A DNA stretch of 64,000 nucleotides from an uncultured Planctomycetia bacterium. Its GTDB lineage: Bacteria; Omnitrophota; Gorgyraeia; 1-14-0-20-64-10. Each line of letters begins with the position of its first letter. Position 1 is the stretch's first letter. The stretch lies in NCBI GenBank assembly GCA_964597545.1, contig CAZQXN010000004.1, forward strand, positions 6,683-70,682, in the 5' to 3' direction. Made by a program: the position numbers and the translations under genes. Of the stretch, positions 1 through 64,000 are shown one piece after another. Under the pieces are notes generated by a model, which was given only the letters and a program-made list of their open reading frames with translations, made no database searches and was not told the DNA's origin.

Positions 1-821
1 TCGATCGCTCCAAACAGCTTCCGATGGTGGTGGCCTCCCAGGAAGGGGGTGTTTCGATCGAGGAAACAGCGGTCTCCCGCCCCGAGGCGATTCTCACCAC
101 CCCCTTTGATCCTTTGCTGGGTCTCTATCCCTATCAGGCGCGTCGGATTATCAAAGGACTCAAGCTTCCAAAGGAGTATGAGTCTGCGGCCATCCAACAG
201 CTGGTTACACTTTCCCGCGGATTCTTCTCCAGCGATGCCTCGCTGGTAGAGATCAACCCCTGGGCGTTAACGAAGGAGCTGGGGCTGGTGGCACTGGATG
301 CCAAGCTGACCTTAGATGACAACGGCCTCTTTCGCCATCCAGAGTGGAACGAGCACAAAACCGCAGATGCCGACAGCCCCATCGAGGCCAAAGCCCGAGA
401 GATTGGCATCAACTACGTGGGATTGGAGGGAGCAGTGGGCTGCATGGTCAACGGTGCTGGGCTTGCGATGGCCACGATGGATTTGATCAAGCTGCACGGT
501 GGAGAGCCGGCCAATTTTTTGGATGTCGGGGGCGGCGCAGATGTCCATCAGGTTCGGGAGGCCTTCAAGCTGATCTTGGCCGATTCCAAGGTGAAGTCCG
601 TCCTCATCAATATCTTTGGCGGGATCATGCAGTGCGATGTAATTGCCCAAGGAATTGTTGAGGCTGCCAGCACGATCAAAGTCCAAGTTCCCTTGGTGGT
701 TCGCCTGGAGGGAACAAATGTTGAGCAAGGCCGCAAGCTTCTGGAGCAGTCCAAGCTTGGGCTCATCACTGCCGCTGACATGGATGAGGCTGCTCGGAAG
801 GTGGTGGAGGCGGCCCGATGA
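1..821 (+). CDS. sucC: Succinyl-CoA synthetase beta subunit, C-terminal part (gene continues upstream of window)
   Basis: Translation (...[23 protein letters not shown]...[22 protein letters not shown]...[14 protein letters not shown]...) matches the SucC CoA-ligase C-terminal domain. Stop overlaps the sucD start (ATGA at 818-821). Confidence 0.85.
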
Positions 822-1738
822 GTGTTTTCCTGGATAAGACCACTCGGGTTATCGTTCAGGGGATTACCGGCAGGGCCGGTTCGTTCCACGCGACCCAGAT
901 GCTGGAGTATGGCACGCAGATTGTTGGGGGTGTTACCCCAGGGCGAGGCGGACAGCAGTGGGGGGAGCTTCCGATCTTTGATACCGTTGAGGAGGCGGTG
1001 GAAAAAACAGGCGCCACCGCCACCGCCATCTTTGTCCCTGCCCCACTGGGAGCCGATGCCATCTTAGAGGCCGTAGAGTCCAAGGTGAATCTGATTGTTG
1101 TCATCACTGAAGGTATCCCGGCACAAGAGATGCTTAAGGTCAAAGCGGTGCTTAAAAACAAAAGGGGTCAGACCCCCAAAGAGAAGGGGTCAGACCCTGT
1201 GATCATCGGTCCCAACGGCCCTGGGATCATTACCCCGGGCGAGGCTAAAATCGGCATCATGCCCGGCTACATCCACCGCCCAGGTTCCATCGGGGTGGTA
1301 TCTCGCTCCGGCACCTTAACCTATGAGGCAGTTTGGCAGTTGACCCAACTGGAGTTAGGACAATCCACCTGTATTGGCGTTGGTGGGGATACCCTCCCTG
1401 GAACCGGCTTTGTTGAGATTTTGGAATGTTTTGAGGCTGATCCTGCCACGCGCGCCATAGTTCTGATCGGTGAGATCGGAGGCTCTGCCGAAGAAGAGGC
1501 CGCTCGTTTCATCCGCGCCCGTGTTCATAAGCCGGTCGTTGCTTTTGTAGCCGGAGCTACCGCACCCGCGGAAAAGCGCATGGGTCATGCCGGCGCGGTG
1601 ATTGCCCAGGGGAAGGGGACCCATGCCTCCAAGATTGAGGCTCTAACTCAAGCCGGTGTCACCGTGGCCCAGAACCCTGCCCTCATTGGAAAGACCCTTG
1701 CCGAATGCCTTGCCGGACACAAGAAGCATGTAGGATGA
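818..1738 (+). CDS. sucD: Succinyl-CoA synthetase alpha subunit, with an unusual in-frame insert at about 1141-1200
   Basis: [45 protein letters not shown]...[41 protein letters not shown] is a canonical SucD. Translationally coupled to sucC. Confidence 0.9.
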
Positions 1739-3678
1739 ACAAGCGCTGCCGGTTCTGGCTCTTGATCTGCGCAGCGGGCGCGGGTCTTGCGCTTGTTCGC
1801 TGGGTCTGGGCTGAGACTGCGGAGTTCATTACCTACTACCCCACCGCAGCCGGCATTGCCGCAACCAACACAGACAGCCTTGCCATCGGCTCTGCCTACT
1901 CCGGCCAGGTCCCTCCGGACGGCTCCCTCTGGGTAGCCGACAGAATCGGGATAGGCACCACAAGCCCCCAGGGCATCCTTCATGCAGTGGGTGTGGATGA
2001 TGCGACAAGCCTCGTCATCTTCAAAGAGGGCACAGATACCGCAGCCACAGGCGCCCCAGCAATCCGTGTTGGAATCGGCACAGACAGCCCGACCAAACAG
2101 TTGAGCTTAACCGGCAACCTGAGACTCCCCCCAACCACTGCAACCTCAGGCGTTCCAGATGGCGGGGCGATCTATCTTGGCACCAACCCCTTCATCCACG
2201 CCTACGGCACCGACAATACCTTTGCCGGTGCCAATGCCGGCAATTTCACCTTGACCACAGCAGAGGCCGCCCAAAACACCGGCATCGGCACCTCAGCCCT
2301 AGCGGGCCTTACCACAGGCAGCGACAACACAGCCGTAGGCTACCAGGCCCTAAACGCCAACACCACAGGGGCGCACAACGTTGCCGTGGGATCCGAGGCG
2401 ATGCTCGAGAACACCACCGGATCCTACAACGTCGCCGCTGGCGGCGAGGCCTTAGAGAGCAACACCACTGGAGAACACAACGTTGCAGTCGGCCGGCAGG
2501 CCCTTCAGGCCAGCCAAACAGCAGACGCCAATGTTGCTGTTGGCAGCGAGGCGCTTACCGTCAATACCACAGGGACCCTCAATGTTGCCGTGGGTTACCA
2601 GGCGCTGCACTCGAATACCACCGGCAACTACAATGTTGCCATAGGCGCAGAAGCGCTCCAATCCAACGTCACCGGGGAGCACAACACCGCTGTCGGTACT
2701 CAGGCGCTCTTAGCGAATACCGCAAGCAACAATACCGCTTTCGGCCACCGGGCCTTAGCCGCCAATACCACCGGCGTCAACAATTCTGCTTTTGGTGCGC
2801 AGGCCCTGATGAGCAACACCACCGGAAGCAACAACACCGCTTTTGGCGCCTATGCTCTTGAGAGTAACACCACCGGAAGCAACAACGTTGCCGTTGGGGT
2901 CCAAGCACTCTACAACAACGATGCTGACGGTAATGTTGCCGTGGGCCGCTCCGCTCTGCAGGCCAATGTCGCAGGGACCCACAATGTTGCAGTGGGCTAC
3001 TATGCAGGGGCCAATGCTACCGGAAACGGCAATGTTTTTGTTGGATATTCCGCAGGCCCTACCAGTGCGTCATCCGACTCTAACAGGCTTTACATCGACA
3101 ACTCTGCTTCCGACACCCCCTTGATCTACGGCGACTTCACCGATGGAAGTGAGCTCGCTGCCGTAAACGGCAACCTGGGTGTCGGTACCTCCACCTTTGG
3201 TACCGGTGCCGTTGGCGTGCTCGCCATCGCAGAGGGCACCATCCCCACCTCAAGCTCGGCCAACCAAATCCAGCTTTACGCGCAGAAGGTTACCGGAAAA
3301 GCAGAGCTCAAAGTCCTAGACGAAGCCGGCAACATTACCACACTCTCCCCCCACAACTTCACGCTCATCCCCCAAGGCCCCAGCGAACCTCTCGCCTGGT
3401 CCTTCTACTCCGAGCGAGGAGAGGCCGCCATCAACGTAGATCTGCTCAAAGCCATCCGCTTAGTCGAGCATCTCACCGGCGAACAGATCGCATATTTTAA
3501 AACACAGCAACCCACCCCCCTCCAACAGCATGACAAACCCAGTTTAAGAGAGATCCGTAACCAGATCACCGCCCTGAAAACCCACAACCGCCTGCTTCAA
3601 CAGCGGTTGGATACCGGGGAAAGACAGCTTTCTCTTCTTGAAGAAACACTTCACCGCCTGCGGGAGGAGATACAGTGA
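1735..3678 (+). CDS. Secreted beta-helix repeat protein, paralog A (tail-fibre-like N-[TV]-A-[VI]-G...N-T-T-G 17-residue repeats)
   Basis: - ATG at 1735 overlaps the sucD stop (ATGA).
- Signal-peptide-like N-terminus ([26 protein letters not shown]).
- About 17 tandem repeats of the type NVAVGxxALxxNTTGxx.
- Conserved C-terminal module ([14 protein letters not shown]...[26 protein letters not shown]) plus a coiled-coil tail. Confidence 0.7.
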
Positions 3679-5606
3679 TCCCCCGCCTTAGAACCGGACG
3701 CAAGGTCTCCTTCTTGCTGGCGGGGCTCTTCCTAGTTCGTTTGGCGTGGGCCGAGACCGTAGAGTTGGTCACCTCTTACCCCACCACCGCAGGAGGAGGA
3801 ATCATCAACACCGACAGCCTTGCCGTCGGTTCTGACTACTCCGGCCAAACCCCCCCTGACGGCACCCTCTTAGTTGCCGACAAGGTCGCTATCGGTACCA
3901 CCACCCCTGCCGGCCCCCTCCATGCAGTGGGTGTGGATGACGCAGCGAGTCTCGTCATCTTCGAGGAGGGCACCGACACCGCAGCCACAGGCACCCCAGA
4001 GATCCGCTTAGGGTTAGGCACAGACACCCCCCAAGAACAGCTTCACTTAACCGGTAACCTCATTCTCCCCAAGACCACCGCCACCTCTGGAGCTATTTAT
4101 CTTGGCGCCGACCCCTTTATCCACGGCTATCATGACGCCTACAACAACCTCTTTGTGGGTGCCCAGGCAGGCAACTTTACGATGGACAGCTCTGCCAGCT
4201 GCAACATCGGCATAGGGGCCCTTGCACTCAATGGTTTAACTGAAGAGGGGCAGAATACCGGTGTCGGCTACAAAACCTTCTTTTCCACCACAGAGGGGAA
4301 TAGGAGCGTTGCCGTGGGCAGCAAGGCTCTCAGCAGCCACATGACCGGAGATATGCAGGTTGCCATCGGCGCAGATGCTATGTTGGCGGATGAAGCGGGG
4401 TTCGGAAGCGTTGCCGTAGGATGCGCAGCGTTGTCAGAGCATACCTTCGTTGCAAATAATGTCGCTATTGGGTACGGGGTCATGAACGAACTTACCGCAA
4501 ACAGCAGCGTTGCTGTGGGGTACTTTGCCATGCACGCTTCCGTCAACCCCATAGCCCCCGTTGCCATCGGAGCGCATGCGCTTGAAAACATGGAAAGCGG
4601 ACATTATCAAAATGCTGTGGGCGCCTTAGCCCTATCTTCGAGCACCGCTGCCGACTACAACACCGCTGTAGGCTTCTCTGCCTTGCAGAACAACACAATC
4701 GGTGAGGCCAACGATGCTTTTGGGGCGTATGCGCTTAACGACAACACCACCATGGACAGCAATATTGCCATAGGCACGTATGCTCTGATGCACAATACTG
4801 TTGGGATACAAAACCTTGCTGTTGGGGTCGAGGCTGTCCGCAATTCCAGTAACCACCGCAACCTTGCATTGGGCAGGTCTGCTTTACGAGACAGCACAAC
4901 AGGGCGGAATAATGTTGTGATCGGTTTTGAAGCAGGGGTCAGTGCAACCGGAAATTACAACGTCTTTATTGGTTCGCAGGCCGGCAGCAATGAGACCGGC
5001 GACAACACCCTCTACATCGAAAACTCCGCTTCCTCCACCCCCTTGATCTACGGTGAGTTTGACAACGATCTGATCGCCATCAACGGCAACCTGGGTGTCG
5101 GTACCTCCACCTTTGGCACCGGTGCCGTTGGCGTGCTCGCCATCGCAGAGGGCACCATCCCCGGCTCAAGCCCGGCCAACCAAATCCAGCTCTACGCAGA
5201 AGAGGTCTCCTCCAGCTCAGAGCTCAAGGTCCGCGATGAAGGTGGCACCATCACCACACTCTCCCCCCACAACTTTACGCTCATCCCCCAAGGCCCCAGC
5301 GAGCCGATGGCTTGGTCCTTTTACTCCAAGCGGGGAACCCAGGCCATCAACGCCGACATACTCAAAACAGTTCGCCTCATCGAAAAGCTTTCCGGCGAGC
5401 AGCTTGTCTGGATCAAGAGCCTAAGCAGCCCACAGCCCCCTCCATCCCAGACAGCAACAGAGCCTTCCGCCTTACTCCTTGTCCAGCAGGAGCTCGAAAC
5501 CCTCAAGGCCCAGAATCAAATCCTCAGGCAGCGCCTCAAGCAACAGAGAGGGCGCATCCAATCCTTTCAAGGAGCCCTTCAGCAGCTTAAGGAGCTCCTC
5601 CGATGA
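3675..5606 (+). CDS. Secreted beta-helix repeat protein, paralog B
   Basis: - GTG start overlaps the stop of paralog A (GTGA).
- Same architecture as A: signal peptide, ETVELVTSYPTTAGG N-module, degenerate NxAxG repeats, conserved [27 protein letters not shown]-module, coiled-coil tail. Confidence 0.7.
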   Translation: MIPRLRTGRKVSFLLAGLFLVRLAWAETVELVTSYPTTAGGGIINTDSLAVGSDYSGQTPPDGTLLVADKVAIGTTTPAGPLHAVGVDDAASLVIFEEGTDTAATGTPEIRLGLGTDTPQEQLHLTGNLILPKTTATSGAIYLGADPFIHGYHDAYNNLFVGAQAGNFTMDSSASCNIGIGALALNGLTEEGQNTGVGYKTFFSTTEGNRSVAVGSKALSSHMTGDMQVAIGADAMLADEAGFGSVAVGCAALSEHTFVANNVAIGYGVMNELTANSSVAVGYFAMHASVNPIAPVAIGAHALENMESGHYQNAVGALALSSSTAADYNTAVGFSALQNNTIGEANDAFGAYALNDNTTMDSNIAIGTYALMHNTVGIQNLAVGVEAVRNSSNHRNLALGRSALRDSTTGRNNVVIGFEAGVSATGNYNVFIGSQAGSNETGDNTLYIENSASSTPLIYGEFDNDLIAINGNLGVGTSTFGTGAVGVLAIAEGTIPGSSPANQIQLYAEEVSSSSELKVRDEGGTITTLSPHNFTLIPQGPSEPMAWSFYSKRGTQAINADILKTVRLIEKLSGEQLVWIKSLSSPQPPPSQTATEPSALLLVQQELETLKAQNQILRQRLKQQRGRIQSFQGALQQLKELLR

Positions 5607-7690
5607 CCTTGCGATCAATCCGACACTGGGCCCTCTTGTTCTTGGCAGTTGCCTCCTTTACCTGGCTGGCCCGGGCAGACACCGTGGAATTCACCATCTA
5701 CCACCCGGTCTCAACCGGTGCCGGAGGAACACACGCCGATGAACTGGCCATCGGATCTACCTACTCCAGCGAGACCCCCGGCGACGGCAGCTTAATCGTC
5801 GCCGACCGCTTAGGGATAGGGACCACCAGCCCCGCAGGCCCCCTCCATGTGGTAGGTGTGGACGACACAACCAGCTACGTCATCTTCAAGGAAGGGGCCA
5901 ACACCGCAGCTGCCGGCACCCCGGAGATCCGCGTAGGACTCGGCACCGACGACCCCCAAGAACAACTTCACTTAACCGGTAACCTCAGACTCCCCCCAAC
6001 CACCGTTGACTACGGCTACAAAGCTGGAGTCATCTATACCGACCCCGAAGGTTCCCTGAACCACTATATTCACGGTGATGGTGTTTCAGGAACCTTTATT
6101 GGAAGAGGAGCGGGCAATCTGGTGGTTGATTCCGCGATTGCCCGAAACGTTGGTATCGGCCGATCTGCCCTTTGTGATCCGGACTATACCGGATCAGACA
6201 ATACGGCTGTGGGGGGCAGCGCCTTAAGCTTCAATGAAGATGGGCAGTGGAATGTGGTTGTTGGAGATAGTGCGATGGCTTACAATCTTTCCGGGACTTC
6301 AAATACCGCTTTGGGCCTTTCTGCACTCAATAGCAACACAACCGGCAACTCCAACGTTGCTCTGGGATACAACGCTTTGGTTCAGAACACGACAGGGAGT
6401 TTTAACACTGCTGTTGGGGTGCGCACTTTAACTCAAAGTGCCGACGGCGAAAGGAATGTGGCCGTTGGAGCCAACGCCCTCAGGGACAATCAGGCTGTCG
6501 GCAGCAATGTGGCAGTCGGCGCTGGAGCGCTTGCATCAAATACTACCGGAGAGGGAAATGTTGCCGTAGGCATTGCCTGCCTCGGGCGAAATAGTACCGC
6601 AGATCACAATACGGGCATAGGTCGCTTTGCGCTGTGGGAAAACACCACAGGCTCAGAAAATTCGGTTTTGAGCGGATGGGAGGGTGGCAAAGACAACACA
6701 ACCGGAAGCAGTAACACCGGCGCAGGGTGTAGGGTTCTCTACAGGAATACAACAGCGAGCGACCAAGTTGCGCTGGGTGGGATGGCGCTTGGTAACAGTG
6801 CTCTTGGGGACGGCAGCGTTGGGATTGGCCAATCCGCACTTGCCGCAGATCAGGCAGGGCCCAACAACGTTGTCATTGGCTATGAGGCGGGAAAGTTAGC
6901 TTGCGGTGCCGGCTGCGTCTTTATCGGAAACTGGGTTGGTAGAAGCGAGATGGATAGCGAACAACTCCACATCGATAACTCCTCCACAGACACCCCCTTG
7001 ATCTGCGGTGAGTTCACCGATGGCAGCGAGCTCGTCACCGTAAACCACAACTTAGGTGTTGGCACCGCCACCTTTGGCACCGGTGCCGTTGGCGTGCTCG
7101 CCATCGCCAACGGCGCTATCCCCACCTCAAGCCCGGCCGACCAGATCCAGCTCTACGCTCAGGATGTGGATCAAGGAGGCGGCACCATGCGCTCAGAGCT
7201 TTATGTCCGGGACGAAGCCGGCAATCCGCCCACAAAGCTCTCGGATCCACCCCTGGTGGCAGCTCGCCTCACACCCGGGATCCCGGAGGATTGCAGCAAT
7301 GTGACTGCACTCTCCCCCCATAACTTCTCCCTGATCCCTGGGGGTCCCAGTGAACCGATGGCCTGGTCCTTCTACTCTGAACGTGGAGATACCGCCATCA
7401 ACGTAGACATGCTCAGAGTCGTCCGCTTGGTGGAGCAGATCTCTGGTGAGCACCTCGTCTACCTCAAAGATCTCAAAGCCGGTCAATATTTCCTGCAGCT
7501 GGCCGACATGAAAGAGCTTCCCAGCATAAAACAGTTGAGCGAGCAGGTCGCCACCGTCGGCGCTGAGCAGCGTGCTTTCGAACAGGAGTTGGCAGCGCAG
7601 GAGGAAGATCTGCGCCTCATCCAAGAAATGCTAACCGGGGACGGTCCATTTGGGGACACACCGTGGTCGGCCATTGCGAAAAGGCAGTAG
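5603..7690 (+). CDS. Secreted beta-helix repeat protein, paralog C
   Basis: - ATG overlaps the stop of paralog B (ATGA).
- Signal peptide, conserved N- and C-modules ([26 protein letters not shown]), divergent repeat core.
- 3' end overlaps the left inverted repeat of the RAYT cassette. Confidence 0.7.
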   Translation: MTLRSIRHWALLFLAVASFTWLARADTVEFTIYHPVSTGAGGTHADELAIGSTYSSETPGDGSLIVADRLGIGTTSPAGPLHVVGVDDTTSYVIFKEGANTAAAGTPEIRVGLGTDDPQEQLHLTGNLRLPPTTVDYGYKAGVIYTDPEGSLNHYIHGDGVSGTFIGRGAGNLVVDSAIARNVGIGRSALCDPDYTGSDNTAVGGSALSFNEDGQWNVVVGDSAMAYNLSGTSNTALGLSALNSNTTGNSNVALGYNALVQNTTGSFNTAVGVRTLTQSADGERNVAVGANALRDNQAVGSNVAVGAGALASNTTGEGNVAVGIACLGRNSTADHNTGIGRFALWENTTGSENSVLSGWEGGKDNTTGSSNTGAGCRVLYRNTTASDQVALGGMALGNSALGDGSVGIGQSALAADQAGPNNVVIGYEAGKLACGAGCVFIGNWVGRSEMDSEQLHIDNSSTDTPLICGEFTDGSELVTVNHNLGVGTATFGTGAVGVLAIANGAIPTSSPADQIQLYAQDVDQGGGTMRSELYVRDEAGNPPTKLSDPPLVAARLTPGIPEDCSNVTALSPHNFSLIPGGPSEPMAWSFYSERGDTAINVDMLRVVRLVEQISGEHLVYLKDLKAGQYFLQLADMKELPSIKQLSEQVATVGAEQRAFEQELAAQEEDLRLIQEMLTGDGPFGDTPWSAIAKRQ

Positions 7691-7742
7691 TTAATAGAGG
7701 GCGCGATAGAGAAGAAGCAAGTTTCCTATTTCTGACATAATA

Positions 7743-7772
7743 TTGATAATATGCAAAATCTTGTGGTATGCT
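7743..7772 (+). promoter_or_regulatory. Putative sigma70-type promoter for the RAYT gene (TTGATA - 18 nt - TATGCT, with TG upstream)
   Basis: TTGATA at 7743-7748 and TATGCT at 7767-7772 in an AT-rich gap upstream of the ATG at 7792. Shares an ATATGCAA motif with two other promoter-like sites. Confidence 0.35.
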
Positions 7773-7791
7773 GTCGATCGGGTAATAAAAC

Positions 7792-8388
7792 ATGCCACGA
7801 GTTGCAAGACAAGCCAGTGCGGCGGGATATTATCATGTTGTAGCCAGAGGGCATAACCGTCAGGCCATCTTCCGGGATTCCCAAGACTACCAACAATACC
7901 TCATCTATTTGTCACGTTTTAAAGAAGCGCCATCCTGTCGCTGTTACCATTTCTGCCTTATGCCGAATCATCTCCATTTGTTGCTTGGGATGGATTCTGT
8001 GCGTTCTCTCACTGGGATGATGCGACGAGTGCAGCAGGCATACCAGTTTCATTGGCGTCGTCGCTATGATCTCGTAGGCAATCTTTGGCAGGGAAGGTTT
8101 AAGAGTATTCCGGTTGATCAAGACGAGTACTTATTGGAGGCCAGTCGCTATATTGAACGGAATCCCGTCCGGGCGAAATTATGCGTTCTTCCTGAAGACT
8201 ATCCGTGGTCGAGCGCTCACCTTTACCTTAAGGAGCGAAGCAAAGGGTGCGGTTTGCTTGATTTGAGCCCGGCGTACTTGATGTTAGGTTCCAGCGAAGA
8301 GAAGAGACGGCAACGGTACCGGGAACACATAATGCAAGTACGGCCATATGACCAATTGGTTGACGCACAGATGGAGCGACTGATTTGA
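7792..8388 (+). CDS. REP-associated tyrosine transposase (RAYT), IS200/IS605 TnpA-like HUH Y1 transposase
   Basis: N-terminal YHVVARGHNRQAIF and HUH motif LMPNHLHLLL are typical of Tnp_REP / Y1 transposases. 198 aa. Confidence 0.8.
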   Translation: MPRVARQASAAGYYHVVARGHNRQAIFRDSQDYQQYLIYLSRFKEAPSCRCYHFCLMPNHLHLLLGMDSVRSLTGMMRRVQQAYQFHWRRRYDLVGNLWQGRFKSIPVDQDEYLLEASRYIERNPVRAKLCVLPEDYPWSSAHLYLKERSKGCGLLDLSPAYLMLGSSEEKRRQRYREHIMQVRPYDQLVDAQMERLI

Positions 8389-8450
8389 TGTGCAACGAGG
8401 ACACCTTCCCGGTCAAGGTGATGTAGGTGTGTCCCCAAATGGACCGTCCC

Positions 8451-9809
8451 CTATTGGGTTTGGCCGGTAAAGGTAAAGTCCTTCAACAGCACAGCCGGGG
8501 TGACCACCGAGGTAGCGCCTGAGATCGGATCGGCCACCAGACGAACCTCCTCGGAAAGGGCCTGGATTTTTGAGAAGGCCTGAAGAATCGACTGCGTAAA
8601 CCGTAAATTCTTCACAGCGCTCACCACCCTACCTCTCTCCACCAGAAAGGTTCCGTCTCGAGTCAACCCCGTCATCAAGGCCTGCTGTGTGTCGAGCAGC
8701 CCGTTGACGTAGTGGAAGCGAGTAATCCATAGCCCTCGATCCATACATTGAAGCATTTGGTGATGCGGTACCTTACCCGGGGCCACACAGAGATGGGCGG
8801 CCCCGGGCCCTTCGGCGGCTTCGTCAAAGGCAGGGGCATGCCCGGTGGAGTGGCGGTGGTACAGCTTGGCGTATTGGCTGTCAAAGACCACCCCGCGGGC
8901 CCGTCCCCCCTCAACCAGCGGTACGCGCCTCTTCGGGATCCCTTCAAAATCAAAGGGAGTTGCCAGCCCGCGGGTATCGGTACCGTCATCCCAGATCGAC
9001 AGCGTTGGATGCATGAGTTGCTCTCCCATGCGGCCTGCAAAACAGCTGGTTCGCTCATGCAGCTGTTTGGCCCCAAAGGCGATGGTGGAAAGCCACTCCA
9101 CCAATTCCGCCACCGCCTCGGGCTCAAGCAGGACATTGTACTTCCCCAACCGGATGGTTTTGGAGTTCCTGTTATGCCTGCAGTGGTCCAGGGCTTGCTG
9201 TAGAAGGGACTGTGGGTTGAGGGTCTTGGGGTCGCGAACAGCCCCTGCTGCAAAGCCAGAAGCCTTGCCTTGGGTGGGAATCAATCTTAAGCCCGTGGTT
9301 GAGAAGGGCTGATACTGCGCAAGCCCCCCAGAGCCTACCACGCAGAACTCCTCCTCTCCTGTTGCAAAGGAGCCGGCCAAGTCCATTCCAGCGCGGTGGG
9401 TTTGTTGGGAGAGCTCTCGGATCATTCGGATGTTCTTGGTCAGGTTCTGGCGGTGATCCACTGGGAAGTGCGTCTTGATGGGGGCGGGTTTTTCGCGGGG
9501 TGGATGCGCGCTGAAGGCCGGTGCAGTCTGCTTGCTGGGGAGCCGTGCAATTTGAAGCGCAGAGGCAATCGCGCAAGTGAGTGCACGGTCGCTCAGTGAA
9601 GATGTGGTGGCAACCCCGGCGCGCCCCTCTGCCGCTACCTTGACCCAGACGGTGACATCCTCCTCATGGAAATTTTGATGAATGGCACCCCCGGCAAAGC
9701 GCAGGGTAGTCTTGGCGCCCCGCTGTACGGTTAAAAGGGTCTCATCGGCCGGTGATCTCTTTGCCGCCTCCTTAAGTACAGTCACCATGCGGGATTTACC
9801 CAGGAGCAT
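8451..9809 (-). CDS. pmbA: TldE/PmbA-family metalloprotease-associated protein
   Basis: 452-aa protein with TldD/PmbA-family layout. Start overlaps the stop of the tldD-like gene upstream on the minus strand. Confidence 0.75.
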   Translation of the reverse strand: MLLGKSRMVTVLKEAAKRSPADETLLTVQRGAKTTLRFAGGAIHQNFHEEDVTVWVKVAAEGRAGVATTSSLSDRALTCAIASALQIARLPSKQTAPAFSAHPPREKPAPIKTHFPVDHRQNLTKNIRMIRELSQQTHRAGMDLAGSFATGEEEFCVVGSGGLAQYQPFSTTGLRLIPTQGKASGFAAGAVRDPKTLNPQSLLQQALDHCRHNRNSKTIRLGKYNVLLEPEAVAELVEWLSTIAFGAKQLHERTSCFAGRMGEQLMHPTLSIWDDGTDTRGLATPFDFEGIPKRRVPLVEGGRARGVVFDSQYAKLYHRHSTGHAPAFDEAAEGPGAAHLCVAPGKVPHHQMLQCMDRGLWITRFHYVNGLLDTQQALMTGLTRDGTFLVERGRVVSAVKNLRFTQSILQAFSKIQALSEEVRLVADPISGATSVVTPAVLLKDFTFTGQTQ

Positions 9810-11266
9810 CAGCCTTTCCTCCCGACCAAGACCTTCTCAAAGCGGGCTGGGGAGGTTCCGTGTCCCACGTGCATGGACTGAACCGGTTCCCCCTTGCCGC
9901 AATTGGGCACCCCAAAGAGCTGCCACTCTCCTTTGCCGGTGACCGCAGAGCAGGAACGCCAAAATTCCGGCGTGATTCCGGTATAGACCGGGTTTTTAAG
10001 TATCCGGCCGATGCGGCCCTGCCGAATCTCCCAGGCGATCTCGGTTCCGAACTGAAAGTTGAGGCGGCGGTCATCGATCGACCAACTTTTATTAGTGGCC
10101 ATGAGGATTCCCCGCTGGGTGTCGCGGATCAACTGAGCCAATGTTCCGGTACCGGGTTCGAGGTTCACGTTGGTCATCCGGATGATCGGAATGGCATTCC
10201 AGCCGTCGGCACGCATCGCCCCAGACGACATCCGGCCGATCTGGGGTGCGCTCTCCCGGGAGCTTAAGTATCCTACGAATTTTCCCTCTCGGATGATCGG
10301 CACCCGCTGGGCCTCAACCCCCTCGTCGTCATAACCGAAGGTGCCGCACCCCTGTGGTGTAGTGGCATCGGCCGTGATGTTGACAAGCTTAGAGCCGTAC
10401 CGGAACCTACCAAGCTTCTCCGGCGTCAAAAAGCTACCTCCTGCAAAGGAGAGTTCCAATCCCAATGCCCGGTCCAGCTCAACCGGGTGTCCGCACGACT
10501 CGTGAAGCTGAAGAATCAGCTGGTCCGGCATGAGGATGAGGGAGGTGGTTTGATGCGGGCAGGCCTTGGCTCGCAGCAGGGCCACGGCCTCTTTGCGGAT
10601 TCGAGGGGCATGCCCGACAAAATCAAGAGCTTTGACATGCTCATAGCCGGCTTGAGCCAGAGCGGCTGCGTTGGCTGAGGGGTAGGAGCGACGCTGCACC
10701 TCATGGTCCAGGACAGCGGTGGCTTCCAACTGTCCGCCGGATTCTGTGATCTCCTGCTCAATCCAGGAGCCCTCGGTGGAGCAGAAGAACTTCTCTGTTC
10801 GGTAGAACTCCAAAGCTGCCTTGGCGGTCTTAATGCTGGGGTGGTCTTTTAAAAGCCGGGATGCCCAAAGGAGATAATCCAGCTTTTTGGAAAGTTCCAC
10901 CTCAAAGGGGTCCACCTCCAAGGGGGTTCGGTAGTGAGCGCGGACCGGTTCTACCGGGTGGAGCTTGACCTTGGTGTGGGATTCCTGGGCAACGGCCCGG
11001 GCCATTGTGAGGGCGGTTTCAACGGTGTGAGTCAATCCCACTCGATCCAATCGGCTGGAGGCAGCATGCCCCCATGCGCCCCGGTACAGCGCCCGAATGG
11101 AGATCCCTTCAGAGGTGGCGTGGCTGGCCTGCTTGACCTGAAGATTCTGGACCACCAGATCTTCTTCGGTTTGCTTGACCCAGCGCAGGTCTGCATAATC
11201 TACCCCGCGCCGCTTGAGGGCCTTGACCGTGTCGGTGGCGATATTTTTGATCTTGGGGGAAACCAT
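9809..11266 (-). CDS. tldD: TldD-family zinc metalloprotease
   Basis: HESCGHPVE (HExxxH) motif within a TldD-like sequence. Proposed start at the internal Met (MVSPKIKNIATDTVKALKRRGVDYADLRW), giving 486 aa. The ORF-track start at 11497 is probably an upstream run-on. Confidence 0.75.
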   Translation of the reverse strand: MVSPKIKNIATDTVKALKRRGVDYADLRWVKQTEEDLVVQNLQVKQASHATSEGISIRALYRGAWGHAASSRLDRVGLTHTVETALTMARAVAQESHTKVKLHPVEPVRAHYRTPLEVDPFEVELSKKLDYLLWASRLLKDHPSIKTAKAALEFYRTEKFFCSTEGSWIEQEITESGGQLEATAVLDHEVQRRSYPSANAAALAQAGYEHVKALDFVGHAPRIRKEAVALLRAKACPHQTTSLILMPDQLILQLHESCGHPVELDRALGLELSFAGGSFLTPEKLGRFRYGSKLVNITADATTPQGCGTFGYDDEGVEAQRVPIIREGKFVGYLSSRESAPQIGRMSSGAMRADGWNAIPIIRMTNVNLEPGTGTLAQLIRDTQRGILMATNKSWSIDDRRLNFQFGTEIAWEIRQGRIGRILKNPVYTGITPEFWRSCSAVTGKGEWQLFGVPNCGKGEPVQSMHVGHGTSPARFEKVLVGRKG

Positions 11267-11538
11267 GATTGCACTTACCCTACGGTGTTTGATCTCCCCT
11301 GTCAACCTACACCCACCAGCCGAAGGGCAAGCTGGAGACGGGGCCCTTGTGACGGGGTGGCCCGAACGCGCACCGTTGGAAGGCCGTGCGGGCATGGTGT
11401 CCCTGGCGCTGCATCTTATCGGGGACGAGCACGGCCGAACACCGGAGCGAGGATTGCCTCGCTGGGGCAATCCGAGCGGTGCGCGGCGGACCAACACGGC
11501 GCAGGGGTGTCTCCAGCTTGCACGGGAGGTCTGCTATA

Positions 11539-12960
11539 ATGCGGCTCATGAGGTATACACCGGTTCGTGCCATGGAGGCGGTCAATGCTGCCTTCCTCAG
11601 GATTCCCAGGGCGAAGATCCTCAAGATTCTCTCCAGGAAAGAGCCCCTCTTTCTTAAGGAAGGCATGGCCATGCTCTCGGATGAAGGCAAGCGCAAGCTC
11701 ATCGATGTTCAGCTGCGCCCCTGGGTGTTCAGCAGGGCCCAATACCGTTTCTTCTACCAGGCCTGCAGGCTGCTGCAGAGCGCACTCCACCGAGTGATGG
11801 CTCTTTATGTCACCGCTCCCCGCGTCCAGCAGATCGTGCCTCTTGATCGCAGGGAGCATGATTGGATGATGGCCGTCAATGCCGGAGGCATCCAAAAACC
11901 CCAGGCGATCATTGACCGGTTGGATGCCACCGCCACCTTTACCCCCTCGGACTGGCGGGAGAATTTCTTCTTCTTAGAGCCCAACTGCGTTGGCATTGGC
12001 GGCGTCCATTACATTCCTGCGACCTGCCTGTTGACCAACAAGTGGGTCCTTCCTACACTCAAGAAGCATCTTCCTGACCTCACCTTTCAGTACCCGGATG
12101 ACATTCGGGAGCTGATGCTCAAACTCTTTACCCGGCATGCCAAGGCGATCGGCAGGAGACTGCGGCGCATCGCCTTACTGGAGGATCGATCGGCCGAAGG
12201 AGGAACCGACGAGTTTGGGGTGCTGGCTCAGTATTACAAAGGCCAGGGACTGCCGGCTGTGGTGGCTGATCCCCGTGAGATTGTAATTCGTAAAGGAGAG
12301 GTGAGCGTCAAGGGCAAGCCGGTGGACATCATTTACCGTGATACGGAGCTCAGAGAAATCATCCCCTTGGTGGCCCAGGGGACGAAACGCACCCCCTGCG
12401 GCATCCGAGAAGCCTTTTTGCGCAACCAAGTGGTCTCTTCCATGGCAGGGGAGTTTGACCACAAATCGGTTTGGGAGCTCTTCACCAATCCGGAGTTTGA
12501 CCGTTACTTCACCCTGCGCCAGCGCAGGCTCTTCCAAAAGCATCTGCTGTGGACCCGTTTGATTTGGGAACGCAAGACAACCTCTCCGGCCGGCAAGGCG
12601 GTAGATCTGGCTCGTTATACCCGGCGCAACCGGGAATCCCTCATGATCAAGCCGAATCGAGCCTTTGGTGGGGAGGGGGTGGTCTTTGGGCACCAGTGCG
12701 CCCAGGCGGTCTGGGAGCGCGTGTTGGCCAAGGCCTTAAAGCGTCCCGGCTCCCATGTGGTTCAGCGCGCCGAGGCGGTCCGGGCAGAACTGTTTCCCTC
12801 GGCAGACAAGCGGGGTAGGGTACGGCTGGAGTCGTATCATGCTGTGACCGGCTTTGCTGCCACCCAAGATGGGATGGCGGTTCTGGGCCGCTCCTCGAGA
12901 GAGCGGGTGGTCAACGTCTCCCGGCGCGGAGGCTTAATCGCCATCTGGCAGCTCGGTTAA
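11539..12960 (+). CDS. ATP-grasp-like amidoligase (glutathionylspermidine-synthase / circularly-permuted ATP-grasp-like), putative
   Basis: LMIKPNRAFGGEGVVFG resembles the GspS / ATP-grasp nucleotide-binding motif. Start chosen at the ATG just after a TATAAT-like box; the ORF-track start at 11386 overlaps tldD. Confidence 0.45.
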   Translation: MRLMRYTPVRAMEAVNAAFLRIPRAKILKILSRKEPLFLKEGMAMLSDEGKRKLIDVQLRPWVFSRAQYRFFYQACRLLQSALHRVMALYVTAPRVQQIVPLDRREHDWMMAVNAGGIQKPQAIIDRLDATATFTPSDWRENFFFLEPNCVGIGGVHYIPATCLLTNKWVLPTLKKHLPDLTFQYPDDIRELMLKLFTRHAKAIGRRLRRIALLEDRSAEGGTDEFGVLAQYYKGQGLPAVVADPREIVIRKGEVSVKGKPVDIIYRDTELREIIPLVAQGTKRTPCGIREAFLRNQVVSSMAGEFDHKSVWELFTNPEFDRYFTLRQRRLFQKHLLWTRLIWERKTTSPAGKAVDLARYTRRNRESLMIKPNRAFGGEGVVFGHQCAQAVWERVLAKALKRPGSHVVQRAEAVRAELFPSADKRGRVRLESYHAVTGFAATQDGMAVLGRSSRERVVNVSRRGGLIAIWQLG

Positions 12961-13008
12961 TCGTTAACCTGAGGACTGCCTCTGGTTTTGCCTGCCTGCA
13001 AGAAAAGA

Positions 13009-16000
13009 TTATGCTCCTGTTGCCAGTTCCTCCAGCCCCACCATGAAGGCGGGCAATTCTGTGGCAAGGAGGTGTTGGTCAACCCCCATGCGTTCAAAAA
13101 TATACTGAATCATTGCCGCTGCGTTTGCTGCTGCCGCCCGGACGACTGTTCCTGTAATGCCGGCATACTCCGCCAAGCTGAACAACAGGTCCGTCTCCTC
13201 CAGGCCGCCCAGCGCCCGAAAAGAGCGGGCATCTAAGGCAACGAGCTGGGTAACGACTCCTGCCGGATCAGTTCCATCATGAATCAGAGCTCTATCCTCA
13301 AGCCCGGCAAAAGCTCTTACAACCGGATCTTCCGCCAGATCTCCTCCAATCACAAAGAAGGAGTTGGGGTGGGTAGCAGAGCGATGGAGTCGCTCCAGTC
13401 GCCCCTCAATAGAGACCGGCCAAGAAACTGCTTCCTCCAGGCCTGTAGCGGGTCCACCAATGAGGTATGGCTCAAGATTCATCTGCAAGCCTGCATCTTT
13501 CTTGGGAAGGTTTTCCCATACCTTAACAATCTGATCTGCGGGAATCTCTAAAACGCGTTCTAGAATCGATAAATGGACCTCTGGAGTATCTTCCCTGGCG
13601 CCAAAGAGCCTGAGGGTGTCCACCTTGTTGCGATTGGAAAGGTATCGGAAGGGGATGACGTTTTCATCTGGCCGAACATTCACAGCGGCAACCCGAGCAT
13701 AGGGAAAATCCACGTATTGGTGTACGGTTTCTGGGGGATGTCCTGTAAAATCAAATTCAGCCAGGACGGCGTCAGATCGGTTACCTCTTGTTGCATAGCT
13801 CATCGCATGCTCTGGGATCTGCGTGATATTAGCATCTGAGCCAAACGGGGTTTCGTAATAGGGCAGCCCTCCATGCTCCAGGAGCTTCCATTTAAAGCTC
13901 TCCCAATTAGCTCCGTGCAACCAAACGTGACCGATCCACTGCGATCTTTCATCTTCGGTTGTCTCTCTAAAATATGCTTGTCCGCTTTCATTGGTGTCCA
14001 TCGTGACTTCGAAGCGCACAATGGCTTCATTTGCGCCCTGATAATTTAGCTCGCCGCCACTTCCATCCGCGGATTGATACGAGAGGTTTTGCTTTCCCCC
14101 TCCCTGCGCTGCAAGACGAGTTGCGCTTTTGATGGATCGAAATAGCTCCAGTCGGGTTGCCATGATCTTTGACCGCTCTCGCCATTCAATGCCCTCATCA
14201 GTTGTTACAAATTTGATGTCGCCAGCATCAACCTTTGCCAAAATAGCCTTTGTGAGCATGATGGCTGCCCAGGGACTAACGATGTCATCTTCGTTAATTG
14301 AGATTTTCGCCTTATCTCTAAATACCAGACGATGCGATTGGTCAGACCATCGGATATCGGGAAATACCGGCACATAATGAGGCTCGTGCATTGAAATGAT
14401 CAGCGGAGACTGCGCCTGAATAGACCCGGCTAACCCCTCGACTTTCTGTATGGTTCGTAGGTCTAATTCCTCCAAGCCTGTAGCGGGCTTCAGATCCAGT
14501 AACTCCACTATCTGCCTGGCTGAGCGCAGATAAGCATCAAACGCACTTTTGGATGAATAAGTAGAAGGGGTCGTTCTCATCTCTGCAGCGGACAGCTCTC
14601 CGGTTACAAACTGAGCAAGCCTATGGGCATCTGCCAGATGCAACCGTCTTGCGCCGCTGTCTGTCCCGAGATGCAGATCGTAATACCTCACAGCATCGGA
14701 GAACCGTGTCGGGTTGGGCATCGCTCCAAACCAAACTGCCAGCAAAAGCTGAACAACATGTTTGGGCTCCTTGAAACTAAAGCTATCTGAGGCTGGAAGC
14801 TCTTTCTCTAATACTTGGCGGGCAGCGGAGAAGGAGAGCTTGCCAGCCAAGAACTCTGGCAAGATATGCTGCGCTTCCTGGCGAAGTTTTAACAAGGTGT
14901 GCCAGGGGACGACAGTTTGATCGATAACATCCGGTGTATGAATGGGGTGTGCTTTGCCCGGGACCCACCCTTTGTAATCCAGATCAACGTCGAAAAGCAG
15001 ATCGGTCACTCCCTGCGGAATCTGTTCGGTATGCGCACGGTTGGCCGCCTCTTCGAACATCGCAGGAGGGATCCCCTGGAGATCCAGAACAATCAAGGTA
15101 TCTGTTCCGACACCAAGCAAAATCTGCTCCCCTCGTTTCGACATCACCTCCAGAATTGCCAGGATGGGGTGGGCTTCTGGGATCTTTGAGTCGAAGAAGT
15201 CGGTTTCCAAATAGACAATGTCGGGCCATCCCCAGCGGTAATGGATGTGCTCCAACAACAACTGGGCAGGTGCGCCAGAAAGCATATACGGAATTGCTTG
15301 AATCCACTTTTCTAACCCTTCGGGGGTTTGAATCGGGTGAAACCGTTCAAGCTCATGGATAGTGATCCGTAGATTTGATTTCTTATCTTCAATGATTTTG
15401 GGGTCAGCCGAGGGGGCATTGGGATCAGGCAAGTCAAGATAAGGTTTTTGCTGCCTTCGGTAATGGCTCGACTTATCAAACAAAAGCTGGCGAACACCTT
15501 GAGGAACTCGGGAAAAATGGGCCCGTTTTTTCATCTCCTCGAAGACCACCCGATCATCCGGGCCGGCCTCGATTCCTTCGCTATCCACAACCACCAACTC
15601 ACCGGAGCCGACTGCTACCACAACCTCTTTGGGCCGCTGGGCTACCTGATCTAGCGCATGGGAGATGCTCAATGCTGAGGCAGCCCTGTCTCTCCAGAAG
15701 CTCTCTGCGACAAGATAGGCAACCACTTCGTTTGGCCACTGATCATCAATGTATTGCAAAAGTTGTTGGGCCGCCCGCTCAGAAAGAATTTCCCACTTGG
15801 CCGATAAAGCCGAAAAAGCTTCTGGTTCTCGCAGAAGATTCATTATTGGCACATTGTTCAAAAACGGCGGCTGCTCCTCTATCCCGGCAGCAGCTGTGGG
15901 ACTCAATGCTTCCTTGAGTTGGAGGGTGACAGGGGACCCCTCTTCCATCCCTGCATTTAAGGGTCGCAACGCCCAGGCAGCGGGGGTGGGCAAAGCTAGG

Positions 16001-16053
16001 CCAGCGCTTAGCAGAAACATTAGGATTCTGTAGATGACCGGCTGCCTTTTCAT
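13009..16053 (-). CDS. Large secreted protein of unknown function (1015 aa from proposed start), with an internal duplication and recurrent A-x-G-L-E-E motifs
   Basis: - Signal peptide MKRQPVIYRILMFLLSAGLALPTPAAWA.
- Two internal roughly 100-aa repeats (...WP..V.YL....F...........LVV.D..GI......RAH....PQGV..LLFD).
- No recognisable enzymatic motif.
- ORF opens at 16113. Confidence 0.6.
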   Translation of the reverse strand: MKRQPVIYRILMFLLSAGLALPTPAAWALRPLNAGMEEGSPVTLQLKEALSPTAAAGIEEQPPFLNNVPIMNLLREPEAFSALSAKWEILSERAAQQLLQYIDDQWPNEVVAYLVAESFWRDRAASALSISHALDQVAQRPKEVVVAVGSGELVVVDSEGIEAGPDDRVVFEEMKKRAHFSRVPQGVRQLLFDKSSHYRRQQKPYLDLPDPNAPSADPKIIEDKKSNLRITIHELERFHPIQTPEGLEKWIQAIPYMLSGAPAQLLLEHIHYRWGWPDIVYLETDFFDSKIPEAHPILAILEVMSKRGEQILLGVGTDTLIVLDLQGIPPAMFEEAANRAHTEQIPQGVTDLLFDVDLDYKGWVPGKAHPIHTPDVIDQTVVPWHTLLKLRQEAQHILPEFLAGKLSFSAARQVLEKELPASDSFSFKEPKHVVQLLLAVWFGAMPNPTRFSDAVRYYDLHLGTDSGARRLHLADAHRLAQFVTGELSAAEMRTTPSTYSSKSAFDAYLRSARQIVELLDLKPATGLEELDLRTIQKVEGLAGSIQAQSPLIISMHEPHYVPVFPDIRWSDQSHRLVFRDKAKISINEDDIVSPWAAIMLTKAILAKVDAGDIKFVTTDEGIEWRERSKIMATRLELFRSIKSATRLAAQGGGKQNLSYQSADGSGGELNYQGANEAIVRFEVTMDTNESGQAYFRETTEDERSQWIGHVWLHGANWESFKWKLLEHGGLPYYETPFGSDANITQIPEHAMSYATRGNRSDAVLAEFDFTGHPPETVHQYVDFPYARVAAVNVRPDENVIPFRYLSNRNKVDTLRLFGAREDTPEVHLSILERVLEIPADQIVKVWENLPKKDAGLQMNLEPYLIGGPATGLEEAVSWPVSIEGRLERLHRSATHPNSFFVIGGDLAEDPVVRAFAGLEDRALIHDGTDPAGVVTQLVALDARSFRALGGLEETDLLFSLAEYAGITGTVVRAAAANAAAMIQYIFERMGVDQHLLATELPAFMVGLEELATGA

Positions 16054-16270
16054 AAGGTCCGTATTCATACTACAAGTATGGCACATTGGAGAAAAAATAG
16101 ACAAGTTCAGCAATCTAAAATTGGTACGATTAACTCATTGGGGGAGGGTGGTGGATTCAAGCGACGGTCGGAAAGCAGCCAAGACAGGTTCAGGGACCAA
16201 AGAGCAGTTTGTTAACCTTGCATAGAAAACTGGTTGACATTTACTCCTCCCGTAAGGGATAACGGTACTC

Positions 16271-16362
16271 TCAAGCTTTTCCGAGAATGTCATCCTCGCC
16301 GAAGCGAGGATCCTCGATCGAGTCGAGGATAGCGTTCGATTCCCGCTTGCGCGGGAATGACA
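16271..16362. repeat. Cluster of three consecutive perfect hairpins nested in an outer TGTCAT/ATGACA inverted repeat, in the bioB 5' region
   Basis: TCCTCGCcgaaGCGAGGA, TCCTCGAtcgagTCGAGGA and TTCCCGCttgcGCGGGAA, flanked by gaaTGTCATcc ... ggaATGACAcc. Confidence 0.5.
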
Positions 16363-16382
16363 CCCAATAAAGGGATTCTTGC

Positions 16383-17363
16383 ATGAGGTACCAGGTCCAA
16401 ACCATTGCCGAGCGGATCCTTGAGGGCAAAGGTTCTATTGCCTTTGACGAGGCAGAGGGGCTCATTGCCCTGGAGGCTTGGCCTGAGATCCTGGAGCTGG
16501 CGGCATGGGCCTTGAGGATCAGGGAGAAGTTCACCGGCCAGCAAGCCGACACTTGCTCCCTGATCAACGCCAAATCCGGCAGATGCCCTGAGGACTGCGC
16601 ATTTTGCAGTCAGTCGGGCCGCGCCGATACCGATATCCCCACCTATCCGCTGGTGGACCCCGAGCAGATTGTCCAGCGCGCAAAAGAGGCCAAGGCCTTT
16701 GGGGCCCAGCGCTTCTGCATCGTCACCGCCACCGGTTCTGTCTCGGACAAAGACCTTCCGGTCTATTGCGAGGCGATCCGGCGCTTAAAAGAAGAGGTGG
16801 GTATTGTACCGGAATGTTCCCTCGGGTTCTTGACAGAAGAGCAGCTCCTGCGCCTCAAAGCGGCCGGCATGGTCCGATACAACCACAATTTAGAGACCGC
16901 CCAGAGCCATTTCCCTAAGATCTGCACCACCCACACCTACCAGCAGAGGCGCGAGATTATCCAGATGCTCAAGCGCCATGGTGTGGAGGCCTGCTGCGGC
17001 GGCATCTTGGGGCTAGGAGAGTCCAGGCGGCAGAGGTTGGAGCTGGCCTTTGCCTTGGCCGAGCTGGAGGTGGAGTGCGCTCCGATCAATATCTTAAACT
17101 CCCGCGCCGGGACACCATTGGAGAGCAGCGCTCCACCTGCCCCTCAGGAGATCATCAAAACCATCGCCATCTTCCGTTTTATTCTGCCTCGGACCCAGAT
17201 CAAACTGGCAGGAGGGCGGGAGGCGGCCTTAAGAGAGTTTCAAACCATGGCCTTGCTGGCAGGGGCCAACGCCTTGATCATCGGAGGGTATCTCACCACC
17301 CAGGGCCGCGAGCCTTACGAGGATCTTCAGATGCTTGAGGAGGCGGGATTTACCGTCTCATGA
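16383..17363 (+). CDS. bioB: Biotin synthase (radical SAM)
   Basis: Cys triad CPEDCAFC, plus FCIVTATG...GGILGLGES, typical of BioB. Confidence 0.9.
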   Translation: MRYQVQTIAERILEGKGSIAFDEAEGLIALEAWPEILELAAWALRIREKFTGQQADTCSLINAKSGRCPEDCAFCSQSGRADTDIPTYPLVDPEQIVQRAKEAKAFGAQRFCIVTATGSVSDKDLPVYCEAIRRLKEEVGIVPECSLGFLTEEQLLRLKAAGMVRYNHNLETAQSHFPKICTTHTYQQRREIIQMLKRHGVEACCGGILGLGESRRQRLELAFALAELEVECAPINILNSRAGTPLESSAPPAPQEIIKTIAIFRFILPRTQIKLAGGREAALREFQTMALLAGANALIIGGYLTTQGREPYEDLQMLEEAGFTVS

Positions 17364-18085
17364 TCTCCCTGGCCGAGAAGCGGATATTGGTGATGGGGGC
17401 GACCGGTACAATCGGCCGGACCATCCTCGAGGAGGCCAAAGGGTACGGGGCATGGGTAGCTGGGTCCTACTGGCGCAGCGCAGATAAAGCTCGAGAGCTC
17501 CAGTCACAGGGTGTTTGGATGGTTCAGGCCGATTTGACTGACCGCTCCCAGGCACGCGCCTGTGTTCAACAGGTTTTGGCAGAGGCCGGGCACTTGGATG
17601 GTTTGGTCTACGCTGCCGGCAACGCAGCCGACCACACCCTGACAAAATTAAGCGAAGCGGATTGGGATCAAGTCTTCAAGCTGCACCTGGGTGGTTTGGT
17701 GGCTTGCGCTCAAGAGGTGCTGCCCAGCATGCGGCGCCGGGGCCGCGGCAAGATCATCGCACTCGGTTCCATGGCAGGCCAGACTGGTCGGATAGGGCAA
17801 GCCAATTACAGCGCTGCCAAGGGGGCGACAGTAGGCTTTATCAAGACCTTGGCCCGGGAGGCCGGCCGCTTCGGGGTGAGCGCCAATGTGATCTGTCCGG
17901 GCTTCGTTGAATCTGAGATGACTCGATCTGCCCCTCCCGCTGCCTGGGATCAGGCCCGAGCCGATTCGGTCCTAGGGACACTTTCCAGCGCTCAAGTGGT
18001 TGCCTCTTTTTCCGGTTGGCTCCTCTCAGATCTGTGTCAGGGTGTGACCGGCCAGGTCTTTCATCTCGACAGCCGAATCTTATAG
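17360..18085 (+). CDS. Short-chain dehydrogenase/reductase, FabG-like 3-oxoacyl-ACP reductase family
   Basis: Rossmann motif VMGATGTIGRTI and catalytic YSAAK (YxxxK); SDR fold. Coupled to bioB (ATGA). Confidence 0.75.
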   Translation: MISLAEKRILVMGATGTIGRTILEEAKGYGAWVAGSYWRSADKARELQSQGVWMVQADLTDRSQARACVQQVLAEAGHLDGLVYAAGNAADHTLTKLSEADWDQVFKLHLGGLVACAQEVLPSMRRRGRGKIIALGSMAGQTGRIGQANYSAAKGATVGFIKTLAREAGRFGVSANVICPGFVESEMTRSAPPAAWDQARADSVLGTLSSAQVVASFSGWLLSDLCQGVTGQVFHLDSRIL

Positions 18086-18087
18086 AG

Positions 18088-19284
18088 ATGATCTCTTTCG
18101 ATTCTCTCCGCACCGAGCTGGATGACCTCACCGCGCAAGGCCTTTATCGCAGTCCCCGAAAGGCAGAAGAGATCTGCGGCGGCCGCATTCGCGTGGGATC
18201 CAAGTGGTTGGTCCATCTGGCTTCCAATAATTACTTGGGGCTTACCGAACACCCCCGCGTTAAAGCTGCTGCTGCTGAGGCGGTAACGCGCTTCGGGACC
18301 GGGGCCGGCTCAGCACGGCTCATCGGCGGCAATCTCCCTTTGCATGAATCCCTGGAGGAGGGACTTGCCCGTTTTAAGCAGTCAGAGGCGGCGCTGGTTT
18401 TCTCAACCGGCTACATGGCTAATCTGGGGGCGGTGACCGCACTCGTGGGTTCAGGGGATCTGGTCATTGGAGATCGTTTCAACCATGCCAGCCTCATAGA
18501 TGCCTGCCGCCTCTCAAAAGCTACATTCCGAGTTTTTCCCCATCGGGATACAGCGTGCCTTGCCGCTGCCCTAAAACGTCATCGCGGTCAGCACCGACGG
18601 GCCCTGATCGTCACCGAAGGGGTCTTTTCGATGGATGGGGATTTGGCCCCTCTGCCGGAGATTGTAGAGGCGGCCCGGCAGTATGATGCATGGGTGCTGG
18701 TGGATGATGCCCATGGCACCGGTGTTTTGGGGGAGGGGGGCAGGGGGACTGTGTCCCATTTTGGGTTAAGCGGCATCTTGCAGATGGGGACCCTTTCGAA
18801 GGCTTTGGGTTCTTTGGGCGGATATGTTGCCGGCCCCAGCGCTGTCATTGAGCTTTTAAGGAACAAGGCACGTTCCTTTATCTACACCACTGCCCTGCCT
18901 CCGGCTTCGGCTGCCGCGGCTCAAGAGGCATTGCGCGTGATTGAGGCCGAGCCGATTTGGATTGAGCGGCTTTGGAAGAACACAGAACAGATGCGCGCCG
19001 GACTCACTGCCCTGGAGATTCCCCTGGTGGCACAGGAAAGCCCAATCCTTCCGGTACGCGTCGGGGATGCGCAGGAGGCGATGCGCCTGGCAGAAGAACT
19101 CCTGGCCGCCGGGGTTTATGCTCCAGGCATTCGCCCTCCCACGGTGCCGGCCGGATCGGCCTGCATCCGCATCTCGATGAGTGCTGTCCATACCCCTCGG
19201 GACATTGCCGCAGCCTTAAAGGCCTTTCAGGGGGTTTTTGTGGGTGAGGCCCATGCTGTCCAACAGAAAGTCTCCCAAAGATAA
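18088..19284 (+). CDS. bioF: 8-amino-7-oxononanoate synthase (KAPA synthase), PLP-dependent
   Basis: LASNNYLGLTEHPRVKAAA...FSTGYMANLGAVTALV...SKALGSLGGYVAG, class-II aminotransferase / BioF pattern. ATG at 18088 follows the SDR stop; the ORF-track start at 18016 overlaps. Confidence 0.85.
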   Translation: MISFDSLRTELDDLTAQGLYRSPRKAEEICGGRIRVGSKWLVHLASNNYLGLTEHPRVKAAAAEAVTRFGTGAGSARLIGGNLPLHESLEEGLARFKQSEAALVFSTGYMANLGAVTALVGSGDLVIGDRFNHASLIDACRLSKATFRVFPHRDTACLAAALKRHRGQHRRALIVTEGVFSMDGDLAPLPEIVEAARQYDAWVLVDDAHGTGVLGEGGRGTVSHFGLSGILQMGTLSKALGSLGGYVAGPSAVIELLRNKARSFIYTTALPPASAAAAQEALRVIEAEPIWIERLWKNTEQMRAGLTALEIPLVAQESPILPVRVGDAQEAMRLAEELLAAGVYAPGIRPPTVPAGSACIRISMSAVHTPRDIAAALKAFQGVFVGEAHAVQQKVSQR

Positions 19285-19295
19285 GGAGCATTGTA

Positions 19296-20723
19296 ATGGT
19301 TTCTTCTGATTTACAGACTCGTTACCTCAAGGCACAATTGGCCTTTCTGGATGGCCAGATGCTTATGGACCCCAGCGTCAATGATCAAGTCGGATTTGAT
19401 TTTCAAGGTCTAAGGCGCAGCTACTTTGATGACCCAAAGCACGGGCAGTCCAAGTTTGTCGCGCACTCAGGGCGTGTCTGGATCTATGACGTGGCCCTAT
19501 CGATCTACGCAGACCTTAAATCCAAACGGTTCCAGCAGGCTGTCCATCAGGCTGATCGGGTGGTCCAGCTGGCGCAGAGGGAAGAGGAGCGAGGTTTCCA
19601 GGGGCTGTGGCACTTTTCCTACAACACGAAAGAGGACAGCTTCATCGATCCGCGTGGGCCCACCGGCGCCAATGCCTGGTGCTTGAATGCCCTCTACGCC
19701 TGCGCGCTGGAACGCGGGGATAGGGCGCTGTTGGCTTGGCTGAACCAGAAGGTAGAGAGCTACCTCTTTGGCGAGCAGGTGATCAACCGCAAAGATCCAC
19801 GCCACGGCCTCATTCGATCTGGGCGCTACAACGCCGATGACCTCGCTCGGGAAGATTCCATGGGATATGACGTGTACAGAGGAGACCTGAATCATTCCTA
19901 CGAACACGTTATTTTGGAACATTGCGCCGATGCTGCCGGAACATTCCGGCTGGCCTTCCGGGCCAACCGGCGGTTGGATCCAAAGAACAAACCGTTTCTC
20001 GAGATCCTCATCGAGCGTCATGACTGGCTCATTCAGGGGATGCGGCGCTGTTTCTGGCAGGGGGATCATTTTGTTTCTGCCCTGGATGGCCAAGGGCAAT
20101 TGTACCGGGGAAGAGACGGTCAGCCCAGCGTTGCCGTGGACAACAACACCTGGTCAGCCCACATCTTTGTGCCCTATGACTTAGAGCTAGCCCGTTCGGC
20201 AGCTCGCTACGTGGAGGATCGGTTCATCACCCAGGTCCCTCCGGCTATGCTGGAAGATCTTCCATCTGACTCCACGCAGGCAGGTTCCGTGCAGGAGGGG
20301 CTGGAGGGGTTGTATTACTTCCCGGACACCTTTGCCGATCCCTTTGTCCAGATTCCTGACCAGAGACGTGAAAAAGTAGAAAAACTTCTCCACCCGGAGG
20401 CTGCCTTGGGGTTTGTTCTGTTCCTCCTCGGTTTGGCCGATCACCTCTCGGGTTCGGAGCAAGAACGCTTGCGCCAACGAGCACTGAAGCTCTACGAGGA
20501 TACCGCCAATCTCCAGGGACTCTACGGTGCGCACGCCGCCCCTTACGCAAGCGTCAACATTCCTCCGATCTTCTCCACCCTCCACTCTGTGACGACGGCT
20601 GCATGCGGAGTGATTACCACTAGGATCCTGCAGGGGGCACCCAGCGATGATTTCATCGGGGTGATGCCGCCCAAGGAGATGACAGTTGCAGGTCAAGCGC
20701 CTGCCCGCTCCATTGATGACTAG
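19296..20723 (+). CDS. Hypothetical protein within the bio operon (475 aa), unknown function
   Basis: Intact ORF between bioF and bioD-bioA. No diagnostic motif recognised; composition is alpha-helical and enzyme-like. Confidence 0.5.
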   Translation: MVSSDLQTRYLKAQLAFLDGQMLMDPSVNDQVGFDFQGLRRSYFDDPKHGQSKFVAHSGRVWIYDVALSIYADLKSKRFQQAVHQADRVVQLAQREEERGFQGLWHFSYNTKEDSFIDPRGPTGANAWCLNALYACALERGDRALLAWLNQKVESYLFGEQVINRKDPRHGLIRSGRYNADDLAREDSMGYDVYRGDLNHSYEHVILEHCADAAGTFRLAFRANRRLDPKNKPFLEILIERHDWLIQGMRRCFWQGDHFVSALDGQGQLYRGRDGQPSVAVDNNTWSAHIFVPYDLELARSAARYVEDRFITQVPPAMLEDLPSDSTQAGSVQEGLEGLYYFPDTFADPFVQIPDQRREKVEKLLHPEAALGFVLFLLGLADHLSGSEQERLRQRALKLYEDTANLQGLYGAHAAPYASVNIPPIFSTLHSVTTAACGVITTRILQGAPSDDFIGVMPPKEMTVAGQAPARSIDD

Positions 20724-22827
20724 AGGTCTTTTTGTTACCGGTACCGGAACAGAGGTAGGAAAAACCGTTGTAACGGCGGCCCTGGCCCATGCCTTCCTTA
20801 GACAGGGAGTGAATGTTGGGGTTGTCAAGCCTATAGCGACCGGCTGCCAGCGGCGCGGCGGCAAACTTATCTCATCGGATGCCGAGAAGCTTCTCCGGGC
20901 AAGCGGCGCTGGGGACCCCACGGAATGGGTCTGTCCCTATCGCTTCAGGCCTCCGGTTGCTCCTTCAGTTGCGGCAGGCAAACAGGGCATCTCCTTCTCT
21001 CGAATCGATCAGGCCATGGAGCGCTTGAGCAGCCGCCATGATCTTCTTTTGGTTGAGGGGATCGGCGGGCTTCTGGTGCCCCTGGATGCCCGCCGCACCG
21101 TTGTGGATCTGGCAGCGCACCTGAAGCTTCCCCTGCTTGTGGTGGCCCATGCGGGGCTAGGGACCCTGAATCATACCCTCCTTACCCTTGAGGCGGCTCG
21201 ATCCAGGAACCTTGAAGTAGCTGGCATTGTCTTGAATCAGCGCAGTCCCACTCCCTCTCTGGCAGAGCAGACCAATCCAGCGGTATTGCGCAAATTGGGT
21301 CAGGTGCCGGTTCTAGGGGTAATCCCTCACCTGAGATTCCCCTCCCCAGAGCAGGTAGCCGGCTACCTTAAGGCCAAAAAGATCTTTCAGAAAATCGGTA
21401 CCAGGTACCAAACCCAAACCCCTTGTACAAAAGGGTCAGACCCTTTCGTACAGCGCCTACGGAGCGGTCACGTACGAAAAGTTCAGACCCTGAGCCATCG
21501 GTACCTGGTACCAAAGGCCGTACCAAAGGCTCAAGCGAAGCGTTTGATCCAGAGCGACCGCAAGCGGCTGTGGCACCCCTTTACCCAGATGCAGGATTGG
21601 GAAAAGGAGGAGTCGCTGATCATCCGCTCTGCCCGCGGGGTGTGGCTTACCGACATCCACGGCCGTCGCTATCTCGATGGTGTCTCCTCCCTCTGGGTCA
21701 ATCTCCACGGCCACCGCCATCCGGCCCTGGACCAGGCCTTAAAACAGCAGGTTGATCGAGTGGCCCACTCCACCCTTTTGGGGGCAGCCAACATTCCCTC
21801 CATCGAGCTGGCAGAGGAGATCTTGCGGGTGGCCCCCAAGAATCTCACACGCGTTTTCTACTCCGACAGCGGCTCTACTGCTGTTGAAATTGCACTCAAG
21901 ATGGCTTTTCAGTACTGGCAGCAAAACGGCCGCCCGCGCCGCCGTCGCTTTGTCCACTTTGTCGATGCCTACCATGGGGATACGGTGGGCTCTGTCTCGG
22001 TCGGCGGGATCGACCTGTTTCATCAGGTGTACAAGCCCCTGCTCTTTAAGGGGTTCAAGGTTCCCTTGAACAAGATTAAGCCCTTTGAGGAGACCCTGCG
22101 CAAGCACCACCCCGAGATTGCCGGTGTCGTGGTAGAGCCCTTGGTGCAAGGGGCGGCTGGGATGGCGACCCAACCCAAAGGGTGGCTCAAGCAGGTAGAA
22201 AGGCTCTGCCGCCGCTACGGACTGCTGCTGATTGCTGATGAGGTGGCAGTAGGTTTCGGGAGAACCGGCACGATGTTTGCCTGCGAGCAGGAGAAGGTGC
22301 GTCCAGATCTGCTCTGTTTGGCCAAGGGGTTAAGCGGCGGCTACCTTCCTCTGGCGGCGACCCTGGCCTCTGAGCGAATTTACAAAGGGTTTTTGGGCTC
22401 CTATGCCTCCAAGCGGACCTTTTTTCATGGGCACAGCTACACCGGAAATCCCTTGGCCTGCGCGGTTGCTTTAGAGAGCCTGCGTCTTTTCCGCCGCGAG
22501 AAGGTGCTGCAGAGACTTAAGCCTAAAATCCGGCTCTTTACACAGGAGCTCAAACGCTTCTGGGAACTTCCCCATGTAGGAGATGTGCGCCAGCAGGGGC
22601 TGATGGCTGGCATCGAGCTAACCCAAGATAAAGCAAAAGGCACCCCTTATCCCTGGGAAACCAAGATGGGGATTCAAGTCTGCAGTGCGCTCAGAGCCGA
22701 GGGCATTCTCTTGAGACCCCTGGGCAACGTGGTGGTGCTCATGCCCCCTCTGGTCATCTCCCGAGAGGAGCTTAACTTTCTTTGCCGCAAGACCTATACT
22801 GCTGTGGATCGAGTGACTGGCATTTGA
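20716..22827 (+). CDS. bioDA: Dethiobiotin synthetase fused in-frame to adenosylmethionine-8-amino-7-oxononanoate aminotransferase (BioD-BioA), linker encoded by a MITE-like repeat
   Basis: - N-terminal GTGTEVGKTVVTAAL P-loop (BioD).
- C-terminal WHPFTQMQ...YSDSGSTAVEIALKMA class-III aminotransferase (BioA).
- Single ORF with no stop between them.
- A possible internal TTG at 21544 could also start bioA independently. Confidence 0.8.
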   Translation: MTRGLFVTGTGTEVGKTVVTAALAHAFLRQGVNVGVVKPIATGCQRRGGKLISSDAEKLLRASGAGDPTEWVCPYRFRPPVAPSVAAGKQGISFSRIDQAMERLSSRHDLLLVEGIGGLLVPLDARRTVVDLAAHLKLPLLVVAHAGLGTLNHTLLTLEAARSRNLEVAGIVLNQRSPTPSLAEQTNPAVLRKLGQVPVLGVIPHLRFPSPEQVAGYLKAKKIFQKIGTRYQTQTPCTKGSDPFVQRLRSGHVRKVQTLSHRYLVPKAVPKAQAKRLIQSDRKRLWHPFTQMQDWEKEESLIIRSARGVWLTDIHGRRYLDGVSSLWVNLHGHRHPALDQALKQQVDRVAHSTLLGAANIPSIELAEEILRVAPKNLTRVFYSDSGSTAVEIALKMAFQYWQQNGRPRRRRFVHFVDAYHGDTVGSVSVGGIDLFHQVYKPLLFKGFKVPLNKIKPFEETLRKHHPEIAGVVVEPLVQGAAGMATQPKGWLKQVERLCRRYGLLLIADEVAVGFGRTGTMFACEQEKVRPDLLCLAKGLSGGYLPLAATLASERIYKGFLGSYASKRTFFHGHSYTGNPLACAVALESLRLFRREKVLQRLKPKIRLFTQELKRFWELPHVGDVRQQGLMAGIELTQDKAKGTPYPWETKMGIQVCSALRAEGILLRPLGNVVVLMPPLVISREELNFLCRKTYTAVDRVTGI
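21393..21517. mobile_element. MITE/REP-like hairpin element with terminal inverted repeats AATCGGTACCAGGTACCAAACCC / CCTTTGGTACCAGGTACCGATG, inserted in-frame in the bioD-bioA linker
   Basis: - Terminal GGTACCnGGTACC units are in inverted orientation.
- Internal GGGTCAGACCCTTTCGTAC / GTACGAAAAGTTCAGACCC inverted pair.
- The same 19-mer recurs at 57034-57052. Confidence 0.6.
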
Positions 22828-22903
22828 GAGCGACTCTCCTTTGAAGGAGGCCAAGTCAAAGGATCAGTTTTGTGGTAAGGTGAGGCGGTAAGATTAATCT
22901 CAA

Positions 22904-23308
22904 GTGTCTACGATTCGTTTTCCGTATAAACGCTACCGGGATCAAGCGGCACCCGTGATTCCCATCAGGGTGCTGGCTAACGGGCGCTGGCGCCGGGTTG
23001 TGGCCTACGTGGATTCAGGGGCAGCCTACAGTGTGCTGACCGTACGAGAGGCCAAGCGCCTGGGGCTGCTCAAGATCAAGGCCAGGCGGGTGGCGGTCAC
23101 CACCAGCGGAGGCCGCGCCAACAAGATCTCGCTTCACCGGCTGTGGGCGCGCCTAGGCAAGAAGCGCCTCTCAATTACCTTCGGAGTTCCTCGGGATTTT
23201 GATGTCGACTTTAACCTCCTTGGACGCAGGGACCTCTTTGGACGATTCGAAGTCTGCTTCAATGACGCCCAAAGCGTCCTTACCCTCATCGAACACCGAA
23301 AACAGTAA
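22904..23308 (+). CDS. Retropepsin-like (clan AA) aspartic protease domain protein
   Basis: YVDSGAAYSVL contains the D-S-G-A aspartyl protease signature. 134 aa single domain. Confidence 0.65.
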   Translation: MSTIRFPYKRYRDQAAPVIPIRVLANGRWRRVVAYVDSGAAYSVLTVREAKRLGLLKIKARRVAVTTSGGRANKISLHRLWARLGKKRLSITFGVPRDFDVDFNLLGRRDLFGRFEVCFNDAQSVLTLIEHRKQ

Positions 23309-24005
23309 AGAGGTTTTTGTCCACCGGCTGTTCGATGCGATTGCATCCAGGTATGATCTCTTCTGCCGGCTTTCCAGCTTTGGCCTAGACGCTTCTTTGC
23401 GCCGCAGGACTGTCCAAAGTTTGCGTTTGGCCCCTGGGATGCGGGTGCTGGATTCGGCCAGCGGCAGCGGCGGCTTGGCGATTGAGGCAGTCCGGGAGAT
23501 TCTGCCCTTAGGTCAGGTCATCGCCAGTGACCTCTCCGCTCCCATGCTGGCTCAGGCCCGCCGCAGGCTTGCTCGCCACCCCGTGGCCGGCTGGCATATC
23601 CAGATGAGCTTAAACCGCGCTGAGGTGCTGTCATTTAAGACAGGCTCCTTTGATGCGGCCGCCATGGGGTTTGCGCTGCGCAATGTCTCTGATCTTAAGA
23701 ACACCTTCCAGGAGTTGGCTCGAGTGATTCGCCCGGGAGGGCGGGTGGGATTGCTGGAGTTTTCCAGGCCCCAGCATCCGGTGCTGCGCTGGGGGTTTAA
23801 GCTGTGGCTGACGGTTGTCAGCCCCCTCCTGGGCATTCTTTCCACCGGAAAGCTCTGGCCCTTCCTGTATCTGCGCCGCTCTGTCCTACAGTTTATTCCC
23901 TCAGAAGAGGTCATCCGGTGCCTGGAGGGGGCCGGTTTTCAAGAGGTGCGCAAGGCCGCTCTCGCCGGAGGGTGTGTCGCGCTGTATCAGGGGGTGAGGA
24001 GCTGA
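23262..24005 (+). CDS. ubiE: Demethylmenaquinone / ubiquinone C-methyltransferase (class I SAM MTase)
   Basis: VLDSASGSGGLA SAM-binding motif, UbiE/MenG-like N-terminus (VFVHRLFDAIASRYD). Start set at the internal ATG; the ORF-track start at 23199 overlaps the previous gene. Confidence 0.75.
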   Translation: MTPKASLPSSNTENSKEVFVHRLFDAIASRYDLFCRLSSFGLDASLRRRTVQSLRLAPGMRVLDSASGSGGLAIEAVREILPLGQVIASDLSAPMLAQARRRLARHPVAGWHIQMSLNRAEVLSFKTGSFDAAAMGFALRNVSDLKNTFQELARVIRPGGRVGLLEFSRPQHPVLRWGFKLWLTVVSPLLGILSTGKLWPFLYLRRSVLQFIPSEEVIRCLEGAGFQEVRKAALAGGCVALYQGVRS

Positions 24006-25489
24006 TGGCTTGGCGCAATCTTCAGGCCTTTATGACTGCCCTGGAAAAATCAGGCCAGCTCAAGCGCATTCACGCTCAAGTCGATCCCCACCTTGAGATC
24101 ACTGAGATTGCCGACCGCGTTATGAAGCAGGGGGGGCCGACCTTGCTCTTTGAGCAGGTCAAGGGCTCTGTGATCCCCTTGGTGATCAATTGCTTTGGTA
24201 CCGAAGATCGTATGGCCTCAGCGCTCGGGGTGAAGCGTTTGGATGAAGTGGCCGAACGCCTCCAGTCTCTCCTGGAGGTCCCTGCAGGAGGGAGTCTTAA
24301 AGAGAAGCTCAAGCTTATTCCAAAGCTGGCCGAGGCTGCGCAGTTTCCTCCCAAGGTTGTTTCCAAGGCACCCTGCCAAGAGGTGGTGGTCACTCAGAGT
24401 CCCTCGCTCTCGAGCTTGCCGATTCTCCAGTGCTGGCCGCATGATGCCGGCCGCTACATTACCTTTGGAAGTGTTATTACCCGTGACCCCATCACACACA
24501 GGCGCAATGTGGGTCTGTACCGGCTTCAGGTGGTGGATGATCAGACTCTGCTCATGCACTGGCAGATTCACAAGGATGCAGCCGAGCATTACCGAAAACA
24601 AAGAGCTGCCTCCGACACACCTTCAAGCAGCCATTCCCACGGCACCCCCCCTGCCGCCATGCCGGTGGCAATCGCTATTGGGGCAGATCCTGCCACCCTG
24701 TATGCTGCCTCTGCCCCCTTGCCTGAGGGAATCGATGAGCTGCTCTTTGCCGGTTTCTTGCGCAAGGAAGCTGTCCCTGTGGTCAAGGGGGTAACCGTTG
24801 ATCTGGAGGTTCCGGCAGAGGCAGAGATTGTGATTGAAGGCTTCGTGGATCTGGACGCGGCCCCGCAGATGGAGGGGCCCTTTGGGGATCACACCGGTTA
24901 CTACTCTTTACCCGAGCCTTATCCGGCCATGAAGGTGACCGCCATCACCCACCGCAAAGCCCCGATCTATTTGACCACGATCGTGGGTCGCCCCCCCATG
25001 GAGGACCTGTGGCTCGGCAAGGCCACCGAGAGGATATTCTTACCCCTCATCCGGAAGATAGTGCCGGAGATTGTGGACATGAATTTTCCGGCCGAAGGGG
25101 TCTTCAACAATGCGGTCATTGTCTCCGTAAAGAAATCCTTCCCCGGCCAGGGGCGCAAGGTGGCCCATGCCCTCTGGGGATTGGGGCAGATGAGCTTCAC
25201 CAAGGTGCTGATTTTGGTGGATGAATGGGTCAATGTCCAGGATGTGAGCGAAGTCGCTTGGGTGGTTTTCATGAATACCGATCCCAAGCGGGACTGCTTT
25301 TTTGTGGAAGGGTCGGTCGATACCCTCAACCACGCTTCTCCGCAGTTTAATTACGGCTCCAAGATGGGGATTGATGCGACCGGCAAGCTTCCCGGAGAGG
25401 GCCACCCACGCCCCTGGCCGGAGGCGATTGCGATGTCCCCTAAGATCCAGGAGCAGGTAAGCCGTCGCTGGGCTGAGTATGGTCTGTAG
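24005..25489 (+). CDS. ubiD: UbiD-family prenyl-FMN-dependent decarboxylase
   Basis: MAWRNLQAFMTALEKSGQLKRIHAQVDPHLEITEI is UbiD-family N-terminus. Start ATG overlaps the ubiE stop (TGATG). The ORF-track start at 23804 is a run-on. Confidence 0.8.
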   Translation: MAWRNLQAFMTALEKSGQLKRIHAQVDPHLEITEIADRVMKQGGPTLLFEQVKGSVIPLVINCFGTEDRMASALGVKRLDEVAERLQSLLEVPAGGSLKEKLKLIPKLAEAAQFPPKVVSKAPCQEVVVTQSPSLSSLPILQCWPHDAGRYITFGSVITRDPITHRRNVGLYRLQVVDDQTLLMHWQIHKDAAEHYRKQRAASDTPSSSHSHGTPPAAMPVAIAIGADPATLYAASAPLPEGIDELLFAGFLRKEAVPVVKGVTVDLEVPAEAEIVIEGFVDLDAAPQMEGPFGDHTGYYSLPEPYPAMKVTAITHRKAPIYLTTIVGRPPMEDLWLGKATERIFLPLIRKIVPEIVDMNFPAEGVFNNAVIVSVKKSFPGQGRKVAHALWGLGQMSFTKVLILVDEWVNVQDVSEVAWVVFMNTDPKRDCFFVEGSVDTLNHASPQFNYGSKMGIDATGKLPGEGHPRPWPEAIAMSPKIQEQVSRRWAEYGL

Positions 25490-25522
25490 CGTTAGGAGTT
25501 ATCAAGATTTAGATATGCAACA

Positions 25523-25552
25523 TTGACATTTTTAGCTTTGAGCAGGTATAAT
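25523..25552 (+). promoter_or_regulatory. Near-consensus sigma70 promoter (TTGACA - 18 nt - TATAAT)
   Basis: TTGACA at 25523-25528 and TATAAT at 25547-25552, in a low-GC islet. Confidence 0.5.
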
Positions 25553-25576
25553 TGCTATGGTAAAGGAAACCAATCG

Positions 25577-25951
25577 ATGGAAAATAAAGGACATTACCCT
25601 CCAAAAAAGAAAGGGTTGGAAGCTTCTTGGATCTGCCCTGAGTGCATGCGTCTGGTAGGGGTGACGCTGTGCGATCCTCCCTCCTATGTGCGGCGTCTGC
25701 GTAGAATGGAAAAGAATTTTTTCTCTAGAATATTGGCACTTTTCATATTACTACCATTAAGTTTCTTTGCCACTGTCTTCTTTGTGCAGCAGTCGGATAC
25801 AAGGATTCTTCCTGCGACCTCCTCCTCGACGATTCGGCAGCAAAACCCTGCAGACTCTGAGGAGCTGTTGGATTCTTTGCATGAGGATTTGCTTAAGGAG
25901 CCCGAGGAGCAGGATCTATCAGAGGAGCCTCCTGCCAAAGTTTCGGTTTAA
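25577..25951 (+). CDS. Small hypothetical membrane-anchored protein with an N-terminal CxxC...C zinc-ribbon-like motif
   Basis: MENKGHYPPKKKGLEASWICPECMRLVGVTLC..., one hydrophobic helix (ILALFILLPLSFFATVFFV), acidic tail. RBS AAAGGAA precedes the ATG at 25577. The ORF-track start at 25523 lies inside the promoter. Confidence 0.45.
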   Translation: MENKGHYPPKKKGLEASWICPECMRLVGVTLCDPPSYVRRLRRMEKNFFSRILALFILLPLSFFATVFFVQQSDTRILPATSSSTIRQQNPADSEELLDSLHEDLLKEPEEQDLSEEPPAKVSV

Positions 25952-25999
25952 GGGTTGAGCGCTAAGGGGGTGACCCCCTTAGCCGCTTAAGCACCGCCT

Positions 26000-26028
26000 G
26001 CGCCTCTCGCCTCCAAGAGGCGCTTTTG
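26000..26028 (+). terminator. Hairpin plus T-run (candidate intrinsic terminator); a second perfect 10-bp hairpin lies at 25961-25983
   Basis: GCGCCTCTcgcctccaAGAGGCGC followed by TTTTG. Upstream GCTAAGGGGGtgaCCCCCTTAGC. Confidence 0.45.
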
Positions 26029-26041
26029 CTATACTCGCGAC

Positions 26042-26923
26042 ATGCCTCGCTTCCCTTTAAGCTGGTTTCGCGACTGCTCCCAGGCGCTCAAGCTCGAGCA
26101 CACAGTCTTTGCGCTCCCCTTTGCTTATCTGGCCCTTTGGGTTGCCGCCGAGGGAAGCCCCAGCTGGGCAGTGGTCGGATGGGTCACCCTCGCTGTAATC
26201 GCAGCTCGCACCGCAGGGATGTGCCTCAACCGCGTTATCGACCTTCCCATGGACCGGATCAACCCCAGGACAAAGGAGTGGCCGGTTTCCTCCGGAAGAA
26301 TTTCCACGCGCTGGCTCTTAGCGCTGGCCGCCGTGGCTTGCGGACTTTTTTTCTTCTCGGCAGCACAGCTCAACCCCCTCTGCTTTAAGCTGGCTCCGGC
26401 GGCCCTCGTCCTTTTGGCCTTCTATCCGGCGACCAAGCGCTTCACCTGGAGCTGTCACTTTTGGCTGGGATTGGCCCTGGCCGCGGCTCCCCTGGGGGGA
26501 TGGTTTGCCGTTACCGGCAGATTGGAGGCGGCGGTGCTTCCCCTTGCCGTTGGGGTGCTCTTTTGGGTGGCTGGTTTTGATATCCTGTATGCCCTGCTCG
26601 ATCTTGACTTTGATCGGACGCACGGCGTATATTCGATTCCACAACGTTTTGGCCTTAAAAGATCCCTAACCCTCTCCGGCATATGCCACAGCTGTGCCCT
26701 GGCAGGCATTGGGTGGTTTGGGCTGGAGGCAGGTTTGGGTCTGTGGTTCTGGCTTGGCCTGGCAGGGGTGGCCGGGCTTCTCTTCTACGAACACCGTTTA
26801 GTTACACCGCAGCACTTGGATCGAATCAACCGAGCTTTTTTCGTTGTCAACGGATGGGTGAGCGTTACCCTGTTTGGATTCACGCTCCTCGATCTTAAAT
26901 TCCCTGGAATACCGACTGGATGA
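26042..26923 (+). CDS. UbiA-family aromatic prenyltransferase (MqnP-like)
   Basis: UbiA-family Asp-rich motifs (NRVIDLPMDRIN, LYALLDLDFD) and multiple TM helices. Confidence 0.8.
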   Translation: MPRFPLSWFRDCSQALKLEHTVFALPFAYLALWVAAEGSPSWAVVGWVTLAVIAARTAGMCLNRVIDLPMDRINPRTKEWPVSSGRISTRWLLALAAVACGLFFFSAAQLNPLCFKLAPAALVLLAFYPATKRFTWSCHFWLGLALAAAPLGGWFAVTGRLEAAVLPLAVGVLFWVAGFDILYALLDLDFDRTHGVYSIPQRFGLKRSLTLSGICHSCALAGIGWFGLEAGLGLWFWLGLAGVAGLLFYEHRLVTPQHLDRINRAFFVVNGWVSVTLFGFTLLDLKFPGIPTG

Positions 26924-27006
26924 CCCCGCCCCTGATCCACCCAGGCGTGGGTTGCGTATCACGCGCATTCGGAAGATCGCATGCTGAGGGTTGAGATGAA
27001 GACACT

Positions 27007-27624
27007 GTGGACTGGAGGGGCGGGGTGAAGCACCCCATTATTGCCATCACCGGCGCCTCCGGCACCTGCTATGCTGTCCGACTGCTGGAGGCATTGATTG
27101 CCCAGCGCCTAGAGCCCTATGTCATCATCTCCCAGGCTGGGCGGCAGGTCATGGGGTTGGAGCTGGGCACCACGGATCTTAAGGCGTTGCTGGGTTCTGA
27201 CGGCTGGCGCGAAGAAGCAGTGGAGGATTTGGGCTCCCCGTTGGCCAGCGGTTCCTTTCCAACCATGGGCATGGTGGTGGCGCCCTGTTCAACCGGAAGC
27301 TTGGGGGCGATGGCCAATGGCGTCAGCTCCAATCTGATTCACCGGGCTGCAGAGGTGACCTTGAAGGAAAGGCGCCGGCTCATTGTTGTCCCTCGAGAGA
27401 CCCCGGTGTCTCAGATTGCCCTCAAGAATCTACTCGCCCTCTCCCAGGCCGGCGCTGATATTGTTCCGGCCTGTCCGGGTTTCTACCACAACCCGAAGAC
27501 CATTCAGGATCTGGTAGATTTTGTGGTGGCCCGGATCCTGGATTTGATGCAAGTTCCGCACGAGCTTTCCCGGCGGTGGAGCGGTACACCCGCACCTGAA
27601 GATGCTCTCGACCGTCCAAGCTGA
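27007..27624 (+). CDS. ubiX: Flavin prenyltransferase UbiX/Pad1
   Basis: IIAITGASGTCYAVRLLEAL...VVAPCSTGSLGAMANG is the UbiX signature. True start may be the GTG at 27025 (MKHPIIAITGASG). Confidence 0.85.
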   Translation: MDWRGGVKHPIIAITGASGTCYAVRLLEALIAQRLEPYVIISQAGRQVMGLELGTTDLKALLGSDGWREEAVEDLGSPLASGSFPTMGMVVAPCSTGSLGAMANGVSSNLIHRAAEVTLKERRRLIVVPRETPVSQIALKNLLALSQAGADIVPACPGFYHNPKTIQDLVDFVVARILDLMQVPHELSRRWSGTPAPEDALDRPS

Positions 27625-28780
27625 CTTCTCTGAGATTGCCGAGAAGGTCGCAGCGGGTGAGCGCCTAGACCGCCAAGAGGGGATCCGCCTTTTCGAGGCC
27701 GACCTCTTTACTTTGGGTGCCCTGGCCACTGAAATCCGGGAGCGCCTGCACGGAGAGCGCGCCTACTACACCCACACCCTAGGGTTGACCTATTCCAATG
27801 CCTGCGTTCTTTCCTGCGGGATGTGCGCCTTCCACCGTTCGCCGGGTCATGCCGAGGCCTACACCCTTTCCCTGGAGCAGATAGAAAAGAAAACCCAGAC
27901 TGCGGCCCGGGCCGAGGTCCGCGAATTTCACATTACCGGCGCCTTGAATTCGCAGCTGCCCCTGGAATATTTTGTGGAGCTGTTTAGAACCTTAAAGCGT
28001 GCGGTGCCCACTGCGACCCTCAAGGCCTTTACCTCGGTTGAGATCGATTTCTTTTCCAAGCGTTTCGGTCTGTCGGTGGAGGAGCTTTTCACGCGCTTCA
28101 AGGCTGTTGGCATGGATTGTATGCCGGGCGGAGGAGCCGAGATCTTGTCCGAGCGGGCGCGCTCCCTCCTCTGTCCCCAGAAGATTTCAGGGGAGCGCTG
28201 GTTGGAGGTTCAGGCCCTTGCTCATGCCAGCGGCATCCCCACCAATGCCACCATGCTTTACGGCCATGTAGAGACGATCCCTGAACGGATTGACCACATG
28301 CTGGCCATCCGTGCCCTGCAGGATAAGACCGGTGGTATTCAAGCCTTTGTTCCCCTGAGCTATCATGCCGAGGGGACAGCCTTTGCGGATTTGGCCCCCA
28401 CCACCGGCATTGAGGATTTAAAGGTCTATGCGGTGTCCCGGCTCATGCTGGACAACGTCCCGCACATCAAGCTTCTCTGGACCTATGTGGGGATTAAGAT
28501 GATTCAGGCGGCGCTGGCCTTTGGTGTGGATGATGTGGGCTCCACACACCTGGAGGAGCGGATTGTCCGCGCCGCCGGAGCCAACCACTTTGATGCCCCC
28601 ACCGCGACAGAGTTGGCCCAGATGATTATCCAAGCTGGGCGCATTCCAAAACTGGTCGATTCACTCTACCGCAATGACTCATCGACTGTTGTCCCCGCAC
28701 GTCATCCCCGCGAAAGCGGGGATCAGATCCGTCCTCACGGAAGTGAGGATCAAATCGGGGATGACAGGAGGCCGCAATGA
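27602..28780 (+). CDS. Radical-SAM menaquinone (futalosine pathway) enzyme, MqnC/MqnE family
   Basis: Cys motif CVLSCGMCAF in an MqnC/MqnE-like sequence, adjacent to mqnA. Confidence 0.75.
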   Translation: MLSTVQADFSEIAEKVAAGERLDRQEGIRLFEADLFTLGALATEIRERLHGERAYYTHTLGLTYSNACVLSCGMCAFHRSPGHAEAYTLSLEQIEKKTQTAARAEVREFHITGALNSQLPLEYFVELFRTLKRAVPTATLKAFTSVEIDFFSKRFGLSVEELFTRFKAVGMDCMPGGGAEILSERARSLLCPQKISGERWLEVQALAHASGIPTNATMLYGHVETIPERIDHMLAIRALQDKTGGIQAFVPLSYHAEGTAFADLAPTTGIEDLKVYAVSRLMLDNVPHIKLLWTYVGIKMIQAALAFGVDDVGSTHLEERIVRAAGANHFDAPTATELAQMIIQAGRIPKLVDSLYRNDSSTVVPARHPRESGDQIRPHGSEDQIGDDRRPQ

Positions 28781-29622
28781 CTCGTCGACTCGGTGACATC
28801 AAGTTCCTAAACTCCTGGCCGGTCACCTATGCCCTGCGCGCCGGCCGGGTCAGAGCTCCCTTCCAGGTGGTTTCTGGCATTCCGGCTATCCTCAACCGCA
28901 GGCTCCTGACCGGTGAACTGGATGCCTCGGCTGTCTCCTCTGTGTTGTACCTGCGCCATCAAGACGAACTGGTGCCGGTGCCGGGGTTCTGTATCCGTTC
29001 CGAGGGCGGAGTGGCCTCAGTCCTTGTGGTCAGCCGATCCCCCTTGGAACAGCTTAGGGTTAAGACCATCGGTGTCAGCAATCAAGGAGCGACCACGCCG
29101 GCACTGCTTAAACTGCTGCTCAAACGGCACAAGCTTCCCATGGAGCTTGAGGTGACCCCCCTGCGTTACCCCGAGATCCTCACCCACTATCCTACAGCCC
29201 TTTTAATCGGAGATGAGGCGCTGAAGGCCAGTCACGCAGAAGAGGGTTTGTTTGCATGGGATCTGGGAGAGGCTTGGACCGATTGGACACAGGCCCCGTC
29301 GGTTTATGCCCTCTGGGTGATTCGCCGGCAGGCAGCAGAACGCTGCCCCGAATTGCTGGATCAAGTGCAGGAGGCACTCCGGCGTTCCTTTGCTTGGGGC
29401 CAGAGTCATCCGGAAGCCTTAATGGCCGCCATGCAGGAGGCCTTTCCCTGCGAGGAGCAATTCCTCAAGCGGTATCTGGCTGGGTTGTCGTATGCATTGG
29501 ATGACAAGGCTTGGGAGGGGCTTACGCGCTTCGCTGAGGAAGCCGAGGCTGAGGGTCTCATCCCTCAGCATTGCGCCAGGACGCTTCCCTCCCGGCGGGA
29601 TGCGCTGGTGGCTGTCGGATGA
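28777..29622 (+). CDS. mqnA: Chorismate dehydratase MqnA (futalosine pathway)
   Basis: MTRRLGDIKFLNSWPVTYAL... is MqnA / DUF178-like, periplasmic-binding-protein fold. Coupled (ATGA) to flanking radical-SAM genes. Confidence 0.75.
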   Translation: MTRRLGDIKFLNSWPVTYALRAGRVRAPFQVVSGIPAILNRRLLTGELDASAVSSVLYLRHQDELVPVPGFCIRSEGGVASVLVVSRSPLEQLRVKTIGVSNQGATTPALLKLLLKRHKLPMELEVTPLRYPEILTHYPTALLIGDEALKASHAEEGLFAWDLGEAWTDWTQAPSVYALWVIRRQAAERCPELLDQVQEALRRSFAWGQSHPEALMAAMQEAFPCEEQFLKRYLAGLSYALDDKAWEGLTRFAEEAEAEGLIPQHCARTLPSRRDALVAVG

Positions 29623-30740
29623 GCCATTCCATCGAAAGGATTTTGGGTCGTGCCGCCTGCGGACAGTGCTTAAGCCGCGAGGAGGGAATCCTTCTGCACG
29701 AGGAGGCTCCGCTGATTGCCTTGGGGCGTGCCGCAGACGAACGCCGCCGCCAGCTTCACCCAGAGAACCTGGGCACCTTTGTGGTGGATCGAAACATCAA
29801 CATTACCAATGTGTGCGTAACCGGATGCACCTTCTGCGCCTTCTACCGAAGACCCGGGCATCCCGAGGCATACCGCCTCCCCACCGAGGAGATCCTGCGT
29901 CGCGTGGGCGAGTTGGTGGATGCCGGCGGAACCCAGGTCCTGCTCCAGGGGGGATTGGACCCGAAGCTGTCTTTGGCCTATTACGAGGAGCTCTGCCGCG
30001 CGATTAAGCAGCATTACCCTGCAGTGACCCTCCACTCTTTTTCTGCGCCGGAAATTGGTATGATGGTTGAGGCCGAAGGTCTTTCTGTTGAGGCTGTCTT
30101 GATCCGTTTGCGGGAAGCGGGTTTGGACTCTCTGCCGGGCGGAGGAGCCGAGATCCTCTCGGATTCGCACAAACAGGTTGTCTCACCCAAAAAGATGAAG
30201 AGTGCCGACTGGTTGGCTGTCCATCGAGCAGCGCATGCCATCGGCATGAAATCCACCGCCACCATGACGTTCGGCATGGAGGAGACAGCGGGTGAGCGGA
30301 TCGATCATCTGATTAAACTTAGACAACTTCAGGACGAAACCAAAGGGTTTACCGCCTTTATCCCCTGGAGTTTTCAGCGGGGCCACACCACGTTAAGCAT
30401 TGCCCCTGCCGGCGGGATGGAGTACCTCAAGATTGTGGCGCTGGCAAGGCTCCTGCTGGATAACGTCATCAACCTCCAGGCCGGTTGGGTCACGGAGGGG
30501 CCGAAGCTGTGTCAGTTGGCTTTGTGCTTTGGGGCCAACGACTTCGGAGGCATCCTGATCGATGAGGTCGTGGTGGGAGCGACCGGAATGGTTTACCGGG
30601 TAGACCGAGGAGAGGCCATCCGGATCATTCGCGCAGCAGGGCGCATTCCAGCACAGCGCAATACCCAATATGAAATCTTAAAGACCGGTGATCACCATGA
30701 CACTCGACGCCATCTATCAACCGATTCAATCACAGCTTAA
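29619..30740 (+). CDS. Radical-SAM menaquinone (futalosine pathway) enzyme, MqnE/MqnC family (paralog of 27602..28780)
   Basis: CVTGCTFCAF Cys motif. ATG at 29619 overlaps the mqnA stop (ATGA). The ORF-track start at 29571 is a run-on. Confidence 0.75.
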   Translation: MSHSIERILGRAACGQCLSREEGILLHEEAPLIALGRAADERRRQLHPENLGTFVVDRNINITNVCVTGCTFCAFYRRPGHPEAYRLPTEEILRRVGELVDAGGTQVLLQGGLDPKLSLAYYEELCRAIKQHYPAVTLHSFSAPEIGMMVEAEGLSVEAVLIRLREAGLDSLPGGGAEILSDSHKQVVSPKKMKSADWLAVHRAAHAIGMKSTATMTFGMEETAGERIDHLIKLRQLQDETKGFTAFIPWSFQRGHTTLSIAPAGGMEYLKIVALARLLLDNVINLQAGWVTEGPKLCQLALCFGANDFGGILIDEVVVGATGMVYRVDRGEAIRIIRAAGRIPAQRNTQYEILKTGDHHDTRRHLSTDSITA

Positions 30741-31725
30741 AGCCGCTGAGGAGCTCTTCATCCAGGCGTTGGCCGTGGATCGCGGCCTGCTGGGTGAGAT
30801 GACTCGCTATGTCACTCAGATGCCGGGCAAGAAGATCCGTCCAGTTCTGGCCCTGCTGGGTTCGGCCCTGATTGAGACCAATGGCTCGACTTCCACGGGA
30901 CGCGAAACACCTCAGGAGCGCTGCGGTCCCGGGCAGGCCTCGACCATTCGATTGGCGGCTGCGGTCGAGATGATTCATACCGCCTCGCTCCTGCATGACG
31001 ATGTGATCGATGAAGCCGTACTGCGCCGGGGACTGCCCACGCTCCATGCCAAATGGGGAGATGCCCTCTCGGTACTCTCCGGGGATTATCTCTACGCCAA
31101 GGCATTTTGCCTTTTGAGTGATACGGGAGATCCTCGGATTTTGAGCTTGATGTCCAATACCGCCCGGATTGTCTGCGAAGGAGAGGTGACTCAGATTCAA
31201 CGCCGGTTTGATCTGAGCTTAAGCCGCGATCAATACCTCCAGATCATTCAGCGCAAGACCGCTTCTCTGATGGCAGCCGCTGCCGAGGCCGGGGCCCTCC
31301 TGGGTGGAGCTTCTTCTGCGCAGGCGAATCGCCTCAATGCTTTTGGGCTCAACTTCGGTATCGCCTTCCAGATCTTGGATGACATACAGGACTTGATCGG
31401 CGAGGAGACAGCGCAGGGCAAATCACTGGGGACTGATCTAACGCTTGGGCAAATGACCCTGCCGCTCATTTGCCTGAAAGAGACGGCCGATTCCAAAACC
31501 CAAGAGGTCCTCTCACGCTGTTTCAGTGGAGATGGCAATGGGTCTGGAGCGCCTGAACAGCATCTGGATTTCTTAAAGGCGCAGGCCATTCATTACCAGG
31601 TGCCGGAACGCTGCCGGCAGGTCGCCCAGGAGCATCTGAATCAGGCCAGGGCTGCCCTGGAGGTTTTTGGGGCCTCCCCCCACAAGCGCTCTCTCGAAGG
31701 ATTGGCCAACTACCTGGTGCAGTAA
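30697..31725 (+). CDS. Long-chain trans-polyprenyl diphosphate synthase (IspB/HepT-like), with a Gly/Ser/Thr-rich insert
   Basis: First and second Asp-rich motifs (LLHDDVIDEA and FQILDDIQD). ORF opens at the GTG at 30688. Confidence 0.85.
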   Translation: MTLDAIYQPIQSQLKAAEELFIQALAVDRGLLGEMTRYVTQMPGKKIRPVLALLGSALIETNGSTSTGRETPQERCGPGQASTIRLAAAVEMIHTASLLHDDVIDEAVLRRGLPTLHAKWGDALSVLSGDYLYAKAFCLLSDTGDPRILSLMSNTARIVCEGEVTQIQRRFDLSLSRDQYLQIIQRKTASLMAAAAEAGALLGGASSAQANRLNAFGLNFGIAFQILDDIQDLIGEETAQGKSLGTDLTLGQMTLPLICLKETADSKTQEVLSRCFSGDGNGSGAPEQHLDFLKAQAIHYQVPERCRQVAQEHLNQARAALEVFGASPHKRSLEGLANYLVQ

Positions 31726-31808
31726 AGGCAGCCGGATCTCCCCGGAAGAGCGCTGGGTTCCCCAGGGCGGCTGCCAGACTCCTTAGGTTCGCTGCCGATC
31801 ATTTCCCC

Positions 31809-31854
31809 TTGACGGTGCACCCCCCACCTGAGAAAATGAGACTCAATCTCAATT
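31809..31854 (+). promoter_or_regulatory. Putative promoter (TTGACG - 17 nt - GAAAAT) overlapping a Fur-box-like imperfect palindrome AATGAGActcaATCTCAaTT
   Basis: Located immediately upstream of fur. Confidence 0.3.
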
Positions 31855-31857
31855 ACA

Positions 31858-32370
31858 ATGCGACACACACCCGACATCACATTACTGCCTCAACGTGCTG
31901 GTAGACAGACGCATCTCAAGGAACGGGGGGATTCCATTCGAAGAACCTTCCGAACCTACTTGAGCCGCCGGGGTTTAAGCTTCACCCGGCAGCGTGAAGC
32001 GGTTCTGACCTGTTTCATCTCGGCAGGGGTGCACTTAGAGACCGAGCAGGTCTATGCCCGCCTTAAAATCAACAAGCCCTCGGTCGGCCGCGCCACTGTC
32101 TTTCGAACAGTACGGCTTCTCCAGGAGTGCGGATTGCTTACCGAGATCAGCCTCACAGATGGCCGCTCCCGGTATGAGCTCAAGGCCGACCGCCCCCATC
32201 ACGATCACTTGATCTGCGTGGGGTGCGGCCGGATCATCGAGTTTCAAAGTCCGGCCATGGAGCGCTCTCAAAACAGTGCCATTCGCCAGCACGGTTTCTC
32301 GGCCCTGTGGCACCGACATGAGATATTTGGGCAGTGCAAGGGATGTCAGAGAAGGGAATTGCACTCATGA
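31858..32370 (+). CDS. fur: Fur-family metalloregulator
   Basis: HHDHLICVGCGRIIEF and a C-terminal CKGC match Fur/Zur/PerR family metal sites. Confidence 0.85.
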   Translation: MRHTPDITLLPQRAGRQTHLKERGDSIRRTFRTYLSRRGLSFTRQREAVLTCFISAGVHLETEQVYARLKINKPSVGRATVFRTVRLLQECGLLTEISLTDGRSRYELKADRPHHDHLICVGCGRIIEFQSPAMERSQNSAIRQHGFSALWHRHEIFGQCKGCQRRELHS

Positions 32371-33458
32371 CGCAGGATCACGAGGGACTTCCGATTTCCC
32401 CTGCTCAGGCGCCCGGCTGGAACATCGCGGTACTGGGTTTGAATCATCGCACTGCCCCTGTGGCGCTTAGAGAGCAGCTCTACTTTGAACCAGAGCAACT
32501 GCCAGTGGCCTTCAAGGCGCTCCGGGGAGAGTTGGGTTTGAGTGAGTGCGCTGTGCTCTCGACCTGCAACCGAGTGGAACTCTACGCCCTCTTGCCCCAG
32601 CCGAACGGTGCGCAGGCAAGGCTCAAGAACTTTCTGGCCCGATTTCACCGCGTGAATGTGCAAGGCTTAAACGAAGCGCTCTATTGGCACCTCCAACCCG
32701 ATTCTGTTCGGCACCTCTTTCGAGTTGCGGCAGGCTTGGATTCTATGGTGCTGGGAGAGTCGGAGATCTTGGGGCAGGTGAAGTCCGCTTATGCGGATGC
32801 GGTGACGCACAGCTCCGTGGGGCCGGTTTTCCACACACTCTTTCAAGCGGCCATTCGGGCGGGCAAGCAGGTGCGCGCTCAAACCCGCATCGGCCAGGGA
32901 GCGACCTCTGTCAGCTCCGTGGCGGTGGAGTTGGCTCGACAGATCTTCCAGGATCTAAGCACCAAGACCATTTTGATTTTGGGTGCCGGAGAGATGGTTG
33001 AGGCGACCCTCCATGCCCTTCGGGGGCAGGGGACAGGGTCGATCCTGGTTGCAAACCGCTCCGAAAAGAGGGCCCTCCCTCTGGCGGAGTCGGTGGGCGG
33101 ACACGTGGTTGCCTTAGACGCGCTGGATGCCACGCTGCCCCGGGCCGACATCGTCATCTGCTCCACCTCGGCCCGCACCTTTCTGCTGGAGAAGGAGCAG
33201 GTGTGTCGCGCCAGCGCAGCCCGAGGCAACCAGCCTCTCTTTCTTATCGACATCTCGGTTCCACGCAACCTCGACCCGGCGATCCGGCAGCTTGAGAATG
33301 TTCATCTGTATGACATCGATGATTTGGACGACATCGCCTCCTCCAACCGAAAGATGCGTTTGGGCGAGATGGATCGGTGTGCAGAGATCATTGAGCGCGA
33401 GACAGACTGCTTCTTGAGCCGTTTTCAACTTCGAGAGAGGGTGCCCCTCCTTGCATGA
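32367..33458 (+). CDS. hemA: Glutamyl-tRNA reductase
   Basis: NIAVLGLNHRTAPVALRE...LSTCNRVELY is the HemA signature. ATG overlaps the fur stop (ATGA). Confidence 0.85.
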   Translation: MTQDHEGLPISPAQAPGWNIAVLGLNHRTAPVALREQLYFEPEQLPVAFKALRGELGLSECAVLSTCNRVELYALLPQPNGAQARLKNFLARFHRVNVQGLNEALYWHLQPDSVRHLFRVAAGLDSMVLGESEILGQVKSAYADAVTHSSVGPVFHTLFQAAIRAGKQVRAQTRIGQGATSVSSVAVELARQIFQDLSTKTILILGAGEMVEATLHALRGQGTGSILVANRSEKRALPLAESVGGHVVALDALDATLPRADIVICSTSARTFLLEKEQVCRASAARGNQPLFLIDISVPRNLDPAIRQLENVHLYDIDDLDDIASSNRKMRLGEMDRCAEIIERETDCFLSRFQLRERVPLLA

Positions 33459-35433
33459 GTCGATGAACCCGGCCCCTGAGCCGCAGGACAAGACAACTTC
33501 ACTGGTTGTGACCGGCAACCCGAATGTAGGCAAGAGCGTCCTCTTTCAGCTCCTCACCGGACGCTACGTGACGGTTTCCAACTATCCGGGCACTACCGTT
33601 ATGACCTCTCGAGGCAGCGCTGTATTCGGGGGTGAGACTTTCTCTGTCTTCGATACCCCCGGCATGAACAGCCTCAGTGCCTCCTCAGAAGATGAGCTGG
33701 TTGCCAGGCAGCTTCTGCTGCACCGGCATACCAGGAGCGAGACGGTGCTTCAGGTGGGGGATGCCAAGAATCTGCTGCGCGTGCTCACCTTAACTTTGGA
33801 ATTGGCCGAGGCCGGCCTGCCGATGACCTTAGCCCTTAACATGATTGATGAGGCCAGAGAGCGCAGGCTCCAAATTAATGTTGAGAAGCTCTCCGAGCTT
33901 CTGGGTATTCCCGTGGTGGCTACGATTGCAATCCAGAGGCGGGGTGTGGATCGGCTCAAACGTGCCATCCCTCACGCGCGGTCAGCCAAAGCTTCTGTTC
34001 ACTACCCGACCGTGGTTGAAGAGGCAGCTGCCAAGATCGAATCCCTGTTTCCTGCTTCATTCTTTGGAAGGCGAGCGCTGGCGCTCCTGTGGCTTTCCGG
34101 TGATCAGGCGTTGATGGAAGAGATGCGCAAAGCGCTTCCTCCCGCGACCACAGAGGCAATCCATCGGTTGGTTGAGGAGGCCCAGCAGCGCTCTTCGACG
34201 CCACTGAAGGTCTTGATTGCGCGGGCACGGATTCGCCAAGCCCGACAGCTGACCGGCAAGGTCATGACCACGGCTTCTGCGCAAGGCGCGCCCAGGCTGC
34301 AGCCGCTCGGAGATCTTGCGATGCATCCGGTGTGGGGCCTCTTTGTTTTAGGCGCTGTATTGGCCGTTATGTACTATCTGGTCGGGGATTTGGCAGCTGG
34401 GCGTGCGGTTGATTTCTTAGAGAGTGTCGTCTTTGGGCGTTTCTTAATTCCGCTCCTTGAAGGGGGGATTCAGAGGGTCATTCCCTGGGTATGGCTTCAG
34501 GATTTCTTGGTCGGTGAGTATGGCGTATTCACCATGGCTTTGCCCTATGCCTTTGCGATCATCCTGCCCATTGTGGGGATGTTTTTCTTGTTTTTTGGTT
34601 TTATTGAAGATGTGGGCTATCTTCCAAGGCTTGCAGTGATGTCGAATCGGTTCTGCAGGCTTTTGGGTCTCAACGGCAAGGCGGTCCTGCCCCTTGTCCT
34701 GGGGTTGGGGTGCGATACCATGGCGACCATGACCGCGCGGATCCTCGATTCAAAGCGGGACCGCTTCCTGGTCACCCTGATCTTGGCGCTTGGCATCCCC
34801 TGCTCTGCGCAGTTGGGCGTGATCCTCGCGATGCTGGCGAGCCTGTCCCCTCTGGCCCTTTGGATCTGGGTCGGTGTTTTGCTGGCGGTGATCGTTGCAG
34901 TCGGCCAGACCGCGGCCCGGCTTGTTCCTGGAGAGGGGAGTCCCTTCTTGTATGAGATTCCACCCCTGCGCAGGCCCAAACTCTCCAACATTGTCATCAA
35001 AACCTTGGGCCGGTTGGAGTGGTATCTGAGGGAGGCAGTTCCGCTCTTTTTCTTGGGAACGTGTATACTGTTTTTTCTGGATGCCTTTGGGTGGTTGGCG
35101 CAGTTGGAGCGATTCGCAGCTCCCTTGGTGGTCTCTTGGCTGGGGCTCCCACCCGAGGCGACCGAAGCGTTCCTGGTTGGTTTCCTGCGGCGGGACTTCG
35201 GCGCGGCGGGCCTGTTTGCCCTTCAGCGTGACGGCATGCTCAGCGGCATTCAGGTCGTTGTCAGCCTCGTCACCATCACGCTCTTTGTGCCCTGCATTGC
35301 ACAGTTTTTCATGATGGCCAAGGAGCAGGGCTGGAAACGGGCAGTTGGCATTGCCCTCTTTGTCTTTGGGGTTGCTTTCTTGGTGGGGGGAGTGCTCTCC
35401 CGCTTGCTGACAACGCTTCAGATATCGCTGTGA
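33451..35433 (+). CDS. feoB: Ferrous iron transporter FeoB (G-protein domain plus permease)
   Basis: GNPNVGKS G1 motif, DTPG G3 motif, long polytopic C-terminus. Confidence 0.9.
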   Translation: MHESMNPAPEPQDKTTSLVVTGNPNVGKSVLFQLLTGRYVTVSNYPGTTVMTSRGSAVFGGETFSVFDTPGMNSLSASSEDELVARQLLLHRHTRSETVLQVGDAKNLLRVLTLTLELAEAGLPMTLALNMIDEARERRLQINVEKLSELLGIPVVATIAIQRRGVDRLKRAIPHARSAKASVHYPTVVEEAAAKIESLFPASFFGRRALALLWLSGDQALMEEMRKALPPATTEAIHRLVEEAQQRSSTPLKVLIARARIRQARQLTGKVMTTASAQGAPRLQPLGDLAMHPVWGLFVLGAVLAVMYYLVGDLAAGRAVDFLESVVFGRFLIPLLEGGIQRVIPWVWLQDFLVGEYGVFTMALPYAFAIILPIVGMFFLFFGFIEDVGYLPRLAVMSNRFCRLLGLNGKAVLPLVLGLGCDTMATMTARILDSKRDRFLVTLILALGIPCSAQLGVILAMLASLSPLALWIWVGVLLAVIVAVGQTAARLVPGEGSPFLYEIPPLRRPKLSNIVIKTLGRLEWYLREAVPLFFLGTCILFFLDAFGWLAQLERFAAPLVVSWLGLPPEATEAFLVGFLRRDFGAAGLFALQRDGMLSGIQVVVSLVTITLFVPCIAQFFMMAKEQGWKRAVGIALFVFGVAFLVGGVLSRLLTTLQISL

Positions 35434-35645
35434 AATGCCCCCTCTGCGGATTTGCTTTGGATGCCGGAAAAGGTACCCCTTGGGCGTGTCAGCACTGTCC
35501 GCTGAATCGAGGCTGCGGGCTGCTGCGCTGCCCGAAATGCGGGTATGAATGGGCGGAGCAATCCGGGCTTGTCTGTTGGTTGCAACGTGTTGCGTATCGG
35601 TTAAGGAGACTCTTGGGTCATGGCCCTTCGCGAAGAAGAGATTGA
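35430..35645 (+). CDS. Small Cys-rich (zinc-ribbon-like) protein downstream of feoB
   Basis: Has CPLCG...CQHCP...CPKCG motifs. ATGA overlap with the feoB stop. Confidence 0.45.
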   Translation: MKCPLCGFALDAGKGTPWACQHCPLNRGCGLLRCPKCGYEWAEQSGLVCWLQRVAYRLRRLLGHGPSRRRD

Positions 35646-36315
35646 AGAAGTATTGGAGTTGTGTTGGGTATCGGCGGAGAACAACCAAGAATGGTTGGAG
35701 CGCCAGCAGCTGCCCGAGCAGCTGTTGTGCTATATGCCACAGCCCATGAGGTCCGATATGGGCATGGCGCAGGAGGCCATTGATCATGCCATTCAACAAG
35801 GCCTGATCGAGCAGAAGGGCGATCGCGTCCGCTTAAGCCCCACCGGCTCCAAGCAGGCTCACCAGATTGTTCGCCGCCATCGCCTCACCGAGGTCTTGCT
35901 CCACAACATCCTGGATGTTTCTGCAGAGTCGATGGAGACCACTGCATGCCAGGTGGAGCATGTCCTCAACGATGAGGTGACCGATGCGGTCTGCACCTTC
36001 CTGGGGCATCCGCCAACTTGTCCCCATGGCTGCCCCATCCCCAAGGGGAAATGCTGCCAGTCAGCGCGCTCGACACTCAAGCCCCTGATTGTTCCTGTGA
36101 TGCAGTTGGCTGTTGGAGAGAAGGGAACCGTTGCCTTTGTTCATACCAAACGGCACAATTACCTCCAGCGCCTTGGGGCCCTGGGGCTGGTTCCCGGGGC
36201 GTCTCTGTGCCTGAGGCAGACCGCCCCCACGCTGGTCATGGAGCTTGGAGAAACCGAATTGGCATTGGACCGTCAGGCAGGAGAGGAGATCTTTGTCAGG
36301 CGCCGCCCCTCCTAA
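35620..36315 (+). CDS. DtxR/IdeR-family metal-dependent repressor with C-terminal SH3-like (FeoA-type) domain
   Basis: RRHRLTEVLLHNILDVS...VEHVLNDEV (DtxR metal-binding and dimerisation region). C-terminal VGEKGTVAFVHT...LGLVPGASL FeoA-like domain. Confidence 0.7.
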   Translation: MALREEEIEEVLELCWVSAENNQEWLERQQLPEQLLCYMPQPMRSDMGMAQEAIDHAIQQGLIEQKGDRVRLSPTGSKQAHQIVRRHRLTEVLLHNILDVSAESMETTACQVEHVLNDEVTDAVCTFLGHPPTCPHGCPIPKGKCCQSARSTLKPLIVPVMQLAVGEKGTVAFVHTKRHNYLQRLGALGLVPGASLCLRQTAPTLVMELGETELALDRQAGEEIFVRRRPS

Positions 36316-36369
36316 AAGAGGGTGCGTGGTATACTGGATGCCTGCAGATAATCAAGCGAGACCCATACC

Positions 36370-36819
36370 ATGACACTCACTGAACAGATCGATCAAGACT
36401 TAAAGGGCGCACTCAAAGCCAAAGAGGCCCTCAAGCTCTCTGTTTTACGGATGCTCAAGGCCGCCGTCTCGAATCAACTGATTCAGAAGGGCGCAGAACG
36501 TCTGGAGGATTCCGAGGTGCTTGAGGTTGTTGCCAAACTCATCAAGCAGCGCGCAGAGTCCATCGAAGCTTTCACTCAGGGCAATCGTCCGGAGTTGGCC
36601 GAGAAAGAAAAACAGGAGGCCGAGATCCTCAAGGCTTATCTGCCTCCGCCCCTCCCCGAGGCGGAGCTGAAGGCCTTGATCCAGAAGGTCATTGAAGAGC
36701 TGGGGGCCAGCGGTCCCAAGGCGATGGGGCAGGTCATGAAGGCGGTCGTCCCCCAGGTGGCCGGCCGGGCCGACGGCAAGACCGTCAGCACCCTGGTCAA
36801 GACGCTGTTGTCCGCATGA
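36370..36819 (+). CDS. yqeY: GatB/YqeY-domain protein
   Basis: MTLTEQIDQDLKGALKAKEALKLSVLRMLKAAV... is typical YqeY. Confidence 0.8.
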   Translation: MTLTEQIDQDLKGALKAKEALKLSVLRMLKAAVSNQLIQKGAERLEDSEVLEVVAKLIKQRAESIEAFTQGNRPELAEKEKQEAEILKAYLPPPLPEAELKALIQKVIEELGASGPKAMGQVMKAVVPQVAGRADGKTVSTLVKTLLSA

Positions 36820-36989
36820 AGTGTGACACCTGCCACCGCGAGGTTCCAGAGGTCAGCCGAGTGGTGATCCATGTCGGCTACAACAAGGCTTTAACCAAAG
36901 CGATCTACAACTGTCCCGAGTGCTTTGCCAAGAAGGAACAAACCAAAGCGTATAACCAAGAGAAGTCGAGTGCCCAGCCCCCCCAGTAA
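36816..36989 (+). CDS. Small zinc-ribbon ORF (57 aa), absent from the ORF track
   Basis: [10 protein letters not shown]...[10 protein letters not shown] has two CxxC pairs. ATG overlaps the yqeY stop (ATGA). Ends 40 nt before the proposed dcd TTG start. Confidence 0.4.
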
Positions 36990-37029
36990 TCAGCCAGCAA
37001 CCCTTTCTGCATCCCCCTCAGCCACGGCG

Positions 37030-37599
37030 TTGGCCAAGAACAAACTGTTGATCGACCGCGAGATTAAGGCCTATGTGGAGAAGTACGACATGATCCGGCC
37101 TTTTTCCGACCGTCTCAACTCCGGAGGGATCATCTCCTGGGGGCTTTCTTCGATGGGCTACGACATCCGGGTGACGGACGAATTTAAAATCTTTACCAAC
37201 GCCTGGAACTCCATGGTGGACCCCAAACGTTTTGACGAACGCTCCTTCGTGACCTTCAAGGGGCCTGAGTGCGTCATCCCGCCCAACTCCTTTGTGCTGG
37301 CCCGCACCGTGGAGTATTTTAAGATCCCCAGAAATGTGCTTACTCTGTGCACCGGAAAATCGACCTATGCGCGCTGCGGGGTTATTGTCAACGTCACTCC
37401 TTTCGAACCGTCGTGGGAGGGCTATGCGGTCCTTGAGATCTCAAACACTGCCCCCTTGCCGGCCAAGATTTACGCCAATGAAGGGATTGCCCAGGTCCTT
37501 TTCTTCAGCGTCGAGGAGCCGTGCGAGATCTCTTACGGGGATCGCAAGGGCAAGTACCAGAAGCAGCAGTCAATCGTCCTGCCCAAAGTCCAGAAGTAA
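37030..37599 (+). CDS. dcd: dCTP deaminase
   Basis: [21 protein letters not shown]...[12 protein letters not shown]...GYAVLEISN is the Dcd family. Start proposed at the in-frame TTG at 37030. The ORF-track start at 36925 adds a non-homologous N-terminal extension. Confidence 0.75.
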
Positions 37600-37607
37600 A
37601 TCCAACA

Positions 37608-37655
37608 CCGGTACCGGGTACAATGTACCCGGTACAATGTACCCGGTACATTTTT
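37608..37655. repeat. GGTACC-family hairpin repeat (two CCGGGTACAaTGTACCCGG copies plus T-run), probable bidirectional terminator between dcd and gpmA
   Basis: ggtaccgggtacaatgtacccggtacaatgtacccggtacattttt. Confidence 0.55.
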
Positions 37656-37659
37656 GGGT

Positions 37660-38274
37660 TTATTGGAGGATGGTTTTGGAGGCGACCTTACCCTCAGGGG
37701 TAAAGTCGTAGCGGATTGGCACCCCGGTCGGAATCTCCAGGGCCACCACCTCTTCGGGGCTTAAGTGGTCTAACTCCATGACGATCGAGCGCAGCGAATT
37801 GCCGTGCGCTGAGACCAAAACATTCTTGCCGGCCGTAAGCTCAGGCAGGATCTTCGACTGAAAGTAGGGCAGGGTGCGTGCTGCGGTGTCTTTAAGGGCC
37901 TCGCCGCCCGGCGGAGCGACGTCATAGCTGCGCCGCCAGAGCTTTACCTGCTCTGCGCCGAACTTCTTGCGCATCTCATCCTTGTTGAGCCCCTGGAGAT
38001 TTCCATAATGCCGCTCATTCAGTGCTTGGTCTTTGAGGGTGGCGAGGTCCTGCTGGCCCAGGATCTTTAAAATGATCTCCAGCGTCTCAATGGCGCGGAT
38101 TAAGACCGAGGTGAAGGCCACATCAAAGACAAGACTCTCCCCTCGGATCGCTTCACCCCCCTGCTTGGCCTCTGCGCGGCCTGCCTCGGTCAAGGGGATG
38201 TCGATCCAACCGGTGAACTTATTCTCCAGGTTCCACTGGGACTGTCCGTGACGGACCAATACGAGGGTTGCCAT
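37660..38274 (-). CDS. gpmA: 2,3-bisphosphoglycerate-dependent phosphoglycerate mutase
   Basis: MATLVLVRHGQSQWNLENKFTGW has the RHG catalytic motif. Start set at this Met (CAT at 38272-38274). The ORF-track extension to 38595 is a run-on through the divergent promoter region. Confidence 0.85.
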   Translation of the reverse strand: MATLVLVRHGQSQWNLENKFTGWIDIPLTEAGRAEAKQGGEAIRGESLVFDVAFTSVLIRAIETLEIILKILGQQDLATLKDQALNERHYGNLQGLNKDEMRKKFGAEQVKLWRRSYDVAPPGGEALKDTAARTLPYFQSKILPELTAGKNVLVSAHGNSLRSIVMELDHLSPEEVVALEIPTGVPIRYDFTPEGKVASKTILQ

Positions 38275-38343
38275 AGGGCTTCTATTGTAAAGAGACAACC
38301 CCCCAGCTCCAATAAAAAATTTTCCTCTTTTTTGCCACAACCC

Positions 38344-38372
38344 TTGACATATGGGGAAGCGAGAGATATATT
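38344..38372 (+). promoter_or_regulatory. Consensus sigma70 promoter (TTGACA - 17 nt - TATATT)
   Basis: TTGACA at 38344-38349 and TATATT at 38367-38372. AAGGAGG RBS at 38452-38458 before the ATG at 38464. Confidence 0.5.
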
Positions 38373-38463
38373 CTTGTAATCTTTTTGGGTACCGTAGGTT
38401 GTGACAATAATAGTGCTTTAGGGTGGCTGGACTCCCCGGTGGCCCCCAAAGAAGGAGGCATGG

Positions 38464-39138
38464 ATGAACTGGATGCTTGGAACAGCAGCAGATTCTGTTA
38501 GAGCAGTGTTTGTCCGGGTGGGTAATTTCCTCCCAACTCTCTTCGGGGCGATTATCATACTCGTCATCGGTTGGGTGGTCGCCAGGATCGGTCAACGTCT
38601 CCTGGTGCAGTTCCTCAAAGCTGTCCGCCTGGATGATTTGTCACAGAAGGCGCGCATTTCTGATTTTCTCCAGAAGGGAGAAGTGAAGTATTCCCTCTCG
38701 GAGCTGCTCGGCGTCTTTCTGTATTGGTTGATTGTCTTGGCAACCCTTCTGGCCGCGCTCAACGCATTAGGTCTAACCGTTGCCGCAGAGCTCTTAGAGC
38801 GCGTTTTGGGCTATGTGCCCAGCGTCATGGCCGGCGTGATTGTACTGATCCTCGGGCTCTTTCTGGCAGCCCTGGTTGGCGGGATCGTGCAAACAGCGGC
38901 AGCCAACGTAGGCATAGCTCAAGCCAAAGGTTTGGGTCAGATTTCTCGAGTGGTTGTGATTATCTTTGCTGCGGCGATCGCACTGGAGAAGTTCTTCAGC
39001 TCCGTGATTATTCAGACAACATTTACGATCGTCGTGGGCGCCGTAGCCTTTGGTGCGGCTCTGGCGTTTGGCCTGGGATGTAAGGAGATCGCCGGAAAAG
39101 CGATCGCTGATTTCATCGAGAAGGTCAAGGGGAGGTAA
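38464..39138 (+). CDS. Membrane protein with conserved TM-helix repeats (mechanosensitive-channel N-terminal-like)
   Basis: Repeated hydrophobic helices of the type IIILVIGWVVARIGQRLL and VIVLILGLFLAALVGGIVQ. Confidence 0.5.
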   Translation: MNWMLGTAADSVRAVFVRVGNFLPTLFGAIIILVIGWVVARIGQRLLVQFLKAVRLDDLSQKARISDFLQKGEVKYSLSELLGVFLYWLIVLATLLAALNALGLTVAAELLERVLGYVPSVMAGVIVLILGLFLAALVGGIVQTAAANVGIAQAKGLGQISRVVVIIFAAAIALEKFFSSVIIQTTFTIVVGAVAFGAALAFGLGCKEIAGKAIADFIEKVKGR

Positions 39139-39176
39139 TCGACTCCAACCATTGAACGTTGAACTGAACAACAAAA

Positions 39177-39213
39177 AGGGGTTCCTCTAGCCGGAGGGAC
39201 CCCTTTTTTTCTT
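39177..39213 (+). terminator. Rho-independent terminator
   Basis: AGGGGTTCCTCtagccgGAGGGACCCCT followed by T9. Confidence 0.7.
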
Positions 39214-39322
39214 TGAGGGCACAACTTACGGAAGCTCGAAGAGCTTTCGTAAGTTGACCGCCCGAAAAGATCCCGGCCCGACCGACAGGGAGTGGTCGGG
39301 GTACATTTGAAGAGGAGCGTCG

Positions 39323-40360
39323 ATGCGTATCGGAATGACCTATGACCTGAGAACAAGCTACCTCTTCAGGTCTGGCGATCCCAAGGATGCCAACGCAGAG
39401 TTTGATCATCCAGACACCGTCCAAGTGATTGCAGATGCCCTGACGGCGCTCGGGCATGAGGTCATTCGCATTGGCAATGTCGAGCAGCTGCTCGCCCGAC
39501 TGGACCGCCTAGAAGCGGATCTGGTCTTCAACATTGCTGAAGGGTATGCCGGGCGCAACCGGGAATCCCAAGTGCCGATCCTGCTGGAGCTTCGTGGGTT
39601 TCCTTACGTCGGTTCCGACGGCCTCACCCAGGCGGCAACACTCGACAAGTTGGTGACCAAGCGGCTCCTCAAGGCGGAGGGCATCCCGACCCCCGACTTT
39701 TTCCAGATTCACGATCCCAACGAGCTCCTTCCCAAGAATCTCACCTTCCCCTTGATGGCCAAGCCCCGCTATGAAGGCTCCAGCAAGGGGCTCTCTGAGC
39801 AGTCGATTGTTCGCTCCGAAGAGGAGCTCAGATCGCAGGCGGCATGGATCATTGAAACCTATCATCAGCCGGCGCTGGTGGAGGCCTTCATCTGCGGCAC
39901 CGAGTACACCATTGCCCTCATCGGAAACAACACCCCCGAGACCCTGCCAACCGTCCAGATTCAGATCGACGGCAAACTCAAGCTCGGAGAGCTCTTTTAT
40001 ACCCATTCCAGAATCGCCGCGGGGGCAGATTACATCTGCCCGGCTCAGATCGATGCCAAGCTTGATGGGCGCCTCAAGGCTTTGGCGCAGGCCACCTACC
40101 GTGCGGTAGACTGCTTGGACTTCGGACGGGTTGATTTTCGAGTGGATGAAGCAGGCCGCCCCTATGTCCTGGAGCTCAATCCCTTACCGTCTCTCTCCAC
40201 CGAGGATGTCTTTATGATTGTGGCGAAGCAGATGGGATTGGGCTACGCCGACATGATTGGACGGATTGTGGATGCAGCGGTTACGCGCCAAGGGTTACAG
40301 GTTCTGTCCCGTCCGGAGAATGCACCGGCTGCAGTGGCTGTCACAGGGAGCGCTCGATGA
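39323..40360 (+). CDS. D-Ala-D-Ala-ligase-like ATP-grasp enzyme (L-amino-acid-ligase-like), paralog 1
   Basis: Ddl-family organisation: N-domain, LMAKPRYEGSSKG central motif, C-terminal RVDFRVDEAGRPYVLELNPLP. Confidence 0.7.
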   Translation: MRIGMTYDLRTSYLFRSGDPKDANAEFDHPDTVQVIADALTALGHEVIRIGNVEQLLARLDRLEADLVFNIAEGYAGRNRESQVPILLELRGFPYVGSDGLTQAATLDKLVTKRLLKAEGIPTPDFFQIHDPNELLPKNLTFPLMAKPRYEGSSKGLSEQSIVRSEEELRSQAAWIIETYHQPALVEAFICGTEYTIALIGNNTPETLPTVQIQIDGKLKLGELFYTHSRIAAGADYICPAQIDAKLDGRLKALAQATYRAVDCLDFGRVDFRVDEAGRPYVLELNPLPSLSTEDVFMIVAKQMGLGYADMIGRIVDAAVTRQGLQVLSRPENAPAAVAVTGSAR

Positions 40361-41586
40361 GAGTTGCCCTCATCCATAACGTCAAGCCCAAGAAGAAGCT
40401 TCCGGATCTGCCCTTTGATTACTATTCGGAGTGTGACAGCCCCGCAACAGTTTCCGCCATTGCCAAAGCACTCCGGCGCCAAAGATTCACTGTTTTACCG
40501 GTTGAGGCGAATCATCGTCTTCCGGCGTGGCTCAAGCGCAACCACGTGGATTTGGCCTTCAACATTGCCGAAGGTTTCTACGGCGATGCGCGGGAGGCCC
40601 GCGTGCCGGCCCTCCTGGAGTTGTTGGAGATTCCCTACACCGGTTCCGGGGTTCTTGCTTTGGTCTTGGCGTTGGACAAGAACAAGGCCAAGCATTTGTT
40701 CCGCTCGGCCGGGGTTCCGACCCCCAACTTCCAGCTCTTCCTCCATCCCGACGAACCGATCAAGCGCCAGCTGCAATTTCCGCTGATCGTCAAACCCAAC
40801 CGGGAAGGTTCCGGCAAAGGGATTTGGGCCTCCAGCGTGGTCCACGACGAGAAGGCTTTTCGGACCCAGCTGCGGTTGGTCCACGATCGCTATGCCCAGG
40901 AAGTCTTGGTTGAGGAGTACATTGAAGGGACGGAGTTGACGGTGGGCCTGCTGGGAGGCGATGAGGTCCTGCCGGTTCTGGAGGTGGATTTCAGCGGGTG
41001 CGAATCTTCAGGGGAATTCTTCTACTCCTGGCGGATGAAAGAGTTCCAGGGCAATCAGGAGATGGGGCTCACCCCCAGCTTCTGGTGCCCGGCACGCTTG
41101 GATCCCGGGATGACCCAAGCGGTCCAATCGGTGGCCTGGAGGGCTGCCCGGGCTCTGGGGGCCAATGAGTTGGCGCGGGTGGATATCCGCTTAAGCTCCG
41201 ACGGCATTCCCTATGTCCTGGAGGTCAATCCCCTCCCGGGGTTGGATCCGGCGGAGTCCAACCTGCCGCTGATGGCAAAGGCGGCGGGGATGTCGTACGA
41301 CACCCTGATTCAGCGAATCGTCACACTCGCCGTTTCGAATCGCACCCTGCGCTCTGGACGCATGGCACACTTAAAAGCCATTCCTCCGAAAGCGGGAGCT
41401 TCTTTATCTTCTCCATCTTCCCAGAAAGCTCACTCGACCCTGAGGCGCTCAAAGAAGCGCCCCCTGACGCCTGCCAAGAAAGGGTCGGGTTCCGCGGGAG
41501 AAGCTGTTGCGGTGCGCAGCACTTCAAGACGGCGCACCCTCTCCCCTCGGAAAACCCAAGCAAAGGAGGGACGCCTTGGACGATAG
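40357..41586 (+). CDS. D-Ala-D-Ala-ligase-like ATP-grasp enzyme, paralog 2, with a roughly 90-aa Ser/Arg/Lys-rich C-terminal tail
   Basis: LIVKPNREGSGKG and RVDIRLSSDGIPYVLEVNPLPG. ATGA overlap with paralog 1. Confidence 0.7.
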   Translation: MRVALIHNVKPKKKLPDLPFDYYSECDSPATVSAIAKALRRQRFTVLPVEANHRLPAWLKRNHVDLAFNIAEGFYGDAREARVPALLELLEIPYTGSGVLALVLALDKNKAKHLFRSAGVPTPNFQLFLHPDEPIKRQLQFPLIVKPNREGSGKGIWASSVVHDEKAFRTQLRLVHDRYAQEVLVEEYIEGTELTVGLLGGDEVLPVLEVDFSGCESSGEFFYSWRMKEFQGNQEMGLTPSFWCPARLDPGMTQAVQSVAWRAARALGANELARVDIRLSSDGIPYVLEVNPLPGLDPAESNLPLMAKAAGMSYDTLIQRIVTLAVSNRTLRSGRMAHLKAIPPKAGASLSSPSSQKAHSTLRRSKKRPLTPAKKGSGSAGEAVAVRSTSRRRTLSPRKTQAKEGRLGR

Positions 41587-42841
41587 CACTCGTCGCATCC
41601 CCCTCTGGAAGCATGTGCGCCCAGAGGATTGGGAAGACTGGCATTGGCAGTTGCGAAACCGCATCACCACGGTGGATCAATTACGCCGGATTGTCTCATT
41701 GACCCCCGAGGAAGAGTATGCGTGTGCCCAGCGAGAGGGCCGACTCGTCATGGCCATCCCCCCTTACTGGGCCTCTCTCATGGATCCGAAGGATCCCAAC
41801 TGTCCCGTCCGTTTGCAGACAGTACCCCTGGATCAGGAGTTTAATATTCGAGCGCACGACATGGAAGATCCCTGCGGTGAAGACGCCGACATGCCGGTGC
41901 CGGGGCTGGTGCATCGCTATCCCGACCGAGTGCTTTTCTTGGTTACCGAGCAGTGTGCGATGTACTGCCGCCACTGTACCCGCAGGCGTTTGGTGGGGGT
42001 GAATCACGGCCTGGCTTCCAGTCATGAGCGGGTCTACCAGTATCTTAAGGCGCACCCAGAGGTCCGGGATGTGCTGATCTCCGGCGGGGATCCCCTCATG
42101 ATGACCGATACCCGCCTCCATCAGATCTTGGGCCGGCTTCGGGAGATTCCCCACCTGGAGTTCATCCGAATTGGCTCTCGAACGCCGGTGACCATGCCGC
42201 AGCGCGTTACCCCGGAACTGTGTGAGATGCTTAAAGCGCATAAGCCGATCTGGATGAGCCTGCATTTCTGTCACCCCAAGGAGATTACACCGCGCGTCCA
42301 ACAGGCCTTGGAGATGCTGGCCGACAGCGGTGTCCCCTTAGGTTCGCAGACGGTGCTCTTAAAGGGGATCAACACGGATCCGGCGGTGATGAAGAAGCTG
42401 ATGCATGAGCTGCTCAAGGCGAGGGTCAAACCCTACTACATCTATCAGTGCGATATGGCGCAGGGGATCAGCCACTTTCGCACCAAGGTGGAGACAGGGG
42501 TTCGGATCATCGAGGCTCTGCGGGGACACACCTCAGGTTATGCCGTTCCGACCTTTGTGATTGACGGCCCCGGCGGAGAAGGAAAGGTTCCGATCCATCC
42601 CGACACCGTCATCTCCTATAAACGGGGGGTGATCAAGCTGCGCAATTATGCCGGCAAGCTCCTCACCTACCATGAGCCGGATGAGGTTGAGGAGGAAGAG
42701 GAGCTTTTGGTGCCGGTTCCGGTTCGATCCAACGGCAACGGCCACAGAAACGGCAACGGCCACAAGAATGGCAACGGCCACAAGAATGGCAACGGCTCTA
42801 AGGGGCGCGCAGCGGTTAAGGCCCGCACCAACGGCAACTAA
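41576..42841 (+). CDS. Lysine-2,3-aminomutase-like (KamA family) radical SAM enzyme, with a C-terminal NGNGH(K/R) repeat tail
   Basis: CAMYCRHCTRR radical-SAM motif, WQLRNRITT KamA N-motif. Start proposed at the TTG at 41576, 5 nt after AAGGAGGG. ORF opens at 41507. Confidence 0.7.
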   Translation: MDDSTRRIPLWKHVRPEDWEDWHWQLRNRITTVDQLRRIVSLTPEEEYACAQREGRLVMAIPPYWASLMDPKDPNCPVRLQTVPLDQEFNIRAHDMEDPCGEDADMPVPGLVHRYPDRVLFLVTEQCAMYCRHCTRRRLVGVNHGLASSHERVYQYLKAHPEVRDVLISGGDPLMMTDTRLHQILGRLREIPHLEFIRIGSRTPVTMPQRVTPELCEMLKAHKPIWMSLHFCHPKEITPRVQQALEMLADSGVPLGSQTVLLKGINTDPAVMKKLMHELLKARVKPYYIYQCDMAQGISHFRTKVETGVRIIEALRGHTSGYAVPTFVIDGPGGEGKVPIHPDTVISYKRGVIKLRNYAGKLLTYHEPDEVEEEEELLVPVPVRSNGNGHRNGNGHKNGNGHKNGNGSKGRAAVKARTNGN

Positions 42842-42868
42842 GATCTAAAATCTGGTACCGTAAAATCT

Positions 42869-42916
42869 GGTACCGGGTACACTTTTCAACAGTGTACCCG
42901 GTACCTTTGTTTTGTT
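42869..42916 (+). terminator. 15-bp perfect hairpin of the GGTACC repeat family followed by a T-rich run
   Basis: GGTACCGGGTACACTtttcaacAGTGTACCCGGTACC then TTTGTTTTGTT. Confidence 0.5.
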
Positions 42917-42954
42917 GACGGATCCCTTCCGTACCTGGTACCGTCTTTGTTGTC

Positions 42955-44061
42955 ATGGGATTTAGCTGCGGAATTGTAGGCCTGCCCAACGTGGGCAAAT
43001 CGACCCTCTTCAATGCGCTCGCTCGGACCGCCGTTGCTGCCGAGAGTTACCCCTTCTGCACCATTGAGCCCAATGTCGGGGTAGTTCCAGTGCCCGATCC
43101 CCGCCTGCAGGCTTTAGCTCAGATCGTCTCTCCCGAGAAGACCATACCCACCTCCATGCGCTTTGTTGACATTGCAGGCCTCGTTAAAGGGGCTTCACAG
43201 GGAGAAGGTTTGGGCAACCAGTTCTTAGGGCACATTGCCGAGGTGGAGGCCATCGCCCAGGTGGTTCGATGTTTCGAGGATCCCAACGTTGTTCATGTCT
43301 CAGGGGCTGTGGATCCCAAGCGGGATTTGGAGGTCATTGCGACTGAGCTTGCCCTGCGGGATCTCGAGACGGTAACTTCGGCCATCGCCCGACTTGAAAA
43401 GGTGGCCAAGTCCGGCGACAAGAAGGCCAAGGCGGCTGTGGAGGTCCTGCGCCTTGCGGAGAAACCTCTTCAAGAAGGCCGCCGGGTTGAGCCCATCCTG
43501 AAGGACCTTTCTGAAGCTGAGCTGGAGGCGTTGAAGGCCGTCAATCTCTTGACCGCCAAGCCGATGCTCTACGTCGCCAACATCGACGAGAAATCAATCT
43601 CGGGCGGGACACCCCATCTGGCGGCGCTTCAGGAAGCGGCCAAGGCAGAGGGGGTCCCAGTGGTGCCGATTTGCGGCGCCATTGAATCCCAGATCGCTGC
43701 TCTGGATACCGAGGCCGAGCGGGAGGAGTTCTTGAAAGCCGAGGGGCTCACCGAATCGGGACTCAACCGCTTGATTCGGGCAGGGCACGAGCTTTTAGGG
43801 CTCATTGTCTTTTTCACCGCTGTCGGCGGCAAGGAATGCCGTGCTTGGACCATTCGCCGGGGTGCAACCGCCCTGGAGGCAGCCGGCAAGGTTCACACCG
43901 ACATGGCACGCGGCTTCATTCGCGCCGAGGTGTCCGGCTTCGATGATTTTATCTCCTGCAAAGGGGAGGCCGCAGCCCGCAGCCAGGGGAAGCTTCGCCA
44001 GGAGGGTAAGGAGTACGTCATTGAGGACGGCGACGTGATCCACTTCCGCTTCTCGGTTTAG
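42955..44061 (+). CDS. ychF: Ribosome-binding ATPase YchF (Obg-family GTPase/ATPase)
   Basis: [18 protein letters not shown] plus a TGS C-terminal domain. Confidence 0.9.
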
Positions 44062-44107
44062 GCTCTCTCCGGTGTTCCACATTCGGGTGGTGTGATAAAA
44101 TACGGAT

Positions 44108-45649
44108 GTGATTCTTCCATCCCGACGAACATTCCGCACCCTTTCCCGCCTCAAACAGTGGGTCCCCGTCGCTGCATCGGTCCCGCTGGAATCAGAGGCT
44201 CAAACCCTTTTTGAGGTGCTGAAGACCTCTTCCCCCAGCATTCTGCTGGAATCTGCCCGCACCCATCCGGTGACCGGCCGCTACAGCTTGATCGCAGGCT
44301 CCCCCTCCGAGGTTCTCATGGCTAAGGGGGATCAGGTTGAGCTTGAGCAGGGAGGCAAAATCCGGCAGCTGCACAGCCACCCTCTCAAGGCACTTCAAGC
44401 CTGCCTTGCTGCTAAGCCGACCCTGCGCATCAAGGGACTGCCTCCCTTTGTGGGGGGTGCGGTTGGATTCTTGGGCTACGATCTCTATCGATCCTTAAAC
44501 GAGACTGTGCGCAGCGCCCTTGTCTCTGCTGTGGATGATCTGAACCTCCCAGATCTGGCTTTCCTCTTTTGTGATGAGGCTGTGGTTGTAGATCATCTGC
44601 TCCAGAAATTGTGGGTCATTGTTTTGGCCCCTCCGGGTGAGCGTCCGGACTCTGTTTATGCGCAGGCCGTGTCCAGAATCGATCAACAACTGGAGCGATT
44701 AAAGCGTTCCCCCGACCCGGTCCCGTCGCGTACTGCCGACTTCTTAGCAGGTGAAAGCGGGGCACAAAGCACACACACCCGCTCTGGTTTTCAGGCGATG
44801 GTACGTCAAGCCAAGGCATTCATTGCCGACGGTGAAATCTACCAAGCCAACCTTTCGCAGCGCTTCTCGATGGATCTGACAGCCGATCCTTGGGTCCTGT
44901 ACCGGCGCCTGGCAGAGGTGAACCCCTCCCCCTTTGCTGCCTTTGCTGATTTTCCAGCTCTTGGCCCTTGGGGAGGCCCCCTCCAGATTGTCTCAGCTTC
45001 TCCCGAGCGGTTTCTTAAGGTGACCGATCAAAAGGTGGAGACCCGTCCGATTGCAGGGACCCGACCTCGAGGGCACACGGCCGCAGAGACCACCCGGTTG
45101 CGGCGGGAATTGATCCTCAATGAGAAGGAGCGGGCCGAACATTTGATGCTGGTGGACTTAGAACGCAATGACTTAGGCCGCATCTGCCGCTATGGAACGG
45201 TTCGAGTGGATGATCCCATGGTTTTGGAAGAGTACTCCCACGTCATCCATATCGTCTCCAATGTTTCTGGGCTCCTTGAGCCCCAGGTTCAGGTGAAGGA
45301 TTTGATCGTCGCCACCTTCCCAGGGGGGACGATCAGCGGATGCCCCAAGATCCGCTCCTTGGAGATCATCGATGCGTTGGAACCTGTTCAGCGCCAGCTC
45401 TATACCGGCGCCTTGGGGTATATCAGCTACACCGGAGATATGGATCTGAATCTTCTGATTCGAACCGCCTTCGTGACAGGGGCCCAAGCTTTTGTGCAGG
45501 TGGGTTCCGGCATTGTGGCTGATTCCGATCCAGGCAGGGAATACGAAGAGACCCTTCACAAAGGCCAAGCCCTTATGGAGACCTTTAATGGCAGCGAGCA
45601 ATCAAGCCTTAAGCAGGTTGGAAGCCTCAGCGGTTCCGCCGCTGGTTGA
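44108..45649 (+). CDS. pabB: Aminodeoxychorismate (or anthranilate) synthase component I
   Basis: Chorismate-binding domain: SPERFLKV...PIAGTRPRG...LVDLERNDLGR...GGTISGCPKIRS...YTGALGY. Followed by pabC, so ADC synthase is more likely. Confidence 0.8.
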   Translation: MILPSRRTFRTLSRLKQWVPVAASVPLESEAQTLFEVLKTSSPSILLESARTHPVTGRYSLIAGSPSEVLMAKGDQVELEQGGKIRQLHSHPLKALQACLAAKPTLRIKGLPPFVGGAVGFLGYDLYRSLNETVRSALVSAVDDLNLPDLAFLFCDEAVVVDHLLQKLWVIVLAPPGERPDSVYAQAVSRIDQQLERLKRSPDPVPSRTADFLAGESGAQSTHTRSGFQAMVRQAKAFIADGEIYQANLSQRFSMDLTADPWVLYRRLAEVNPSPFAAFADFPALGPWGGPLQIVSASPERFLKVTDQKVETRPIAGTRPRGHTAAETTRLRRELILNEKERAEHLMLVDLERNDLGRICRYGTVRVDDPMVLEEYSHVIHIVSNVSGLLEPQVQVKDLIVATFPGGTISGCPKIRSLEIIDALEPVQRQLYTGALGYISYTGDMDLNLLIRTAFVTGAQAFVQVGSGIVADSDPGREYEETLHKGQALMETFNGSEQSSLKQVGSLSGSAAG

Positions 45650-46397
45650 CGCCTCCGGCGTTTTCGAAACCTGCCGAGTGAAGGCGGGCCGGGTGCTGCA
45701 CCTTGAAGCACACCTCCTTCGGCTTGGGGCTTCGCTCAAGACTGTGGGGATTGCAGCCAAGTCCCTTGCGGAGGTTAGACGCCAACTCAAACAATCCGCC
45801 CAGGGAATTCAAGACGGGTACGTACGTGTTGCGCTGCGCCGCACTTGGAATGCCCAAGGTGGACCTAAGATCCTGGTCCACCGACATCCAGGGGTTCCCT
45901 ATTCCAAGAAGAAGATCATGCGCGGGTTGGAGATCCGAACCGTTCCCACGCCCTGGCCCGCAGGTGAGCCGGCGCTGGCGCAGGTGAAGGGATCTGAGCG
46001 ATTAAGTGGTATCCTAGGACGGATAGAGGCCGGCGGCGCTACAGAGGCGCTGCGGCTGGGACCCTTAGGGCTGCTGACCGAAGGAACGGCCAGCAACCTC
46101 TTTCTCGTTAAAGCAGGAGTGCTGCTCACCCCTCCCCGTTGGGTTGGAGTGCTGGAGGGGGTGACCAGAGCCCAAGTCATGCAGACGGCACGGCGGTTAA
46201 AGATGACGGTTCGCGAGATGCCGATCACACGGCACGATCTTTTCAATGCAGAGGAAGCCTTTCTCACCAACGTACTGATGCCGGTTTTTCCTATTCGGTC
46301 GGTGGACGGTCGACGAATCGGCCAAGGGGTACCGGGTCCGGTGACACAGAAACTGATGCGGCTGATCGATCACCCCTCATTGCGGGAGCACAAGTGA
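45588..46397 (+). CDS. pabC: Aminodeoxychorismate lyase / class-IV aminotransferase
   Basis: GVFETCRV...EAFLTNVLMPVFPIRSVDGRRIG is the class-IV PLP fold. Start uncertain (ATG at 45588 overlaps pabB by 62 nt). Confidence 0.65.
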   Translation: MAASNQALSRLEASAVPPLVDASGVFETCRVKAGRVLHLEAHLLRLGASLKTVGIAAKSLAEVRRQLKQSAQGIQDGYVRVALRRTWNAQGGPKILVHRHPGVPYSKKKIMRGLEIRTVPTPWPAGEPALAQVKGSERLSGILGRIEAGGATEALRLGPLGLLTEGTASNLFLVKAGVLLTPPRWVGVLEGVTRAQVMQTARRLKMTVREMPITRHDLFNAEEAFLTNVLMPVFPIRSVDGRRIGQGVPGPVTQKLMRLIDHPSLREHK

Positions 46398-48001
46398 AGA
46401 AAACATCTCATATCCTCAGGGTCAAGCGGGCACTGGTTTCGGTTTCTGACAAGAGGGATTTGATTCCCTTCGTGGCGGAGCTCAAAAAACTCAAGGTGGA
46501 GGTGATCTCCACTGGAGGCACGGCAAAGCTCTTGAGGCAGGAAGGGATTGCGGTTCGTGAGATTTCAAAGGTGACCGGTTTTCCGGAGATCCTGGGGGGT
46601 CGGGTCAAGACCCTGCACCCCAAGGTCCAGGGCGGGATCCTGGCTGACCGCCGATCCGCCAAGCAGATGAGCCAAGCGCGCAAACTCAAACTGCCGCTCA
46701 TCGATCTGGTGGTGGTGAATCTCTACCCCTTCGAAGCGGCCGAGGCCAAGGAAGCGGCCCTCTCCAAGCTGATTGAGGAGATTGATATCGGAGGCGTTAC
46801 CTTGCTGCGGGCCGCAGCCAAGAACTTTCACTCCGTAGCCGTGGTGTCTCGGCCCGAGCAGTACCCTGAGGTGTTAAGCGAGCTGATCCGATCTGGGGCA
46901 AGGCTTTCTGAGGCGACCCGAAAGCGACTCGCTGTGGCTGCCTTTTCTCAGACCGCCTACTACGACACCCTCATTCACCAGACCCTTGCGCATCGGGGAA
47001 TCGGCCGCAAGCGGTCCTTGTCTGAGGCTTCGGCCCTGTGGCCTGATCACCTGGTCTTGGGATTGACCCGGCGGCAGATCTTACGCTATGGCGAGAACCC
47101 GCACCAGGCAGCGGCTTGGTACCAATGGCCGGCGCTGTGCGGTGGAGTAGGTGCGGGCCTGGCCGGAGGCCGCCAACTGCACGGCAAAGAGCTCTCCTTT
47201 AACAATCTTCTGGATTTGGAAGCAGCCATGCAGGTGACAACATATTTTCGTTCGCCCACCGCAGTTGTGATCAAACACAACAATCCTTGCGGGGTTGCTT
47301 CTTCCGGGTGCCTTCGCTCTGCTTTTGAACAGGCCTTTGCTTGTGATCCGGTCTCTGCCTTTGGCGGGATTGTGGGGCTTAACCGCAAGGTGGATGTAAG
47401 CACCGCTCGAGCCATTGCAGCCAGCGGGTTCCTGGAATGCTTGGTGGCGCCGGGCTACCAGGCAGCGGCCCTGAAGCTTCTTCAGAAGAAGAAAAACCTT
47501 CGCATCCTGGAAGTTCCCAGCATGAGCCAGGGCAAACTCTTTCGATGCCTGGATCTTAAACAGGCAGCCGGAGGCTTGTTGGTGCAGAGTCCGGATACGG
47601 CAGAAAAATCCCCCTCTCGTTGGCGACGGACAACCTCCCTTAAGCCCACCGCCGCACAGATGATCGACCTTGCGTTTGCCTGGAGGCTCACCCGTTTTGT
47701 CCGCTCAAACGCGATTGTGATTGTTAAAGGAGAAAGGACCGTTGGCATTGGTATGGGCCAGCCCAGCCGCGTTGACTCAGTGCGTCTGGCCCTTCGCCAG
47801 GCCGGTCCCAAGGCCAAAGGTGCGATCTTGGCCAGCGATGGTTTCTTCCCCAAGCCGGATGGACCCCGGATGGCCATCCGCGCCGGCATTCGGGCCATCG
47901 TCCAACCGGGCGGATCGGTTCGGGATGCGGAAGTCATCCGGGCAGCACAACAAGGAAGGATCCCCATGCTCCTCACCGGAGAGCGCCACTTCACCCATTA
48001 A
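46394..48001 (+). CDS. purH: Bifunctional AICAR transformylase / IMP cyclohydrolase
   Basis: - KRALVSVSDKRDLIPFVAELKKLKVEVISTGGTAKLL is the MGS-like domain.
- The AICARFT domain follows.
- GTG start at 46394 overlaps the pabC stop (GTGA).
- The ORF-track N-terminal extension from 46139 is non-homologous. Confidence 0.85.
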   Translation: MKKTSHILRVKRALVSVSDKRDLIPFVAELKKLKVEVISTGGTAKLLRQEGIAVREISKVTGFPEILGGRVKTLHPKVQGGILADRRSAKQMSQARKLKLPLIDLVVVNLYPFEAAEAKEAALSKLIEEIDIGGVTLLRAAAKNFHSVAVVSRPEQYPEVLSELIRSGARLSEATRKRLAVAAFSQTAYYDTLIHQTLAHRGIGRKRSLSEASALWPDHLVLGLTRRQILRYGENPHQAAAWYQWPALCGGVGAGLAGGRQLHGKELSFNNLLDLEAAMQVTTYFRSPTAVVIKHNNPCGVASSGCLRSAFEQAFACDPVSAFGGIVGLNRKVDVSTARAIAASGFLECLVAPGYQAAALKLLQKKKNLRILEVPSMSQGKLFRCLDLKQAAGGLLVQSPDTAEKSPSRWRRTTSLKPTAAQMIDLAFAWRLTRFVRSNAIVIVKGERTVGIGMGQPSRVDSVRLALRQAGPKAKGAILASDGFFPKPDGPRMAIRAGIRAIVQPGGSVRDAEVIRAAQQGRIPMLLTGERHFTH

Positions 48002-48032
48002 ATCGGTACCTAAATCGGTACCAGGTACCGAT
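48002..48032. repeat. GGTACC-family palindromic repeat (AATCGGTACCaGGTACCGATT)
   Basis: Perfect 10-bp-arm palindrome directly after the purH stop. Confidence 0.5.
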
Positions 48033-48097
48033 TGTTGTTGCAACTGCATGGCACTAGGGCGGTTGCAAGCTACCTGGCACCGATAGGTTTTCATGAG

Positions 48098-49429
48098 ATG
48101 AATTACCCAGAAGCCCTCCAATATCTCGATCGCTTCATTAATTATGAGCAGGCTGTGGCCTTTCGTTATCCAGAGGCCTTTTCTCTGGACCGGATCGCAG
48201 CACTTTTGAGGCGCTTGGGCAATCCTGAGCGCGACTTTCCTGTGCTGCATGTTGCCGGCACTAAGGGCAAAGGGTCTACCTGTGCCTTTGCCGCCTCCCT
48301 GCTCTCGGCTGCAGGGCTTAAAGTTGGCCTGTATACCTCGCCCCACTTAGCGTCCCTGCGGGAGCGGTTTCGGGTGGGGGGCTGCCCCATCTCCGAGGAG
48401 AAATTCGCCGAGGTGGTTTCCCGGATTAAGCCTTTTGCCAAGAAGGATCTGACCTACTTTGAAGTCACCACGGCATGCGCCTTTAGTTACTTCGCAGATC
48501 TTAAAGTGGATGCGGCAGTCATTGAGGTGGGGTTAGGAGGGAGGTTGGATGCCACCAACGTGGTGAGGCCTGATGTAACAGCCATCACCCCCATCAGCCT
48601 TGACCACATGGACAAGTTGGGTTTCTCCTTGGGCCGCATCGCTCATGAGAAGGCCGGCATCATCAAGCCGGATGTGCCGGTTGTCGTTGCTCGGCAAACC
48701 GCAGAGGTTACTGCACTCTTTGAAGCTGCTGCCCTCAACCAGCAGGCACCCCTGCATCGATTGGAGGAGCAGGCGCGCATCCGATGCCTTTCCTTAACAC
48801 CCCAGGGGTGCCGCTTCTTTCTGGAGACCCCAAAGCAGCTTTATTCAGATTTGTCGATTCCTCTGCTGGGACGGCATCAGGTTGACAATGCTGCTGTGGC
48901 CGTCCGCATGGTAGAGCTTTTTGCCGAGGCGCATCCCGAGAAGCTGCAGGTGACACCCGAAGTAGTCCGAAACGGTTTGAGCCGGGTCGTCTGGCCGGGT
49001 CGGTGTCAGTGGATAGCGGGTAAGCCTTCGATCCTGCTGGATGGAGCGCAGAACAGGGCTTCTGCCCAGGCGCTGCGCGAGACCGTCGACACTCTTTTTC
49101 CCGGTCAAAAGGTTTCGCTCATCTTCGGCGCTTCTCAAGGCAAGGACATTCGCGGCATGGCAGAGATCTGGGGGCCTTGGGCCGACCGCATTCTGGTCAC
49201 GCAGACCCAAAGCCCGCGCGCCGAATCCTCAGCGCACTTAAAAGAGATCTTTGCGGGCCGCGGCATTCACGCTGAGAGTGCCCCCTCTATTGCCTCGGCT
49301 TTAGAAACCGCACAGCAGAAGGCAGCGGCAAAGGATCTCATTGTTATAGCGGGATCACTCTTTGTGGCAGGAGAAGTTCTTAAGCTTCTTGGGCCGCGGA
49401 CCGCCGCTTCTTCCTGCGGCGTTGAGTAA
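48098..49429 (+). CDS. folC: Dihydrofolate synthase / folylpolyglutamate synthase
   Basis: HVAGTKGKGST P-loop, Mur-ligase fold. Start set at MNYPEALQYLDRF. Confidence 0.85.
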   Translation: MNYPEALQYLDRFINYEQAVAFRYPEAFSLDRIAALLRRLGNPERDFPVLHVAGTKGKGSTCAFAASLLSAAGLKVGLYTSPHLASLRERFRVGGCPISEEKFAEVVSRIKPFAKKDLTYFEVTTACAFSYFADLKVDAAVIEVGLGGRLDATNVVRPDVTAITPISLDHMDKLGFSLGRIAHEKAGIIKPDVPVVVARQTAEVTALFEAAALNQQAPLHRLEEQARIRCLSLTPQGCRFFLETPKQLYSDLSIPLLGRHQVDNAAVAVRMVELFAEAHPEKLQVTPEVVRNGLSRVVWPGRCQWIAGKPSILLDGAQNRASAQALRETVDTLFPGQKVSLIFGASQGKDIRGMAEIWGPWADRILVTQTQSPRAESSAHLKEIFAGRGIHAESAPSIASALETAQQKAAAKDLIVIAGSLFVAGEVLKLLGPRTAASSCGVE

Positions 49430-50348
49430 GAAACAGCGCCGCCCCCACCAACCCTGACAAGAGGGGAATGACCGCTGCGATCAAGGAGAGGGAAAGGGCT
49501 TCGGCTGATCCTATATTGATGCGGGAGAGTATCAAGATGACTGCCCCCTCTCGAATTCCCCAGCCGTTCAAGGAGATCGGTAGCTGCGCCACCGTGACCA
49601 CGATGGGGACCACCAGGATCATAAAAAGAAGGGGAATCGGCAGGTTCAATGCCTTGGCGACTGCTGCGAACATAAAGATGGTCAAGGTCTGCACCCCAAT
49701 ACTCACCCCAAAGGCGCGGGCCAACTGCTGGGGATGGCGCAGGTAGTTTAAGAGTGACTCTTGGAACTGCTTGGCGTGAGACTCAAGCTGCCCGAGCCCA
49801 ATGCGGCTGAAGGGCTTGAGCATCTTGTTGAGCACCTGGCGCGATCCCAGGATTGCAAAGGTTGCCGCAACAATCCCGCAGAATCCATAAAAGCCCATCC
49901 GCAACACCGGATCCTCGCGGGCCGGAGTGAAAATAATCCAGGCGCTCAGCCCAAAGGTCAGAAATCCCACCACCCCCAAAAGGCGGTCCATGAGGATCGA
50001 GGCCAAAGATTCCCGCCACTGACCGGTTGCCTTGATCATCTCGTAGCCCCGGATCACATCTCCCCCGACGGTAGTCGGCAGGATGGTGTTGAAGAATGAA
50101 GCGATAAAGAAGGTGCGGATCAAAAAGGGAGGGGTCACCGCCGGATGCTTTGGCACCAGCAGGCTCCACCGAAGGATGCAGACAAACTGCGAGACAAAAA
50201 AGACCACAATGCTCAGCGCCAGCCACGTAAGGTCCGCCGAGCGCAGCGCAGCGACTAAGGCTTGGGTGTCGACAGACTTCAAGACCCACCAGAAGGCAAA
50301 AAACGTAATGCCGGCTCGTATCAGAAAGGAGATTACCGTCCTGGGCAT
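49380..50348 (-). CDS. Flippase-like membrane protein (lysylphosphatidylglycerol-synthase TM-domain family, UPF0104)
   Basis: Polytopic protein; TILPTTVGGDVIRGY motif is typical of the family. Confidence 0.6.
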   Translation of the reverse strand: MPRTVISFLIRAGITFFAFWWVLKSVDTQALVAALRSADLTWLALSIVVFFVSQFVCILRWSLLVPKHPAVTPPFLIRTFFIASFFNTILPTTVGGDVIRGYEMIKATGQWRESLASILMDRLLGVVGFLTFGLSAWIIFTPAREDPVLRMGFYGFCGIVAATFAILGSRQVLNKMLKPFSRIGLGQLESHAKQFQESLLNYLRHPQQLARAFGVSIGVQTLTIFMFAAVAKALNLPIPLLFMILVVPIVVTVAQLPISLNGWGIREGAVILILSRINIGSAEALSLSLIAAVIPLLSGLVGAALFLTQRRRKKRRSAAQEA

Positions 50349-50395
50349 GGGGCGATTATACCATCCTTTGGTTTTGGGCGCGGGGTCACCGGAGC

Positions 50396-51184
50396 TTACT
50401 CCTTCTTGTTGATGTAGTCGTCGAAGGTGATCTTGCCTTCCGTGGTCTGACGAAGCATCCGGACCCGGTCGGCGTAGTAGGGATGGGTTCGAAAGTAAGA
50501 GAAGCGCCGGACCGGCTGGTCAAAGGAATATTCCCTCAGGCGCTCAATGAAGGTGATGGCCGCCTTGACATCGAAGCCCGCGGCTTTGAGATATTTGGCG
50601 CTCAAGCGGTCCGCCTCAAGCTCATCCCGCTGAGAGTAGGCGGTGAGGATCGAGGCAAAGGCCAAATCCATCCCCTGCCGGGCTCGGGCATCGGCCTTGC
50701 CTACACCGACGGCCAGGATCTGAAACAACTGCATCCCGACAGCCCCTTGGATCCTTTTGACTGCGTGCTTGGCCACGACGTGACCCACCTCGTGGGCGAT
50801 CACCGCGGCCAGCTCATCGTCGGTTTCGACCAGATCAAAAAGCCCGGAGGTAACATAGATGGGACCGCCGGGCAGGGCAAAGGCATTGGGAAGCTTCTCC
50901 TTGACGATGGTAAAGCGGAAGCCCAAATCCTTGCGGTCGGCCACAGCAGCGATCCGGCTGCTCACCCGGTCCAGCCGTTCCAGAAGCTCCGGGTTGTAGA
51001 CAATGTCAAATTCCTCTTCCACCTTGCGGGCAACCGACTCCCCCAAGCGGACCTCCCGTGCTGTGGAGATAAAGAGGGTCTCCTGCCGTTCTGTTGCGAC
51101 GTTATAGCTTGTGCTGGCCCCGCAGCCGGCTAGGGCCACTGCGATCATGAACCACAGCGTAAGCGTGTAAGCCCGCTTTATCAT
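50396..51184 (-). CDS. M48-family zinc metallopeptidase lipoprotein
   Basis: HEVGHVVAKH (HExxH) motif. Lipoprotein signal MIKRAYTLTLWFMIAVALAGC at the proposed start. The ORF-track extension to 51352 overlaps the divergent gene. Confidence 0.7.
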   Translation of the reverse strand: MIKRAYTLTLWFMIAVALAGCGASTSYNVATERQETLFISTAREVRLGESVARKVEEEFDIVYNPELLERLDRVSSRIAAVADRKDLGFRFTIVKEKLPNAFALPGGPIYVTSGLFDLVETDDELAAVIAHEVGHVVAKHAVKRIQGAVGMQLFQILAVGVGKADARARQGMDLAFASILTAYSQRDELEADRLSAKYLKAAGFDVKAAITFIERLREYSFDQPVRRFSYFRTHPYYADRVRMLRQTTEGKITFDDYINKKE

Positions 51185-51346
51185 GGCTCCAGTCTCCCAC
51201 ACGAGGACGAATCTCGCAAGGCAGGCAGGACCAAGGGGGTCATTACGCGTTGCGGCTCGCCAGAAAATTAATAGTAATACATAGTTAGTAATTATCTTTG
51301 AAAAAGGAGAGGATATCAGGTAGACTTGAAGCATTAGAGGAACTGC

Positions 51347-54300
51347 ATGCAAACACAGAAGTTAGCCTATCAACTCACAGCACTCATCCTATCGGCAGCT
51401 CTGACGCTGCCCCCTTCTGCGTACGCGCTGCGCCCGCAAGAGAAACAGGAAGCTTCCGGCCTAGAGGAGCTTACCAAGGCCCTGCGCTTAGGCAATCCAG
51501 ACGCTGCCCTCGACACCCTTGTTCAAAGTGTCGCTGAGCGCCTCACCCTACCTGTCCCAGCTACCGGCCAGGAGGAAGGACCGGCAGATAGGATAAGGAC
51601 CCTGCTGGAGAGATCCCCCAATACCGAAACCATCTTTCACATCATCGGTCGGGATCTTCTGAGCACCTACCCCGACCTGAGAGGGTTTCATGATCTCCAT
51701 TCCTCTTTTGCTGTCGAGGGAATATCTAATTCATCTTCGGACTTGATCAGGAGGCATGCTGGGCCAGGCCACCTAGAAGTTTGGTATCACTACCCACAGA
51801 AAGCTGTCTGGATCTCGTGGGAAGAGATGCAATATTCTGCAACGAATTCCAGACGCGGATTTCAGAGGAAAGTTTACCTCTCTACACCCGCCAGGGAGAG
51901 GTTAGGCGTAGAGGGATTCCTTCGGCACCTCCTTGGTCCAGGGCAACTCAATGTTCCCAGTGAACTTTGGGATGGCGATGAAGCAATGTTCCAGGTCCTT
52001 GAAGACCTGGCGACCCTCTCCTCCGCCGGCCAGGAGGAAGCGGAACAAATCCATCAATTCCCAAAAGACGTTATCTCTGAGGAAGAATTACACCTACTTC
52101 CAGCCCAGATATTTCTTTGGGGCATGTTTCGTTTCAATCAAGTGGTTGAGGACCGTTTTGTCGTAAGGCTGAAGAATCGAAGAAACAAAATAGAGATAAT
52201 CCCAGGAGATCCAGAAGATCTTCCAGAAGACGCAGCCATGATGCGCTTGGAGGTACAGGCTCAAGATACCGTGACCGTTACGGTAGAGGGAGCGGCATCT
52301 CCAGAGATTAGAGAGATGGCGGCGGATATCGTCTCGGATTGGCTGAGCAAAGTTTTCCAAGTCAACCAGGAGCTTAAAGCCAAGCAGGCCGAGCACGAGG
52401 GTTCTTTTAAAGATAAAGCCAACGCCATCAAGAGACGAGCTTGGGACGAGTTTTCTGAAAGCTTGACGCCGCTTAAAGCAGCCCTTTCCGCTGGCCAAGA
52501 GGAGGCGGCGCTGGATGAGATTGAGGCAGCCATCGAAACAAAAAGGAGCCTCGACTTCACGCCTACAACCATTCTAAAGCATGGCGATGTCCTGGGCCGT
52601 TTCCATGGAGCCAGGGGCGCTTCGGCCGATGTTTATGTGGAGGCAGATCACGTCCTAGGCAAAGTACTCAACTCCCCCTTCTTCCTGAGAATGGTCCTGG
52701 CACAGCATCTTGGCAAGACCATTGCCGGTGCCACTCCCCTTTCAGTGGATCGACATAGACCCCCCCCGGACAATGTCCGCTTTGCCCTGAATCTTCCCTA
52801 TAGGGATTATCTTGAGGCGATGGAGCCAAGCTTAGAAATGCTGGAGCGCTTAATTGACGATCCAGGGGAGATGGTAGAGGTAGTGGTAGTGGAACCGGCC
52901 CCTCATTCTGGAGGGGCTTGGGTCATTTATAAGGGAGGCCCAGGAGAGGCTTGGGTGCCCGGTTTCATCCCTACCCGCTTTGTGTTTGCCAAGAGTGTGC
53001 CGCATAGTGCAGCCCCTGGGAGATGGTGGCTGCACTCGAAGATCGGACAGACCATTCGCGTTAGGCCGGACAGTGTTAATCGGAGGGGCCATTTTCCGCA
53101 GGCAGTCTTTGCCGCGGACCAGTCCTTTAATGCGGTTCGACGAGAGATTCGCCTGGCCGAACGAGAACTTCAGCAGCGAGACAAAGAGCATATCCCAGTC
53201 CGAGTGATTCTCGTTCACGAAGCTCTGCAGGGAGTCGAGGTGATGTATCGGAGTCAAAACGGCGGGTGGATAAGCGGTTTTATCCCCCCCTCCCGCATCT
53301 CCTTTCATTCTAAAGGACGGCCTGTCGGAAGGTTGCCCCATCTGCTTGACCGCTTGGGTTGGTTCCTCTCCCGGGTTGGCCAGGATATTCCAGCGGATCT
53401 TATCGCGATTGACAGCAGCAGAGGGCTTCCCAGAGCCACCTTCTCTGTCCGCTTGTCTTTGGAGGAAGTGCTCCAGGAGATGCAGCCAGCCCTTGAGCGG
53501 TTAGGTCAGGCAGCGGCCAATCCGAACGATCGGGTTGATGTGGAGTTGGCCTTGTTGGGCAGTAGAGAGGATGCAAACAGTATGAGGTATAGCCATTGGA
53601 ACCAGACAAGCTGGGTTCCGGGCTTCATTCCTGCGAGCCTATTCCTGGATGATCCTCACCAGAAAGTGCATACCTCCATTATCCGCGCTTGGTTATGGCG
53701 GCACCGGCATGAAAAGATTCCGGTGGCCGTAAAAGATGTTACACACAATCGACACCTTCCCAGGGCAGCCTTCAGCCTTGGACTTACAATTGACCAACTT
53801 AAAGCGGAGATTGAGCCTGCAGCCGAGCAGTTGGAAGGCTTAGGCCCGGGAGAGCTTCAGGTTCCATGTGAGGTGATACCCGCTACTGTAGAGGCCGGAG
53901 CAGAGGTGTTGTATCGCGGGCCCAGAGGAACGTGGATCCCAGGTTTTATTCATAAGAGCTACATCCGCTTTTTAGATAGAACAGTAGCTCCTCATGCCCT
54001 TTGGAGTCAATGGCTGAAAAGGCAAGTTGGCCGCAAGATCAATGTTACGTTTAATCACATCAAGCGCAATGATCCCATCCCGTCCGCGCTTTTTTCGTTG
54101 ACTCTGCCTGAGGATGTCCGGCCCTCTTTCCGTCCGGGCAAGACAGCTTCCGCTGGCCAGGAGGAGTGGTCAGCGGATGTTTGGAATCGACTTCACGCCG
54201 TCGGGCTGCATGGGACAACTGGCCCCTTGCTCAAGGAAATCATCCAGTATTACTCCAGGCAGGGGGCCGACGCCGATTTCGAGGGTGTCCGGGAAAAATG

Positions 54301-57001
54301 GGAAGCAATTGCCCGGATCATCCCTGATGCTCCGAGTCTTTCCGGTGTGGCAGAGGGTGTTGTGAGCGGTTTTATAGAGCGGGAGCTTCCCCTTTGGAAA
54401 CTTTCCGGGGTCCTCCTTCGCCGAGGCAGGTATGGTGAGGGTCACGGTGTTCTGCTGATTGGAGACGCCCGGCATGCTACAGTGAAAGCGCCCCAGACCA
54501 TTCAAATCAACCGAGGTTTAACCGGCCTCGCTCTTTTCCTTGTGGGAGATCCGAATATGAGCTGGGTTAAGCCACCACCCAAAGCTCCGGATTGGCGGTT
54601 CCTTGCTCAAAACAATCTTGTTGGCTTCGTAAGCGATGGCCAGCTCATTGTTGGCTCCAATCCCACGACAGAGAACCCCTCTGGACTGCGCGCCAAGATA
54701 GGTTGGCGGGATGACGACGTACCCTTTGGGTCAACAAGAATCCAATCCAGAGGAGAGTTTATTCCTGTTGAGCGCATCATCAAACTGGAAATGAAGGATA
54801 CCAAACCCTCAAAGATTGAGGCGGTTTGGGTCGGCTCTTCGCACGTAGCAATTCCGGAAGCGTTGGTACAGATCCTTGAGAGAATCGACGCCATTCATTT
54901 GGAGATCCAAGAGGGGGATCGTTTGGGGCAGTACCGGGAGTATGCTGGGCGCCTGCATCGAGAGTATTTTGCCGGCCTGGAAGAGGTTCAAGACGAGGTG
55001 GTGCGGCAGGCATGGGACGAATTGCGTCGGATTGTTACCCTAGAAGAATTTCAGGTTGACGATGAGGAGGCTCTTGTTCGGTTTGGGAAATCCACAGGGG
55101 CTAAAGTGGTTAAGAAAACAATTACAGGACGCCCCATCGTTACTATTGGACCGGAAATGTTCCGGAAATTGACCGCTTTTCGCCAGACAGGCCAACTTCC
55201 GCCTGGTACCCCCGCCAAGCATTATGAAGAACTACGAAACAATGATGAAGTGAATGAACCTGGCGTTTATGTGAGTCCTACCGGACTGAAAATGGCGCAT
55301 CAGGAGTTGGCTGCCGCAGGCATTGATTTTCGTTATACGAAAGGAATCTTCTTTCATGAGGCGCTGGAGGAAGGGTTTGATGGTTCCGGAATCACTGACC
55401 CCATCTTGGCTCTATGTGAACAGCATACGGACCCAAGGGTGATCGAAGAGGAGCTTCTGGTCAATGCGTTAATCGGGGAAGAAAGCGTAGAGGCCTCACG
55501 GGCAGGTTATCAATTCGCCAAACAGAGAGTTGATCAAAACCTCAGCAATAGCCAGCGCTTCTTCGCGTTTGTTAAAGACCGTTACGAGAGCGGAGGCCGT
55601 TCTACCACATTTGATGAGATTGAAGCCTCGCTTGGCCCAACAAGCCGGTATTATCGAACACTCCAATGGGTTGTTGATACCCCGTACGACCAACTCCTCG
55701 CATTGGCCCAAAGACGCTGGGAAGGATCCGATTACTCCTCTGCCGTTCCTCTCGCAGCCGGCCTGGAGGAGGAGACAACCAGAGTCCTGGCTCCTACGCT
55801 GGAAGTTCCAATTGCTGCCCTGGAAGAGGGTAATCTAGAGCAAGCACTGCAAGGATCTGCCTATCTCCTGGAGCCTAAGCCGACAACAGATCAACTCGAA
55901 ACATCTTTTGTGCAATTCCCCGGTGAACTCTGGGCTGTTGGATTCAGGGATCGAGACAATATTCCGCATCTCGCTGTTGGAGCAGGAAACAGGGATCACG
56001 CTATTGGCATAACTGATTTCTTAACCAAGGCATACAGCGCGGCGCCCGTCAGCGTTGACGTCGTTCACAAGCATCCGGAGCCCCCCTTTCCTTCGAAGGG
56101 AGATTTTGATCTATTGAGAACCTGGAAGCTACGCCAGGGAGGGCGCGTAGGCCGACAGCGCAATTGGGTTGAGATTCGCCGAGATGGAGTGTGGCGACTC
56201 CTTGGGTACGGGAGAGATTATAAAGAGACGGCAGATTTCCAAAGAGAGATTCAGGTTCAGATTTGGAAAAGAGGCGAGAGGGCGCAGAACGAGTTCTATC
56301 TTCCAGGTACTGGAGGTTTACGCGTTGCGCTTGTCGCGGACCAAGAGGTTTTTGGCATCCCGGGCCTTGATTATTTCTATCAGTTGATCGACCAGCCTGA
56401 GACAACAGGGGTCAGGTTCGAAGATGCCGTTGGCCACTGGGTTCTCTGGAGGGCAGACAACACCTGGGAATCTATCTTCGAATCACAAGGCTATACTCGT
56501 TCTGCCACTAGCTTTTCGACAGCGAGCAGGGCAGGGCCGGTGGAAGCGGCAGGCGCGCTGCTTACGCGGTTGGCCCAAGCCGCAGAAGGCCAACCCGGCG
56601 TTTTGGTGCTCACCCCTGAGGCCATCCAGGATCCAGCCGGCCTAGAGGAGCTTATCAAGCGCCTCCCCCCAGAGCTCTTACGACGGACCATCTGGTTCAA
56701 CACAGGAGTTGCCCTGGCCGAATACCTGCACTCCCTTGAACCCACCCTCCAGATCATAAAGGACTACAACACCCAAGCCCTGGTCCTAAAACTCCTCAGC
56801 AGGGAAGAGGCAGAGAAGATCACCACCACCTCTAAAGATCTTGCCCTCTACCTCCAAGAAGTCCTCCCCATGACCGTCACCTACCTTAAGGTCCTCACCG
56901 TCAAGCTGATCCTGGCGGCCCTAGGGGTTCCCATCGAACAGCTCAACCAGATCGACCCCACCAAGCTCGAAGCCCTCTTCGCACCGCTGGTAGCCGCCTA
57001 A
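51347..57001 (+). CDS. Giant secreted protein (1884 aa), unknown function, with four W[VI]PGFIP-type internal repeats and recurrent A-x-G-(L/Q)-E-E motifs
   Basis: - Signal peptide MQTQKLAYQLTALILSAALTLPPSAYA.
- Repeats (GEAWVPGFIPTRF..., GGWISGFIPPSRI..., TSWVPGFIPASLF..., GTWIPGFIHKSYI...), each followed by a basic segment and L..A.FS..L.
- C-terminal 135-aa module is duplicated at 63200-63624. Confidence 0.7.
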   Translation: MQTQKLAYQLTALILSAALTLPPSAYALRPQEKQEASGLEELTKALRLGNPDAALDTLVQSVAERLTLPVPATGQEEGPADRIRTLLERSPNTETIFHIIGRDLLSTYPDLRGFHDLHSSFAVEGISNSSSDLIRRHAGPGHLEVWYHYPQKAVWISWEEMQYSATNSRRGFQRKVYLSTPARERLGVEGFLRHLLGPGQLNVPSELWDGDEAMFQVLEDLATLSSAGQEEAEQIHQFPKDVISEEELHLLPAQIFLWGMFRFNQVVEDRFVVRLKNRRNKIEIIPGDPEDLPEDAAMMRLEVQAQDTVTVTVEGAASPEIREMAADIVSDWLSKVFQVNQELKAKQAEHEGSFKDKANAIKRRAWDEFSESLTPLKAALSAGQEEAALDEIEAAIETKRSLDFTPTTILKHGDVLGRFHGARGASADVYVEADHVLGKVLNSPFFLRMVLAQHLGKTIAGATPLSVDRHRPPPDNVRFALNLPYRDYLEAMEPSLEMLERLIDDPGEMVEVVVVEPAPHSGGAWVIYKGGPGEAWVPGFIPTRFVFAKSVPHSAAPGRWWLHSKIGQTIRVRPDSVNRRGHFPQAVFAADQSFNAVRREIRLAERELQQRDKEHIPVRVILVHEALQGVEVMYRSQNGGWISGFIPPSRISFHSKGRPVGRLPHLLDRLGWFLSRVGQDIPADLIAIDSSRGLPRATFSVRLSLEEVLQEMQPALERLGQAAANPNDRVDVELALLGSREDANSMRYSHWNQTSWVPGFIPASLFLDDPHQKVHTSIIRAWLWRHRHEKIPVAVKDVTHNRHLPRAAFSLGLTIDQLKAEIEPAAEQLEGLGPGELQVPCEVIPATVEAGAEVLYRGPRGTWIPGFIHKSYIRFLDRTVAPHALWSQWLKRQVGRKINVTFNHIKRNDPIPSALFSLTLPEDVRPSFRPGKTASAGQEEWSADVWNRLHAVGLHGTTGPLLKEIIQYYSRQGADADFEGVREKWEAIARIIPDAPSLSGVAEGVVSGFIERELPLWKLSGVLLRRGRYGEGHGVLLIGDARHATVKAPQTIQINRGLTGLALFLVGDPNMSWVKPPPKAPDWRFLAQNNLVGFVSDGQLIVGSNPTTENPSGLRAKIGWRDDDVPFGSTRIQSRGEFIPVERIIKLEMKDTKPSKIEAVWVGSSHVAIPEALVQILERIDAIHLEIQEGDRLGQYREYAGRLHREYFAGLEEVQDEVVRQAWDELRRIVTLEEFQVDDEEALVRFGKSTGAKVVKKTITGRPIVTIGPEMFRKLTAFRQTGQLPPGTPAKHYEELRNNDEVNEPGVYVSPTGLKMAHQELAAAGIDFRYTKGIFFHEALEEGFDGSGITDPILALCEQHTDPRVIEEELLVNALIGEESVEASRAGYQFAKQRVDQNLSNSQRFFAFVKDRYESGGRSTTFDEIEASLGPTSRYYRTLQWVVDTPYDQLLALAQRRWEGSDYSSAVPLAAGLEEETTRVLAPTLEVPIAALEEGNLEQALQGSAYLLEPKPTTDQLETSFVQFPGELWAVGFRDRDNIPHLAVGAGNRDHAIGITDFLTKAYSAAPVSVDVVHKHPEPPFPSKGDFDLLRTWKLRQGGRVGRQRNWVEIRRDGVWRLLGYGRDYKETADFQREIQVQIWKRGERAQNEFYLPGTGGLRVALVADQEVFGIPGLDYFYQLIDQPETTGVRFEDAVGHWVLWRADNTWESIFESQGYTRSATSFSTASRAGPVEAAGALLTRLAQAAEGQPGVLVLTPEAIQDPAGLEELIKRLPPELLRRTIWFNTGVALAEYLHSLEPTLQIIKDYNTQALVLKLLSREEAEKITTTSKDLALYLQEVLPMTVTYLKVLTVKLILAALGVPIEQLNQIDPTKLEALFAPLVAA

Positions 57002-57024
57002 ACCCAAACCTAAAACCTGTACCC

Positions 57025-57053
57025 GGTACCAAGGGGTCAGACCCTTTCGTACC
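57025..57053. repeat. GGTACC / GGGTCAGACCC-family hairpin after the giant gene (contains the 19-mer GGGTCAGACCCTTTCGTAC also found at 21434)
   Basis: GGTACCAAGGGGTCaGACCCTTTCGTACC is an imperfect hairpin. Confidence 0.5.
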
Positions 57054-57081
57054 AGTATTTGATAAATATGCAACATATTTG

Positions 57082-57110
57082 TTGACATCGTTAACAGGGC
57101 GGTGTACCTT
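57082..57110 (+). promoter_or_regulatory. Putative promoter (TTGACA - 17 nt - TACCTT) preceded by an ATATGCAACAT motif
   Basis: TTGACA at 57082-57087. The motif TTGATAAATATGCAACAT resembles the RAYT promoter region. Confidence 0.3.
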
Positions 57111-57119
57111 AGTGCCCCC

Positions 57120-57680
57120 ATGGACACCAAGGTTTCCTGCGAAAGACTCCTCGCCAAGCAAGTTGAGCACCACATTCTCCTCATCCGGGGCCAGAAGGTG
57201 ATGTTGGATTCGGACCTGGCCGCGCTCTATGGCGTCAGCGTTGGAAGATTAAACGAGGCAGTCAAACGCCGGGTCAATCGGTTTCCCTCCGATTTCATGT
57301 TTCAGTTGACGCCTCAAGAGGCGCAATCTCTAAGGTCGCAAATTGCGACCTTAAACTTGAAATCGCAAATTGCGATATCAAGTTTAAATTGGGGTGGGCG
57401 GCGCCACCCCCCGTTTGCATTTACCGAGCAAGGTGTTGCTATGCTCTCCACCGTCCTTAACAGTGAGCGGGCGATTCGCATCAACGTTGCGATCATGCGG
57501 GCCTTCGTCAAGCTCCGGGAGATGCTTTCTGCACACAAGGCGCTGGCTCGGAAGCTGACTGAGCTGGAACGCAAACTCGAAGGGCATGATGCGCAAATTC
57601 ACTCACTCTTTGAAGCCATCCGGCAGCTTATGGCACCGCCCAAACGCGTTCGCCGGAAAATCGGGTTTCAGGCGGGGTAG
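57120..57680 (+). CDS. ORF6N-domain (KilA-N-like, phage-associated DNA-binding) protein, paralog 1
   Basis: HILLIRGQKVMLDSDLAALYGV...FMFQLT...PFAFTEQGVAMLSTVLNSERAIRINVAIMRAFVKLR is the ORF6N domain. Confidence 0.7.
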   Translation: MDTKVSCERLLAKQVEHHILLIRGQKVMLDSDLAALYGVSVGRLNEAVKRRVNRFPSDFMFQLTPQEAQSLRSQIATLNLKSQIAISSLNWGGRRHPPFAFTEQGVAMLSTVLNSERAIRINVAIMRAFVKLREMLSAHKALARKLTELERKLEGHDAQIHSLFEAIRQLMAPPKRVRRKIGFQAG

Positions 57681-57688
57681 CGGGTAGC

Positions 57689-59230
57689 GTGCTGGCCAAG
57701 GTTCATTCTGCAGCGCTCGTTGGCTTGACCGCCGTTCCGGTTGCGGTAGAGGCGGATGTCTCCAACGGTTTGCCCGGGGTGACTGTTGTGGGCCTGCCGG
57801 ATACCGCGGTTCGGGAGTCCAAGGTTCGCATCCGCTCAGCCATCAAAAACAGCCAGTACGACTGGCCCATGAGCCGGATGACGGTCAATCTCGCTCCTGC
57901 TGATGCTCGGAAAGAAGGTTCAGCCTTTGATTTTCCGATGGCGCTGGGGCTCTTGGCTGCCTCCGGCCAGATGGATCCGACTGCCTTGGCCGACACCGTC
58001 ATCTTGGGGGAGCTGGCGCTGGATGGCTCCTTAAGGCCGGTTCCAGGGATTCTGGCGGTTGCCTTAAGCCTTCAGGGCAAGGGCAAGCGCCTTCTTCTTC
58101 CGGCAGCCAATGCGGCTGAGGCAGCCATGGTTGAAGGGGTTGAAGCCTACCCCTTAAGCTGCCTTCCTCAAGCGATTCAGTTTCTGGAAGGGCGAGAGGA
58201 GGTCAGCCCGGCGCAGGTCGATTTGACAAAGCTTCTCCAGAATGATCCTGCGTCAGATGGCCTGGATTTTTCAGAGGTGAAGGGGCAGGTGACCGCCAAG
58301 CGAGCCATTGAGATTGCCGTTGTTGGAAGCCACAATCTGCTTTTGCTCGGTCCACCCGGTGCCGGCAAGACCATGCTGGCTGAGCGGATTCCAACAATCC
58401 TGCCGGAGATCTCAGCACCCGAGGCGTTGGAGACTACCTTAATCTACAGCGTAACCGGGCACCTGCAATTGAGTCGGCCCCTTCTGAATAAGCGGCCCTT
58501 TCGTTTTCCGCATCACACGGTATCCGACGTGGGGCTTGTCGGAGGCGGTTCCCCTCCCAAGCCAGGGGAGATCTCCCTGGCGCATCACGGGGTACTCTTC
58601 TTAGATGAACTGCCGGAGTTCCCCCGCTCAGTCTTAGAAAGCTTGCGCCAACCTTTGGAGGAGGGGAGGATCACGGTCTGTCGAGCCAGAGGAACCACCA
58701 CCTTCCCGGCTAAGTTCATGTTGGTTGCCGCCATGAATCCATGCCCGTGCGGTTTTGCCGGGGATGTCACCAAGAATTGTCTTTGCACCCCCAGCCAGTT
58801 CCTCAAGTACCGCTCCAGAGTCTCCGGCCCCTTGATGGACCGGATTGACCTCCACGTTGAGGTCCCGGCCCTTTCCTACAGCGAGCTGACTGAGGAAACT
58901 CCAGCAGAGTCCTCCACGGCTATCCGGATGCGAGTAACCCAGGCTCGTGCTCGTCAACAAAGGCGCTTTCAGGCTACCCCCAGCTGTTTTGCCAACGCCC
59001 AAATGCGCCACCGGCACCTCAAGCGCTTCTGTTCCCTCTCTGAGGAGAGCCGCCAGCTCCTCAAGGATGCCATCTCGGGCTTGGGTCTCTCTGCCCGCGC
59101 CTACCACAAGATCCTTAAAGTTGCCCGAACCATTGCTGACCTGGAAGCTGCCCCTGATATCGTTCCTCACCACCTGGCAGAGGCGATCCAATACCGCCTT
59201 CTGGACCGCTCCTATGCCGACTCCCTCTAA
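57689..59230 (+). CDS. comM: Mg-chelatase-like AAA+ ATPase YifB/ComM
   Basis: Lon-protease-like N-domain, Walker [21 protein letters not shown] Walker B, C-terminal ChlI-type domain. GTG start. Confidence 0.85.
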   Translation: MLAKVHSAALVGLTAVPVAVEADVSNGLPGVTVVGLPDTAVRESKVRIRSAIKNSQYDWPMSRMTVNLAPADARKEGSAFDFPMALGLLAASGQMDPTALADTVILGELALDGSLRPVPGILAVALSLQGKGKRLLLPAANAAEAAMVEGVEAYPLSCLPQAIQFLEGREEVSPAQVDLTKLLQNDPASDGLDFSEVKGQVTAKRAIEIAVVGSHNLLLLGPPGAGKTMLAERIPTILPEISAPEALETTLIYSVTGHLQLSRPLLNKRPFRFPHHTVSDVGLVGGGSPPKPGEISLAHHGVLFLDELPEFPRSVLESLRQPLEEGRITVCRARGTTTFPAKFMLVAAMNPCPCGFAGDVTKNCLCTPSQFLKYRSRVSGPLMDRIDLHVEVPALSYSELTEETPAESSTAIRMRVTQARARQQRRFQATPSCFANAQMRHRHLKRFCSLSEESRQLLKDAISGLGLSARAYHKILKVARTIADLEAAPDIVPHHLAEAIQYRLLDRSYADSL

Positions 59231-59741
59231 CCAGAAGATCATCGTTGATCAGGTAGAGCGCCGAATCCTTCTTATTCGAAGCCAGAAGGTAATGTTGGAC
59301 TCGGACCTGGCGAAACTCTACGGGATTGCAACGAAGAAATTGAACCAAACAGTCAGACGTCACATCAAACGCTTTCCACGGGATTTTATGTTGCAGCTGA
59401 CCTGGGAAGGGGTAGAGAAGCTTTCAAGGTCACAATTTGTGACCTTGAAACATGGGCAGAATATCAAATATCGGCCCTACGTTTTCACAGAACAGGGAGT
59501 AGCGATGCTCTCGTGTGTTCTGAACAGCGAGCGAGCCATTCAGGTTAACATCGCCATCATGCGGGTTTTTGTGAAGCTCCGGAAGATGTTGACCAACCAC
59601 AAAGGGTTGGCTCAGAAACTGGAAACGCTGGAAAAGCGATACGACGCGCAATTCAAAATAGTTTTTGACGCGATTCGCAAGCTCATGATACCCACCCATC
59701 GGCTTCGGCGTCGCATTGGGTTCCATTCACAGAAGCGTTAG
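59214..59741 (+). CDS. ORF6N-domain protein, paralog 2
   Basis: RILLIRSQKVMLDSDLAKLYGI...FMLQLT...PYVFTEQGVAMLSCVLNSERAIQVNIAIMRVFVKLR. Start at the internal Met overlapping the comM end. The ORF-track start at 58947 lies inside comM. Confidence 0.65.
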   Translation: MPTPSNQKIIVDQVERRILLIRSQKVMLDSDLAKLYGIATKKLNQTVRRHIKRFPRDFMLQLTWEGVEKLSRSQFVTLKHGQNIKYRPYVFTEQGVAMLSCVLNSERAIQVNIAIMRVFVKLRKMLTNHKGLAQKLETLEKRYDAQFKIVFDAIRKLMIPTHRLRRRIGFHSQKR

Positions 59742-59767
59742 ATGGATTCAGCGCAAAGGAGGAGAAG

Positions 59768-60049
59768 ATGATTAAACTTGTTACGTTGACTGTTGAGCGG
59801 ATGAACCGGTTCGAAGGAGAAGGGACCGCCCGCGCCTTCTGCGATGTGGCCATCGGCGGCTCCTTTCTCATCAAGGGGATTAAGGTCCTAGAGGGTAAGA
59901 AGGGCCTCTTTGTTAACATGCCCCGCGAGAAAGGAAAAGATGACCAATGGTACGGCACCGTCATCCCTTTAAGCAAAGAGGCCTACCAGCAGCTCTCGGA
60001 GACTGTCCTTACGGCCTACCACTCTGAAACCACCCCTTCCACCGAGTAA
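59768..60049 (+). CDS. spoVG: SpoVG-family protein
   Basis: RAFCDVAIGGSFLIKGIKVLEGKKGLFVNMPRE matches the SpoVG core. Confidence 0.8.
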   Translation: MIKLVTLTVERMNRFEGEGTARAFCDVAIGGSFLIKGIKVLEGKKGLFVNMPREKGKDDQWYGTVIPLSKEAYQQLSETVLTAYHSETTPSTE

Positions 60050-60385
60050 CCCACTGCAGCTCAATACGCAGGCGGCAGTCACTCGCACAACTCGCACTCG
60101 TGGGACGCTCACCAGGAGCGGCGGAATCGGGGCGGATTTGACGTAACTATTGATCAGGTATTAGGTTAACGAGATTTGTGCTTGCGGGCCCGGAACGCTG
60201 GGGGGCCGAAAAATTTGATGAAATTACCCCCTTGCAGCTTAGGAGATAGTGTATACTTTCTTACTGTAAGGAACAATATAGGTCTGAAAAAGGCAAACTA
60301 TCCGAAAGGGTAGGGCGTAACGCCATAGAGCCGTCAGGGTTATGTAATGTAACCCCCGGCAGTCGGTTGCCAGATCAAACGGTAA

Positions 60386-60424
60386 AAGCCCTAAGCTTTT
60401 GGATAAGTTTGGGGCTTTTTTTAT
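60386..60424 (+). terminator. Imperfect hairpin followed by T7 (intrinsic terminator)
   Basis: AAGCCCTAAGCTTttggatAAGTTTGGGGCTTTTTTT. Confidence 0.5.
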
Positions 60425-60502
60425 TTGTACACTAGCTTGATTCTTGGCGGAAGAAGATATGGTGGAATCTCAAAGGGATTGAAGGAAAAGGGGGTTGCGG
60501 GA

Positions 60503-61645
60503 ATGAAGAGCAAGATGAAATTGATTATAGGTATGATAATGGGATTTTCATTCTCGGTAGTGATGCTATGTATGGGGGGTAGTTCCATATATGCTGCCGA
60601 GCTTGAGGTGGATAAGGAGGAATTTAACGAAAAATGGCAGGAAACCTACAAGGAACTTCAGGAGATTGATCCTACAGCAGCCGAAGAATTTCGCGCTTTA
60701 ACTGTGGAGGAATTTGAAGTAGGAAATGTCGGATATGTTCCTGAAGAGAGAGGGGGGACTGAGGAAATAGGTCCTGGCCCTGCTCCCGGTCCTAGGCCTG
60801 GTCCGCATGTCGGTCCCCGTCCTGATCCCGTGGAAGCTTTGAAAGCAAAAGGAATAAGTGATGAGGATATTGGCAAGATTCGCAAGGCTGAGGAAGCATT
60901 AAGCGTGGAAAGCGAGAAGGTCGAATGGGATAAGCTGACTCCCGAGGAAGCAAGGAAGGTGGAGCAGTCCTTCGGAGAACGTTTCAAGGAAATGAGCGGG
61001 TATGATCCAAAAGATATTTTTGCCCCGCCTCCGGGAGACCACCACCCAGAAGGCCCATATCACGGGCCAGGACATGAGGGGCCTTACGCTGGTCCTCATC
61101 ATGAAGGGCCTTATGTCGGTCCTCGTCCGGAACCTGGCTTCATAGAGGGTCCATATCCTGGGCCAGGACATGAAGGACCTTACGCCGGTCCTCATCCAGA
61201 ACGTGGTTTTGAAGGTCCCGTGATGGGGGGGCCGATGCCTGAAGGTCCCGTGATGGGGGGGCCGATGCCTGAAGGTCCCATGATGGAGGGCCCGGCATTT
61301 GAGGGTCCTATGATGGGGGGGCCGATGCCTGAAGGTCCCATGATGGATAGGCCGATGTTTGAAGGTCCTATGATGGAGGGCCCGGCGTTTGAGGGTCCCA
61401 TGATGGAAGGGCCGGCATTTGAGGGTCCCATGATGGAGGGCCCGGCGTTTGAGGGCCCGGCATTTGAGGGCCCAGCGTTTGAGGGTCCGGCGTTTGAGGG
61501 CCCGGCATTTGAGGGTCCGGCGTTTGAGGGCCCGGCATTTGAGGGCCCAGCGTTTGAGGGTCCGGCATTTGAGGGCCCAGGAGAGGATATAGAGCATATC
61601 CATGATGAGAATATGCCACCACCTCCAGAAGAGAATAATCCGTAA
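60503..61645 (+). CDS. Secreted His/Pro/Gly-rich tandem-repeat protein (EGPYxGPxH, EGPMMEGP and EGPAFEGP repeats)
   Basis: Signal peptide MKSKMKLIIGMIMGFSFSVVMLCMGGSSIYA at the ATG at 60503. 15-nt and 30-nt periodic coding repeats at about 61020-61600. AT-rich context. Confidence 0.7.
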   Translation: MKSKMKLIIGMIMGFSFSVVMLCMGGSSIYAAELEVDKEEFNEKWQETYKELQEIDPTAAEEFRALTVEEFEVGNVGYVPEERGGTEEIGPGPAPGPRPGPHVGPRPDPVEALKAKGISDEDIGKIRKAEEALSVESEKVEWDKLTPEEARKVEQSFGERFKEMSGYDPKDIFAPPPGDHHPEGPYHGPGHEGPYAGPHHEGPYVGPRPEPGFIEGPYPGPGHEGPYAGPHPERGFEGPVMGGPMPEGPVMGGPMPEGPMMEGPAFEGPMMGGPMPEGPMMDRPMFEGPMMEGPAFEGPMMEGPAFEGPMMEGPAFEGPAFEGPAFEGPAFEGPAFEGPAFEGPAFEGPAFEGPAFEGPGEDIEHIHDENMPPPPEENNP

Positions 61646-61708
61646 GAAGGCTAGTGGCCTATACTGGAGAGTTGTGGGGTTTGAGGTAAGGTAGGTAACT
61701 GCAGAAAA

Positions 61709-61746
61709 GTAAAAGGCCTACTTCTTCAAAGAAGTAGGCCTTTTAC
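61709..61746. terminator. Bidirectional rho-independent terminator (16-bp perfect palindrome) between convergent genes
   Basis: GTAAAAGGCCTACTTCTTcaaaGAAGTAGGCCTTTTAC. Confidence 0.7.
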
Positions 61747-61758
61747 TATAGAGAAATA

Positions 61759-62862
61759 CTAGAAACTTACGTAGAGTCCTGCCAGGTGCGAAACCTGGTC
61801 GTAGTCGTAAACAGCATAGTTTGAGTCTGACTTCTTGTGCGTGAAGGTGTATGACAAGGTCCAGTCTTTCTTCAGCGTATAGTAGAAGTATAACTTCTGG
61901 GTATATACATCGTCGTATTCCATTTCAGCATATGATGCAGGTGAGCCCACCCTGCGCTTGCAGTAGTTCTTTCGTTCATAGGCCGAACTGGCTTTGGCAT
62001 ACAGTTTCTTTGTGAGGCTACGGCCAAGCTCTCCTGTCACCTTATAGGAATACAGGTCGTAGTACTCCCTGTAGTTGTCGTTGGAAGTTTCTGTGTAGAA
62101 CTTTTGCTTGATCTTAGCGTTGTTTTTGCCCAGGAGAGGAAAACCCAGGTTGTATTCAAAAGCATGTCTGTTTTTTTCCACCACCATTCCGGAAATAAAG
62201 TCAGTGCTGGTGTTTGTGCGTGGTCGCTTTTTATCGTACTCCTTAAAGGAGTACTCGTATTTACCATCGTGAGACCAGCGTTTCCAGAATCGGTGCTTGA
62301 ACTTCAGGAAGAGCTTATCCTCCGTATAAGAGGAGGTTCCGGCGTCAGGGTAATGGACGTACTGGCGTTCCCACCCTGGCTGTAACTCAAAGTAAGGTTT
62401 TCCGGTAGGGAAATATTTAAGGATGACTTTAAAGGCAGCGTCCAAGATGGTCGTATCCTGGTTGTCGAAGTAGATATCGGCATAATGCCACGGACCGATC
62501 TCTGCCCCAAAGTAATCGTTGAAGGTAGGAACCCAAGCAAAGGAAAAATACTGTTCGAAATATAGGTCTCCCCGTCGGTCAGAATTGGTATTGGCATTTT
62601 TGTCGTATCCAATGTGAAGACCGACTGTTCCTTTGGTGGCGCGCAGTTGTTCGCGTTGTTTCTCTTCCATCTTGCGCAAGGCGCGCTGCTTGAGCATCTC
62701 GATCAATTCCTCGGCAGAGCTTATAGCCGCGCCTCTGTCTTCCGCAAGCCCTTCCGCCAGGCGGTCCTCTCGGGCCTCTTCCGATTGGGCCCATCCCGGC
62801 GGCGGATTGATGAGTAGGGCTCCGACAATCAAGCTGAGCAGAAAGAGATCCTTTCTTGCCAT
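61759..62862 (-). CDS. Outer-membrane beta-barrel protein (porin-like), unknown specificity
   Basis: Signal peptide MARKDLFLLSLIVGALLINPPPGWA. Tyr/Lys/Asp-rich with alternating hydrophobic pattern. C-terminal ...LAGLYVSF aromatic terminus. AT-rich codon usage. Confidence 0.6.
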   Translation of the reverse strand: MARKDLFLLSLIVGALLINPPPGWAQSEEAREDRLAEGLAEDRGAAISSAEELIEMLKQRALRKMEEKQREQLRATKGTVGLHIGYDKNANTNSDRRGDLYFEQYFSFAWVPTFNDYFGAEIGPWHYADIYFDNQDTTILDAAFKVILKYFPTGKPYFELQPGWERQYVHYPDAGTSSYTEDKLFLKFKHRFWKRWSHDGKYEYSFKEYDKKRPRTNTSTDFISGMVVEKNRHAFEYNLGFPLLGKNNAKIKQKFYTETSNDNYREYYDLYSYKVTGELGRSLTKKLYAKASSAYERKNYCKRRVGSPASYAEMEYDDVYTQKLYFYYTLKKDWTLSYTFTHKKSDSNYAVYDYDQVSHLAGLYVSF

Positions 62863-62973
62863 TTTTTCTTCCCTCCCCCCTTAGTTAGAATTAAAAACAA
62901 CATACGCTTTTTGCAAACAGTTGTCTACATTTTTGTCAAGTTATTTTGGTGCAAATAACTGTCCCCCTAACAA

Positions 62974-63624
62974 GTGGCCGCTATCGAGATTGCGGTGGCC
63001 GGCTGCCACAACCTCCTCTTGATTGGCCCGCCCGGTGCCGGCAAGACCATGTTGGCTGAGCGGATTCCAACAATCCTGCCAGAGATCTCAGCACCCGAGG
63101 CATTGGACACCACCTTGATCTACAGCGTGACTGGGCATCTTCAGCTGAGTCGACTCCTGTTGAATAGACGGCCCTTTCGCTTCCCGCACCACCTTGCTCA
63201 AGAGGCAAAGGGCCGCTCCGGCATGCTGGTACTAACCCCGAAAGCCATCCAGGACCCAGCCGGCCTGGAGGAACTCGTTAAGCGCCTGCCTCCAGAGCTC
63301 TTGCAGCGGATCATCTGGTTCAACACAGGTGTTGCCCTGGCCAAACGCCTGCATGCCCTGGAACCCACCCTCCAGATCATAGAGGACTACAACACCCAAG
63401 CCCTGGTCCTAAAACTCCTAAGCCAGGAAGCAGCAGAAAAGATCTCCACCACCTCTGAATCCCTCACCCTCTACCTCCAAGAAGTCCTCCCCATGACCGT
63501 CACCTATCTGAAAGCCCTCACCGTCAAGCTGATCCTTGTCGCCTTAGGGGTCCCCATGGAGCAGCTCAACCAGATCGATCCCACCCAGCTAGAAACCCTC
63601 TTCGCACCGATTACCGCTGCTTAA
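62974..63624 (+). pseudogene. Chimeric duplicated fragment: internal comM segment (Walker A region) fused in-frame to a copy of the giant protein C-terminal module
   Basis: - Residues [42 protein letters not shown]...RPFRFPHH are about 85% identical to comM residues about 205-290.
- The following residues, ...[26 protein letters not shown]...LFAPITAA, are about 80% identical to giant-protein residues about 1750-1884.
- The fragment is followed by the same GGTACC repeat. Confidence 0.55.
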
Positions 63625-63690
63625 CCCTAAAATCGGTACCAGGTACCAAACCCACAAATCGGTACCTGGTACCAAGAGCTGGTACCAAAA
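63625..63690. repeat. GGTACC-family repeat (AATCGGTACCAGGTACCAAACCCAC ... AATCGGTACCTGGTACCAAG ... GGTACC)
   Basis: The same terminal unit as the bioD-bioA element; arms in opposite a/t-centre orientation. Confidence 0.55.
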
Positions 63691-63717
63691 CGGGCAAGGC
63701 TTTGCTAAAATACCTCT

Positions 63718-64000
63718 ATGCCAAGAGCTCCCCGGCTGGATTGGAAGCGCTTGCGGCGCTACAGCCTCACCGAACGGCCCAGCAAGGTTAATCAGAAGGC
63801 CTTTGCCAAGGCCACCCCTGCAGGTTCTTCTTTTCGAACCTTTACCGGAAATCTGCCTAACATACTGGCCTCAGAGAAGTTCCTGCGATTGGTAGAGGCG
63901 CTCGCCTCTGCTCACAAGCAGCGCAAACCGGTCCTGGCTTTCCTGGGGGCCCATGTCTTGAAGGTGGGTCTGTCTCCCCTGATCATTGATTTGATGGAGC
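63718..64000 (+). CDS. Partial ORF of unknown function running off the window end
   Basis: ATG at 63718, no stop within the window (MPRAPRLDWKRLRRYSLTERPSKVNQKAFAK...LAFLGAHVLKVGLSPLIIDLME). Confidence 0.3.
   Translation, partial: MPRAPRLDWKRLRRYSLTERPSKVNQKAFAKATPAGSSFRTFTGNLPNILASEKFLRLVEALASAHKQRKPVLAFLGAHVLKVGLSPLIIDLME

Follow-up and report, generated by a model that had tools for sequence, protein, structure and literature searches.

An open reading frame (ORF) of 216 amino acids in the window, by which we mean the whole 64-kb stretch of Omnitrophota DNA that was analysed, is a real in-frame splice of an internal piece of the ComM gene and the C-terminal module of a large modular protein. 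This chimera is a gene-fragment mosaic of a known kind, unusual only in its youth and in its origin in a lineage more deeply diverged than the sister genome. It is probably a young and non-functional mosaic, and we consider that it consists of the two ends that survive from a second, diverged copy of this recombination-prone locus, which would have been trimmed by deletions and fused in frame by chance, a reading to which we assign a probability of about 0.58.

Structure and sources of the chimeric ORF

The chimera, its two parts and their resident counterparts are located as follows.

62974 to 63624, plus strand: chimeric ORF, 216 aa, with a GTG start and a TAA stop (63622-63624); predicted protein P0001 in an NCBI-derived protein collection
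62980 to 63192, plus strand: comM-derived piece c', equivalent to ComM codons 206-276, covering the AAA+ core from its beginning, past Walker A (GPPGAGKT), as far as the RPFRFPHH motif
63193 to 63621, plus strand: copy of the C-terminal module, Rossmann-like, 143 codons, beginning within the first helix of the module
58304 to 58516, plus strand: stretch of the resident comM homologous to c', inside the intact comM (57689-59230)
56570 to 57032, plus strand: resident C-terminal module and the start of its downstream repeat, at the end of the ORF of a 1884-aa modular protein (51347-57001)

When 62800-64000 was compared by BLASTN with the remainder of the window, 62980-63192 aligned with 58304-58516 (83.1% over 213 nt, ungapped) and 63196-63649 with 56573-57032 (82.9%), and a repeat search returned these same pairs. 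The coding part of the module alone (63193-63621) aligns without gaps to 56570-56998 at 83.0% over 429 nt, and the module match comprises the last 143 codons of the ORF at 51347-57001 together with 28 nt beyond its stop codon. The junction 63192|63193 is in frame for both parts and free of microhomology, while homology on the left begins at 62980, six bases past the GTG and two codons past an in-frame TAA. These matches and the in-frame junction bear out the original prediction of a chimeric ORF that joins an internal comM fragment to the C-terminal module; the two sources that it named stand, its limits were inexact, and its identities of about 85% and about 80% become about 83% for both halves. 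No further copy of either piece was found in the 64-kb window by BLASTN or with the module HMM, and no second example of the chimera among 5.8 billion proteins.

ComM/YifB is a hexameric AAA+ helicase of natural transformation (PMC6158740). The resident protein has 513 aa and carries the Pfam domains ChlI, Mg_chelatase and Mg_chelatase_C. In the Pfam scan, residues 2-77 of the chimera match only positions 13-87 of the 207 in Mg_chelatase (PF01078); the ChlI/Lon-like domain (PF13541, residues 20-141 of the resident ComM) and Mg_chelatase_C (PF13335, residues 407-503) are absent from it. Walker A is present, and Walker B (D306/E307 in the resident) lies about 30 codons past the break at codon 276. 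With three defining parts missing, the chimera can be ruled out as a ComM. AlphaFold2 (AF2) confidence was low on the N-terminal piece, where the alignment held no ComM rows and the value is hence not evidence.

The module profile matches residues 74-216 of the chimera over all 143 positions (E 9.5e-81), and AF2 predicts a five-stranded Rossmann-like domain with pLDDT of about 90 over the module, for which a fold search against the PDB returned nothing below E 0.01 and generic Rossmann-like folds only. A profile search of 1.84 billion representatives identified 36 proteins (108-4056 aa) that carry the module, the best match reaching the C-terminus in most of them. Their N-terminal parts are unrelated and include Response_reg-like, HATPase-like and metallophosphatase sequences, although most are without a Pfam match; this spread supports the earlier view of the module as evolutionarily mobile. 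Motifs of the form (A/S/T)G(L/Q)EE lie between modules, a signal-like leader opens the full-length members, and the family pattern ahead of strand 1 is ..(A/S/T)G(L/Q)EE-x(8-20)-LAxAAxG. At the same place the chimera reads ...RPFRFPHH|LAQEAKG, so that ComM sequence stands in place of both the G(L/Q)EE linker and the initial half of the helix, and the module copy begins about 6-13 residues after the usual linker position. The N-terminal signal peptide (...PAFALR...) of full-length members is likewise absent from the chimera, whose start is ComM core sequence. With linker and leader missing, the chimera cannot count among the regular members of this family. Just ahead of strand 1 of the module there is an internal ATG (63223), at the position where the short members P0246 and P0262 begin. 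Scans of genome and metagenome contig collections with the module alignment gave no match, these collections being without close relatives, and nothing related to the chimera, the module or comM was found in an Omnitrophota preprint (10.64898/2026.06.07.730766).

The variable slot, its repeats and the sister genome

In three relatives (L002, L004 and L005) the chromosomal backbone begins with FolC, LPG synthase (minus strand), M48 peptidase (minus strand), a first slot, ORF6N and comM, and continues after comM with zero to two ORF6N genes, SpoVG, a second slot, a deoxyhypusine-synthase-like (DS-like) gene, PfkB, KdsB, PyrG, KdsA and KdsD. In the window, slot 1 is occupied by the gene for the 1884-aa protein, and slot 2 holds, in order, a riboswitch-like leader, a secreted-protein gene, a porin gene with its promoter-like region, the chimera and a GGTACC palindrome. 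The gene content of slot 2 differs in each relative examined. The features of this slot and its right edge are listed below.

60053 to 63657, no strand: segment that the sister genome lacks, located after spoVG and before the DS-like gene; holds the leader, the secreted-protein gene, the porin gene, the chimera and the left repeat arm
60425 to 61645: gene for a repeat-rich secreted protein, slot 2
61759 to 62862, minus strand: BBP2_2-like porin gene, convergent with the secreted-protein gene, slot 2
62940 to 62959, no strand: AT-rich palindrome GTTATTT-N6-AAATAAC, unique in the window, unstable as a hairpin (z +0.65)
63625 to 63657, no strand: left arm of the GGTACC palindromic repeat, with GGTACCAGGTACC at 63635-63647; it travels with the module copy, and homology to the resident stops at 63649
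63658 to 63717, no strand: right arm of the repeat and leader of the downstream gene, with GGTACCTGGTACC at 63661-63673; present at the sister's empty site directly after spoVG
63718 to 64000, plus strand: 5' part of the DS-like gene, 65% identical in amino acids to L002, dS 0.32 to sister contig L008; right edge of the variable slot

The sister genome was recognized by the second member of the ComM cluster (P0303) and is represented by contigs L008 (75 kb) and L009; L001 belongs to the same organism as L008, their modules being 100% identical. Window positions 44705-51547 are 92.1% identical to L008. Synonymous divergence (dS) between window and sister is 0.15-0.27 in five upstream backbone genes, 0.48 in SpoVG, 0.68 in comM and 0.88 in ORF6N-A, and the high values of the last two place the module-ORF6N-comM tract 3-5 times deeper than the surrounding chromosome. 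The simplest cause of this depth would be the exchange of diverged alleles between lineages by recombination. The slot-1 proteins of window and sister share their first 78 residues, one middle block and the module, and differ in length (1884 versus 876 aa); both begin with a hydrophobic leader, as do several family members.

At the sister's locus the spoVG stop codon is followed immediately by ...TAACCCTCCTAAAGATCGGTACCTGGTACCAAG... and then by the DS-like gene, and this empty site identifies 60053-63657 as lineage-specific content of the variable slot. The hexamer TAACCC occurs just ahead of the left edge of the segment (60047-60052) and near its right end (63622-63627); both copies begin with a stop codon, and this makes them a weak pointer to a microhomology event. 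Between its comM and spoVG, the sister retains only 28 codons from the 3' end of ORF6N-B (tblastn E 3e-6), which indicates that a deletion left a gene stump at the same locus there.

A perfect palindrome with a 13-bp stem, GGTACCAGGTACC-N13-GGTACCTGGTACC, follows the chimera (-30.7 kcal/mol, z -3.9). It had been stated that both module copies are followed by the same repeat, and this holds as far as the first GGTACC, which the homology between resident and chimera enters before it ends; beyond that point the resident gene's tail is a different hairpin. The related claim, that the 3' boundary of the chimera lies inside the GGTACC repeat, agrees with the end of resident homology at 63649. The same palindrome form also stands after the module gene P0242 in L003, and module plus palindrome therefore looks like a native gene end. 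There are 34 GGTACC sites in the window, compared with 7.8 expected, clustered after stop codons and with hairpin z values of -3.9 to -7.1, and a Y1_Tnp gene lies at 7792-8388 (E 1.4e-13). As regards the GGTACC element alone, the window thus shows the combination of multi-copy intergenic palindromes with a Y1 transposase gene that characterizes REP/RAYT-type systems, in which this enzyme would act on the repeats.

Upstream of the chimera, the hairpin that had been described is present as the palindrome at 62940-62959, but it is not a stable hairpin, and it adjoins a promoter-like site (62927-62899) that belongs to the porin gene, which runs divergently on the minus strand. The proposal that the fragment has neither promoter nor ribosome-binding site (RBS) held: there is no sigma-70-like site on the plus strand at the chimera and, by direct reading of the sequence, no Shine-Dalgarno sequence ahead of its GTG. 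Rfam gave no match at the chimera or its repeats, and the window contains no tRNA genes as integration sites.

Substitution pattern and the allele lineage of c'

Differences between the chimera and the resident genes fall on first, second and third codon positions as 5/3/28 in the comM piece and 21/11/41 in the module. By the Nei-Gojobori method, the comM piece has dS 0.96, dN 0.039 and omega 0.04, and the module has dS 0.50, dN 0.11 and omega 0.22, the latter within the range of 0.15-0.25 found between functional proteins of the module family; since synonymous divergence varies along each of the two halves, the dS values are rough. Had the copies been neutral since the split, 56-57 non-synonymous differences would be expected in the comM piece and 76-81 in the module, compared with the 6 (P ~1e-17) and 32.5 (P ~1e-8) seen, and any unconstrained phase occupies at most about 8% of the divergence path of the former and at most about 18% of that of the latter. 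With two outgroups, unique amino acid changes in the chimera's and the resident module number 11 versus 6 and 8 versus 7, and there is thus no acceleration. There are no stop codons, frameshifts or indels in 642 nt, and 4% of simulated neutral copies remain stop-free at the same divergence. A neutrally decaying pseudogene copied from the resident genes is rejected by the two omega values and the non-synonymous deficit, and with it falls the earlier suggestion of an old duplication in decay. The source genes of both halves appear instead to have been under protein-level selection until shortly before they were joined; nearly all of the 17% divergence arose within working genes, which makes the truncations and the fusion recent.

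The protein encoded by c' is 90% identical to the resident ComM over the first 71 codons. Over the 213-nt comM stretch, dS is 0.96 between c' and resident, 0.90 between c' and sister and 0.73 between resident and sister, and sites that group two of the three number 12/17/10, a star-like pattern with c' slightly outermost. Most of the best ComM matches, named Candidatus Omnitrophica, are at most 69% identical to the resident protein, and only the resident itself and the sister's ComM exceed 69%; clade-specific residues are common to c', resident and sister and are missing from all ComMs at or below 69% identity. Judged by these sequence comparisons, c' represents a third lineage of alleles within this clade, about equidistant from resident and sister, and no copy of the resident comM, for which it had originally been taken. 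Import of the porin gene and the comM piece from a lineage like L006, in which a porin homologue lies upstream of spoVG-comM, was rejected, since c' is only 54% identical in amino acids (61% in nucleotides) to the ComM of L006 as against 90% to the resident. The module copy is nearest to the resident module (83% of nucleotides, versus 72-73% to L001/L008 and L003). GC3 and composition gave no pointer to which copy is foreign.

One part of c' departs from this picture.

63031 to 63099, plus strand: patch nearly identical to resident comM 58355-58423, with 2 differences in 69 nt; c' codons 18-40

The flanks of c' around the patch show saturated synonymous divergence (pS 0.77), and the run of 16 identical third positions within it has a permutation P of 0.0025. 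Third positions of the patch are not conserved in relatives, and at four of them c' equals the resident and differs from the sister. The patch is probably an ectopic gene-conversion tract between c' and the resident comM, and such conversion would place both in one genome. Synonymous unevenness is weaker in the module (P 0.03-0.04), with pS 0.21 in codons 48-96 versus 0.52 at the start.

Origin of the chimera and its significance

Our preferred account of the chimera as two ends of a second locus copy would begin with a diverged comM and a module-bearing gene ending in the GGTACC palindrome, which came to occupy slot 2, whether imported through recombination from an unsampled relative or present as a paralogous copy that had once been functional. 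Redundancy would then have led to trimming by deletions. One deletion may have brought comM codon 276 up against the module's first helix, with one chance in three of keeping the frame, and another event may have removed everything upstream of codon 206, leaving the fragment against the porin promoter region; the right edge would be a repeat-to-repeat joint in the GGTACC palindrome, and an exchange of about 70 nt between relic and resident comM by gene conversion would have come later. This account is favoured by the mostly synonymous differences, the brief neutral phase, the unaccelerated module and the intact frame without stops or frameshifts. It is also favoured by the lineage-specific slot content, the mobile alleles of the tract, the standing of c' as a third lineage and the sister's ORF6N-B remnant, as well as by the palindrome as a native gene end, the lack of a Shine-Dalgarno sequence or promoter-like site and the loss of all ComM motifs from Walker B on. 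Several observations count against it. Neither a donor nor an intact second copy was found. The order of comM followed by module is opposed to the resident order (module gene, ORF6N, comM); if the source locus had the latter, deletion alone would be insufficient, and either a source with the module gene downstream of comM or a permuting event is needed. The start of the module copy lies no more than about 10 codons from where the domain naturally begins, a coincidence with a probability of about 1% for a random breakpoint in a 1884-codon gene, and this near-domain start, together with the ATG at the position where short members begin, would fit a selected functional product. Finally, the unaccelerated evolution of the module is equally expected of a working gene.

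Mosaics of this general kind are familiar. Deletion bias in bacterial genomes leaves remnants of redundant or acquired DNA, and the chimera resembles such remnants in consisting of promoterless fragments in a variable slot, with boundaries that ignore the AAA+ domain, and in belonging to a segment missing from the sister, whose locus holds another remnant (ORF6N-B); unlike them, it is barely decayed, fused in frame and drawn from a lineage deeper than the genome's sister. With fusion ORFs at duplication or rearrangement joints it shares an internal gene part joined to the 3' end of a neighbour in permuted order, whereas its copies are 17% diverged rather than identical. A single tandem duplication can be set aside, because the displacements are unequal (4676 and 6623 nt) and the order is giant gene, ORF6N, intact comM, ..., chimera. 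Elements that target comM (Tn6022 with TnsF; Tsy) cut it at Walker B, and the 5' and 3' parts of comM then flank recombinase or transposase genes (PMC10293859). The chimera is similar in being a stray comM fragment beside comM, a known hot spot. A scar of such an element is nevertheless rejected, as the comM piece is internal, its break falls some 30 codons short of Walker B and the resident gene is uninterrupted; the genes between the resident comM and the chimera encode ORF6N, SpoVG, the repeat protein and the porin, with no recombinase among them. The GGTACC palindromes after stop codons, the Y1_Tnp gene and the right edge of the chimera within a repeat recall REP-like repeats with a Y1 (RAYT/IS200-like) transposase, but the left edge and the internal junction of the chimera lie outside repeats, and there is no sign that a transposase moved the fragment.

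Other histories have to be weighed against this account. A replication error, which we think unlikely, would have begun when replication switched templates at the palindromic repeat that precedes the DS-like gene and copied 213 nt of the genome's own comM; after a jump back of 1.9 kb the module would have been copied through its repeat, with return by repeat homology, and a second event, homologous recombination, would later have replaced the resident module-ORF6N-comM tract by a diverged allele, making the relic the former resident allele. Both sources indeed lie within one 2-kb tract in permuted order, displaced by 4676 and 6623 nt as is typical of templated insertions; the right boundary is within a repeat common to both sites, the two halves have an equal identity of 83%, and divergence from the sister is 3-5 times greater in the resident tract than in the backbone, as would follow allele replacement. 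However, c' is about equidistant from resident and sister, so that the 'old' allele must itself be deeply diverged from the sister, dS is unequal between the halves (0.96, saturated outside the patch, versus 0.50), and two rare events are required. It is still less likely that the ORF, or a shorter product from the ATG at 63223, is a new stand-alone or re-headed module kept by selection. The ORF is intact and listed as a predicted protein in the NCBI-derived collection, its module is nearly complete, unaccelerated (omega 0.22) and predicted to fold with pLDDT of about 90, and in the family this module stands behind N-terminal parts of many unrelated kinds, the short members sharing the start position. 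Against selection stand the lack of a signal peptide, a G(L/Q)EE linker, an RBS and a promoter-like site, the lack of a second example in 5.8 billion proteins and the absence from the sister genome; moreover, a 71-aa AAA+ fragment cannot be an ATPase, and omega of 0.04 fits constraint only within a full ComM. There is a similarly small chance that the chimera is a snapshot of head acquisition, in which module and palindrome were placed onto arbitrary coding DNA, and that it, or the 133-aa product from the ATG at 63223, is expressed and selected, or that it serves as a conversion donor for the hypervariable resident protein.

The notion of a silent donor cassette of the pilS/pilE type, in which a promoterless module copy and perhaps the comM piece diversify or repair the resident genes, is very improbable. 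It could draw on the probable conversion tract between c' and the resident comM, on the uneven divergence of the module (low pS in codons 48-96, high at the start) and on the hypervariability of the slot-1 protein between the sister genomes, which keeps the N-terminus and the C-terminal module. Yet there is one extra copy only and no cassette array, it would be senseless to diversify the Walker A region of a housekeeping helicase, the conserved module is the least variable part of its protein, and any two similar sequences that share a genome can be expected to yield a conversion patch as a by-product. We find it hardly credible that the contig joins reads from a co-occurring related population and that the chimera exists in no single genome. 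The window does come from a metagenome-derived contig of 92 kb and the pieces do resemble alleles of a related lineage, but neither junction shares sequence with the resident copies, as a graph mis-join needs, three mis-joins within 700 bp would be required, and 83% identity means that no near-identical repeats were collapsed. The patch, in which c' equals the resident at four synonymous sites unlike the sister, fits physical co-residence.

The chimera itself matters little, and annotation pipelines should list it as a protein only where evidence supports this. What it brings to attention is an undescribed family of C-terminal modules in Omnitrophota proteins, in which the linkers are of the G(L/Q)EE type and the N-terminal parts vary widely. 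Taken together with the sister genome, it also shows that the module-ORF6N-comM tract carries alleles 3-5 times older than the surrounding chromosome and that this tract gains and loses whole modules and genes. Datable relics of the tract could serve for tracing recombination between uncultured lineages.

GGTACC palindromes and their coding contexts

GGTACC occurs 34 times in the window against an expected 7.8, and the palindromic repeats built on it lie immediately 3' of stop codons. Together with an IS200-like Y1 transposase gene in the same window, they may form a REP/RAYT-type pair.

Repeats, transposase gene and fusion ORF
7792-8388, IS200-like Y1 transposase gene (Y1_Tnp, Pfam E 1.4e-13)
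20686-22827, + strand, single ORF with dethiobiotin-synthetase-like and aminotransferase class III parts
21397-21512, 42854-42942, 48005-48029, 57006-57050 and 63629-63686, GGTACC-based palindromic repeats

In the ORF at 20686-22827, a GGTACC palindromic element (21391-21527) sits between the AAA_26 (dethiobiotin-synthetase-like) part at residues 13-217 and the aminotransferase class III part at residues 306-701. Because the element is translated through in frame, the linker of this BioD-BioA-like fusion appears to be encoded by the repeat.

Genes around and downstream of comM

Features from the comM flanks to the porin gene
57120-57680, ORF6N-domain paralogue upstream of comM
~59230-59741, ORF6N-domain paralogue downstream of comM
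60283-60375, + strand, c-di-GMP-I-GGC riboswitch-like match (RF03167 model)
60425-61645, + strand, low-complexity secreted protein gene with EGPAF/EGPMM repeats
61759-62862, - strand, BBP2_2-like porin gene

The ORF6N-domain paralogues that bracket comM share 70-73% nucleotide identity. Two ORF6N copies lie 3' of comM in L005, a contig of another Omnitrophota genome, and the downstream copy is reduced to a 28-codon remnant in the sister genome (L008, 11543-11736). The riboswitch-like match scores 47.7 bits (E 4.9e-9), below the gathering score of 59, and is followed by a terminator-like hairpin (60384-60419) with a T-run, immediately 5' of the repeat-rich secreted protein gene. The convergent pair formed by this gene and the porin gene is also found in other Omnitrophota (contigs L006 and L007); in L006, it adjoins spoVG and comM in a gene arrangement unlike that of the window.

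Modular proteins and divergence at the comM locus

The modular Omnitrophota proteins (window 51347-57001; L008 6615-9245; P0242-P0274) constitute an apparently undescribed family. They carry a signal-like leader ending in ...ALR; their N-terminal parts are highly diverse, (A/S/T)G(L/Q)EE motifs lie between modules, and the C-terminal module, which is Rossmann-like and ends in ..AA, is conserved. At the variable position upstream of ORF6N-comM, the protein has 1884 aa in the window versus 876 aa in the sister genome, and residues 1-78, a single middle block and the C-terminal module are all that the two versions have kept in common. The module-ORF6N-comM(-spoVG) tract (~56570-60050) has a synonymous divergence (dS) from the sister of 0.48-0.88, 3-5 times higher than the 0.15-0.32 of flanking backbone genes, which suggests that the very locus encoding the transformation helicase has undergone allele exchange.
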